64,000 nt of DNA. It comes from Gammaproteobacteria bacterium. Lineage in GTDB: Bacteria; Pseudomonadota; Gammaproteobacteria; Eutrophobiales; Eutrophobiaceae. Shown here one piece after another: positions 1-64,000 of this stretch. Within the stretch, counting starts at the first letter, position 1. Each line of letters begins with the position of its first letter. Made by a program: the position numbers and the translations under genes. The stretch lies in NCBI GenBank assembly GCA_965215365.1, contig CBDCDS010000003.1, positions 2,568,992 through 2,632,991 on the forward strand, read 5' to 3'. The notes under the pieces are model-generated. The model saw only the letters and a program-made list of their open reading frames with translations. It made no database searches and had not been told where the DNA came from.

Positions 1-1
1 G

Positions 2-283
2 CACAAACAGAAAAAATGGGCACTGGCCACGGATGCCTATTCCATGGCCGCACTGCTCGATGCCACCAATGTAAAGCTGTATTTTCACGCTGCCGAATGC
101 CTGATGCAGAATCGTGAATGGGTGCGTGCAAATCAGGCTCTGGAGTCCTTTTTTGAGGTATCCGACACCGTGTACGGCAAGGACAAGAGCAAAATACGCC
201 AGTTTGTTGACAAGGCGGAAGCCTGGCAACGGGTCATTGAGGTGAAAGCCCACGCCGGGGAGAACGCCGGCGCGCGGCCCTGA
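2..283 (+). CDS. SycD/LcrH-family (class II, TPR) T3SS translocator chaperone, 5'-truncated by window edge
   Basis: Open frame from base 2: ...WALATDAYSMAALLDATNVKLYFHAAECL..., matching the LcrH/SycD pattern 'A...YS...lD...p.FHAAECL'; T3SS context. Confidence 0.8.
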   Translation, partial: HKQKKWALATDAYSMAALLDATNVKLYFHAAECLMQNREWVRANQALESFFEVSDTVYGKDKSKIRQFVDKAEAWQRVIEVKAHAGENAGARP

Positions 284-303
284 CCGCGCCTTGCGCGCAA
301 GCG

Positions 304-326
304 ACTTGGTGAGATATGCGGGTTAG
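304..326. repeat. Copy of short dispersed intergenic repeat (acttggtgagatatgcgggttag)
   Basis: 22/23 identical to 35427-35449; related to 57651-57665. Confidence 0.7.
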
Positions 327-347
327 CTCTGAAACGGTCAGAATTAA

Positions 348-797
348 ATGGAAAGAGTACTAGCACAAATTGCCGATACCATGGCGCAACTGCTCGGGAT
401 ACCGGAGCTCAGGTTCGATGAGAACGACTGTATCTGTCTGGCTTTCGATGACACCCCCTGCACCATGGTCGCCACCGCCGACGGCTTGCTCCTGCATGCC
501 GAGCTGGCGCGCCGGTCCGGGTTTGCGGGCGCCGCCGGGATTGAACGCGAGCTGCTGCGCCTGAGCGCGGAACTGTCCTTTACCGACGGGGTAGTGGCCG
601 TGGCTACGGACCGTGACGCGGACAGCATTGCGCTGTGCGCCACCATCAAGCCGCTGTGCGCGCCGCAAGCCAACCTGTTGGAGGCTATTATGACTCGCTT
701 CCTGGAACTCGTGGCGGAGGTGCAACTGCGCCTCAAGCAGCTGCCCACAGCGCCGGCGGCGCCACCGGACTTCGCCGGCGCCGGGCTCAGGGTTTGA
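348..797 (+). CDS. CesT/SycE-like class I T3SS chaperone
   Basis: Small acidic 149-aa protein; 'LGIPELRFDENDCICLAFDD' N-terminal motif and C-terminal amphipathic helix. Confidence 0.7.
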   Translation: MERVLAQIADTMAQLLGIPELRFDENDCICLAFDDTPCTMVATADGLLLHAELARRSGFAGAAGIERELLRLSAELSFTDGVVAVATDRDADSIALCATIKPLCAPQANLLEAIMTRFLELVAEVQLRLKQLPTAPAAPPDFAGAGLRV

Positions 798-847
798 ATG
801 AACACTTCCTGCCCGCAGTCTCGCATCCCCGCTCCCTTACGAGCAAA

Positions 848-1291
848 ATGAAACGTTACCACGCCCAAAGTTACTTGGCCCTGCTGGCCGCTGAGCCCGA
901 GCTTGCGGCTGCCACAGACCCGAAGCTGACCCTGTACTTTGACGAACACCAGCTGGATTTCACCCTGACCGAAACCAGCTTGTACTTTTCCTGTGAGTTG
1001 TTGCGCCTGGAGCAAGCGCAGTCAGTGGTGGCGGACAGTCCGGCCAACACGCTCATGGCGCTGCTGCTCGAAGCCAACTGCATGGGGTCCGGCGCCGCCG
1101 GGGGTGTCTTTGTGCTGGATGCAAACAACGCCTTGTGTCTCAAGGGACAGGCGTTGCTGGGCGCGCTTGAGAACGAGGAGCTGGCCGCGCTGCTGGAAGA
1201 TTTTCTTAATCAGGTTGACTACTGGCAACCGCAACTGGCTGCCTTTCTTAACGGCGCCGACAGCAATGACGGCGCCAAGCTACCGGGTTGA
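848..1291 (+). CDS. CesT/Tir-family class I T3SS chaperone
   Basis: ATG 848 within ORF 635-1291; 'LLLEANCMGSGAAGGVFVLD' and 'LEDFLNQVDYWQ' are typical CesT-family motifs; directly upstream of an effector-like gene. Confidence 0.75.
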   Translation: MKRYHAQSYLALLAAEPELAAATDPKLTLYFDEHQLDFTLTETSLYFSCELLRLEQAQSVVADSPANTLMALLLEANCMGSGAAGGVFVLDANNALCLKGQALLGALENEELAALLEDFLNQVDYWQPQLAAFLNGADSNDGAKLPG

Positions 1292-1296
1292 CTGTT

Positions 1297-2868
1297 ATGA
1301 CAATCAATTTGAATCAGTTTTCAGATCTGCTCGGCGCGCGCCGGCTGCGCGACACGGATGTGCTGGCCGTCACCGACCGGAATAACCTCAAGCTGCGCGA
1401 CAGCCGTTTTCCGGTGCTGCGCTGGCTTGTCAATTCAGGCCTCGGTAAGCGTGCCACCAATCGCAAGACCGTGGATACCTTCATCCGCGCCATGGAGAAC
1501 CAGTTCGGCGCGCAACTGCTGGAAAAAATGCAGCTTGACTCGTTGCGCGACCTGCAACGACGCGGTAAGCCACTGCACGTCAGGCATGTCAGGAGCAGCG
1601 TTGAGCAGGCCACGCGCTTGCAGGGCGACGCCACGGCGGTGGTGGATGAACTCGAACGACAATTCAGCAAGGCGCCCTACGCCTCGGTTCCCGGCGGGGC
1701 AGAGCTGACGCGGGAGGTGCGCGACCGCATTGATTTTGATACCCTGTTCCGCAACCTGCAAGCGGATTGTGACAACTACCGCGGCCGTGAGCAGCTGTGG
1801 GTCGCCCTCCCGAGCATGGTTGAACGACTGGCAACGACGGCGCACAACGAGGCCGTCAGAAAAATTTTTCTGGGGGGGTACGGCATTCAGCCGGCACCGG
1901 CGGACACGACCGACCGACTGCAGGCGATTGTCGAGGCATTGCCGGAAACCGAAAAACTGAGCGCCGACTTCGGCCTGAGACCGGATAGCAGCAGGATGCC
2001 GCCGGCCTTTTTCGACAAGCTGGCGGGGAAACTACAAAAAACAGTAGAACGGGCTCTGTTGCATCCTGAACGCGTGGCGACCGGCGACGCCTCGGACTCG
2101 ATCATGTCCCGGGTGCAACAGGAAGTGCGGTTGACTGTGGAAAAAGCCACCCGGCAGTATCTGCAGGAACGCCTGGACGCATTGCACGCGCTGCAACAGG
2201 CACAGGCAGGCGACATTGCGCCGAGCGCCGGGCCGGCTACTGCGCCGGGCACAGAGGGTCTCTATGAGCAGGCTCTGTACAACCGTATCCCGGCCAGCCA
2301 GACGCCACGCTTGCTGGCGTTGCGCCAGGAGATGCCGGAAGACCTGGGCGCGTTGGTCTCGCCCGACTGTGACCTGAATGCCAAATTCCAACTGTTGCAC
2401 CAGTTCGGCGCTCTGGTGCTGCGCACTATCACCGATATGACGCCGGCAGAACAGCAAACACATGCCTCAGGACCGGACGACAGTCTGGATTTTATGGAGG
2501 AGTGCTCAAACTTCCTCAAGCACGGCAAACTCGATGACGCCGCGGCGGTGCAGCTGCGCCAAGCCCTGGGCGCCGGCGCCGGGTCGGAACTGCCGGGCCT
2601 GTATCAGACGCTGCAAGATATAAAATATGCGGCGGAATGCAACTCAGACGACGGTTCACCCAAGACCGACCCGGTGTGGGGTGAGGCGTACCGCGCGGTC
2701 GAACAGGTGGACGCGGCCTTCAAGCAGCTGCCGGGCTACCCGGAACTACTCGGCACCATCGACGTGGCCGCCGAGCGCCCCTACGCGCAGGCGGCGCTGC
2801 CGGTGTACCAGGCCATGCGTAACTGCGGTATTGCGCTGCCGCCGCCCGCCGGCGCGCCGGACGCATAA
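1297..2868 (+). CDS. Putative T3SS effector 1 (unknown function)
   Basis: Follows CesT-like chaperones; N-terminal ~99 aa about 50% identical to 6527-7504; no recognisable catalytic motif. Confidence 0.6.
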   Translation: MTINLNQFSDLLGARRLRDTDVLAVTDRNNLKLRDSRFPVLRWLVNSGLGKRATNRKTVDTFIRAMENQFGAQLLEKMQLDSLRDLQRRGKPLHVRHVRSSVEQATRLQGDATAVVDELERQFSKAPYASVPGGAELTREVRDRIDFDTLFRNLQADCDNYRGREQLWVALPSMVERLATTAHNEAVRKIFLGGYGIQPAPADTTDRLQAIVEALPETEKLSADFGLRPDSSRMPPAFFDKLAGKLQKTVERALLHPERVATGDASDSIMSRVQQEVRLTVEKATRQYLQERLDALHALQQAQAGDIAPSAGPATAPGTEGLYEQALYNRIPASQTPRLLALRQEMPEDLGALVSPDCDLNAKFQLLHQFGALVLRTITDMTPAEQQTHASGPDDSLDFMEECSNFLKHGKLDDAAAVQLRQALGAGAGSELPGLYQTLQDIKYAAECNSDDGSPKTDPVWGEAYRAVEQVDAAFKQLPGYPELLGTIDVAAERPYAQAALPVYQAMRNCGIALPPPAGAPDA

Positions 2869-2926
2869 AGGGGGCTGACTCCGTGCAGGTAAGCTGCAAC
2901 CGGTTGGCGCCGATGCCTGAGGCGCA

Positions 2927-4699
2927 GTGATGACCAGACACGGCGGCCGGCCCGGTGGCGCGGCGCTATTGTTGTTGCTCATTATGGCCCCGGTCAGCGC
3001 GCCACAAGACCAGACCGACTCCTTGCAGAGCACCGCCAATCTGAGCTGGAAAACCGCCGGCTTCAGTTTTTATGCAAGCCAAATCAGCGCTGCGGACATC
3101 CTGTTGGATTTTTCCACCAACTTGTCGGTACCGGTGACCGTGAGTAAGCAGGCGCGTCGTCAGACCATCAGCGGCAACTTCAGGCAGTTGCCGGGCAAAC
3201 GCTTTATCGAATTGTTGTGCAAGGGCAACAGTCTGATCTGGTTTTTTGACGGTTCCATGCTGTTTGTGCGCCATGCCAACGAGCTCGCGCGCCAGGACCT
3301 GACCCTGGACCCGGCAACATTTGACGCCGACGCGTTTGCGCGGCTCTACGAGAGTTTTGAGATCGACGGCGGCTTTAATCGTTTCGACGTCATCTTCGAC
3401 GGCCAGGTGCTGCGCCTTACCGGCCTACCTGAATATATCAGGTTTGTCGAACGTATCGTGCGCTTTGTAACCGGCGACAAAACCCTGCCGGAAGCGGAGG
3501 TCGGCTTTGGCGATGTCGATACCCAGGTGGTGCGCATGTTGCCGGTGCGTCACGCCTACAGCGAGCCGCAACTGCTTAATCTGGCCAATATTCTGGCAAA
3601 AACCATGGGAGTCAGGCATGTTGATCTGTCCGATGACCGCGCTGTGGCGGCAGTCATGCCGGAGCCGCAGCCACAAAATGATGTCCCGGGCGGCCTCCTG
3701 GGGGGGCTGTTCGGCACCGGGCTGAGCGACAAAAACGTTGAACCGATAGAGCAGTATGGCCGCGGCACCCCGGCACCCGGCGACGTTCCGCCGGCGCCCG
3801 CCGCCAACGGCGCCGCGTCTGGCGCAGCCGCCGCGGGCCTGGTGTTTGCCGGCGGCGCCCCGTTTGTGGCGGTGAACGTCACCCAGCGGGCGCTCATCGT
3901 GCGTGACCTGCGCGCCCGTATCCCGCAATATGTGAGTTTGCTGAATGAACTGGATGTGCCGCAACGGCAGATTGAAATCTCTGCATCCATCCTCGACATC
4001 AACAGCAAATACAATTCACAGTTGGGCGTTAATATCCAGAACAACCAAGAACAGGGTCTGCTGGAATACGAATACATCCCGGCTTCTTCCATCAGCGACA
4101 TCACGGGTTTTCGCGCGCGCCTGTTCGCACTGGTTGAAGATGGCAATGCCCGGGTCGTCTCGGAGCCGTCCATACTCACGCTCAACAACCGCGCCGCGCA
4201 ATTCCGCACCGACCAGACATTTTATGTGCGTCTGGCCGGTGATCGCGCCGTTGATTTGGTGCCCATCAGTTTTGGCACCCACCTGCAGGTGACCCCGAAC
4301 ATCGTCGGCGGCAACCGCAACGCCGGCGCCGAGCAGGCGCAGATTCATCTGGACATCCATATTGAAGACGGCGTGCGGGCGAGTCCCTCTGGCAATGTGG
4401 ACGCCATCCCGCCGGTCAACAACACCGTTATCGACACCGAAGCCCTGGTACAACAAGACACCAGTCTGCTGGTCGGCGGCTATCAAATCAACGATGAAGA
4501 CTTCAGCAACAGCGGCATTCCGGTGTTGAAGGACATTCCCTTCCTCGGTCTGTTGTTCTCCACCCGTTCCAAGACCATCACCTCGATCAACCGGTACTTT
4601 ATTATTACCACGCGCGTGCCAGACTACAACACCCCCGAAGGCGTACAACAAGAAGACGCCAAAGCCGATGCTGCCCTCTCGCAACTGGAAACCCCCTGA
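2927..4699 (+). CDS. sctC: T3SS outer-membrane secretin (YscC/HrcC family)
   Basis: Signal peptide, 'LIWFFDGSMLFV' N0 motif, 'LDVPQRQIEISASILDI', 'GIPVLKDIPFLGLLF' secretin motifs. Confidence 0.92.
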   Translation: MMTRHGGRPGGAALLLLLIMAPVSAPQDQTDSLQSTANLSWKTAGFSFYASQISAADILLDFSTNLSVPVTVSKQARRQTISGNFRQLPGKRFIELLCKGNSLIWFFDGSMLFVRHANELARQDLTLDPATFDADAFARLYESFEIDGGFNRFDVIFDGQVLRLTGLPEYIRFVERIVRFVTGDKTLPEAEVGFGDVDTQVVRMLPVRHAYSEPQLLNLANILAKTMGVRHVDLSDDRAVAAVMPEPQPQNDVPGGLLGGLFGTGLSDKNVEPIEQYGRGTPAPGDVPPAPAANGAASGAAAAGLVFAGGAPFVAVNVTQRALIVRDLRARIPQYVSLLNELDVPQRQIEISASILDINSKYNSQLGVNIQNNQEQGLLEYEYIPASSISDITGFRARLFALVEDGNARVVSEPSILTLNNRAAQFRTDQTFYVRLAGDRAVDLVPISFGTHLQVTPNIVGGNRNAGAEQAQIHLDIHIEDGVRASPSGNVDAIPPVNNTVIDTEALVQQDTSLLVGGYQINDEDFSNSGIPVLKDIPFLGLLFSTRSKTITSINRYFIITTRVPDYNTPEGVQQEDAKADAALSQLETP

Positions 4700-4821
4700 G
4701 CAACAGCGACAGCCACCGCCGTCGCACACAAAGTGTACCTTGCCGCCACCCCATTCGACAAGTTACAATTCTTATTACGACCAACGAAGGGCAAAACCAC
4801 AACCTGTAAGGAGTTGACGGC

Positions 4822-6111
4822 ATGGGTCCCAACTGGGCAAATCGTACACTGTTTCACGGTGATAATCTGGATTTCATGCGCGCCATGGATAGCGAGTCTG
4901 TCGACCTGATCGCCACCGACCCGCCATTTAACAAGGGCCGGGACTTCCACGCGACACCGGACAGTCTAGCCGCAGGCGCGTCATTTCAAGATAGATGGTC
5001 GTGGGAAAATGATGTACATCAGGATTGGATTGATCAACTTACAGATGACCACCCTAACCTGATCGAAGCAATAGAATCTGCCCGCCATGCCCACAGTGAA
5101 GGTATGGGCGCGTATATGTGCTTTATGGCCGTCCGGCTGCTTGCCATGCGGCGGATACTCAAGTCCACGGGGTCAATTTATCTGCATTGTGATCCGACTG
5201 CCAGCCATTATCTTAAGGCCGTTATGGATGCGATATTCGGGTATAGGAATTTCAGGAATGAAATTGTATGGTCGTACAGAAGATGGCCGTCAAAAAGCCG
5301 CCATTTCCAGACCATGCACGATATTCTGCTATTTTACACAAAGGGAACGGATAACATATTTAATGTCGATTATGAGCCTGCCAGCGATAGCTATCTAAAG
5401 CGATTTAAGGGGAAAACGCAAATTCTTGATCCTGAAAACAAGACTCGGAAGATACCCGTGGATGCACCGACAAAAGGTATGCCGATGAGGGCTGTGTGGG
5501 ATATTTCGTTTATTGCTCCGGCATCAAAAGAGCGCACTGGCTACCCGACACAAAAGCCCATCAAACTATATGATCGAATCATTAAAGCATCCAGCAATGA
5601 AGGTGACATTGTCTTTGATCCGTTTGCAGGTTGCGCAACGACCTGCGTCGCCGCAGAGCGTTTGAACAGGCAATGGATAGGGATTGATATATGGGACAAA
5701 GCGTATGAAGTTGTCATCAAGCGCTTACATGAAGAAGTGGGTCTATTTGGGGATGTTCACTATTCCGATACTATCCCGACGCGCACCGATGACGGCTTGA
5801 CGGCTGCGCCGTACCTTAAGGTCAAGCAATCCATCCCTGAACCACCGGGACGGAAAATGTCCAGGGCGGAAATGTATGAAATATTGCTATCGCAACAGGG
5901 CACGAAATGCCAGGGATGTGATCGGAAATTCGATGATGCCCGTTACTTGGAGCTCGACCACAACACACCAAGGGCGGACGGTGGGCCCAACCACATATCC
6001 AACCGCATCCTGCTATGCGGTCCCTGCAACAGGCTGAAAAGTCATATATACACTTTGTCGGGGCTCAGACGCGAGAATGAAAAACGGGGATATATCCGCA
6101 GTGAGCGCTGA
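4822..6111 (+). CDS. Beta-class N6/N4 DNA methyltransferase fused to C-terminal HNH endonuclease
   Basis: DPPF (motif IV) precedes 'YPTQKP' and 'DPFAGCATT' (motif I); C-terminal CxxC...LELDH...NHISN...CGPCN HNH; visibly more AT-rich than flanks. Confidence 0.88.
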   Translation: MGPNWANRTLFHGDNLDFMRAMDSESVDLIATDPPFNKGRDFHATPDSLAAGASFQDRWSWENDVHQDWIDQLTDDHPNLIEAIESARHAHSEGMGAYMCFMAVRLLAMRRILKSTGSIYLHCDPTASHYLKAVMDAIFGYRNFRNEIVWSYRRWPSKSRHFQTMHDILLFYTKGTDNIFNVDYEPASDSYLKRFKGKTQILDPENKTRKIPVDAPTKGMPMRAVWDISFIAPASKERTGYPTQKPIKLYDRIIKASSNEGDIVFDPFAGCATTCVAAERLNRQWIGIDIWDKAYEVVIKRLHEEVGLFGDVHYSDTIPTRTDDGLTAAPYLKVKQSIPEPPGRKMSRAEMYEILLSQQGTKCQGCDRKFDDARYLELDHNTPRADGGPNHISNRILLCGPCNRLKSHIYTLSGLRRENEKRGYIRSER

Positions 6112-6282
6112 GTGCGCGCATGAAGCCCGGTGCAGCGTACCAGTACGCCCCCATTGATAGCGTGCATTGCGCGCAACTTTATGCTATGGTTGTTACCCGG
6201 TGGCTGTTGCCTGAGCGACTGCGGTTGCGCTTTTGGGCCGTTGCCGAACATTCATCTCAACCTGTAACCCGATCGGATCACT

Positions 6283-6516
6283 ATGACATCTGCTGACAAC
6301 CTTACCCTGGAGGCGCGGCTCTCCGACGACCCTGAAGGCAGTGAGCGCGATAAGCTCCTGCAAGTCCTGAAAGCATTTGAGCAGGAATTGGACGAGGCTT
6401 TGAAAAAAGGCTGCGCCCCCGCCGACTACAAACGCCTCAGCGAAGTATTGCTTGGCGCGCGCGTGGCGCAAGGTGTACTGGCTGTCTATCACGGCCACCT
6501 GAATAAACAAACCTAG
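6283..6516 (+). CDS. YscE/EscE/SsaE-like needle co-chaperone
   Basis: 77 aa, 'LTLEARLSDDPEG..RD.LL...L.KG.APADY' pattern; T3SS context. Confidence 0.7.
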   Translation: MTSADNLTLEARLSDDPEGSERDKLLQVLKAFEQELDEALKKGCAPADYKRLSEVLLGARVAQGVLAVYHGHLNKQT

Positions 6517-6526
6517 CGACCGCCCT

Positions 6527-7504
6527 ATGGCAGTCAGTTTCAGCCAGTTTTCAGATGCCGTCGCCCGGGCCAATGTGCGCGACCGGGATGTCGTCACTGT
6601 AACCAAACAGAATAATCTCAAGCTGGGCAGCAGCCGCTTTCGGCTGTTGCGCTGGATCGCTAATGCCGGCATCGGCAAGCGGTTGCGCAACCGCAGGACT
6701 GTTGATGCATTTATTCACTCTTTGCAACAGAACTTCGGCGAGCATGTGGTCGGGAAGATGAATCTCGGCCATTTGCAGCAACTGCGCAGCCGCGGCAAGC
6801 CGTTGAACGTGCGTTTTGTCAAAGCCTATCTGGATAATGCCAGGGAGGTGAAGCAATATCTGGACATTCGTTCCGAGCAGCAAGGCGCCGGTCACTTTGC
6901 CGACACCGCGCGGCGGCGTATTGAAGCCGGTTTGACGCAATTTACCCCCGCCGAGAGCAAGGCTTCGACGAAATATCCTGATTTTTTTGCCGAGCCGTTG
7001 CGAGACTTCGATCGCGATAACTACATTATTGACGGCGTGGAGATGGGGCGGGATACGGATGACACTGTACAGGCATTGCGTCGGCTTTGCACCGACAAGA
7101 GTGGCAAAGCCGACAGCAAGCTGCTTGAGATCGTGCAGGGGATACTTTACCAGCGCACCTTGGGCCTGGTGTTGGAAGAGTGCGTCGGTCGGCTTGAAGA
7201 GGACCACGGTGCTCATTATGCCGACGCTCCATTCCGGGGCTGCTATCCCGCCGGCGCCGACGCTGACAAGCTGTATCGCGCCGGCAAGGACCCGGACAGC
7301 GGCAAGCTGCAGCTGGACCTGACCCACAGCACCCCGGTGAAGGTCATCAGCCATACCCCCAGCGGCCAGGATGTGATGCTGGATCCGGAGCGCAGCCACT
7401 ACGGCCTGCAACTGCGCATTGAAGTGGACCCGGCAGACTACCGCGTCAAGGTCACCCAAGCCGATTATCAATTTCAATTCACGCCCCAGACACCGGCGGC
7501 CTGA
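6527..7504 (+). CDS. Putative T3SS effector 2 (unknown function)
   Basis: Shares N-terminal module with 1297-2868; unrelated C-terminal domain. Confidence 0.6.
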   Translation: MAVSFSQFSDAVARANVRDRDVVTVTKQNNLKLGSSRFRLLRWIANAGIGKRLRNRRTVDAFIHSLQQNFGEHVVGKMNLGHLQQLRSRGKPLNVRFVKAYLDNAREVKQYLDIRSEQQGAGHFADTARRRIEAGLTQFTPAESKASTKYPDFFAEPLRDFDRDNYIIDGVEMGRDTDDTVQALRRLCTDKSGKADSKLLEIVQGILYQRTLGLVLEECVGRLEEDHGAHYADAPFRGCYPAGADADKLYRAGKDPDSGKLQLDLTHSTPVKVISHTPSGQDVMLDPERSHYGLQLRIEVDPADYRVKVTQADYQFQFTPQTPAA

Positions 7505-7533
7505 AGCCAAAGCCAGCAGGGGAACAGCACCGG

Positions 7534-8577
7534 CTAACGCAGCTGCTTGAGCAGTCTCAGTACCTCGGCAACGGGTTTGATCAGGTCATGGGGGATGTAG
7601 TTCTCGACATTGGCCTGTTCGTGCAGTGAGTGCGCCAGCGGCACGTTCTCCATGATGGGGACGCCTTCTTCTCTGGCAACCTTGAGTAAACGCTGTGCCT
7701 GGGCGCCTTCCGCCTTGAAAGTGACGATGGGTAGCGGGGTCTTTTCCTCATCATAGAGCAGGCCTACGGCAATATGGGTCGGGTTGGTGATGATCACCGA
7801 AGAGCGCTTCACGTTTTTCACCTGTTCGCTGTTGATGATTTCACTGAATAGCTGTTTGCGCTTGCCCTTGATGTGCGGGTCACCTTCCGCCTCCTTATAC
7901 TCCTGCTTGACCTCTTCCTTTGACATCATCAGTTCCCTGGTGTATTTGCGCCGGGCCAGACCGAGGTCCACCACCGCGACCACGGTAAACACCAGCAGGG
8001 AGTAGATGATGATATTCTTTAACACCGCCGTTGTGACAGGCAGGATGCAGCCGAGGTTGCAATCGGGCAGGCTGAACAGCTCCGGGATGTTATGGTACAA
8101 GGCAATACTCAGGATTGTGCCCAGCGCCACAATTTTAAGAATATTTTTCAATACCTGAATGACCGAGTCCCGGGTAAACAGCTTTTTGAGTTTTTCCACC
8201 GGGTTGATATGACTCAATTTGGGCTGAATGGACTCAAACGCAAGCAGCGGGCCAACCTGGAAAAAGTTCAGCAGCAAGGCGGCGAGTGCGGCGGTGCCGA
8301 CGACGATAAAACTTATCTTCAGCATGACGATTGCGCCGCTGCGCGCCGTGGCCACCAGCACGCTGCGCGTGTCGGCCTGTTCCAGGTGAGTGGCCATGAG
8401 CATGATACGCTCGAAGTCCTGCAAAAACGCCGCGCCGGCGCCAAGGAAGCACAGCACTACGGCAACCAGCGTGGCCAAGCTGCCAATCTCATTGCTCTTG
8501 GCAACCTGTCCTTTTTTGCGGGAATCCCGTATCCTCTTCTGGGTGGGTTGTTCGGTCTTGTCGGCTGAGCCGGCCAT
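7534..8577 (-). CDS. sctU: T3SS export apparatus switch protein (YscU/FlhB family)
   Basis: 'DKTEQPTQKRIRDSRKKGQVAKS', 'EGDPHIK', NPTH autocleavage motif. Confidence 0.95.
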   Translation of the reverse strand: MAGSADKTEQPTQKRIRDSRKKGQVAKSNEIGSLATLVAVVLCFLGAGAAFLQDFERIMLMATHLEQADTRSVLVATARSGAIVMLKISFIVVGTAALAALLLNFFQVGPLLAFESIQPKLSHINPVEKLKKLFTRDSVIQVLKNILKIVALGTILSIALYHNIPELFSLPDCNLGCILPVTTAVLKNIIIYSLLVFTVVAVVDLGLARRKYTRELMMSKEEVKQEYKEAEGDPHIKGKRKQLFSEIINSEQVKNVKRSSVIITNPTHIAVGLLYDEEKTPLPIVTFKAEGAQAQRLLKVAREEGVPIMENVPLAHSLHEQANVENYIPHDLIKPVAEVLRLLKQLR

Positions 8578-8652
8578 ATTTTCCAGCGCGTTTTGACTTG
8601 ACGGTTAATCTAATTTATTTTTGTATGGGAAACAAGTTTCACAAATCGATTC

Positions 8653-10296
8653 GTGACTGAGTCCAGGTTCATATTAAAAATTCTCTCCGGCCTGCACGTG
8701 GGGGCGGAGTTTTCTCTGCCGCTCGGTGTCAGCCGTCTTGGTAAGTCTCCAGATTGCGATATTATCCTGCACGATCAGGGGGTTGCAGACGAGCATCTGA
8801 TATTCCGCTGCAGTGGGCAGGAGACCTTGGTGGAGTGTCCGACACAGGAGTCTGCGGCCCTGCTGAATGGCACGGATGAGCTGCGCGAGCAGGGGCCTTA
8901 TACGGTCAGCGAGTATGGCCTGATCACCAGCGCCGGTCTCTACCTGGCGTTGGGCACCGCCGACGCGTGCTGGGATATTCCACCGCCCGAACGCTTGTTT
9001 ACGCAATTTCTTGAGGCTCGACGCGCGGCGCAACCGGCGCCAGGGTCGGTGCAGGTTGATGCCAACGCCGACCACGCGCCGCCGGGAGAGGAACAGCCGG
9101 CGGCGCAGACTGAAGAGCTGGCGCCGGAGAATGGGCCGGCGCGGTCGGAAGATGAGTTGCCGGCACCGGGAGACGAGTTGGCGGGGCAAGCTGAACTGGC
9201 GGCGATGCAAGATGAGCCAGCCGCGCCCGGGGCTGACCCGGCCACCGCGCAGGACCACCCGGTAGCCGCGTCGGGTCAGGAGCCGGCTACCGCCGGCGCA
9301 CAGCAAACCGGGCGGGTGCCGGGCGACCACGCCGCGTCGGGGGCGTTCCAACGATTGTGGCGGCGCGCGCCGCGGCGCGCCCGCGTCGCCGGTGCCGGCG
9401 CGCTGGCGGTCGTGGTGCTGGGCGCCGGGTTATTCTACTGGCACAGCAAATTGCAACTGCCGGTAGAAGTCGCGCACGAACCCGCCATAACACTGGCTGA
9501 GATCGAACGCGTCGCCGCCGATTTCAAGCTCGACGCCAGTTTTGAACTGCTCGATAAAAACCTGTTGCAAGTCAGTGGCTATGCGCTCAACAGTGACGAA
9601 AAACACGGGTTTGTGCGCGCCATGTATGCGCGCGGCATCATCGTTAAATCCCGGCTGGTGCTCACCGAGCAGTTCAAAAACAATATCCTGAATATCCTCG
9701 AACAACTGGTCAACCCGGCTCGCCATGAGACCATCAGCGTCTCGGTAAAACCGGACGATATCAGGACCCTGGTACTGCGCGGTTACGTGCAGGACGCCGA
9801 AAAGTGGCAGGCGGCGCTTGCCGAGACCCTGCGCCTGGTCGATGCCATCGCTTACGAGGATGAGGTTGTGCACTGGGATGACGGCTATCGCCACCTGCAG
9901 GAACTGATACAGAGCCATGACGCGGGCGCCTTGCTACGCCTGCAAGACGACCGCGAAAACGACCGCATCCTGCTGTTTGCCACGGATTACCATAATGCCG
10001 ACGAGCCGCGGCTGCAAGCGCTTGCTCAGGAGTACCGCCGGCGCTACGCTCGCCCGGAACTGCTGCTGTCCGGGCCCGGCGAGCAGGAAACGCTGAACCT
10101 GCCGGCATTCACCGCCAACAAAATCCTGGGTGCCAGTTTTAACGTCCTGAACTACGTGCTACTAGATGACGGGCAACGCTATTTTGTCGGTGCTCTCACC
10201 CCGGACGGTTACCGGATTGATGAAATCAATGAAACGTTTGCCATTTTTTCACTGGCCGGCGCGGACTATGTCCATTATTTCCAAACCATGCCCTGA
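8653..10296 (+). CDS. sctD: T3SS inner-membrane ring protein (YscD family) with N-terminal FHA-like domain and long acidic/Pro linker
   Basis: 'LKILSGLHVGAE...LGKSPDCDIILHD..VADEH' FHA-like domain, single TM, C-terminal 'YVLLDDGQRYFVGA..PDGY.I..I' YscD motif. Confidence 0.88.
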   Translation: MTESRFILKILSGLHVGAEFSLPLGVSRLGKSPDCDIILHDQGVADEHLIFRCSGQETLVECPTQESAALLNGTDELREQGPYTVSEYGLITSAGLYLALGTADACWDIPPPERLFTQFLEARRAAQPAPGSVQVDANADHAPPGEEQPAAQTEELAPENGPARSEDELPAPGDELAGQAELAAMQDEPAAPGADPATAQDHPVAASGQEPATAGAQQTGRVPGDHAASGAFQRLWRRAPRRARVAGAGALAVVVLGAGLFYWHSKLQLPVEVAHEPAITLAEIERVAADFKLDASFELLDKNLLQVSGYALNSDEKHGFVRAMYARGIIVKSRLVLTEQFKNNILNILEQLVNPARHETISVSVKPDDIRTLVLRGYVQDAEKWQAALAETLRLVDAIAYEDEVVHWDDGYRHLQELIQSHDAGALLRLQDDRENDRILLFATDYHNADEPRLQALAQEYRRRYARPELLLSGPGEQETLNLPAFTANKILGASFNVLNYVLLDDGQRYFVGALTPDGYRIDEINETFAIFSLAGADYVHYFQTMP

Positions 10297-10318
10297 CGCG
10301 ACCCTATCGTTCTCCCTG

Positions 10319-12637
10319 ATGTCAGCAGACCGGACTCCAAGACTAGAGCGCAAGCTCATCTACTGGTCGGTGCAGGTGTTCATCATTCTGTACCTGACGG
10401 TGGCCGCCATTATCATCTACAAGGAAACCCTGGATTTCAATGCCGACACCGAATTTTATTCAGCCATTATCTCCGCGGAAGTCAGGGCTGATTTTCTGGA
10501 AAATATCCGCAAGTTCGAAAATTATGTCAAGCGCCGGGTAACGGATTTCCAGTTGTCGGCACTGGCGGCTGACCCTGCCGGAATGCTTGCCGGCTTGGCC
10601 CCGCAGGTGCCGCCGGGACTAGATTGGCTAGTCATGTCGCAAGAGACGCGCACCGACATCCGGGTGACCCGCTACCATGCCACAAGCCAGACCTTGGCAC
10701 CGGCCAGCCGCACTGAGCCGGCCGACGCAATGTTGACGCAGACGCTGCAACGCAGGTTTTTTGACGGTGGCCTGAACGACGGCTGGGGCGCGCCGCTGTT
10801 GGGGAACGATGCCAACTGGCTCTTGCCTTATGCCGTGAAACTGGACGGGTTGCGGTTGTTGATCATGCTGACGCCGCTGGAATTTTTTTTCAGCGGCACT
10901 ACGGTCTGTTATGAGCAGGATGAGTTGCAGCGGTTATTGGCGACAGACCCTGACCCGGCCGCCGCGGACAATGTGTCCACGCCGCGCCTCGCAGCCGTGC
11001 GCAGCCTCTATGCCGACTCCGCCGGCACCTCGGGAGCTTCGCTCGGGCACTGCCTTAACGTTATCGAAAAAGACGTTGTTATGGAGTTCATGCCGGCGGT
11101 GAAGTGGTATGACCTGCTGTCGCTACCGGACTTTATCAGGACTTACTACCACACCGCAGTGCCCGGTCTGGTGCTTGGTATTGAGTACGACACCGCCGAT
11201 TTGTATGACGAGCTGCGAACTTACCTGCTCTGGGTGATGGCGCTGCTGCTCTGTGTGTTTGGCCTGATTATGCTGGTTATCCGGCGGCTGGCCAGGAAAA
11301 TCCTGCGTTCGCTCATCGAGCTGCTTGCCACGGCCAGGGAAATCAGCGAAGGACACCTGGAGACGCGCCTGCCCGAGCGCCAGGATTACCTGGAGCTGGC
11401 GCAGTTCGCCCGGCTGGTCAACAACCTGATTGAACGCTTGCAAGTACAGGTGGAGCGGTTGCACCGGGAAACCATGAAATCCGCGGCGCTGGATAATGAG
11501 CTTGCCATCGCCGGCCGGATCCAGCAAGAGCTGGTGACACAATACGACCTTGAAGAGCTCAATAACCGTTTCAGTTGCGATATCGGCGCCTTCCTGGCGC
11601 CGGCCAAACAAGTCGCCGGTGACTTTTACTGTCTGGCGCCGCGCCCGGACGGTAAATTGCTGTTTGCCATCGGTGACGTCTCCGGCAAGGGCATTGCCGC
11701 AGCTATCGTTGCCCGGGACTGTGTCAATCTGCTTATGACCAACGGCAAGCGCCTGGGTCTGGCCGACCTGTTGCAGGTTACCAACACCACCTTGTACGAA
11801 CGCTTTGCCAGCCAGTCCATGTTTGCCACCTTGTATTGTTGTCTGCTCGACCCCAGGCGTGGTCTGCTGGAACACGCTGACGCCGGCCACGAAAACCCCC
11901 TGCTGTACCAAAAGCGCGACGCCGCCATTGGTCGCTTGCCCGTGGCGCGTAATATCGCACTCGGCTTTTTGCCCGATGCAATCTATGAGACCAGTGCGCA
12001 ACAGCTGGCCGCAGACCATTGCCTGTTGCTTTATTCAGATGGTCTGGACGGCGGCCTGGAACAGATACGCGCGTCACGCGGGCTGCCGCTGGGTGTTACG
12101 CTGCTCACCAACGCGGCGCTGAAAAACGTGGAGATGCAAACGCTGTTGCAGTGTGTTTACAAGCAGGCGCTGGAATTGCAGGATAACCGCGCCTATGATG
12201 ACATCACTATGGTCGGCGTGTCCATGCAGCAACGCGGTTATAAATCCTTTCAGCTGCCGCCGGGGCCGGAGGCGGCCGGCACCGCCATTGTGCGCTTGCG
12301 TGAGCTGTGCGCGACACGCGCGCTGTCCGCCGAATGCAGTAACCGGCTCTGTGTCATACTGGATGAATGGGTGAGTAACCTGGTGCGCTATGCCGAGGTT
12401 GACAGCGATATTATCGTATCCTGGCTGGTTGCGGAGACCGAGGTTGTGCTGGAAATTGTCGCACGCTGTAATAACATTCTGAACCCGCTGCAACAGCCGC
12501 AGCCGGAGGTGGAGGCGCGCTTGCAGTCCGAGGCAGTCGGTGGTTTTGGTCTGCATATCATTCGCAAGCTGGCGAGCGAACTGGTTTTTGACGTAACTGA
12601 ACGCTGGACCAGGCTGGAGGCGCGGGTCGCACCATGA
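10319..12637 (+). CDS. Membrane sensor: TM-periplasmic-TM-HAMP-SpoIIE/PP2C phosphatase-HATPase_c (RsbU-RsbW-like fusion)
   Basis: 'VAGDFY', 'IGDVSGKG', 'AGH', 'YSDGL', 'DDIT' PP2C motifs; C-terminal 'LDEWVSNLVRYA' and 'GGFGLHII' anti-sigma-kinase motifs. Confidence 0.85.
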   Translation: MSADRTPRLERKLIYWSVQVFIILYLTVAAIIIYKETLDFNADTEFYSAIISAEVRADFLENIRKFENYVKRRVTDFQLSALAADPAGMLAGLAPQVPPGLDWLVMSQETRTDIRVTRYHATSQTLAPASRTEPADAMLTQTLQRRFFDGGLNDGWGAPLLGNDANWLLPYAVKLDGLRLLIMLTPLEFFFSGTTVCYEQDELQRLLATDPDPAAADNVSTPRLAAVRSLYADSAGTSGASLGHCLNVIEKDVVMEFMPAVKWYDLLSLPDFIRTYYHTAVPGLVLGIEYDTADLYDELRTYLLWVMALLLCVFGLIMLVIRRLARKILRSLIELLATAREISEGHLETRLPERQDYLELAQFARLVNNLIERLQVQVERLHRETMKSAALDNELAIAGRIQQELVTQYDLEELNNRFSCDIGAFLAPAKQVAGDFYCLAPRPDGKLLFAIGDVSGKGIAAAIVARDCVNLLMTNGKRLGLADLLQVTNTTLYERFASQSMFATLYCCLLDPRRGLLEHADAGHENPLLYQKRDAAIGRLPVARNIALGFLPDAIYETSAQQLAADHCLLLYSDGLDGGLEQIRASRGLPLGVTLLTNAALKNVEMQTLLQCVYKQALELQDNRAYDDITMVGVSMQQRGYKSFQLPPGPEAAGTAIVRLRELCATRALSAECSNRLCVILDEWVSNLVRYAEVDSDIIVSWLVAETEVVLEIVARCNNILNPLQQPQPEVEARLQSEAVGGFGLHIIRKLASELVFDVTERWTRLEARVAP

Positions 12638-12643
12638 ACTCTC

Positions 12644-13966
12644 ATGCGTTATAACCTTGCCTACATTACCGATACGATTCAGAAAGTGACGCAGGAAGCC
12701 CGCTTGTTTCAGCTGCATGGCAAGGTCACCAAAGTCACCGGCACCTTGATCCGGGCGAGTGTGCCGAATGCGCAAATCGGCGAACTCAGCGTGTTGCACA
12801 GCCCCAATTCGAGCGTCGATGTGCCGGCGGAAGTGGTCGGGTTTGACGGACGCGAAGCCATACTCAGCCCGGTCGGCAGTATGCTGGGTGTCTCCAACGC
12901 CACGCTGGTGTCGCTGACCGGGACTGTGCAGAGTGTGCCGGTGGGTCCGCAGTTATTGGGCAAGGTACTGGACGGCCTGGGTAATCCCATCGGTGCCCCG
13001 CCCATCAAGACCAACATCTGCTACCCGGTGATGGCACCGCCGCCGGACCCGATGAGGCGCAAAATCATTGACAAGCCGGTCACCACCGGGCTGCGCGCGC
13101 TGGACAGTTGCATCACCCTGGGCGAAGGGCAGCGTATGGGTATTTTCGCCGCCGCCGGGGTGGGCAAGAGTACCTTGTTGTCAATGCTGGTGCGGCATAC
13201 CGACACCGAGGTCGTGGTGCTGGCGCTGATCGGCGAGCGCGGCCGGGAAGTGCGCGAGTTTATTGAACATGACATCGGCACCGAAGGGTTGCAACGTTCG
13301 GTGCTGGTCGTCGCCACTTCGGATAAAAATTCCTTAGAACGCCTGAAGGCTGCCTACGTGGCCACGGCCATTGCCGAATATTTCCGCGATCAGGGTAAGC
13401 GCGTGCTGCTGCTGATGGATTCCGTGACCCGTTTTGCCCGCGCCCAGCGCGAGATCGGACTGGCCATCGGTGAGCCGCCCACCCGGCGTGGTTTTCCGCC
13501 GTCGGTGTTCAGCGAGTTGCCGAAACTGCTGGAGCGGGCCGGTAATTCCGACAAAGGCTCCATCACTGCGCTTTATACGGTGCTGGTGGAAGGCGATGAC
13601 ATGACCGAGCCCGTCGCCGATGAGACCCGCTCGATTCTCGATGGTCACATCATCCTGTCCCGGCAACTGGCTGAATCCGGCCATTACCCCGCCATCGACG
13701 TCACCGCCAGTGTCAGTCGCGTGATGCCGGCTATCACCGACCCGGAACACCAGCGTTTGAACCTGCGCATGCGCGAATTGTTGACCAAACGCAAGGAAGT
13801 GGACCTGCTGGTTAAGGTGGGCGAGTATAAGTCCGGGGCGGATAAACTGGCGGATGAAGCCATCGCCAAAAACGATCAGCTGGTTAAGTTTCTGCGCCAG
13901 CAGCGCGATGACGTGGCGCCTATGGACGCGGCGCTGGAGCGCTTGCGCGCCATTATTGACGGTTGA
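12644..13966 (+). CDS. sctN: T3SS ATPase (YscN family)
   Basis: Walker A 'AAAGVGKST', 'LIGERGREV', '[10 protein letters not shown]', 'GHYPAIDV'. Confidence 0.96.
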
Positions 13967-14447
13967 TGCTGCCGTGGTGCTGGAACAGATTCTAGGCATT
14001 AAACAACGCCGTGCAGACGCGACCGTCAGGACCGAACTGCAATCCAGGCTGGAGCTGGAGCAGGCCGCCGGCGCGCTGCGCGCCGAGCAGCAACGCAAGC
14101 AGGAGTACCAGGACTGGTCGGTCGGCGAGCGCCGGCGTCTGTACACGGAGTTGCAGGAGCACGGCGCCGTGACGTACAACGAGCTGATGCAGTGGAACGC
14201 GCAAGTGGCCGACATCAAACAGGGACTGCTGGATATTGAGGCCGGTATCATGCGGCTGGAGCAGGAGCGTCAGCAAAAAATGGACGCGCACCAGACGGCG
14301 CTGACGGCCAGACACGAGGCCCGCCGGCAGGTACTGAAATTTACCGAGCTGGTGGACGCGCAACGGTTCGACGCCCTGCTCGCGCGGCAGGCCCGCGAAG
14401 AAAAGGAACTGGAAGATTTTCGACGCCCTGAGTCTCATAGCTATTGA
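13956..14447 (+). CDS. sctO: T3SS stalk protein (YscO-like coiled coil); last codons derive from an IS end
   Basis: Coiled-coil ORF directly after sctN ending '...EEKELEDF'; probable TTG start at 13956. Confidence 0.75.
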
Positions 14448-14456
14448 ACCTGGACA
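14428..14456 (+). mobile_element. Solo right-end remnant of the IS481-family element
   Basis: ctgagtctcatagctattgaacctggaca is 27/29 identical to the IS right end ctgagtctcatatgtattgaacctggaca (53520-53548). Confidence 0.85.
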
Positions 14457-14461
14457 CACTG

Positions 14462-14490
14462 TTGACAACCACTCGGATTTGTTGTACTAT
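14462..14490 (+). promoter_or_regulatory. sigma70-type promoter of sterol operon
   Basis: TTGACA (14462-14467), 17 nt, TACTAT (14485-14490), 45 nt before the GTG at 14536. Confidence 0.75.
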
Positions 14491-14535
14491 CGCCTCGGTC
14501 TCAATTAACAAAACAGTCAGAAGCGAACTCCTAAC

Positions 14536-15636
14536 GTGCCCACCGAAACATCAACCGCCTCAGCTGCGCCGCCGGTTTTCCTCACCGGCGCGGCCGGTCA
14601 TGTCGGCGCCAACCTGTTGCGACGCTTGCTTGATGATGGCGTGCGCGTGCGGGTATTGCTGCGCCATGAGGACAATAACGAGGGCCTGGAAGGTCTTGAC
14701 GTTGAACGCGTGTACGGCGATATCCGTAATCTCGATGAGACCCGGCGCGCGCTGGAGGGTTGTCAGGGTGTTTACCACGTTGCCGCCAAAATTTCGACCA
14801 TTGAAGGCAATCTGGCGCACCGCCGGGAAATATACGAGTGCAATGTGATCGGTACCCGCAACGTGCTGCAGGCGGCACGCGAAACTGAAGCCGGCCGGGT
14901 GGTAGTAACCGGCTCGTTCAGCGCCGTGGGATACGATCTGGACAACCCGTCCGCACCCGCGCACGAAAACATGCAGTTCTACCCCATGGAGCGCACCATG
15001 CCTTACGAGCGCAGCAAGTCATTGGTGGAGCATGAGTGCTGGCGCGCCGCGGCCAGGGGCCAGGATGTGGTCGTCGCCACCTGTTGCGCAGTAGTTGGCG
15101 GCGCGGATTTCTTCCCGTCGCGCCTGGGCCGCACCTTGTGCGACTATTCCCACGGCAAACTGCGCGCGTATATCGAGGGCGGTTTCGAGTTTGTCGCAGC
15201 CAGAGACATCGTAGCAGGGCATGTGTTGTGCATGCACAAAGGACGCTCCGGAGAAAAGTATATCTTCAGCAGCGAATACAAGACCATCTCCGAGATCGTG
15301 GCCATGTTCGAAGAGGTGTCGGGCGTGCCGCAACCCGCGCGCCGGATTCCGTCGCCGGTGATGCTGGTCTTCTCAGAGGTGGCCAGCTTTTACCTGAGTC
15401 GCGCGCACCCGGACTTCCCCCAGCGCTTTACGCCCGGCGCCATCCGCCTGCTGCGTAAGCGCCTGCATGCCAATACCAGCAAGGCCCGACAGGAATTGGG
15501 CTACCAGCCCACCAGCATCCGGGATGCCATGCACGAGGCCTACGCGTTTCATTATCACCAGCGCAAGGTGATTACCAATCCCGCGGCGCGACCGCCGCGC
15601 GCCAACGGCGCGGAATCGACGCATGGGGCGCAATAG
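14536..15636 (+). CDS. NAD(P)-dependent 3-beta-HSD/decarboxylase-like SDR (SdmB-like sterol C-4 demethylation)
   Basis: 'TGAAGHVG' Rossmann motif, YxxxK 'YERSK'; adjacent to Rieske oxygenase in sterol operon. Confidence 0.75.
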   Translation: MPTETSTASAAPPVFLTGAAGHVGANLLRRLLDDGVRVRVLLRHEDNNEGLEGLDVERVYGDIRNLDETRRALEGCQGVYHVAAKISTIEGNLAHRREIYECNVIGTRNVLQAARETEAGRVVVTGSFSAVGYDLDNPSAPAHENMQFYPMERTMPYERSKSLVEHECWRAAARGQDVVVATCCAVVGGADFFPSRLGRTLCDYSHGKLRAYIEGGFEFVAARDIVAGHVLCMHKGRSGEKYIFSSEYKTISEIVAMFEEVSGVPQPARRIPSPVMLVFSEVASFYLSRAHPDFPQRFTPGAIRLLRKRLHANTSKARQELGYQPTSIRDAMHEAYAFHYHQRKVITNPAARPPRANGAESTHGAQ

Positions 15637-15678
15637 GGCGGGTGTGCCATTCATTATCAATGCGCTTGAGAGGACAAT

Positions 15679-16821
15679 ATGATAAGCTTGGAAAACACAC
15701 AAGTCACCGCTGTTGACGACTCCATGCCGGCATCGGAGGCGCCGCCTGGCTTCGCTGACGGCGGCACCCTGCGACAACAATCACGCGCGGCAGGGATGGA
15801 CCCGGATTACTGGTACGCGGTGGAAGAGGTGCGTAATGTCAAGCCGGGGCAGGTCGTGGAAGTCGTCTTCTGGAAACGTTCCATCGCTCTGTTTCGTACC
15901 GACGAAGGTTCATTTCACGCAGTTGAGAACCGCTGCATTCATCGCCAGCTGAAGCTGTCCCTAGGCAATGTGGAAGGTTGTCGGCTGGTATGCGCCTATC
16001 ATGGCTGGCAGTATGATAAAAACGGCCGTTGTGTCGAAACCACGCACAACCGCTTCGGCAAAGAGCTCCCGGAACTTGGATTGAAGACCTACCCGGTGCA
16101 GGTGCGTTATGGCCTGGTATGGTTGTTTCCGGGCGACCCGGCACAGGCGCAGCAACGCCAAATCCCGGAAATTCCTGAGCTGGAAGGGCCCGATCGCTGG
16201 GCCTGTGAGCCGCTGGTTCTCAATTTTTCGGCGCACCACTCGATGGTCATCGACAATGTCAGCGACTTTACCCACGCTTGGCTGCATCGCCGCTACAAGC
16301 CGTTTGAACAAGGCGCAGTACTCACCGAGCACGAGGTCGTCGGCGACAATGTGCACCTGTCTTACGACACCAAGGTCGGACGCGGGCGCATCTCCGGACT
16401 GTTTGTCGATCATGAGCGCCTCAATACCAACCACATGAAGCTGTGCTACCAGTACCCCTACCAGTGGTCCAACACCGATGACGAGATCAAACACTGGTTA
16501 TTCGTACTGCCGATCGACGAGCGCACCACCCGCTCTTTCTTCCTGTTTTACTTCAAGTCGCTGAAAATTCCATTGCTGCCGATACGCATCCCCCGGATTG
16601 CCATGGAGGCGGTGATAAAGATCTCAAACCGCATACTGATCGGCCCCCTGCTGGACCAGGACCGGGTGGCGGTGGAGGCCGAACAGGAAGGTTATGACAG
16701 CCACTGGCACGCCCGTTCCGTCGAGTATAACCCGGTGGTGCAATCGTTCCAGCGTGTGACCGTACGCAAGTGGCGAGAATACCTGGAGCGGACCTCGAGC
16801 AACGGCAGTGCTGATGCCTGA
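15679..16821 (+). CDS. Rieske non-heme oxygenase (SdmA-like sterol C-4 methyl oxidase)
   Basis: Rieske 'CIH...CAYH' and mononuclear Fe 'DNVSDFTHAWLH...D' motifs; operon context. Confidence 0.75.
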   Translation: MISLENTQVTAVDDSMPASEAPPGFADGGTLRQQSRAAGMDPDYWYAVEEVRNVKPGQVVEVVFWKRSIALFRTDEGSFHAVENRCIHRQLKLSLGNVEGCRLVCAYHGWQYDKNGRCVETTHNRFGKELPELGLKTYPVQVRYGLVWLFPGDPAQAQQRQIPEIPELEGPDRWACEPLVLNFSAHHSMVIDNVSDFTHAWLHRRYKPFEQGAVLTEHEVVGDNVHLSYDTKVGRGRISGLFVDHERLNTNHMKLCYQYPYQWSNTDDEIKHWLFVLPIDERTTRSFFLFYFKSLKIPLLPIRIPRIAMEAVIKISNRILIGPLLDQDRVAVEAEQEGYDSHWHARSVEYNPVVQSFQRVTVRKWREYLERTSSNGSADA

Positions 16822-17887
16822 GGCGTTCTCGACACTGTCAGGCGGCGACCTGGTGGCGGCAGCGCTGATGCTGTTGGCGTTCGTCGGCTTGTTGTTCCTA
16901 GGTTCAATACTACTGCCGGGGGCGCAGGTGGAAGGTCGCCAAAGCAATTACCAGCTGAACGGACTGGTCCTGTTCCTACTGAGCCTGCTTGTGGTCGCGA
17001 TGGCTCAGGTTTTCGGCTGGTTTTCCCTGACCATACTGCATACCCACTTTGTTGAGTTGTTCATTGTAGCCAATATCTTTGCTTTTGCCGTTTCCGGCTG
17101 GCTGTACCTGCGCGGCGCCAGCGCGGCGGACCGGCCGGCGGGGTTTTTACGTGGGTTTTTCTTTGGCCGGGAACAGGACCCGGCCTGCTTCGGGGTGGAC
17201 CTGAAACTGTTCAGCTACCGCCCTTCCCTGATCGGGCTGGCGCTGCTCAACCTGTCGTTTGCGGTCGTGCAGTATGAAACTTATGGGACGCTGACTCCGG
17301 CCATGGCGTTGTATCAGGCATTTACCTTGCTGTATATATTCAACTACTTTCAGTTTGAACACGGCATGATATACACTTGGGATATCATCAGCGAGCGGCT
17401 TGGCTGGATGCTGGTCTGGGGCGACTATGTGTTGGTGCCATTTTTCTATTGCATCGCCGGCTGGTGGCTCATCGACGCGCCGGCGGCGCTGTTGTCTCCG
17501 GCCGCTGCGGCCGGAATTGTCGCGTTGTTCCTGTTCGGATTCTGGCTGTTCCGCGGTGCCAACGAGCAAAAACATCGGTTCAAGCAGGACTCCGCTACCA
17601 AAATCTGGGGCAAGCCGGCGCAGACGCTGGACGGACGCTTGCTGGTGTCCGGTTTCTGGGGCATCGGACGGCATCTGAACTACACCGGCGAGATCTGCGT
17701 GTATCTGGCGTTTGCGCTCACTACCGGGTTCGTATCTTGGATACCGTTCCTGTTGCCGCTGTGGCTGGCCTGTCTGCTGGTGCACCGGGCCTGGCGCGAT
17801 GAACAGCGCTGCCACGCCAAGTACGGGGAGCTGTGGGGGCGCTACAAGCAGCGCGCCCGTTTTTCCATGGTGCCATTTGTGTATTAA
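16808..17887 (+). CDS. ERG4/ERG24-family sterol reductase (probable Delta14-reductase)
   Basis: Polytopic; 'WDIISERLGWMLVWGD', 'FRGANEQKHRFK', 'LLVSGFWGIGRHLNYTGE', 'RDEQRCHAKYG'. Confidence 0.9.
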   Translation: MLMPEAFSTLSGGDLVAAALMLLAFVGLLFLGSILLPGAQVEGRQSNYQLNGLVLFLLSLLVVAMAQVFGWFSLTILHTHFVELFIVANIFAFAVSGWLYLRGASAADRPAGFLRGFFFGREQDPACFGVDLKLFSYRPSLIGLALLNLSFAVVQYETYGTLTPAMALYQAFTLLYIFNYFQFEHGMIYTWDIISERLGWMLVWGDYVLVPFFYCIAGWWLIDAPAALLSPAAAAGIVALFLFGFWLFRGANEQKHRFKQDSATKIWGKPAQTLDGRLLVSGFWGIGRHLNYTGEICVYLAFALTTGFVSWIPFLLPLWLACLLVHRAWRDEQRCHAKYGELWGRYKQRARFSMVPFVY

Positions 17888-17890
17888 CCG

Positions 17891-19249
17891 ATGAGCAACG
17901 TCCCCGCCCCTCAACTGTCCGGTAGCTGGCCGTTGCTCGGTCACCTGCCAGAGTTCTACCGGGAGCCGACGGTCATGCTGAGTCGGGCCTGGGGTGAGCA
18001 TGGTGAACTGGCGCACTTTCGCTTAGGTCCGCGCGCGTTCGTCCTGTTTACAGGGCCTAAAGCGCATGACCATTACTTCCGCGCGCCCGAGGAGCAGCTC
18101 GACCCTAGGGTAGTGTACCAATTCACCGTACCCATCTTCGGGCGCGGCGTAGCCTACGATGTTGCGCCCGAGCTCATGTCCGAACAAATCGGCTTCCTGT
18201 CCCCGTTATTGCGGGAAGCGTCCATGCGCAACTATATCAACATCATGTTTGACGAGGCGCGCGCCTTCGCGTCCGCCCTCGGCACAGAGGGCATTATTGA
18301 TCTGCCGCACGCGCTCAATGAACTGACCGTCAAAATTGCCAGCCGTTGTCTGCTTGGCGAGGAGGTGCGGGCGCAGGTGGATACAGGTTTTGCCGAGACC
18401 TACCACGAGCTGCAGAGCGGCATTAATGTGCTGGGCTTCTTCTTCCCCAAGGCGCCGATAGCGGCGCACCGGCGACGCGATCGGGCGCGGCGTGAAATAG
18501 CCAACACTTTTAGCGGGATTATGGCTGCGCGCAGACGTTCCGGCGCCACGCCGGAGGATTTCATGCAAGCGCTGATGCAAGCGCGTTACAAGAGTGGGCG
18601 CGCCTTGAGTGATGAAGAGATTACCGGCATTTTGCTTACGGTGTTGTTTGCCGGCCAGCACACCAGCGCCGTGCTCGGAGCCTGGACCGGCCTAGAATTA
18701 ATGCGCGCGCCGGACTATCTGCAGCAGGTCCGGGACGAGTTGCAGGAAGTCTATACTTCGACCGGCGAGATGAGCCTTGACAGTCTGAAAAAACAGCCCA
18801 AACTGGAAAACGCGGTGCGCGAGTGCGAACGGCTGCACCCGCCGCTGATCATATTGATCCGTAAAGTGTTGCAACCTATGCACTATGCCGGTCAGAGCGT
18901 GCCGGCCGGCACGCTGGCCATGGTGTCGCCAGCCGTTTCGCACCGGTTGCCACATGTGTTTCCCAACCCGGAACGCTTTGCCCCGGAGCGCTTTGCGCCC
19001 CCGTCAAGCGAACACAAACAGCACCACTACGCCTTGATTGGCTTTGGCGGCGGCAAACATCGTTGCGTGGGGGAACATTTTGCTTATATGCAACTCAAGG
19101 CGCTTTGGAGCGTGCTGTTGGACCGCTTCGATTTCCAGCTGGAAGGCGCTTTTCCCGCCCCCAACTACCGTAGTTGGGTCACCGGGCCCGTGGAACCTTG
19201 CCGGGTACGTTACCAACGCCGCGCGCAAACAAGCGTTTTCCGTCAATGA
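17891..19249 (+). CDS. cyp51: Sterol 14-alpha-demethylase cytochrome P450 (soluble, not ferredoxin-fused)
   Basis: 'YQFTVPIFGRGVAYD', I-helix 'AGQHTS', ExxR 'ECERLHPP', heme 'FGGGKHRCVG'. Confidence 0.92.
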   Translation: MSNVPAPQLSGSWPLLGHLPEFYREPTVMLSRAWGEHGELAHFRLGPRAFVLFTGPKAHDHYFRAPEEQLDPRVVYQFTVPIFGRGVAYDVAPELMSEQIGFLSPLLREASMRNYINIMFDEARAFASALGTEGIIDLPHALNELTVKIASRCLLGEEVRAQVDTGFAETYHELQSGINVLGFFFPKAPIAAHRRRDRARREIANTFSGIMAARRRSGATPEDFMQALMQARYKSGRALSDEEITGILLTVLFAGQHTSAVLGAWTGLELMRAPDYLQQVRDELQEVYTSTGEMSLDSLKKQPKLENAVRECERLHPPLIILIRKVLQPMHYAGQSVPAGTLAMVSPAVSHRLPHVFPNPERFAPERFAPPSSEHKQHHYALIGFGGGKHRCVGEHFAYMQLKALWSVLLDRFDFQLEGAFPAPNYRSWVTGPVEPCRVRYQRRAQTSVFRQ

Positions 19250-22200
19250 GCAGCCTTGCCGCCGAACGCTACGATGTCGCCATCGTCGGCGCCGGTCCAG
19301 TAGGTAGCTTGTGCGCGCTGGCCCACGCGCAGAAGGGCGCGCGGGTGGCGTTGCTGGAAGCCAACCCCAAGGCCTCGCTGCGCTTGGCCGGAGAATGGCT
19401 GCATCCGCCGGCCGTGCGTATGCTGCGAGCAGTCGGCATAGCAATCGACGAACAGCCGCGCAGCAGTACGGGAGAGGGGTTTGCCGTGTTCCCGGAAGAC
19501 GGCTCCGAGCCGATAGTCTTGCCTTATCCGAAGGGTGAATGTGGGGTAGCCTGTGATCACACCGCGTTGGTGGCGCGCCTGCATGAGGCGGTGGAGGACG
19601 AACCCGATATCGATTTTTTACTTCATGCCAAAGTACGCGAAGTTGAAGATGGGCAACTCGCGTTCGCCCGCAATGGCACCTTGGAGACCCTGGCGGCAAC
19701 GAGTATCGTCGGCGCTGATGGACGCTCCTCGGTGGTGCGCCAATCACTGGGGTTGCCGGGAAAGCGGATCCCCTGCTCGCGCATGGTGGGGGTGGTCGTT
19801 GAGGATGCGGAGCTACCCGTAAAAGGTTACGGGCACGTTTTGCTTGGGGCGCCGGGGCCAATTCTCGCTTATCACACCGGCGCGCGCCACGTCAGAATCA
19901 TTGCTGACATTCCGCTGGACCACTGGAGCCCCAAGGACCGGGCTAACCTGCTGTCGGAATCGTATGCCGAACTGCTGCCGGAGGCGCTCAAGGCCGGATT
20001 TATAAAAGCAGTGCAGTCAGGAAAATTCCATGCCGCGGCCAATGAACTCAGACCGCGCGTCAGTTACGGCACCTGGCAGCGAACGCTAATCGGAGATGCG
20101 GCCGGTCACTACCACCCCCTGACCGCAGTGGGCATGACCCTGGGTTTTGGCGATGCCCTGATGCTCGCCAAGTGCCAGAACTTCAATGAATTCAAGCGTC
20201 AACGTTTTCGCGATATTCGCGCGCCGGAGCTGCTGGCCATGGGTATGTATGAGGTATTTGCCGATCACCGGGGCGAGGCCGTGGCGCTCAGGACCGCCAT
20301 GTACCAGAACTGGTTAAAACTGCCCATAGTGCGCGACCGCACCATGCGTTTGCTCGCCTGTGAGGATCGTTCCATAGTGAGGCTCGGCCTGGCCACCTGC
20401 GTGACGGCGCTGCGCGCGCTGACGACACAGACCCCGCACACCTTAAACCGGCTGGCCTGGCGCCGTACCGGTGACGTCATGGGCGCCTTGGCCTCGCGGG
20501 TGGTATGGTTCCTGCACGGCGTTGACATTCTGAGCAAGTTGCGGCGTAACGGCGACAACATGGAAAACAGGTTCCGTGAGGTATTGGCGCGTTCATTCCT
20601 GATTTCCGTGCCTCCCGAAAAAACCGGCGTCGAGCCAGCCGCGCCCAAGGATACAATATCTTTTGACGCGAGCCCGGCCTTGCACAAAGCCGGCGCACGC
20701 CTGCTGAGTTTACAGGGTGATGACGGCGCCTGGGAAGGGGAGATGGTATGGTGCCCCATGCTCACTGCGCAATACGTGTTATTGCAGCACCTCCTAGAGC
20801 AACCCATCGAAGCCGGCCGGCGCCGGCGGATACTGCGTTCGTTTGCGTGTTCCCGTCTGGACAACGGGCTGTGGAGTTTGCATGAACACCCACCCGCCAA
20901 CCTGTTTGTCACCACCCTGGTTTATGTTGCCGCGAGATTGCTTGGCCTTGAGCAGGATGATACGCTGCTTAAGCCGGCGCAACGTTTTCTGCAAGCAGAA
21001 GGCGTGCGCGCTATCCCCAGCTGGGGCAAGTTCTGGCTGGCGCTGCTCAACCTGTATGACTGGCGCGGGGTGAATGCCATCCTGCCGGAGTTGTGGGGAC
21101 TGCCGCGCCGACTGCCATTGCATCCTTCCAACTGGTACTGTCATACCCGGCTGATCTATATGGCCATGGCCTCGGTTTATGCGCACCGCTATCAGGCCCC
21201 CGTCACGACCACCATTGCCGCGCTGCGCGAGGAGCTGTATCCACAAGGGTATGAGCAGGTTGATTTCGTCGCCGGCCGCAACGACTTGCGGGCCGGTGAC
21301 CTGTTTGCCCGCCCCGGCGTCTGGTTACGCGCCGGCTACGCCTTGACCCGTCTGTACGAGCGCTACCATAACAAGCGCTTGCGCAACCAATGCCTGGAGG
21401 CGCTGCGCGGGCAGATATCCTGGGAATTACAGAGTAGCAGCCATACCAGCATCTCACCAGTGAGCGGTTTTCTCAACATCCTGGCCTTGTGGTTGCGCGA
21501 TCCGGACGATGCCGACTGCCGTCAGGCGCTGGCAAAGCTGGACGACTGGTTCTGGGAAGATGAAGAGCACGGCGCGCGGGTGACCGGTGCCCGCAGCAGC
21601 TCCTGGGATACCGGCTTCGCCCTGCAAGCGCTAGCCACGGCGCCGGATGTTGCAGGCGCGCCCAAAGCCATGCGCAAAGGCGCCGAGGCCCTGCGCAACC
21701 AGCAGATCCAGGTCAGTTTTGAGGGCTATAAGGAGGCCTACCGTAATGACCCCCAAGGCGGCTGGTGCTTCCCCGGAGGCTGGCATGGTTGGCCGGTGAG
21801 CGACTGCACAGCAGAGGCGGCGCTGGGGATAATGGCGGTGCAGGGCGCTGCTACCAACCCGGAAATGCTGGCCGCTGCCGCACGCTTTATGTTGCGCAGC
21901 CAGAATCGCGACGGTGGCTTTGGCAGCTACGAGGCACAGCGTTCCCGTTTTGATCTGGAATGGCTGAATCCGGCGGAGATGTTTGGCGAGTCCATGACTG
22001 AGCACTCCTACGTGGAGTGTACCGCCTCGTGCATGGCCGCGCTGGCCGCGTGCCGGGAGCACGCGCCGCAAAGCCTGCCTGAAGCAGCGCCGGACGCCAT
22101 GTCCCGGGCCGAGTCGTGGCTGCGTAATACGCAGTCCAGCGACGGTTCCTGGCGTGGCGTCTGGGGCGTACAGTTCATCTATGGCACCTTGTTCGGCATC

Positions 22201-22641
22201 CGCGGGCTGATTGCCGCCGGGGCGCGCCCGGGCGACCCGGCGTTGCGTCTGGCCTGCCGCTGGCTGCTGGAACGTCAACGGGAGGACGGCGGCTGGGGCG
22301 AAAGTCTGCATGGTTGCCTGAGCGGCGAGTACGTTCCACATGAGGAAAGCCAGATTATCCAGAGCGCCTGGGCGCTGATTGCACTGCTTGAAGCGGGCGA
22401 ATCAAACTGGCCCATGATTGTGCGCGGCATCCGTTATCTGGCCGCCACTCAAAATGAGGACGGAAGCTGGCCCAGGCAGGACATGGCTGGCGTGTTTTTT
22501 CGTACCGCAATGTTGGATTACGTACTGTATCGGCAGTACTTTCCTCTGCACGCGCTGGGTTTGTACGAACGGCGGCGGCGGGCGCGGGCGGAGCTGGCGC
22601 AGTCGCTCAACCCATTACCAAAACCTGATGGTGTTACCTGA
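19246..22641 (+). CDS. Squalene epoxidase-oxidosqualene cyclase fusion protein
   Basis: N-terminal FAD monooxygenase ('IVGAGPVG', 'GEWLHPP', 'GADG', 'IGDAAGHYHPLTAVGMT'); C-terminal OSC with 'VSDCTAE', 'WYCHTR', QW repeats, 'WGVQFIYGT'; no stop between; ATG 19246 overlaps cyp51 TGA. Confidence 0.92.
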   Translation: MSSLAAERYDVAIVGAGPVGSLCALAHAQKGARVALLEANPKASLRLAGEWLHPPAVRMLRAVGIAIDEQPRSSTGEGFAVFPEDGSEPIVLPYPKGECGVACDHTALVARLHEAVEDEPDIDFLLHAKVREVEDGQLAFARNGTLETLAATSIVGADGRSSVVRQSLGLPGKRIPCSRMVGVVVEDAELPVKGYGHVLLGAPGPILAYHTGARHVRIIADIPLDHWSPKDRANLLSESYAELLPEALKAGFIKAVQSGKFHAAANELRPRVSYGTWQRTLIGDAAGHYHPLTAVGMTLGFGDALMLAKCQNFNEFKRQRFRDIRAPELLAMGMYEVFADHRGEAVALRTAMYQNWLKLPIVRDRTMRLLACEDRSIVRLGLATCVTALRALTTQTPHTLNRLAWRRTGDVMGALASRVVWFLHGVDILSKLRRNGDNMENRFREVLARSFLISVPPEKTGVEPAAPKDTISFDASPALHKAGARLLSLQGDDGAWEGEMVWCPMLTAQYVLLQHLLEQPIEAGRRRRILRSFACSRLDNGLWSLHEHPPANLFVTTLVYVAARLLGLEQDDTLLKPAQRFLQAEGVRAIPSWGKFWLALLNLYDWRGVNAILPELWGLPRRLPLHPSNWYCHTRLIYMAMASVYAHRYQAPVTTTIAALREELYPQGYEQVDFVAGRNDLRAGDLFARPGVWLRAGYALTRLYERYHNKRLRNQCLEALRGQISWELQSSSHTSISPVSGFLNILALWLRDPDDADCRQALAKLDDWFWEDEEHGARVTGARSSSWDTGFALQALATAPDVAGAPKAMRKGAEALRNQQIQVSFEGYKEAYRNDPQGGWCFPGGWHGWPVSDCTAEAALGIMAVQGAATNPEMLAAAARFMLRSQNRDGGFGSYEAQRSRFDLEWLNPAEMFGESMTEHSYVECTASCMAALAACREHAPQSLPEAAPDAMSRAESWLRNTQSSDGSWRGVWGVQFIYGTLFGIRGLIAAGARPGDPALRLACRWLLERQREDGGWGESLHGCLSGEYVPHEESQIIQSAWALIALLEAGESNWPMIVRGIRYLAATQNEDGSWPRQDMAGVFFRTAMLDYVLYRQYFPLHALGLYERRRRARAELAQSLNPLPKPDGVT

Positions 22642-23675
22642 TGACACAGACACGCGAAAAAAGCAAAAAACCTGGTTTTCTTGGGGATCTGGCTTCGCAT
22701 GAAATCAAGTCGGTGGTCAATGAATACCGTGAGTTACATGATGCCGACCTGACGCATAGAAAGGAAAGCTATCAGAAACTCGTCAACCACTACTATGATC
22801 TGGCCACCGATTTCTACGAGTTCGGGTGGGGTCAGTCTTTCCACTTTGCCCCCGGGCGACGCGGCGAGAGCTTCAAAGATGCGTTGCTCAGACATGAGCT
22901 GTTCCTGGGCGGGAAGCTGGAGTTAAAGTCAGGCATGCAAGTCCTGGACGCAGGCTGCGGAGTGGGCGGGCCAATGCGCAATCTGGCCCGCCATACCGGT
23001 GCCAGTATTACCGGGATAAACAATAACGCCTACCAGATTGAGCGCGCGCGCAAGCACACCCGCGAAGTCAGCTCACTGTGCCGCCTCATTCATGGTAATT
23101 ACATGCAGATCCCGGAGACTGACAACCATTTCGATGCCGCCTACGAGATAGAAGCCATGCCGCACGCACCGGACCGGACTGCAGCGTACCGTGAGGTCTT
23201 GCGCGTGCTGCGTCCCGGCGGCTGCTTCGCCGGCTATGGCTGGTGTCTCACCGAGCATTTCGATCCGCAAAATGCCGATCACCTGCGCATCAAGAAGGAT
23301 ATTGAGGTAGGCAATGGAATGCCGGACACTCCCACCACAGCGGAGGTGGATGCAGCGTTGCGCGCCGCCGGGTTCGAGCTGCTGGAGGGCCGTGACCTTG
23401 CCTCCGAAGCAGACCCGGAAATGCCCTGGTACCGCCCTTTGCAGGGTGACTTTTTCAGTCTTGCGAGCCTGCCACGCACGCCAACCGGGCGCGCGCTCAC
23501 AAATCTGACTCTGAGGGTAGGAGAGTGGCTGCGACTGGTGCCGAGGGGCGCCCGAGACACCAGCACGATACTGAATCAAGGCGCTGATGCTTTGGTCGCA
23601 GGCGGCAAGGCTGATATATTTACGCCCATGTATTTCTATCTGGTACGCAAGCCAAACGCAGAAAAATCTGCATGA
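22641..23675 (+). CDS. Sterol C-24 methyltransferase (ERG6/SMT family)
   Basis: 'YYDLATDFYEFGWGQSFHF' (region I), 'LDAGCGVGGP' (SAM), 'IEVGNG', 'FTPMY'. Confidence 0.92.
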   Translation: MTQTREKSKKPGFLGDLASHEIKSVVNEYRELHDADLTHRKESYQKLVNHYYDLATDFYEFGWGQSFHFAPGRRGESFKDALLRHELFLGGKLELKSGMQVLDAGCGVGGPMRNLARHTGASITGINNNAYQIERARKHTREVSSLCRLIHGNYMQIPETDNHFDAAYEIEAMPHAPDRTAAYREVLRVLRPGGCFAGYGWCLTEHFDPQNADHLRIKKDIEVGNGMPDTPTTAEVDAALRAAGFELLEGRDLASEADPEMPWYRPLQGDFFSLASLPRTPTGRALTNLTLRVGEWLRLVPRGARDTSTILNQGADALVAGGKADIFTPMYFYLVRKPNAEKSA

Positions 23676-24235
23676 AATACGTATTTGACCCTGAAGTCCT
23701 GCGCGAGGTTGCGCAAGCCCACCTAGAGCTGCCGCTGGAGCAGATGATGCTGGCAATTACTGAGGATCTTGCCGAGCGTTATCCAGGCCGGATCCAGCTC
23801 GAGCGTGAATGGGTCTTCAACAACGCTGGCGGCGTCATGGGGCAGTTCACTATCCTGTACGCTTCGTTATCGGAGTACCTGATCTTCTTCGGCACGCCCA
23901 TCGGTAGCGGCGGGCATACCGGGCGCTATCATTTTGCCGAGGATTACGCATTCGTCTTAGATGGTGAGTTCTGGTATTTTAATCAGGGCGATACTCAAAG
24001 ACAGGAGTTCCGTAAAGGCGATTTCGTGCATCTGCCGCAAGGCGCGGCCATGGGTTTTTGTATGGTGGATCATGCCTGGATACTGGAATATGTACGCGGC
24101 CCGGTAGTTACCATGCTCCCGTTCGGACTCGCCGATACCTTATTCAGTACGCTTGACTACCGCACTTTGTTTCGTACCTTCCGCCTCTACGGTGGACATG
24201 TATTGCGTTCGCTCAGGAAGCCGCCTGGGCGGTAA
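23672..24235 (+). CDS. ERG2/sigma-1 receptor family C-8 sterol isomerase
   Basis: 'WVFNNAGGVMG', 'YASLSEYLIFFGTPIGSGGHTGRY', 'LPFGLADTLFSTLD'. Confidence 0.92.
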   Translation: MKYVFDPEVLREVAQAHLELPLEQMMLAITEDLAERYPGRIQLEREWVFNNAGGVMGQFTILYASLSEYLIFFGTPIGSGGHTGRYHFAEDYAFVLDGEFWYFNQGDTQRQEFRKGDFVHLPQGAAMGFCMVDHAWILEYVRGPVVTMLPFGLADTLFSTLDYRTLFRTFRLYGGHVLRSLRKPPGR

Positions 24236-25701
24236 TGCCACCGGTTCAAGATACCTGCCTTGCGGCGCGTAATTCCTGTGCAAGCAGGAATAGTTTGATT
24301 GTCGCTGTTGCGCTCTTGTTCGTGAGCGCGGCTGCCAGCGCGACCGGGTTGCCGCAGCCTGTCAATTTCGTCATCAACGGTTACAAAATTCCATCCGACA
24401 GCTACAGCCTGTATGTGCGCGACGTAGCAGCGCAGGAAGCGATACTGGCTGTCAACGCGGATACTGCGTTCAACCCCGCGTCCGTGATTAAAATCATCCC
24501 TACCCTGGCGGCGTTGGAGTTATTGGGCCCGGCCTATCAATGGAAAACGGAAGTCTATACCCTGGGCCATATCAATGACGGGGTGTTAGCGGGCGACCTG
24601 TTGCTCAAGGGCTATGGTGACCCGCACCTGGTGATAGAGGAGTTACGCAAGCTCCTGGAAGAACTGCGGCGGCGCGGCCTCAGAGAAATTAGCGGCGACC
24701 TGTTGATTGACTCGTCCTGGTTCGATGTTCCGGCAGCGGACCCGGGCGCCTTCGACAACAGGCCGTTCCACAGCTATAACGTGCTGCCGCATGCCTTGCT
24801 GGTGAATTTCAAGGCAGTGCACTTCCACTTCTATCCGTCCGCAAACGGTAAGGATGTGCAGATTCATGCCGAACCGGAGCTGGCCGGACTGAGCATCGAC
24901 AACCGCCTGCGCCTGCGCCAGCGCAGTTGTGGCGGTTTTCAGCGCGGCATCACTGTGACCGTGCCGGATGGCGATAGAGCCGCTACGGTGATCTTTTCCG
25001 GGCGCTTCCCGAACCGCTGCCGGCATTACATCCTGACCCGCGCGCTAATGACCCCTGAGACCTACGCCTATGGCGCATTCAAACTGATCTGGCAGCAACT
25101 GGGGGGAACTATCACCGGGCAAGTACGTAGCGCGCTGGCGCCGACACAGCAAGAACCCTATCTGGTACATCATTCCAAATCCCTGTCAGACATCATCAGG
25201 TACATCAACAAGTTCAGCAATAACGTGATGACCCGGCAGCTGCTGCTGACCCTGGGTGCGGAGTTACAGGAAGCGCCGGGCACGGTGGAGAAAGGTGTAC
25301 AGGTCATCAACGACTACCTTGCCGCACTGGGGCTGGAGGTGCACAGCCTGCATATCGACAACGGCGCCGGGCTGTCGCGGCAGGTACGCGTCTCGGCGCA
25401 ACTGCTGGCAGCTGTCCTGCAGCGTGGCTGGGACATTCCCCAGGCGCCGGAGTTCATCTCCTCACTGGCCATCACCGGCGTCGATGGCACCGCCCGCCGC
25501 CGCCTCAGCAACAAGGCCGCAGCCGGTTCTGCACACATCAAGACCGGCACCATCGACGAAGTGTCCGCCATCGCCGGCTATGTCCAGGCCCAATCCGGGC
25601 GGGACTTTATAGTAGTCGGCATGCTCAACCGCAAGCTGGCGCACAAAGGCCACGGCAAGGAACTGATGAACGCGCTGGTGAGCTGGGTTTATGGGCTTTA
25701 A
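24235..25701 (+). CDS. dacB: D-Ala-D-Ala carboxypeptidase/endopeptidase PBP4
   Basis: SxxK 'PASVIK', SxN 'FSNN', 'KTGT'. Confidence 0.92.
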   Translation: MPPVQDTCLAARNSCASRNSLIVAVALLFVSAAASATGLPQPVNFVINGYKIPSDSYSLYVRDVAAQEAILAVNADTAFNPASVIKIIPTLAALELLGPAYQWKTEVYTLGHINDGVLAGDLLLKGYGDPHLVIEELRKLLEELRRRGLREISGDLLIDSSWFDVPAADPGAFDNRPFHSYNVLPHALLVNFKAVHFHFYPSANGKDVQIHAEPELAGLSIDNRLRLRQRSCGGFQRGITVTVPDGDRAATVIFSGRFPNRCRHYILTRALMTPETYAYGAFKLIWQQLGGTITGQVRSALAPTQQEPYLVHHSKSLSDIIRYINKFSNNVMTRQLLLTLGAELQEAPGTVEKGVQVINDYLAALGLEVHSLHIDNGAGLSRQVRVSAQLLAAVLQRGWDIPQAPEFISSLAITGVDGTARRRLSNKAAAGSAHIKTGTIDEVSAIAGYVQAQSGRDFIVVGMLNRKLAHKGHGKELMNALVSWVYGL

Positions 25702-26426
25702 TGAACTGGCAAACTGCGCCCGAGCGTCTTGACCTCTCCCCATACCACGTTGATGTCTGGTTGACCTCAACGGAGCTGGAAGAGGAACGGGTGTACAGCT
25801 ATGCAAAGTCCCTGACAGAAACAGAACTTGGCCGCGCACGCAAGTTTAAGTTGGCAGCCAAATATCGGGAATACGTGATCACGCGCGGGCTGCTCAGGGA
25901 GCTGCTGTACAAGGTGGCCGGCCTGGATCTGGCTGGCGTTGACTTCAGCTACGGCGCGCATGGCAAACCCGGTCTGGCGGGGCGCGCCGATATTGTCTTT
26001 AATGTGTCCCACTCCCACGGCCTGGCGCTGGTGGCGCTGGCCACAGGCGGCAGGCTGGGGGTGGATCTGGAACAGGTCAAACCGGGGGTGGCCTGGCGGG
26101 AACTGGCCGAACGCTATTTTTCCGCGGCGGAAGGCCGCGCCCTGCAAGCCCGAGCACCCAGCGAGCACCCACGCGCCGGCTGCGCCTGCTGGACCCGCAA
26201 GGAGGCGTTCATCAAGGCACTAGGTGCCGGGCTCTCCCATGGCTTAACACAGTTCGATGTCAGTGTGGACCCGGACGCAGCCGAGGTAGGCCTGACTCTG
26301 CGCATAACCGGCGAGGACGCCAACGACTGGCAGTTGCGAAACCTGCCGATGCCACCCCGCTACCATGCCGCTCTGGCCCTGGACCGGCCGGCCTGCAAAC
26401 CCAGGCTATGGCGCGCGAACCACTAA
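25701..26426 (+). CDS. Sfp-type 4'-phosphopantetheinyl transferase
   Basis: 'GKP', 'FNVSHS', 'LGVDLE', 'WTRKEAFIKALGAGL'. Confidence 0.9.
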   Translation: MNWQTAPERLDLSPYHVDVWLTSTELEEERVYSYAKSLTETELGRARKFKLAAKYREYVITRGLLRELLYKVAGLDLAGVDFSYGAHGKPGLAGRADIVFNVSHSHGLALVALATGGRLGVDLEQVKPGVAWRELAERYFSAAEGRALQARAPSEHPRAGCACWTRKEAFIKALGAGLSHGLTQFDVSVDPDAAEVGLTLRITGEDANDWQLRNLPMPPRYHAALALDRPACKPRLWRANH

Positions 26427-26511
26427 TGCCAGCTTGCCCGGTTCCGGCGTTTTACGTATTATCATCATTTTACCACCTTGGAAATCAGCTCATGTTACAA
26501 CGGAACGGGTG

Positions 26512-27957
26512 ATGAACCTTGACCAGTACCCGCTGGCGGGATTGTACGATGAGCTACTGACCCCGCAAGGTCGGGCCCGGCCCGGGCTGGAACGTATGCT
26601 CGCGACATTGCAGGGGTTGAGCTATCAGGAACTGGCCGCGTGCAGGAGTGATGCCGAACAGGCGATTGCCACCATGGGCATCACTTTTACCGTGTATAGC
26701 GAGGCCGGCAATATCGACCGGCAGTGGCCTTATGACGTGATCCCCAGGCCCATCCTGCACAGCGAATGGAAACAGATTGAACGGGGCCTGGTGCAGCGCC
26801 TGACCGCGCTCAACCTGTTTATCGGTGACGTTTACAACGACCAGCGGATCATCAAGGATCAGGTCGTGCCGGCACACCTGTTACACACGTCAAAGAATTT
26901 TCGCAAGGAGTGCCAAGGCATGAAACCGGCGCAGGGGGTCTGGGCGCATATCTGCGGCACCGATCTGGTACGCGGCGCTGACGGCGTTATGTATGTGCTG
27001 GAAGACAACCTGCGCGTACCTTCTGGCGTGTCTTACATGCTGGAAAACCGGCGCCTGACCAAACTTGCCTTTCCCGAACTGTTTGAAAATTACTCTGTGC
27101 GGCGCCTGGGTGGCTATGCCATACACCTGTTTGAAACGCTGAACTCCATCTCGCCGCGCCCGCTGGACTACCCGGAAATCGTGGTATTGACGCCGGGCAT
27201 CTATAATTCGGCGTATTTCGAGCATTCATTTCTTGCCCGCCAACTGGGGGCAGAACTGGTGGAAGGCACGGACTTGGTGGTGGGAGATGACGATTACGTC
27301 TATATGAAGACTATCGCCGGGCTGGCGCCTGTCGATGTAGTGTATCGCCGCATTGACGACCTGTTTCTCGACCCTGAAGTGTTTCGTAACGACTCGGTGC
27401 TGGGCGTGCCTGGCATCATGCGCGCCTGGCGCAACGGCAAGGTGGGTCTGGTCAATGCCCCCGGCGCCGGCGTGGCCGATGACAAGCTGGTCTATACCTA
27501 TGTGCCCGACATGATTCGCTACTACCTAGATGAAGACCCGCTGTTGCCCAATGTGCCCAGCTATCGTTGCGATGATGACAAGCAACGCCGTCACGTACTT
27601 GCCAACCTGGATCAGCTGGTCTTGAAACCCGCCAATGAATCCGGCGGCTACGGCATCGTTATCGGACCGCAGGCAAGCCGCGCGGCGCTGGCGCAGGTTG
27701 CGCAACGGATCAAAGCCGATCCACGCGGCTATATTGCTCAACTACCGGTTAACCTGTCCACCGTGCCCACCTTGTGTGACGGACGCATCGAACCTCGCCA
27801 CGTGGACCTGAGACCGTTTGTATTGCAAGGCGACGACTTCTATGTGACCGCCGGCGGGCTGACCCGGGTGGCACTGACACCGGGCTCACTGATAGTCAAT
27901 TCTTCACAAGGCGGTGGCAGCAAGGATACTTGGGTGATAGCCGGAGGCAGGAATTAG
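26512..27957 (+). CDS. Circularly permuted type 2 ATP-grasp protein
   Basis: 'LEDNLRVPSGVSY', 'NSAYFEH', 'RHVDLRPF', 'VNSSQGGGSKDTWV'. Confidence 0.92.
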   Translation: MNLDQYPLAGLYDELLTPQGRARPGLERMLATLQGLSYQELAACRSDAEQAIATMGITFTVYSEAGNIDRQWPYDVIPRPILHSEWKQIERGLVQRLTALNLFIGDVYNDQRIIKDQVVPAHLLHTSKNFRKECQGMKPAQGVWAHICGTDLVRGADGVMYVLEDNLRVPSGVSYMLENRRLTKLAFPELFENYSVRRLGGYAIHLFETLNSISPRPLDYPEIVVLTPGIYNSAYFEHSFLARQLGAELVEGTDLVVGDDDYVYMKTIAGLAPVDVVYRRIDDLFLDPEVFRNDSVLGVPGIMRAWRNGKVGLVNAPGAGVADDKLVYTYVPDMIRYYLDEDPLLPNVPSYRCDDDKQRRHVLANLDQLVLKPANESGGYGIVIGPQASRAALAQVAQRIKADPRGYIAQLPVNLSTVPTLCDGRIEPRHVDLRPFVLQGDDFYVTAGGLTRVALTPGSLIVNSSQGGGSKDTWVIAGGRN

Positions 27958-28887
27958 ATGCTGTCCAGAGTGGCAGAGCAGTTTTACTGGTTCGGGCGCC
28001 ATATTGAACGGGCCGAGAACAGCGCGCGCTTGGTCGCAGTCAACGCCAACCTGATGCTGGACCTGCCGCGGCCTTTTCAGCGCATCTGGGCCAATGTGAT
28101 CGACATTTCCGGGAGCAACGATCTGTTTTACCCGAGCTACGGCAAAGCCGATGAAGACTGCGTCTTGCAATTCATGCTCACCGACGAAACCAACCCTTCC
28201 TCCATGCTCTGCTGCGTGCGTATGGCCCGCGACAACGCCCGCAGCTCCCGCGAGATACTCCCGCCAGAAGCCTGGGAAGCCATCAATGAGCTGTACCTGT
28301 ACGTGCGGGAGAATGCGGCGCTGGGCACAGACCCCGGTGAACGCCTGGGCTACCTGCAGCGCGTGATCCGCTATTGCCAGCAGCTCACAGGCATGCTGTT
28401 CGGCAGCATGGGTCATGGCAGCGCCTATAGTTTCAAACGCATTGGCAGAAACTTAGAGCGCGCCGACATGAGCACCCGCATTATCGACATCGGCTGCGTC
28501 AACCTGCTGCCCGGCGGCGATGACAGCGCTGCCGCTTATGCTGAATTGTTATGGTTAAATGTCCTGAGTTCCCTGGGTAGTTACCAGATTTATCGGCAAC
28601 ACGTCAAAGTGCGCCCTTACGGTGAAGATGTGGTTGACTTCCTGTTCAAATACGTTGACGCGCCGCGCAGCGTATTGCATTGTCTGGAAGAAATCGGTGC
28701 CTGTCTGCTGCGACTGCCGGGCAATGAGGCGCCGCTGCAAACCCTGGAACTGGCGCGCAACAAAGTCAAGGCAGCCGACATCCCTCGGTTGCTGGAGCAG
28801 GATAACCTGCATGACTTTATCGATGAAGTACAGTTGGGCCTGGGCAACATCCATGCCCAGGTGGAGCAGACCTGGTTCAGGTATTGA
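27958..28887 (+). CDS. Alpha-E domain protein
   Basis: 'MLSRVAEQFYWFGRHIERAEN', 'IGRNLERADM', 'PRS'. Confidence 0.9.
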   Translation: MLSRVAEQFYWFGRHIERAENSARLVAVNANLMLDLPRPFQRIWANVIDISGSNDLFYPSYGKADEDCVLQFMLTDETNPSSMLCCVRMARDNARSSREILPPEAWEAINELYLYVRENAALGTDPGERLGYLQRVIRYCQQLTGMLFGSMGHGSAYSFKRIGRNLERADMSTRIIDIGCVNLLPGGDDSAAAYAELLWLNVLSSLGSYQIYRQHVKVRPYGEDVVDFLFKYVDAPRSVLHCLEEIGACLLRLPGNEAPLQTLELARNKVKAADIPRLLEQDNLHDFIDEVQLGLGNIHAQVEQTWFRY

Positions 28888-29629
28888 GGGTACTGCGTTG
28901 CGCGTCCCAGTTGGCAGACCACACGATAGGTGGCATTTTATTGAAAGCTTCTTTCAGGTTTTTGTCCCAACTCCTTCTTATCTCACGTAAATATTCACTG
29001 TCTTCATTGAAACAGTAATATCGGTCCAAAGAGAAACTATCGGTATGGTAGATGAGCATCTCGATAGGCGGCCCCACGGTCATATTGCTCTTCATGGTGG
29101 AATCCATGGACACCATGGCGCACAGCGCGACGGTTTCTAGGTTCAACGTCGGTTCCAGGATGCGATCCAGGATGGCCTTGCCGTACTTGTCCTCGCCTAT
29201 CTGCAGATACGGCGTGTTGGTGGAGGTGGTGATATGGTTGCCCTGGGGATAAACCAAGTGTACTTCCGGCGCGGCACCGGCAATCTGCCCGCCGATAATA
29301 AAACTGGTCTCATAGTTGACACCTGAGCCGGAATGCTTTTCCTGCTGCCGCATACTGACTGTGCCGATATAATCCGCCGCCTCACTCAGCCCCGGCACCG
29401 TCATCAGGTTCAGCGGCGCGTACTGATCCATATCCCTGCGTAACTGCTGCACCACCCCTTGGGTAGTGGCAAGATTACCCGCCGATAACAATACGAACTG
29501 CCGATCGCCCTGAGCCCCAAAGCGGTGCATCTTGCTGTACGTGCTGACATTGTCGATACCCGCATTAGTGCGGGAGTCGGACGTAAACACCAGCCCTGTC
29601 TCTGTCGTTATGGCTACGCAATAGGTCAC
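28877..29629 (-). CDS. Anbu-type proteasome-like (Ntn) peptidase
   Basis: N-terminal 'MTYC', 'SDSRTNAGID', 'AGNLATTQ', 'QIGEDKYGK', 'SMDSTMKSN.TVGPP'. Confidence 0.9.
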   Translation of the reverse strand: MTYCVAITTETGLVFTSDSRTNAGIDNVSTYSKMHRFGAQGDRQFVLLSAGNLATTQGVVQQLRRDMDQYAPLNLMTVPGLSEAADYIGTVSMRQQEKHSGSGVNYETSFIIGGQIAGAAPEVHLVYPQGNHITTSTNTPYLQIGEDKYGKAILDRILEPTLNLETVALCAMVSMDSTMKSNMTVGPPIEMLIYHTDSFSLDRYYCFNEDSEYLREIRRSWDKNLKEAFNKMPPIVWSANWDAQRSTLNT

Positions 29630-29755
29630 AATACGCCTGCTTGATACTTGAGGTCACCTCTGATTTTAGAGACGCCCTTGAGGTTGAGTGATGCTGACTT
29701 TAGCGTTCTTTACCGCCCCCGGTCAAGAGGAAAGTTGCGACTCCGGTGAGCAACA

Positions 29756-30697
29756 TCAGAAATGCCTGTACCCCGTGGCTTGAGGGATATATTCACTGCC
29801 ATCCCGATGCCGGCAGCGCAACCCTTGTTGCGCCGTGATCGCGCCGATACGGTAGTGCGGCTGGCCGAGCGGCGCCAGTGCCTGCGCCCGGTCTGGAGGG
29901 ACGGTGAAGCACAGTTCGTAGTCATCACCACCGCTGAGGAGGTGGCGCCATTTTTGTGTGGGGTCGCACTTGTCATCCAGGCTTTCATGGTATGGGATCG
30001 CGTCAATATCGAGCCGGGCGCCGACATGGCTGGCGTTGAGCAGGTGCCCCAGGTCGGCCAGCAGGCCGTCCGAGATGTCGATCATGGCACTGGCGATGCC
30101 ACGTAGTGAGAGTCCCAGTGCCACGCGTGGCAGCGGGCGCAGCAAGCGGGTGAGGCAGGTTGGGTCGGGCTTGTGGCCGGACTTGAGTTGTGCCAACGCC
30201 CAAGCGGCGCTGCCCAGTGGACCGCTGATATAGATCAAATCGCCGGCCCTGGCACCACTGCGCCGCAGCGCCTGCCCTTGCAGGCACTCACCCAAGGCGC
30301 AGATAGTGATGGCCGGCGGGCCTTGGCAGAGGTCGCCGCCTACCAGCGCGAGCTGATGTTCCCGGGCCAGTTGCGCCAGACCGGCGCTGAAACCGTCCAG
30401 CCAGGTATGGGTCGTTTCGGTCTCTGAAAGGGTCAGCGCCAAGGTAAACCAGCGCGGCGCGGCGCCCATGGCAGCCAGATCGCTGAGATTCACGGCGAGC
30501 GCCTTGTAACCGATAGCGGCCGGCTCGGCCTCAGGGAAATAATGCACCCCGGCTACCAGAGTGTCGGTGGTAACCACCAGCTGGGAGCCCGGCGCAACGG
30601 CCAGTAGCGCGGCATCATCACCCACCCCCAGCGCCACCCCACGCCCTTCAGGAGTGAGCCGGGTAAAGTATTTTTCAATGAGCTCGAATTCTGTCAA
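29756..30697 (-). CDS. thiL: Thiamine-monophosphate kinase
   Basis: 'EFELI', 'GVGDDAA', 'NLSDLAAMGA', 'DISDGL', 'GGDDYELCF'. Confidence 0.95.
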   Translation of the reverse strand: MTEFELIEKYFTRLTPEGRGVALGVGDDAALLAVAPGSQLVVTTDTLVAGVHYFPEAEPAAIGYKALAVNLSDLAAMGAAPRWFTLALTLSETETTHTWLDGFSAGLAQLAREHQLALVGGDLCQGPPAITICALGECLQGQALRRSGARAGDLIYISGPLGSAAWALAQLKSGHKPDPTCLTRLLRPLPRVALGLSLRGIASAMIDISDGLLADLGHLLNASHVGARLDIDAIPYHESLDDKCDPTQKWRHLLSGGDDYELCFTVPPDRAQALAPLGQPHYRIGAITAQQGLRCRHRDGSEYIPQATGYRHF

Positions 30698-30701
30698 GGG
30701 A

Positions 30702-31160
30702 CTACACAGTTGCGCGTTCCTGCGGCCGCAGTTGCCGCGCGGCGCGGTCCAGAACACCGTTGATGTACTTATAAGAATCTTCGGCGCCGAACATGCGCGC
30801 CAGTTCTACGGACTCATTCAGCACGACCCGCACCGGCACTTGCGGCTGGTGCAGGAGTTCATACAGACCCAGGTGCAGCACCGCCCGGGTCACCGGGTCC
30901 AGTGCATCCGGTGCGCGGTCCAGCAACGGGGCCAAGGCATCGCTGAGTGCGCCGGCGTTGGCGGCAATGCCAGACAGCAGCTCGCGAAAATAGTCTCCAT
31001 CGGCTTTTTTTATTTCCTTGCGTTCCTGTTCAAACTCGGCGATGATCGCGGACATTGGTTGTCCGGTCAACAACCACTGATACAACGCCTGCACGGCAGA
31101 ACGCCGCGCCCGCACCCGGGCCGATGGATTGACCTTCTTGATTTTAGTCTTCTCTGTCAT
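30702..31160 (-). CDS. nusB: Transcription antitermination factor NusB
   Basis: 'RARRSAVQALYQW', 'KYINGVLD'. Confidence 0.95.
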   Translation of the reverse strand: MTEKTKIKKVNPSARVRARRSAVQALYQWLLTGQPMSAIIAEFEQERKEIKKADGDYFRELLSGIAANAGALSDALAPLLDRAPDALDPVTRAVLHLGLYELLHQPQVPVRVVLNESVELARMFGAEDSYKYINGVLDRAARQLRPQERATV

Positions 31161-32257
31161 CTGCGCGTTTTATATATAAATTTCCAGTCTGCCTCGAGGC
31201 GCTGGTAATCTACCAATTCCAGTTCCCAGCGCTGCTCCATGCGCGTCAGGGTGGGGAGCGCCGCCATGCCGACGGCGGTGCAACCCAGTATCACCGGCGC
31301 CTGATACACCACCAGTTCGTCGAGCAGACCGTGTTGCAACAGGCTGCCGGTCAGCGTGGCGCCAGCCTCCAGTAACAGGTCGTTCACCTCGTAGTCCCGC
31401 GCCAGCATCCGTAACACGTTGTCAGCAAATTCGTCCTTGCCGCCCGCAACAAGGCGCACCTCGGCACCGGCGCGCACCAGCTCCTCACGGCGCCGTTCAT
31501 CCCCATTACGGGTAAACACGATGGTGGCGCCGTCCAGGCTCAGCATCCGGGCCGCAGCGGGAAAGCGCAAGGCGCGGTCCAGCACTACGCGCAGCGGTTG
31601 CCTGCCGCCGGTGTCACAAGCCCGCACGTTCAGGCGCGGGTCATCGGCAAGCACGGTGTTGATGCCGGTCATCACTGCCGAACTTGCTGCGCGCAAGGCT
31701 TGCACATCGCGGCGGGAGGCGGCGCCGGTAATCCAGCGGCTCTCGCCCCCGGCCAATGCCGTTTTGCCATCAAGGCTGATGGCGGACTTGGCGCGCAAGT
31801 ATGGGCGGGCGCGAGTCATCCTAGAAAAAAAACCCTTGTTCAGCGCCGTTGCCGCCGGTTCCATAAGGCCGGTTTCAACCTTGATGCCGGCGTCGCGCAG
31901 CGCGCTGAGGCCGGCGCCCGCCACTTGCGGATTCGGGTCGCGCACGGCTGCCACAACCCGGCTGATCCCGGCCTGAATCAGAGCGGTGGTACAGGGCGGC
32001 GTGCGTCCCTGGTGAGCGCAGGGCTCCAGCGTGACGTAAACGGTGGCGCCGTGCAAATTGCCGCTGGCGTCGCGCAACGCGTTGAGCTCGGCATGGGGTT
32101 CTCCGGCCCGGCGATGCCAGCCGCAACCCAGTATGGCTCCATCCCTGGCGACCACGCACCCTACCCTGGGATTGGGGTGGGTGGTAAAGCAGCCGCGTGC
32201 GGCCAGTTCCAAAGCGCGTGCCATACAGGCAGAATCGGCGGCGCTCCAGGCCATCAA
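31157..32257 (-). CDS. ribD: Riboflavin biosynthesis deaminase/reductase
   Basis: 'PNPRVGCV', 'HAE', '[13 protein letters not shown]', 'SLDGKTA', 'SRWIT'. Confidence 0.95.
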
Positions 32258-32760
32258 TTGCTGGTTTCGTTGAGCAGGTCCAACTGTGATTTTTTCAGTT
32301 CCGGGGGCATTTCACTTTCCAGTCGCGCGATCTCATCGAGAAACTCCCTGACATCGTCAAAACTCTGGTACACGGAAGCAAAGCGGAGATAGGCGACCTC
32401 ATCGACAGATTTCAGTTCTTCCATCACCCACTCCCCCACCTTCCCGGACTTGACTTCGCGCTCTCCTAGGGAACGCAGCTTGTGCTTGATGTGAGCAATA
32501 GCTATCTCCACCTTCTGCGTTGTCACCGGGCGTTTTTCTAGGGAACGTAATATACCGGCGCGCAGCTTGTCCTCCGTGAACTGCTCGCGCCGGCCATCGG
32601 ACTTGATGATGCGGGGGTAGCTGAATTCCGCGGCCTCGTAAGTGGTAAAACGTTCCTTGCACTCCAAGCACTCGCGCCGTCGCCGCACCTGATCACCCTC
32701 ATCGGCCAGCCTGGAATCGATGACCCGGGTATCTTCATAAGAGCAGAACGGACAGCGCAT
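32254..32760 (-). CDS. nrdR: Transcriptional repressor NrdR
   Basis: 'MRCPFC...RRRREC..C..RFTTYE', 'AYLRFASVY'. Confidence 0.96.
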
Positions 32761-32783
32761 GATGCTGATTGGCGTCGGGGAGG

Positions 32784-34037
32784 TCAGCCATACATCGGAA
32801 ACCGCTTACACAAGGCCTGCGCTGCGCTTTTGACTCTGCCCAGTAGCGCGTCGTCACCCATGTTATCGATCACATCGCAGATCCAGTTGGCCACTTCGGC
32901 CGCCTCGGCTTCCTTGAAACCACGGGTGGTAATCGACGGCGTGCCGATGCGGATGCCGCTGGTCACAAATGGCGAGTGCGGGTCATTCGGCACGGCATTC
33001 TTGTTGACGGTGATATGCGCCCGATCCAGCGCTGCATCCAGCTCCTTGCCGGTGATGCCCTTGCCGATCAAGCTGACCAGAAATAAGTGGTTGTCGGTGC
33101 CGCCGGAGACAATATCCACACCGCGCTGCATGAATACCGAGGCCATGGCGCGCGCATTCGCGATGACCTGTTGCTGGTAGGCTTTGAACGCCGGCTCCAT
33201 GGCTTCCTTGAACGCCACGGCCTTGGCCGCGATGACATGCATCAAGGGGCCGCCCTGGTAGCTGGGAAACACGGTGAAATTCAGTTTTTTCTCTATCTCC
33301 GGGTTGGCCCGGGCTAGGATCAGACCGGCGCGCGGGCCGCGCAAAGTTTTGTGGGTGGTGGTGGTGGTGACATCCGCAATCTGCACCGGGCTGGGATACA
33401 AACCGGTGGCGATCAAGCCGGCGACATGGGCAATATCAGCGACCAGATAGGCACCCACTTTATCGGCGATCTCCCGGAAGCGCGGCCAGTCCAGCTTGCG
33501 TGAATACGCGGAAAACCCGGTCATAACCAGCTTCGGCCGGTGTTCCAGGGCCAGCTGTTCTGCCGCGTCATAATCGATCTCGCCGGTGTCCGTATTCAGG
33601 CCGTACTGCACCGCCCGGTAAACGCGCCCGGAGACATTGACCGAGGCGCCGTGGGTCAGGTGCCCGCCGTGCGCCAGACTCATGCCCATGATGGTGTCGC
33701 CCGGCTGGCACAGTGCCAGATATACGGCACCGTTGGCCTGGGAGCCGGAATGCGGCTGTACATTGGCATAATCGGCGTCGAACAACTGTTTGGCGCGGTC
33801 AATGGCAAGCTGCTCGACCACATCCACGTACTCACAGCCACCGTAGTAGCGCTTGCCGGGATAGCCCTCGGCATACTTGTTGGTCAGCACCGAACCCTGC
33901 GCTTCCAGCACCCTGGGGCTGACGTTATTTTCCGACGCAATCAGTTCGATGTGTTCTTCCTGCCGGGTGCGCTCGCCTTGCATAGCCTGATAGAGCGCCT
34001 CGTCGTAACCGGCAATGTTCATGTTGTTATTGAACAT
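32784..34037 (-). CDS. glyA: Serine hydroxymethyltransferase
   Basis: 'ELIASEN', '[14 protein letters not shown]', '[12 protein letters not shown]'. Confidence 0.97.
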
Positions 34038-34117
34038 GCTTCACCCTGTCTTTGAGATTGAAACCCTATTATAAAGTATTATGGGGACATCCGTGGCACC
34101 TGAGCAGAGGTGACAGG

Positions 34118-35335
34118 CTACTCATGCTTCTGCAAGACTAGGCGGTAGCATTGCAGGCGGTTGCGCAGGAAGCAATGGGCGGAACCCCACAGGTAAAGGC
34201 GGAAACGGCGGTAGTCGGCTTCACCGAATTTGTTGATGATGAATTCGCGGTTGGAGTCGAAGCGCTGAGCCCAGTGGCGAAACGTCAGGTAGTAACTGTA
34301 CCGGTCATCCCAAACTCCTTTGAGGTCGAAGGGCTTGAGCGCCAGCGCGCGCAGGAAATCGTGCAGAACGAAGAAAGAGTGGTTACCCGGATAGATGTGT
34401 CTGGTAATAAACGATGACTTCTGGTATTTGCGCGGGATGGCGCTGGCATCCAGAAACACGTAGCCGCCGGGCTTGAGCAGGCGGTCAAAACAGGCCAGTA
34501 CCGCGTCATAATTCGGCAGGTGCTCCATCACCCCGAGAATGGCAATCGCGTCGAATTGCCGGTCGGGGCGATACTCCAGCACATCCACCAGCTCGGTGGT
34601 TATCGGCAGGTCTGTCTGCGCAACCAGTTCCTGCATGAACTTCAGGGATTGTTCGGCAATGGTAACGCCGGTCACCCGTATGCCCCGACGCGCCGCGTAT
34701 TCCGCAAACGAACCCCAGCCCACACCTATGTCCAGCACCTCACTGCCGGGCGTCATCCGGCACTGTTCGAGAATGAATGCCATTTTGCGGCGTATCGCAT
34801 CGGACAACAGCTCGTCGGGAGTCTCGAATATACCTTGGGTATAGCAACGGAATTCCTCGTCCAGGAATGAGAGGTAGAAGGAATGGTCGCGTTCATAGTG
34901 CGCGCCGATCGCCTTCCGGTTGACGGCAACCTGTCCCAGCAGCAACGGCGACAGCGCGCGCCACAGCCGCATCAACAGGTGGCGATCCTGCAAGTGTGTG
35001 CGCAAGTCATAGACTTCGATGATGTTCCCCTGCACATCAAACCAGCCGTTGATGTAGGCGTTGGCGATGACCCCCTCGTCAAACGTGGCAATGGCGCGCA
35101 CCGCCCTGGGGTCGGCGATATCCAGCCTGAAACCGGGCGCGCCGGCGCCGATATGATGCTTGCTGCCATCCGGCAACACCAGCTCGAAACAGACCGGGCT
35201 GGTGCCGAAGCGCCGGGACATCAACTGTACCAGCCGCGCTGCTTGTTGTTGCAAGCTACTGTTTGCCGTTACCGGCAAGGCGCGCCCGCCGGATTGTTGA
35301 GAGTTATCAACGGCATCCTCTACAATATGTGCCAT
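34118..35335 (-). CDS. Cyclopropane-fatty-acyl-phospholipid synthase-like SAM methyltransferase
   Basis: 'HYE...FY..FLD', 'VLDIGVGWG', 'GVMEH', 'FITRHIYPG'; start at ATG 35335 is a best guess. Confidence 0.8.
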   Translation of the reverse strand: MAHIVEDAVDNSQQSGGRALPVTANSSLQQQAARLVQLMSRRFGTSPVCFELVLPDGSKHHIGAGAPGFRLDIADPRAVRAIATFDEGVIANAYINGWFDVQGNIIEVYDLRTHLQDRHLLMRLWRALSPLLLGQVAVNRKAIGAHYERDHSFYLSFLDEEFRCYTQGIFETPDELLSDAIRRKMAFILEQCRMTPGSEVLDIGVGWGSFAEYAARRGIRVTGVTIAEQSLKFMQELVAQTDLPITTELVDVLEYRPDRQFDAIAILGVMEHLPNYDAVLACFDRLLKPGGYVFLDASAIPRKYQKSSFITRHIYPGNHSFFVLHDFLRALALKPFDLKGVWDDRYSYYLTFRHWAQRFDSNREFIINKFGEADYRRFRLYLWGSAHCFLRNRLQCYRLVLQKHE

Positions 35336-35364
35336 ACTATACCGAACCCTTTGTTGCTCTAGGT

Positions 35365-35449
35365 TAGCCCGCAGGGGGCGCCCCAAGGAAGGGGCGCATC
35401 ACAAAATCCGCCGCGATCTTCGCATCACTTAGTGAGATATGCGGGTTAG
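35365..35449. repeat. Possible miniature inverted-repeat element (tagcccgca ... tgcgggtta) containing the dispersed repeat
   Basis: Imperfect terminal IR; 3' part matches 304-326 and 57640-57665. Confidence 0.5.
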
Positions 35450-35476
35450 AGTATTGCAAACGGGTTGCTATGACAA
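35448..35476 (-). promoter_or_regulatory. sigma70-type promoter for the CFA-like methyltransferase
   Basis: Minus strand TTGTCA (35476-35471), 17 nt, TACTCT (35453-35448). Confidence 0.6.
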
Positions 35477-35481
35477 CCCCG

Positions 35482-36613
35482 TGTCCAGGTTCAATACATA
35501 TGAGACTCAGAGGCAGGCTGTGTGAGTTGTTGATAATACTCCATTGGGGTTAATAAACCAATACCGTCATGCGGGCGGTAGGTATTGTAGTATTGCTGAT
35601 ACTCTGCCAGTTTGCGGTTGATGGCGGCCACGGTCAGTGGGCCCTCGTAGAACGGATAGAACTCATAGCGGCTGGTGGCATTGGCGCGTTCTACACAGCC
35701 GTTGTATTCGGGTTTTTTCGGGGGCAGCACGTACAGGGGGATTCCTAAGTCCTGGCAAGCCTGCTCGAACTCATCTCGGAACTCCGAGCCGCCATCGACC
35801 TGGATAGAACGGATGGGAAACGGCGCCTCACCGAGCAGCGCTTTTAAGAAGCGCCGGGCATTGCCACTGGTGGCCCGACTGTAGGCTCGCAGCGCACTCC
35901 ATTTGCTCACCGGACAGACGGCCTTGAACTCCTTCACCGTGATGCCGTCCGTGAAGCCGACACTCATGTGGTCTATCTGCATCAACTCCCCTGGCGCCTT
36001 AGCCTTCATCCCGTAGCGCCAGCGCTTGGCATGATGGGTAAACGCCCGGCGGCGCTTAGGCTTCACCCGGCCATAGTAAAACGCCACCGGCTTGACCCGA
36101 CCCAGCCGCACCAGCTTCGCCACGATGCGCCCGACCGTACTCTCGCTCAAAGTCCAGCCCTGCTCGCGCACCCCCACCCGCCAGAGCTTACGCTTACCCC
36201 ATAACGGATAACGTTGGCGAAGGTGCAAGACCTGCTGCTCGTGCTGGCGCGTCCATTGCGGCACACGCCGCCGCCGCGGCGCACGAGAGCCACACCCCAG
36301 ACCCTTCAGCCCATGTTCACGATACCGCTTCAACCAACGGTAGTAGGTCGCCCTCGACCAACCTACTGCTGCCAGTGCCGTCGCCTCACCACACCCATCC
36401 TCGCGTAACGTCGCAACCAATTCCAACTGCTTCAAACGACCGCGCGCGTCAGCATCGGTAGTATCATCGACGCGCCAACTGCGATATGATTTCACCCGCA
36501 GGCTTTTGATCTGCATCGGGTAGTCCTCCTGTGTCAATTAGTTGAGATTAATTCACACACAGACTACCCGATTTCTTTATCTAAAGAGTCTCACTTGTTT
36601 CTGAACCCGGACA
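35482..36613 (-). mobile_element. Intact IS481-family insertion sequence, 5-bp target duplication CCCCG
   Basis: TGT...ACA ends with imperfect ~28-bp IRs (tgtccaggttcaatacatatgagactc / tgtccgggttcagaaacaagtgagactc); ccccg at 35477-35481 and 36614-36618. Confidence 0.92.
35491..36516 (-). CDS. IS481-family DDE transposase
   Basis: HTH 'GWSRATYYRW', 'PGELMQID', 'IQVDGGSEF', 'NGCVER', 'YNTYRPH'; GGAGG RBS before ATG 36516. Confidence 0.92.
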   Translation of the reverse strand: MQIKSLRVKSYRSWRVDDTTDADARGRLKQLELVATLREDGCGEATALAAVGWSRATYYRWLKRYREHGLKGLGCGSRAPRRRRVPQWTRQHEQQVLHLRQRYPLWGKRKLWRVGVREQGWTLSESTVGRIVAKLVRLGRVKPVAFYYGRVKPKRRRAFTHHAKRWRYGMKAKAPGELMQIDHMSVGFTDGITVKEFKAVCPVSKWSALRAYSRATSGNARRFLKALLGEAPFPIRSIQVDGGSEFRDEFEQACQDLGIPLYVLPPKKPEYNGCVERANATSRYEFYPFYEGPLTVAAINRKLAEYQQYYNTYRPHDGIGLLTPMEYYQQLTQPASESHMY

Positions 36614-36630
36614 CCCCGAAAGCATTTTCC

Positions 36631-37350
36631 ATGAACCATTCCCAAGATAATATCGACCCGAATAATATCAGTCCGGCAGAGGTTGCCAAATTCGAGCGCC
36701 TCGCGCAGCACTGGTGGGACGCCTCCGGGCCCATGCAAACCCTGCATGACATCAACCCGGCGCGGCTCGCCTATATCAGCGCGCAGGTGTCGCTGCCAGG
36801 TCGGCGCGTGCTGGATGTGGGTTGTGGCGGCGGCATCCTGACGGAAGCTCTGGCGCGCCAGGGCGCGAATGTACAGGGACTGGATGCCGGCGCGGAGATC
36901 ATCCGGGTGGCGCAGCAACACGCGCTGGACACCGGCCTAGAGATAGCCTACAGCAACGCTGCACTGGAGGATTTTGTCGGCAACAATAGCGACAATTTTG
37001 AGGTCATCACCTGCATGGAACTGCTGGAACATGTGCCGGATCCGGAACAGTTATTGCGCGCCTGCGGGCGGGCACTGGCGCCCGGCGGCCACCTGTTCCT
37101 GGCCACCATCAACCGCAACCTGAAATCCTATGCCAGCGCTATCCTGGGCGCGGAACGACTGTTACGGCTGCTGCCCGCTGGCACCCATGACTACGCCGCC
37201 TTCATCCGCCCGGCGGAGCTGCAACGCTGGCTGCGCCGCGCCGGTTTCAAGACGCTGGATATCAGCGGCATGTTGTATGTCCCCGGCCTCAGGTACTGCG
37301 CCCTGATTGACGACCCGGGCGTTAATTACCTGGTTCATGCGCGGCGATGA
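36631..37350 (+). CDS. ubiG: Ubiquinone biosynthesis O-methyltransferase
   Basis: 'EVAKFERLAQHWWD', 'LDVGCGGGIL', 'CMELLEHVPDP', 'GTHDY'. Confidence 0.95.
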   Translation: MNHSQDNIDPNNISPAEVAKFERLAQHWWDASGPMQTLHDINPARLAYISAQVSLPGRRVLDVGCGGGILTEALARQGANVQGLDAGAEIIRVAQQHALDTGLEIAYSNAALEDFVGNNSDNFEVITCMELLEHVPDPEQLLRACGRALAPGGHLFLATINRNLKSYASAILGAERLLRLLPAGTHDYAAFIRPAELQRWLRRAGFKTLDISGMLYVPGLRYCALIDDPGVNYLVHARR

Positions 37351-38012
37351 ACAAGCACATCAAATGCGTGCTGTTCGATCTGGACGGCACCCTGGTGGAC
37401 ACCGCCCCGGACATGGCTTTTGCGCTGAACCAGACCTTGCTCAGGCATGGCCGGGCGCCGTTGCCGGCGGCAGTGATTCGCCCCAGCGTTTCCATGGGCG
37501 GCGTAGCGCTGGTGAAACTGGCTTTTCGGCTGGACGAGGCCGATCCGGCGTTTACCGGGCTGCGTGATGAATTTCTGACAATCTACCGGGCCAACCTGTG
37601 CCGGGACAGCCGTCTGTTTCCCGGCATGGAACAGGTGTTGAGCACACTGGAGCAAAGCGGCCTTAGCTGGGGCATTGTCACGAACAAACCAGGCTGGCTG
37701 ACCCAGCCGCTGATGCAGGCGTTGGCGCTGGATACCCGCGCCCCCTGCATCGTTTCCGGCGACACGTTGACACAACGCAAACCGCACCCCGCACCCCTGC
37801 TCCATGCCTGCCGACTGCTGCGCCGGACACCGGAGGAAACCGTCTATGTCGGTGACGACCGACGCGACATGCAGGCCGGCAACAGTGCTGGCACCGCCAC
37901 GCTGGCCGCAGCCTATGGCTATATCGGCCCCGGCGAAGACCCGCACAGCTGGGGCGCGGACGGCTTGCTGGAGCATCCGCAACAAATCCTGCCCTGGCTT
38001 GGTCGGCAATGA
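37347..38012 (+). CDS. gph: HAD phosphatase (phosphoglycolate phosphatase/MupP-like)
   Basis: 'LFDLDGTLVDTAPD', 'TNK', 'KPHP', 'YVGDD..D'; ubiG-gph synteny. Confidence 0.85.
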   Translation: MNKHIKCVLFDLDGTLVDTAPDMAFALNQTLLRHGRAPLPAAVIRPSVSMGGVALVKLAFRLDEADPAFTGLRDEFLTIYRANLCRDSRLFPGMEQVLSTLEQSGLSWGIVTNKPGWLTQPLMQALALDTRAPCIVSGDTLTQRKPHPAPLLHACRLLRRTPEETVYVGDDRRDMQAGNSAGTATLAAAYGYIGPGEDPHSWGADGLLEHPQQILPWLGRQ

Positions 38013-38022
38013 GCCCAAGGCA

Positions 38023-38847
38023 ATGAGCCCGGAGGAATACTGTCGCAACAAGGCCGCGCCAGCCGGTTCCAACCTGTATTACGCCGGCTTGTACCACCCA
38101 CGGCAACAACGGCGTCGACTGCATGCCTTGTTCGCCTTGTTGCATGAACTTAATGTGGTCGTCTATCGCGCCTCAGACCCCGGCGCCGCGCGGGTTACCC
38201 TGTACTGGTGGCTGGAAGAGCTCGGCAGGTTGTTTGCCGGCGCCGCCAGACATCCCGTTACCCGGGAGCTGAGCGCACTTGAGTATGCAGATTACCTCTC
38301 ACCACAGGCGCTGTCAGGCTGTGTCGCAACTTTGTCACGGTTGCTCGACATGCCAGAGAGCGGCCCCTACCGGGACTGGCTGGCGCGCCATGAGGCCGGC
38401 GCCGGTTACATCTGGGAGGCGGCAGGGCGAGCCTGTGGCGACAGCAACCAGGAGCAGCTCGCGGCGCTGGCCCGCGCCGGCGCCTGTCACGGCGCGTTCG
38501 AACTGCTGCACCATAGCAACGGCCTTGCCGGCCTGGGGCTCAATGTCTTCCCGTCCGACCTGCTGGCCGCCCGGCATCTCAGCTTGGACACTGTGGTCGG
38601 GTCTGACGCCGGCGCCCACTCGCAAGAGTTCTTCAACGCGCTGTTTCAACAACTGCACGATGAGCTGCGCGACTGCCGGAACGCCCTGCAACAAACCGCG
38701 CCCCGCCCGCCCCTGTTCTCACTCACCCTGCTGGAGATACTGCGCATCCTGTGCCGCAAATACCAGCGCGCCAGACCGCCGATTACTCATCAACATCAGG
38801 GCCTGACTCCCTTAAGAAAACTCTGGCTGGCGTGGCAGGCACGATAA
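38023..38847 (+). CDS. Squalene/phytoene synthase-family (HpnD-like) protein, degenerate
   Basis: 'MSPEEYCRNKAAPAGSNLYY', 'HPV', 'LTPLRKLWLAW' of HpnD-like proteins next to ubiG-gph, but DDxxD motifs are absent. Confidence 0.75.
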   Translation: MSPEEYCRNKAAPAGSNLYYAGLYHPRQQRRRLHALFALLHELNVVVYRASDPGAARVTLYWWLEELGRLFAGAARHPVTRELSALEYADYLSPQALSGCVATLSRLLDMPESGPYRDWLARHEAGAGYIWEAAGRACGDSNQEQLAALARAGACHGAFELLHHSNGLAGLGLNVFPSDLLAARHLSLDTVVGSDAGAHSQEFFNALFQQLHDELRDCRNALQQTAPRPPLFSLTLLEILRILCRKYQRARPPITHQHQGLTPLRKLWLAWQAR

Positions 38848-38937
38848 GCCATCACTGCGGGGCATTTTTCCAGCGGATACCGGGTCAGTCCCGGGATAGC
38901 GAACAAGGGCGTTCTATCCGGCTCTGGCTTGGCCGGG

Positions 38938-64000: not shown

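Follow-up and report, generated by a model that had tools for sequence, protein, structure and literature searches.

An intact seven-gene sterol operon, of a cluster type described in sponge-associated bacteria, in a gammaproteobacterial genome

The window, the 64,000-nt stretch of DNA analysed here, carries a real and intact sterol operon of seven genes (14536-24235, + strand), but clusters of this type have been reported before from uncultured bacteria associated with sponges. We propose, with a probability of roughly 0.75, that the operon is a working copy of a sterol cluster circulating among uncultured bacteria from many phyla, which are largely sponge associates. In agreement with the earlier note, all seven ORFs were confirmed on the + strand, with overlapping or abutting junctions: the SDR gene is followed after a 42-nt gap by the Rieske oxygenase gene, which overlaps the ERG24-type reductase gene by 14 nt; a gap of 3 nt precedes the CYP51 gene, which shares an ATGA overlap with the fused cyclase gene; and the fused cyclase/SMT and SMT/ERG2-type junctions are overlaps of 1 nt and 4 nt, respectively. 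The gene assignments fit the family matches, the catalytic motifs (all present) and purifying selection.

The novelty implied previously does not hold, as the cluster has been published as msbA-F (PMC7074536), as CSGs (PMC9531527) and as SMT/sdmAB clusters (PMC10070321), and is common in public species genomes, where the fused cyclase has 438 relatives. The msbA-F locus (Mohanty et al. 2020, PMC7074536) comes from a gammaproteobacterium living as a symbiont in the sponge Melophlus sarasinorum; compared by its description, it has the same first six genes in the same order: NAD(P) oxidoreductase, Rieske oxygenase, membrane sterol reductase, lanosterol 14-demethylase, bifunctional squalene epoxidase/cyclase with a lanosterol-type valine, and SAM sterol methyltransferase. 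In both genomes squalene synthase is encoded elsewhere; in the window an ERG2-type gene, also translationally coupled, follows as the seventh. According to Kelly et al. 2022 (PMC9531527), CSGs (ERG24-CYP51-fused cyclase) occur in 115 of 537 Ircinia MAGs, have been transferred horizontally across 10 phyla, Gammaproteobacteria among them, and, like the operon of the window, are under purifying selection. Their ERG24-CYP51-“LSS” core has a mean length of 5910 bp (5834 bp in the window, 16808-22641) and is preceded on the same strand by a “DFR” and a hypothetical protein, the counterparts of the window's SDR and Rieske oxygenase. SMT follows the core in both, and ERG2 is present in several CSGs; however, the CSG SMT was reported on the opposite strand, while SMT and ERG2 of the window are co-directional and overlapping. 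The SMT-bearing metagenomic clusters with sdmAB of Brown et al. 2023 (PMC10070321), the SMTs of which work in vitro, share with the window a bacterial-clade SMT beside sdmA, sdmB and cyclase homologues. Among the best 80 loci fetched for the 438 cyclase relatives, the epoxidase-cyclase fusion is present in all 80, the five-gene core is kept in 62, SMT is carried by 54 and ERG2 by 5; co-directional overlapping SMT and ERG2 genes were found in only two, both from the window's own genus. New details of the present locus are the variation of the SMT slot in the genus, the Asn at probable position 249 of SMT, the lanosterol-type Val of the cyclase and the T3SS adjacency that came about by rearrangement.

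The first two genes encode a candidate pair for C-4 demethylation. The SdmB-like NAD(P)-dependent SDR (14536-15636, +; 366 aa, GTG start), a putative C-4 decarboxylase/3-ketoreductase, matches the Pfam families Epimerase (3.5e-31) and 3Beta_HSD (1.1e-18), has the motifs GAAGHVG at residue 18 and YERSK at residue 157, and shows dN/dS values of 0.09-0.10 against congeners. The SdmA-like Rieske oxygenase (15679-16821, +; 380 aa), a putative C-4 methyl oxidase, matches Rieske (5.6e-22) and VanA_C, and has CxH...CxxH at 86-108 and DFTHAWLH at 196. The best NCBIfam models are SdmB for the SDR (NF052578, 291 bits, model positions 4-326 of 328; next HpnA, 229 bits) and SdmA for the Rieske oxygenase (NF052579, 403 bits, model positions 5-347 of 351; next family 35 bits), both scores being below the equivalog cut-off of 600 bits. 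It is extremely improbable that the two genes act in sterol or steroid degradation, by KshA-like ring hydroxylation, and not in C-4 demethylation: KshA-type 3-ketosteroid 9-alpha-hydroxylases are Rieske oxygenases and are present among the PDB matches of the window's protein, but they reach only ~44 bits as opposed to the full-length match to SdmA, in 62 of the 80 best loci the pair immediately precedes ERG24-CYP51-cyclase, and partner degradation genes were not found nearby. SdmAB homologues have published activity, with differing outcomes: the Methylococcus pair removes one methyl and the Calothrix pair both, while the Enhygromyxa pair alone removes none (PMC10202945); therefore the C-4 state of the product is not predictable.

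The ERG24-type sterol C-14 reductase (16808-17887, +; 359 aa) is a membrane protein with four hydrophobic blocks, belongs to ERG4_ERG24 (3.9e-73) and has a Delta(14)-sterol reductase (PDB code: 4quv; 227 bits) as its best solved relative. The CYP51 sterol 14-alpha-demethylase (17891-19249, +; 452 aa; p450, 7.5e-62) has the motifs AGQHTS at 254 and FGGGKHRCVG at 385. The best 56 of the 60 distinct PDB sequences listed are all CYP51s or sterol 14-demethylases, the top structures (7jj1 and 6mcw) scoring 367 bits; the first sequence outside CYP51 among the matches listed reaches 131 bits. The closest solved relatives are Methylococcus CYP51s, and activity of a bacterial Cyp51 homologue has been published (PMC13277303).

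The longest ORF of the fused squalene epoxidase-oxidosqualene cyclase extends from a TTG at 19174 to 22641 (1155 aa); the true start is probably the ATG at 19246 (19246-22641, +), which overlaps the CYP51 stop, and stops interrupt the frame 5' of the equivalent ATG in two congeners (G008 and G002). One frame holds the SE (3.9e-23) and FAD_binding_3 domains at residues 33-335 and the SQHop_cyclase_N (2e-51) and SQHop_cyclase_C (3e-55) domains at residues 504-1132, with a match to osq_cycl (TIGR03463) of 718 bits. The fusion is full-length in six congeners; in one more (G011) it is divided across two contig ends. Comparison to human lanosterol synthase (PDB code: 1w6k; 418 bits) showed the DCTAE motif and a Val at the equivalent of position 453, a residue that tracked lanosterol versus cycloartenol production in the bacteria tested in PMC4919349; the residues at positions 381 and 449 (Ala and His) depart from the eukaryotic lanosterol pattern. 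The lanosterol route, CYP51 and the SdmA/SdmB type of C-4 demethylation are shared with Methylococcus capsulatus as described in PMC13277303, where, in contrast to the window, CYP51 is fused to a ferredoxin, the C-14 reductase is the NTF2-type 8,14-Bsr instead of a canonical ERG24-type enzyme, epoxidase and cyclase are not fused, and SMT and ERG2 are not part of the pathway described.

The sterol C-24 methyltransferase (SMT/ERG6-type; 22641-23675, +; 344 aa) matches Sterol_MT_C (1.2e-21) and methyltransferase domains, and has over 3600 homologues in a set of 5.8 billion proteins, the nearest non-self one being 73% identical. Region I (YEFGWGQSFHF) and the SAM site (LDAGCGVGGP) are present; by our own mapping Region I has Tyr81 and Phe83, in line with the residue rules for functional SMTs of Brown & Welander 2025 (bioRxiv 10.64898/2025.12.19.695621), and all 25 of the 25 residues listed there as conserved were found at matching spacing when mapped by offsets. 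Four of the 11 SMTs reported as inactive in vitro in the same source retained all conserved residues, thus activity is not guaranteed by sequence. The probable position 249 is Asn and not the Gly reported to be necessary for propylation; methyl or ethyl products are therefore predicted and isopropyl (C30) sterols are not expected, so that the C28-C30 range, named in the earlier note for sterane biomarkers, is not supported. The last gene of the operon (23672-24235, +; 187 aa) encodes a candidate sterol C-8 isomerase of the ERG2/sigma-1-receptor type (ERG2_Sigma1R, 1.2e-62, model positions 21-206 of 210). Its alignment with sigma-1 receptor structures (124 bits) begins at chain residue 35, it has no N-terminal membrane anchor region, and a sequence scan found no hydrophobic 19-mer. 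Among the papers cited here, none was found to report an assay of an ERG2 from a bacterium.

The authors of PMC7074536 read the msb locus as sarasinoside-related and assigned the homologous msbA, msbB and msbF accordingly, and this locus is the best nr match of the CSGs (PMC9531527). On such a reading the product would be, in place of a membrane sterol, the aglycone of a sarasinoside-like norlanostane saponin, a specialised metabolite, and the SDR, the Rieske oxygenase and the methyltransferase would tailor the scaffold otherwise (C-23 oxidation, O-methylation). We consider this unlikely: the operon neither contains nor adjoins a glycosyltransferase gene, its conserved neighbours being PBP4-type and PPTase genes; hundreds of species from many phyla carry the cluster, a distribution far wider than the saponins of one sponge; the matches of the Rieske protein to SdmA and of the SDR to SdmB span the full length; and the methyltransferase has Region I and the C-terminal domain of sterol C-methyltransferases, bacterial members of which C-methylate at C-24 in vitro (PMC10070321).

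If the operon is expressed, as we infer, a membrane-sterol route can be proposed. Squalene would come from the squalene synthase (squal_synth as best family, 133 bits) encoded on another contig (C1) in a hopanoid gene cluster, beside hpnL and hpnG. The N-terminal flavoprotein half of the fused enzyme would epoxidise it and the C-terminal half would cyclise the product to lanosterol; CYP51 would then remove the 14-alpha methyl, the ERG24-type reductase saturate the Delta14 bond, the SdmA/SdmB pair remove one or both C-4 methyls, SMT add one methyl at C-24 (possibly two, but not three) and the ERG2-type enzyme shift Delta8 to Delta7. The pathway order given in the earlier note is a reasonable reading of this kind, consistent with a squalene synthase elsewhere and with the finding of no ERG3, ERG25 or DHCR7 homologue in the genome (97.6% complete). 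Its statement that the window lacks a C-5 desaturase and a Delta7-reductase extends genome-wide: FA_hydroxylase has no match in the genome, and the ERG24-type protein is the sole ERG4/ERG24 match. In the absence of a C-5 desaturase, a Delta7 reductase and a second ERG4-family reductase a Delta7 sterol is expected. As predicted from the gene set, the pathway should end in a Delta7 sterol with a 24-methylene or 24-methyl (perhaps 24-ethylidene) group, either 4-desmethyl or 4-alpha-methyl, that is, episterol or 24-methylenelophenol-like, the product proposed earlier and also stated in PMC8237579 for a bacterial gene set with SMT and ERG2. None of the eight Fer2 matches of the genome falls inside the window, in keeping with the claim that it carries no ferredoxin gene, and the Fer2 search found no redox partner gene in or near the operon; small 2Fe-2S ferredoxin genes are present elsewhere.

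Another possibility is that SMT, ERG2 and SdmAB mainly modify host-derived sterols, de novo synthesis being minor or absent. Four congeners (G003, G013, G015 and G018) lack any SE-OSC match but have homologues of SMT or ERG2, and a chlamydial SMT was reported in a MAG without other sterol genes (PMC10070321). Here, however, translational coupling ties the tailoring genes to an intact epoxidase-cyclase with dN/dS of 0.13-0.18 and the genome has a squalene synthase, which makes host-sterol tailoring quite unlikely.

The gene order of the operon was also found in six congeners; the SMT slot differs between members of the genus, SMT being missing from the closest relative. Against G006, G005 and G008, all seven genes show dN/dS values of 0.07-0.20 (SMT 0.10-0.14). 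Chimerism of the contig, a concern raised in the earlier note, is excluded at the operon by contigs of runs from other studies, which bridge its gene junctions. The 2.7-Mb genome is among the two smallest of 23 in the genus, the only smaller one (G031) being 77% complete, and the upstream neighbourhood of the operon is rearranged, as might be expected if the operon were carried silent or decaying in a reduced genome. This is very improbable, given the seven open frames with intact motifs, the low dN/dS values, the start-stop overlaps that are kept and the near-identical copies in runs of several studies; a working cluster remains our preferred reading.

The proposed sigma-70-like promoter, TTGACA-17-TACTAT, is indeed present at 14462-14490 (+), within the 88 nt that separate sctO from the SDR gene, and ranks first among the promoter-like sites of the region in a motif scan (10/12), but such sites, taken together, are no more frequent there than expected by chance (8 found versus 6.0 +/- 2.7 in shuffles). 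The candidate is located at a break of rearrangement and divergence (14458/14459). T3SS genes lie upstream of the operon, as had been noticed, sctO being the adjoining one, but this adjacency is not conserved in congeners: the T3SS neighbourhood is the product of rearrangement and not a conserved link. Provisioning or mimicry of a host by sterols is pure speculation.

The co-oriented gene run continues past 24235 with a PBP4-type gene, a PPTase gene and an ATP-grasp gene. The first two (24235-26426, +), encoding a PBP4-type D-Ala-D-Ala carboxypeptidase, the start of which overlaps the operon end by 1 nt, and a HetI-like PPTase, have no known role in sterol synthesis; they also follow ERG2 in the congeners G005 and G006.

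The region 14536-24235 is filled by seven ORFs on the + strand which carry the expected Pfam families, as the earlier note had proposed for a co-oriented set of sterol genes. The first gene encodes an extended SDR (Epimerase, 3Beta_HSD), the second a Rieske oxygenase (catalytic domain VanA_C), the third (with which the core begins at 16808) an ERG4/ERG24 reductase and the fourth a P450 of the CYP51 type. The fifth encodes squalene epoxidase and oxidosqualene cyclase as a fusion in a single 1155-aa frame ending at 22641 (squalene-epoxidase/FAD residues 33-335; squalene-cyclase N and C domains 504-1132), the sixth a sterol C-24 methyltransferase (SMT) with a Sterol_MT_C domain and the seventh, which ends at 24235, an ERG2/sigma-1 protein. 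In gene order, the first junction is a gap of 42 nt and the third one of 3 nt; the others are overlaps, of 14 nt (second), ATGA (fourth), 1 nt (fifth) and 4 nt (sixth). The fusion most likely starts at ATG 19246 rather than at TTG 19174, since this ATG overlaps the CYP51 stop and the frame upstream of it has stop codons in two congener genomes (G008 and G002). A TTGACA-17-TACTAT sequence (14462-14490) lies within the sole real intergenic gap, and promoter-like matches as a class are no commoner there than expected by chance (8 versus 6.0 +/- 2.7 in shuffles of the region). A terminator scan of the region gave no excess of sites over shuffles, and an Rfam search of the window gave no match. The co-oriented run goes on after ERG2 with genes for a PBP4-type carboxypeptidase, a HetI-like PPTase and an ATP-grasp/Alpha-E pair. 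The ERG2 stop overlaps the PBP4 ATG (TAATG, 24233-24237) in the window's own genome (G000), and tblastn coordinates suggest a gap of about 50-170 nt there in congeners G005 and G006; the overlap may reflect compaction of a smaller genome.

For the first two proteins the best NCBIfam families are SdmB (SDR, 291 bits) and SdmA (Rieske protein, 403 bits), each across the whole model. Both scores stay below the equivalog cut-offs of 600 bits of these models, which were built on the Methylococcus enzymes, and at the level of sequence the proteins are homologues, but not equivalogs, of Methylococcus SdmB and SdmA. The second-best family is HpnA for the SDR (229 bits) and a 35-bit match for the Rieske protein. 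The Rieske protein has the 2Fe-2S cluster ligands and the non-haem iron motif, and the SDR has the Gly-rich loop and YxxxK. SdmAB homologues of different organisms take off one C-4 methyl group, both or neither (PMC10202945); removal of one or both C-4 methyls from a 4,4-dimethyl sterol is a candidate function of the pair. The 56 best distinct PDB sequences among the 60 listed for the P450 are all CYP51 (top 7jj1 and 6mcw, 367 bits), and the first non-CYP51 P450 scores 131 bits. The P450 carries the haem Cys loop and the helix-I (A/G)GxHT(S/T), the signature motifs of the CYP51 family. The reductase is a polytopic membrane protein with a PF01222 match, its nearest solved relative being the Delta14-sterol reductase 4quv; it is a putative ERG24-type sterol C-14 reductase, its choice of bond (Delta14 versus Delta7 or Delta24(28)) being a prediction only.

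The cyclase half of the fusion matches human lanosterol synthase (1w6k) with 418 bits and has the catalytic motif DCTAE and a Val at the equivalent of position 453, as expected for a lanosterol-forming enzyme; alignment to 1w6k places Ala at 381 and His at 449. Among the bacterial cyclases tested in PMC4919349, the residue at 453 split lanosterol from cycloartenol producers, and positions 381 and 449 are described there as not conserved among those compared. The ERG2-like protein, which is without the N-terminal hydrophobic anchor part, matches PF04622 with 211 bits over model positions 21-206 of 210, and is a candidate isomerase.

The SMT has the Sterol_MT_C domain, Region I (YEFGWGQSFHF, for GWGxxFHF) and Region II, the SAM site (LDAGCGVGGP, for DxGxGxxGP). 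Yeast numbering was put on it, without an aligned yeast sequence, via offsets between the conserved anchors listed in a 2025 preprint (22 up to Q154, 24 for D189-G268, 23 at W286 and 30 in the C-terminal domain), and under this mapping none of the 25 residues conserved in functional SMTs is missing. Tyr stands at position 81 and Phe at position 83; Phe at either of them is stated to promote repeated methylation (bioRxiv 10.64898/2025.12.19.695621). Position 249, anchored between G217 and G268, is Asn inside G-N-G, a mapping good to +/-1 residue since there is a Gly on either side. The corresponding column over 62 aligned SMTs (N 29, D 21, S 6, G 2), with N, D or S and seldom G, agrees with the Asp given for yeast SMT at 249 in the same preprint. 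According to that source, Gly249 is necessary, not sufficient, for 24-isopropyl formation by bacterial SMTs, and mutants with N, A, S or T in place of G249 keep making C29 and lose C30. The window's SMT has Asn in the mapped column in place of the Gly249 of propylating SMTs, so 24-isopropyl products are not expected; the predicted products are 24-methyl and perhaps 24-ethyl sterols. Gly occurs in this column in only two of the 62 SMTs (L030:13803 and L076:14000), each of them the third copy in an array of three SMTs, one in a Binatia MAG and the other in an alphaproteobacterial MAG, found among other species' genomes. The SMT has more than 3600 homologues in a large protein set, named for instance as Nitrospira, Deltaproteobacteria and Defluviicoccus MAGs, and the closest non-self protein in that set is 73% identical.

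The window is the final 64 kb of a 2.63-Mb contig, in a genome of 2.73 Mb (three contigs, rated 97.6% complete) that allows the pathway to be followed beyond the operon. A squalene-synthase-type gene on contig C1 adjoins hpnL and hpnG homologues and a squalene-hopene cyclase is encoded on contig C3, which argues that squalene is made and is shared with hopanoid synthesis. A distant squalene/phytoene-synthase-family protein in the window (37804-38847, +; 38 bits for SQS_PSY and 64 bits for the HpnD model, whose cut-off is 279), whose gene adjoins a clear UbiG gene (ubiG, 36595-37350), is probably not the source of squalene. The absence of a C-5 desaturase, a Delta7-reductase and a ferredoxin gene from the window, as first read from the sequence, was upheld: the genome has no member of the FA_hydroxylase family (ERG3/ERG25 type) and a single ERG4/ERG24 gene, and its eight Fer2 matches all lie outside the window. 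A tblastn search of the genome with the seven operon proteins found no close paralogue. With this gene content the pathway would end at a Delta7 (or Delta8), Delta24(28) sterol. Methylococcus is reported to use an NTF2-type 8,14-reductase instead of the ERG24 type (PMC13277303); the operon, in contrast, has the canonical ERG24-type reductase, and a Delta8 and then Delta7 nuclear double bond is for this reason more likely than Delta8(14). The earlier prediction of a 24-methylenelophenol- or episterol-like product coincides with the statement in PMC8237579 that SMT plus ERG2 would turn zymosterol or 4-methylzymosterol into episterol or 24-methylenelophenol. The biochemical reading of the operon is sound as a prediction.

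Clusters of this type have been described before. A gammaproteobacterial sponge symbiont has the msbA-F locus, coding for an oxidoreductase, a Rieske oxygenase, a sterol reductase, a 14-demethylase, a bifunctional epoxidase/cyclase and an SMT; the epoxidase/cyclase is reported to have the lanosterol valine, and the squalene synthase to sit on another scaffold (PMC7074536). Clusters of steroid genes (CSGs) from Ircinia sponge MAGs are ERG24-CYP51-LSS clusters of 5910 +/- 74 bp, present in 115 of 537 MAGs of 11 classes, with 'DFR' and a hypothetical protein upstream and SMT or FDFT1 flanking; they are described as horizontally transferred and under purifying selection, ERG2 being noted in several of them (PMC9531527). 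Bacterial SMTs of such clusters are reported to alkylate C-24 in vitro (PMC10070321). The window has the core that defines the msb/CSG type, ERG24, CYP51 and a fusion gene of about 3.4 kb in this order on one strand over about 5.9 kb: its core (16808-22641) is 5834 bp long versus the published mean of 5910 bp (PMC9531527), and as in the CSGs an SDR ('DFR') gene, followed by a Rieske/hypothetical gene, lies directly upstream on the same strand (14536-16821).

The fusion protein, used to scan one genome for each prokaryote species, gave 438 confirmed relatives. The best 80 of these loci have identities of 60-81% along practically the whole protein, and their labels include Gammaproteobacteria, Nitrospirales, Binatia, Alphaproteobacteria, Acidimicrobiales, Chloroflexi/Dehalococcoidia, Rhodothermales, Thermodesulfobacteriota, Bryobacterales and named sponge-symbiont candidates. 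Over the best aligned segment, identity is 60-69% to the fusion proteins of Nitrospirales, Binatia, Alphaproteobacteria, Acidimicrobiales, Chloroflexi and Rhodothermales, a cross-phylum identity that is consistent with horizontal spread of the msb/CSG type. Counting matches of at least 50% query coverage, the five-gene core is in the same order and strand in 62 of the 80 best loci; in four the SDR and Rieske genes lie downstream in inverted orientation, five have the fusion gene alone, and the remaining nine have one gene missing or are cut by contig ends. At least one SMT is present in 54/80, oftener on the opposite strand (24 opposite versus 12 same in the simplest architectures), and ERG2 in 5/80. 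The full co-directional seven-gene form occurs in two of the 80, both of them the same DNA as fetched congeners; among the loci examined, the co-directional, translationally coupled form with ERG2 is limited to the window's own genus.

The finding itself is real, and the operon is one more copy of a cluster type in print since 2020. The novelty implied by the earlier note does not hold, given that the cluster type has been published (PMC7074536, PMC9531527, PMC10070321) and is widespread in public genomes; with its spread and likely product already published, no new question is opened. A literature search for the fusion protein or for alkylated sterols made de novo by a bacterial isolate, with subscription journals mostly outside its reach, found none beyond the works cited. 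Particular to this copy are the coupled seven-gene form with ERG2, the divergent SMT and the nearly closed small genome. Side-chain alkylated steranes are read as fossils of eukaryotes (and sponges), and each intact bacterial operon that could make such sterols de novo strengthens the published caution on this reading. The near-complete, almost closed genome offers a clean template for heterologous rebuilding of the whole pathway.

The fused cyclase is present in eight of the 19 searched genomes of the genus, G000 counted, and the order SDR-Rieske-ERG24-CYP51-fusion is kept in all six fetched congeners. What follows the fusion varies: SMT and ERG2 in G005 and G008, ERG2 alone in G006 and G002, and an SMT of 47-49% identity with no ERG2 in G014 and G016. 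The closest relative is G006, with a fusion protein of 83% identity, and its entire one-contig genome (rated 98% complete) has no Sterol_MT_C match. Of 23 genomes of the genus, 14 have an SMT and nine have ERG2. Four members (G003, G013, G015 and G018) have Sterol_MT_C matches, G018 also ERG2, with no epoxidase-cyclase match, just a hopene-cyclase match of about 28%; these may hold sterol-tailoring genes without a cyclase, perhaps for foreign sterols.

All seven genes have dN/dS values of 0.07-0.20 (G000 versus G006, G005 and G008). The dS of SMT is 2.5 versus G005 and 1.6 versus G008, compared to 0.6-1.4 for the flanking genes (0.6-0.9 versus G005). In trees the SMT of G000 falls apart from those of G005 and G008 and is joined instead (SH-aLRT 99) to two short proteins from metagenomes, which are 72-73% identical to it. 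An AU test did not reject one clade for the three congeneric SMTs of G000, G005 and G008 (p = 0.24), so a replacement of the SMT by horizontal transfer stays a suggestion. The SMTs between fusion and ERG2 are deeply diverged between G000 and G005/G008, and G014 and G016 have a different SMT type. It would be a great surprise if this slot were a swappable SMT cassette in which G000 holds a rare-lineage SMT of a regiochemistry or substrate so far assigned to no enzyme, such as C-26 methylation, an activity still sought in sponge biomarker work. The SMT being present, absent or diverged in close relatives provides a natural comparison of one core pathway in which C-24 alkylation is either included or absent.

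The operon is preceded by T3SS genes, namely those for a CesT-like chaperone, the secretin, sctU (-), sctD, a SpoIIE/HATPase regulator, sctN and sctO. Between the secretin gene and sctU, a stretch of low GC (0.52) has a gene for a DNA methylase fused to an HNH nuclease (4822-6111, +). A functional link between T3SS and operon was rejected: in six congeners, queries with the T3SS ATPase, SctO and SpoIIE found no match within the 16.5-20 kb surrounding the operon. The sctN of G006 (95% identity) is about 1 Mb from its own operon, that of G008 (92%) is on a different contig, and in G005, G002 and G014 the search gave only matches of about 30%. The operon-upstream genes of G005, G006 and G008 map to positions 2330394-2338291 of contig C3 in G000, about 245 kb off, and the downstream PBP4 and PPTase genes are kept in G005 and G006. 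These results imply that the operon is old in the subclade and that a rearrangement ending just before the candidate promoter placed the T3SS genes beside it.

A chimeric contig, which would have undone the operon, is excluded there by assemblies of other sequencing runs. At least half of the sampled words of the stretch occur in 10 runs, all 12 matching rows coming from six studies; no RNA data set is among the matches listed. Contigs of three studies other than the probable source bridge the operon joints. A 4724-nt contig of run X5 crosses the sctO/SDR junction (10289-15012) with 0 differences, an 8650-nt contig in runs X6 and X8 covers 17816-26303, and contigs of X10 cover 19306-22927 and 23001-26303. 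X6 and X8 are far more different from the window on the T3SS side than on the operon side: 245 differences in 4459 (about 5.5%; X6, 10000-14458) and 177 in 3432 (about 5.2%; X8, 10000-13431), versus three in 2578 (about 0.1%; both, 15267-17844) and 99 in 8488 (about 1.2%; both, 17816-26303). Their contigs break at 14458/14459, which is the synteny break relative to the congeners, and this step in divergence could reflect an operon that strains have exchanged recently.

An IS-type transposase gene (HTH_32 and rve_3; 35491-36537, -) is located some 11 kb beyond the downstream end of the operon. Farther on, a 3223-aa ORF of 67-71% GC (41961-51632, -) has fibronectin-III, Calx-beta and other repeat domains, and is followed by a 641-aa protein with nine RTX nonapeptide stretches (40034-41959, -); both are eukaryote-like or adhesin-type giant proteins.

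Follow-up and report, generated by a model that had tools for sequence, protein, structure and literature searches.

The window examined here, by which we mean the whole 64,000-nucleotide stretch of DNA that was analysed, carries a gene whose single open frame joins a predicted squalene epoxidase (SE) to a predicted oxidosqualene cyclase (OSC). Judged from the sequence, this SE-OSC gene sits in a translationally coupled sterol operon that runs SdmB-like, SdmA-like, ERG24, CYP51, SE-OSC, SMT, and ERG2 (Table 1). The CYP51 comprises 452 aa and has no ferredoxin domain by Pfam. No glycosyltransferase was found in the operon stretch scanned, no electron donor for the epoxidase was evident in the operon, and Rfam models gave 0 matches in the window when gathering thresholds were applied. 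Elsewhere in the genome there is an SQS_PSY-family gene (196 bits), which makes a supply of squalene plausible.

Table 1. Genes of the predicted sterol operon and parts of the SE-OSC gene, in window coordinates
Feature	Position	Strand	Basis
NAD-dependent epimerase/3-beta-HSD family gene (SdmB/MsbA-like), first in the operon	14536..15636	+	Pfam; synteny in 61/80 loci; MsbA description (excerpt of PMC7074536)
Rieske [2Fe-2S] oxygenase (SdmA/MsbB-like), overlaps next gene	15679..16821	+	Pfam Rieske and VanA_C; synteny
ERG4/ERG24-family sterol C-14 reductase	16808..17887	+	Pfam, 247 bits
CYP51 sterol 14-alpha-demethylase, stop overlaps SE-OSC start	17891..19249	+	Pfam p450; best PDB matches all CYP51 (E 9e-109)
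SE-OSC fusion gene, 1131 aa	19246..22641	+	Open frame; Pfam domains; full-length homologues; junction-bridging contigs
SE FAD-/substrate-binding part, aa 1-311	19246..20178	+	Pfam FAD_binding_3 and SE; human SQLE alignment
C-terminal part of SE, aa 312-455, presumably corresponding to the membrane-associated helical domain in human SQLE	20179..20610	+	Length and hydropathy
Pro/Ser-rich linker, ~25 aa, aa 456-479	20611..20682	+	Least conserved internal stretch
Oxidosqualene cyclase domain, aa 480-1110	20683..22575	+	SQHop_cyclase_N/_C; TIGR01787; human 1w6k alignment
DCTAE catalytic motif	21802..21816	+	1w6k alignment; invariant in 81/81
Sterol C-24 methyltransferase (SMT/ERG6-like)	22641..23675	+	Pfam Sterol_MT_C and methyltransferase domains
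ERG2/sigma-1-receptor family gene (sterol C-8 isomerase-like)	23672..24235	+	Pfam ERG2_Sigma1R, 211 bits

Translation of 19246-22641 gave 1131 residues with one stop, at the end, which bears out the uninterrupted frame claimed in a preliminary description of this DNA. The open reading frame listing begins further upstream (19174..22641, plus strand; 1155 aa if counted from a TTG), and the ATG at 19246, which shares bases with the TGA that ends the upstream P450 gene (ATGA), is the likely start because homologues align from residues 1-10. Pfam placed FAD_binding_3 at aa 9-309 (74.6 bits, cut-off 22), SE (PF08491) at aa 155-311 (82.4 bits, cut-off 20.1; profile positions 6-164 of 276 only), SQHop_cyclase_N at aa 480-773 (175.5 bits, profile positions 2-290 of 291), and SQHop_cyclase_C at aa 784-1108 (187.8 bits, profile positions 2-318 of 319). 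Both cyclase domains are thus complete within aa 480-1110, as expected of the full OSC described earlier, and the DCTAE motif lies exactly at the reported position 21802 (VSDCTAE begins at aa 851). The SE had been placed at ~19246-20400; its presence stands, but it reaches to ~aa 455 (nt ~20610) rather than ending near 20400. The linker string PPEKTGVEPAAPKDT occupies aa 456-470 (nt 20611-20655). No transmembrane helix was predicted in the SE-OSC protein, so both halves are probably monotopic membrane-surface enzymes, like their human relatives.

Continuity and conservation of the fused gene

The SE-OSC gene is a real natural fusion that encodes one polypeptide. The junction (20400-20700) was crossed with 0 indels by separately assembled contigs from four runs in four studies, one of which (X1) may represent the source sample; contig X6 differed by 13 substitutions and contig X10 by 41, each with 0 gaps. 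The 36 in-gene substitutions listed for the contigs comprised 22 synonymous and 14 non-synonymous changes and 0 stops, and the stop or frameshift in the linker that would have spoken against the earlier description was looked for in the junction-spanning contigs of the four runs and not found. The same architecture of ~1089-1183 aa occurred in 120 of the 120 protein clusters listed (65-100% identity, at least 96% coverage), and the best 80 loci from other genomes all covered the query from residue 10 or earlier to residue 1104 or later in one frame. Within the window's own genus, a full-length, stop-free fusion was present in 10 of 23 genomes, with one more in two pieces at contig ends. The first-named homologue clusters were Nitrospira MAGs, and a Nitrospira host was considered and rejected, a cluster with 83% identity being labelled Gammaproteobacteria. 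No RNA data set was listed as containing the gene, and the three RNA runs that were listed had almost none of its sequence words, a result that bears on expression in neither direction.

Conservation along the protein indicates that both halves are under constraint. In an alignment of 81 sequences, the majority-residue fraction was 0.77 for the SE part (aa 1-311), 0.67 for aa 312-455, 0.59 for the linker, and 0.84 for the OSC (aa 480-1110), while the gap fraction of the linker was 0.005. Of the 11 rows displayed, 3 carried linker insertions, of 1, 4, and 6 aa, and the start of the OSC domain ranged from ~residue 440 to 507 among divergent fused clusters. A rigid linker was dropped as a candidate given these observations; a junction that shifts by tens of residues, together with the insertions, argues against one rigid inter-domain geometry.

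The epoxidase and cyclase halves

The N-terminal half has GxGxxG at aa 15-20 (nt 19288-19305) and a GD motif at aa 283-284, and G15, G17, G20, E38, and D284 are invariant in 81 of 81 sequences of the fused-family alignment; we take the three glycines to be those of GxGxxG, E38 to be the FAD-ribose Glu, and D284 to be the Asp of the GD motif. Human SQLE (6c6n) aligned to aa 10-307 (E 5e-24). The SE part was placed to ~aa 455 because the length that then remains after the last SQLE-aligned residue (~148 aa) matches that of human SQLE 118-574 (143 aa). The protein-wide hydropathy maximum (KD19 1.44) falls in this region, at aa 411-429, and no direct sequence match of aa 312-455 to the SQLE helical domain was detected.

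The Tyr195-Gln168 pair of eukaryotic SQLE is absent from SE-OSC, where human Y195 corresponds to F79 and Q168 to H53, the same F/H pair being present in all 81 sequences of the fused family. Among bacterial-type SE homologues, of which 32 were stand-alone proteins (420-530 aa), the Phe was found in 55 of 57 and the His in 56 of 57; this comparison left out 2 of 49 SE-type rows, which were shorter than 400 aa. The pair may thus define a bacterial SE clade, and a tie between it and a bacterial SE of proven activity was not found. A search of the source genome with the fusion as query gave no better SE-like match, the only other match being an SHC-like cyclase (28% identity); since no other SE-like gene was found with this query, epoxidation, if it occurs, is probably carried out by SE-OSC.

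The OSC domain scored 497.5 bits against TIGR01787 (cut-off 322.7). Against TIGR03463, a curated 2,3-oxidosqualene cyclase model, it scored 718 bits, below the 851-bit cut-off, and this shortfall reflects divergence rather than truncation because the match spans the whole model (positions 2-633 of 634). Residues 84-725 of human lanosterol synthase (1w6k) aligned to aa 486-1113 (E 1e-123), with D853 opposite human D455 and V851 opposite human V453; D853, C854, T855, A856, E857, and V851 are invariant in 81 of 81 sequences. The QW repeat pattern is a hallmark used for class II triterpene cyclases, and QxxxGxW was matched four times, at aa 490, 963, 1011, and 1069, with two of the matches fitting the longer pattern. 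The signature of lanosterol synthase, in human numbering, is T381, C or Q449, and V453, of which V453 was the only predictive position in bacteria (Wei et al., PMC4919349). The corresponding residues here are A782, H847, and V851, so that only the Val is lanosterol-like; H449 is of the cycloartenol type.

Related loci and phylogenetic distribution

The fusion and its operon are already known from sponge-symbiont bacteria, through work of 2020 and 2022, and the novelty implied by the preliminary description therefore falls away. The same SE/OSC fusion was described as MsbE of the msb locus by Mohanty et al. 2020 (PMC7074536), 'fused SMO/OSC homologs' were mentioned by Brown et al. 2023, and among 537 sponge MAGs Kelly et al. 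2022 (PMC9531527) found 115 with an ERG24-CYP51-"LSS" cluster, whose 'LSS/ERG7' gene had a low omega of 0.17; PMC7074536 and PMC9531527 are cited throughout from excerpts of their texts. The fusion is not described in PMC10152446 or PMC3505017, nor in the main texts (supplements apart) of PMC8237579 and PMC7306690, and neither an enzyme assay of any fused SE-OSC nor data on channelling were found in the literature searched.

The msb locus, from a gammaproteobacterial symbiont of the sponge Melophlus sarasinorum, matches the window by description in its gene order of NAD(P) oxidoreductase, Rieske oxygenase, sterol reductase, C-14 (C30) demethylase, and SE/cyclase. On one strand of the window (14536-22641), the order oxidoreductase, Rieske oxygenase, ERG24, CYP51, and fused SE/OSC is that of the msb/CSG cassette, and the msb host and the window's nearest named relatives are both labelled Gammaproteobacteria. 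In contrast to msb, for which the excerpts of PMC7074536 list neither gene, the operon of the window runs on, with no change of strand, to SMT and ERG2. The three-gene core of the 'cluster of steroid genes' in Ircinia symbiont MAGs (ERG24-CYP51-LSS/ERG7; PMC9531527) is also that of the window, and its 5' flank ('DFR' and a hypothetical protein) matches the window's SdmB-like and Rieske genes. The LSS/ERG7 codon alignment of that study (3765 positions) fits the fused length, and the gene is named lanosterol synthase only, with no epoxidase half named in the excerpted text. SMT often lies 3' of the Ircinia cluster on the opposite strand, as it does in 28 of the best 80 loci here, whereas the SMT and ERG2 genes of the window are co-directional and translationally coupled. 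Across the best 80 loci, erg24-cyp51-SE/OSC was colinear in 69 and the five-gene core in 61, and an ERG2-family gene directly downstream on the same strand was found only in two (L011 and L013).

Other related systems include MCA2872/MCA2873 of Methylococcus capsulatus (Wei et al. 2016, PMC4919349), bacterial-type enzymes with the same two chemistries and the V453 signature, which are two polypeptides from adjacent genes where the window has one. Human SQLE and LSS are fold-level relatives by sequence, and SE-OSC keeps the DCTAE Asp and the FAD motifs; unlike SE-OSC, the human proteins are separate ER enzymes, with Y195/Q168 in place of F/H, and the fusion lacks a counterpart of the N-terminal regulatory region of SQLE and of roughly the first 80 LSS residues. 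Another natural bacterial sterol-pathway fusion, CYP51fx of Methylococcus capsulatus, has a short linker of 20-30 residues between an enzyme and its redox partner (PMC7947880; Lamb et al. 2020), whereas SE-OSC joins consecutive enzymes of a pathway.

In an OSC-domain tree, all 17 fused rows fell in one 21-row clade (SH-aLRT 100) with only 4 unfused rows, and the other 56 unfused OSCs lay outside it; the rows left out of this tree were 49 SE-type rows, 3 partial fusions, 1 fragment, and 28 of 88 OSC-only rows, which had coverage below 90% or, with P0201 and P0211 exempted, a length above 860 aa. The best 80 fused loci span 8 phyla, compared with 10 phyla for the cluster of Kelly et al. (PMC9531527, in excerpt). 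A FastTree phylogeny of 81 fused proteins required 8 changes of phylum label against a minimum of 7, which means that each phylum is nearly one clade and that inter-phylum transfers look few; rampant shuffling between phyla, considered as a candidate, was dropped on this count. Kelly et al. infer transfer from incongruence with the genome tree (PMC9531527, in excerpt), and the tree of fused proteins alone is no proof of transfer.

Predicted function and its significance

We consider it likely, with a probability of roughly 0.8, that the product of this gene is a natural MsbE-type polypeptide combining two enzymes, a predicted squalene epoxidase and a predicted lanosterol-type cyclase. The N-terminal bacterial-type FAD monooxygenase would convert squalene to 2,3-oxidosqualene, and the C-terminal class II triterpene cyclase would protonate the epoxide through D853 of DCTAE to give a protosterol, with lanosterol as the product predicted from V851. 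The product would then pass to CYP51 for C-14 demethylation, ERG24 for C-14 reduction, the SdmA/B-like proteins for C-4 demethylation, ERG2 for C-8 isomerisation, and SMT for C-24 methylation. For the whole operon, the predicted end products are 4-desmethyl, 24-methyl(ene) sterols of the delta-7 or delta-8 type. Fusion might benefit the pathway by 1:1 stoichiometry, by holding both enzymes at the same membrane patch, and by placing two steps on one transferable gene. The presumably orthologous msbE was independently read in the identical way (PMC7074536, in excerpt).

That separate, adjacent SE and OSC genes were joined by an assembly or base-calling error in the linker is extremely improbable. 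Such genes are indeed adjacent and separate in known sterol-producing bacteria (MCA2872/MCA2873, PMC4919349), and the source contig is a megabase-scale assembly, a type that may contain indel errors; against this stand the indel-free junction in the contigs of four studies, the continuous frame in all of the best 80 loci of other genomes and all 120 clusters listed, and the prior publication of the fusion (PMC7074536, in excerpt). The claim of a natural single polypeptide with SE and OSC is also supported by the conserved halves, the cofactor and catalytic motifs, and the sterol operon. There is only a slim chance that the fusion is real but catalytic in its cyclase half alone, with the SE-like half, its Tyr195 replaced by Phe, serving as a membrane anchor or scaffold and oxidosqualene being supplied by the host or a different enzyme. 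Human SQLE loses >90% of its activity on Y195F (PMC6327030), the change seen at the aligned F79, and the Pfam SE match is confined to part of the profile. However, the FAD-binding residues are invariant throughout the fused family, conservation is higher in the SE part than in the linker, and the fusion query picked up no further SE-like gene in the genome; the F/H pair, being common to bacterial-type SEs and to stand-alone ones among them, appears to be a clade trait rather than a sign of decay.

A third alternative, unlikely yet worth keeping in view, accepts both halves as active and assigns the operon to the core of a specialised metabolite (e.g., the norlanostane saponin aglycone of sarasinosides) or to a non-lanosterol triterpenol rather than to bulk membrane sterols. 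It has been suggested that the sarasinoside sterol core originates from the msb locus (PMC7074536, in excerpt), the product-signature residues are a mixed A/H/V set, and the genome also has the SHC-like cyclase, so that hopanoids could fill the membrane role. On the other side, the tailoring genes of the operon are all canonical for sterols (CYP51, ERG24, SdmA/B-like, SMT, and ERG2), the stretch scanned has no glycosyltransferase, and in all bacteria that Wei et al. tested, Val at the 453 position went together with lanosterol production (PMC4919349). Returning to the two-enzyme, lanosterol-type reading, we put forward one extension of it that is speculative and which we think rather doubtful: putative channelling, in which the C-terminal membrane helices of the SE and the substrate entrance of the OSC might form one hydrophobic path, so that oxidosqualene would be handed over inside the protein and over-epoxidation and loss to the bilayer would be prevented. 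In the same scenario, the single gene might also have let a compact five-gene cassette spread horizontally to at least 8 sponge-living bacterial phyla, and symbionts would then be a real source of 'sponge' sterols.

The architecture is known but under-annotated in databases. The NCBI protein name is 'FAD-dependent monooxygenase' only, the KEGG-based work used 'lanosterol synthase' only (PMC9531527, in excerpt), and with such single-function names automated pathway reconstructions will call the cyclase or the epoxidase step missing in these genomes. If both halves work, a single gene would lead from squalene to lanosterol without a eukaryotic membrane system, which is attractive for bacterial triterpenoid engineering. 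The gene is also relevant to the dispute about whether sterols attributed to sponges, 24-alkyl sterol biomarkers included, are made by their symbionts.

Integrity and conservation of the fused gene

SE-OSC joins a squalene epoxidase (SE) to an oxidosqualene cyclase (OSC) in a single open frame of 1131 codons, uninterrupted as the preliminary description had claimed, and its start codon and the stop codon of the gene before it share bases (ATGA). Pfam assigned aa 9-311 to an FAD monooxygenase with a squalene-epoxidase signature and aa 480-1108 to a squalene/oxidosqualene cyclase with both barrels, and the DCTAE motif starts at nt 21802, exactly where it had been placed. The end of the epoxidase, which had been put near 20400, did not hold: the last residue aligning with human squalene epoxidase (SQLE) is aa 307, and a further 148 residues precede the linker (aa 456-479; the linker string first reported covers aa 456-470), versus 143 in the matching region of SQLE (118-574), where they form its membrane-associated helical domain. 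The peak hydrophobicity of the whole protein falls in this C-terminal SE stretch (aa 411-429; KD19 1.44), under the usual value for a transmembrane helix.

Four independently assembled contigs, from four runs in four studies, cross the junction with no insertions or deletions relative to the window. Two had 0 differences, namely X1 (19000-21994), which may be the source sample, and X5 (20305-22900), while X6 (19000-22900) and X10 (19306-22900) carried 13 and 41 substitutions, respectively; the 36 in-gene substitutions listed comprised 22 synonymous and 14 non-synonymous changes and 0 stops. Among the matches listed from a 5.8-billion-protein collection, all 120 homologue clusters were 1089-1183 aa long, with at least 96% query coverage and 65-100% identity. 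Of 478 pattern matches in a set with one genome per species, 438 were confirmed, and the best 80 of these 438 loci all extended from query residue 10 or earlier to 1104 or later in a single reading frame (80/80; 60-81% identity). Within the window's genus, a full-length, stop-free gene was present in 10 of 23 genomes, with one more carrying it as two pieces at contig ends; it was absent from all 18 genomes sampled outside the genus, where only a squalene-hopene cyclase (SHC)-like cyclase (24-30% identity) or weak FAD matches were found. Given the same continuous architecture across clusters and loci, SE-OSC is a genuine, conserved, natural fusion, as had been proposed.

Catalytic potential of the two halves

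In 81 aligned fused proteins, conservation, measured as majority-residue fraction, was highest in the OSC domain (0.84), followed by SE aa 1-311 (0.77), the C-terminal part of SE (0.67), and the linker (0.59); the evidence from the linker does not favor a rigid inter-domain geometry. Invariant in all 81 were G15, G17, G20, E38, D284, V851, D853, C854, T855, A856, and E857. Over its full length, the OSC domain aligned with human lanosterol synthase (E 1e-123), with D853 and V851 corresponding to D455 and V453, and valine at 453 is described as tracking lanosterol production in every bacterium tested by Wei et al. 2016 (PMC4919349).

Three features argue against a simple reading. F79 and H53, invariant across the fused family, align with SQLE Y195 and Q168, and the human Y195F variant is reported to lose >90% of activity (PMC6327030). 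Among 57 bacterial-type SE homologues, of which 32 are stand-alone proteins, F occurred in 55 and H in 56, and since the pair is the rule there too, it looks like a clade trait of bacterial-type SE; no link to a bacterial enzyme of demonstrated activity was found. On the cyclase side, SE-OSC scored 718 bits against the curated model TIGR03463, under its cut-off of 851, and the two remaining product-signature positions were A and H versus the lanosterol-type T and C/Q. Overall, the evidence from sequence supports SE-OSC well, if short of proof, as a putative bifunctional squalene-to-protosterol enzyme; no enzyme assay of any fused form was found in the main texts of the open-access literature.

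Origin and genomic setting

When 1.84 billion cluster representatives were searched exhaustively with HMMER, 6492 matched; the best 150 of them, plus the query, were sorted by BLAST against the SE and OSC halves. These 151 proteins included 10 full fusions (the query, its family representative, and eight divergent clusters with 33-54% identity in the OSC part), 3 partial fusions, 88 OSC only, 49 with SE at the start, and 1 fragment. In a 77-row OSC-domain tree (quick IQ-TREE, LG+G4), all 17 fused rows fell in one 21-row clade with 4 unfused rows (SH-aLRT 100), and the supported branches were compatible with a single change of fused/unfused state, so a single fused origin is possible. One fusion followed by a few fissions, or early unfused branches, could both produce this topology. 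The four stand-alone OSCs (P0129, from a Myxococcota MAG, P0133, P0134, and P0151; 644-689 aa) are candidate secondary fission products or unfused ancestors.

SE-OSC is the fifth of seven overlapping or tightly packed genes on one strand (see table).

Features of the window and related genes of the same genome
Feature	Position	Strand	Remark
N6/N4 DNA methylase domain + C-terminal HNH endonuclease domain	4822-6111	+	429 aa, one frame
FlhB/YscU family	7534-8577	-	
YscD-like cytoplasmic-domain protein	8653-10296		
HAMP-SpoIIE phosphatase-HATPase protein	10166-12637		
EscN-type ATPase	12644-13966		
Epimerase/3-beta-HSD family protein	14536-15636	+	operon gene 1
Rieske oxygenase	15679-16821	+	operon gene 2
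ERG24	16808-17887	+	operon gene 3
CYP51	17891-19249	+	operon gene 4; all best solved relatives CYP51, E 9e-109
SE-OSC	19246-22641	+	operon gene 5
Sterol methyltransferase (SMT)	22641-23675	+	operon gene 6
ERG2-family protein	23672-24235	+	operon gene 7
Squalene/phytoene-synthase family, weak	37804-38847	+	38 bits, cut-off 26; 15 kb downstream of operon
RTX calcium-binding repeat protein	40034-41959	-	641 aa, after 3223-aa ORF
Fibronectin type III + Calx-beta repeats	41961-51632	-	3223-aa ORF
SQS_PSY family	G000:C1:19048-19920		196 bits, other contig
SHC-like cyclase	G000:C3:1717067-1718956	-	~698 aa, outside window; 28% identity to OSC part

With SE-OSC as query, no second SE-like gene was found in this genome. 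It does carry an SHC-like cyclase, shared by all 22 further genomes sampled from its genus, so the organism may make both hopanoids and sterols. The genes directly upstream of the operon (7534-13966) resemble type III secretion or flagellar export. At 42-50 kb, the repeat-protein ORFs account for a G+C content raised to 0.66-0.72 and for a pronounced AT skew; giant repetitive surface proteins of this kind are common in symbionts.

Order and orientation of the five-gene core (operon genes 1-5) were kept in 61 of the 80 best loci, at least erg24-cyp51-SE/OSC in 69, and the fused gene stood alone within 6 kb in 8. SMT lay on the opposite strand in most, and in just two (L011 and L013) was ERG2 the next gene downstream in the same orientation. 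By record titles, several of which name sponge-associated lineages, the 80 loci span eight phyla: Pseudomonadota (55), Nitrospirota (7), Binatota (3), Actinomycetota (3), Chloroflexota (3), Thermodesulfobacteriota (2), Rhodothermota (2), and Acidobacteriota (1), with 4 unassigned. The nearest relatives of the window are labelled Gammaproteobacteria.

Published counterparts and annotation

The novelty implied by the preliminary description is not supported, as the architecture has already been published, by Mohanty et al. in 2020 (PMC7074536) and by Kelly et al. in 2022 (PMC9531527), and Brown et al. 2023 mention 'fused SMO/OSC homologs'. In a gammaproteobacterial symbiont of the sponge Melophlus sarasinorum, the msb locus is described as carrying msbA (NAD(P) oxidoreductase), msbB (Rieske oxygenase), msbC (sterol reductase), and msbD (demethylase) ahead of a fusion, MsbE, whose N-terminal part has flavin-binding residues and whose cyclase has a key valine (PMC7074536), the same gene order as in the operon of the window. 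According to Kelly et al., 115 of 537 Ircinia MAGs, spread over 11 classes and 10 phyla, carry an ERG24-CYP51-'LSS/ERG7' cluster with the same flanks, with evidence for horizontal transfer and an omega of 0.17 for 'LSS/ERG7'; the codon alignment for that gene, of 3765 positions, is of fused length, like SE-OSC, and the epoxidase half is not named (PMC9531527).

Other fusions also occur among the HMMER matches. A second type of 1078-1200 aa (P0187, P0197, P0204, P0207, P0214, P0216, P0223, P0224, P0243, P0244, and P0264; one protein named from a Myxococcota MAG) has an N-terminal SE-type monooxygenase and a C-terminal squalene/phytoene synthase domain (six scanned), separated by ~350 residues of low conservation with QW-like repeats, in which no DxDD or DCTAE motif was found; it looks like a squalene synthase and squalene epoxidase joined via a degenerate cyclase remnant. 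P0201 (1022 aa) has a squalene-synthase domain (aa 29-327) ahead of a complete oxidosqualene-type cyclase, and P0211 (1063 aa) a ~420-aa N-terminal region with no assigned domain ahead of its cyclase, therefore several forms of pathway fusion exist around squalene.

As this kind of fusion is already known, its interest is modest and lies in its biochemistry and in systematic under-annotation. NCBI calls the fused protein 'FAD-dependent monooxygenase', and it is 'squalene--hopene cyclase' or 'lanosterol synthase' elsewhere (P0018, P0070, P0274, P0275; PMC9531527); because each name hides one of two steps, a pathway reconstructed automatically will appear to lack one of them.
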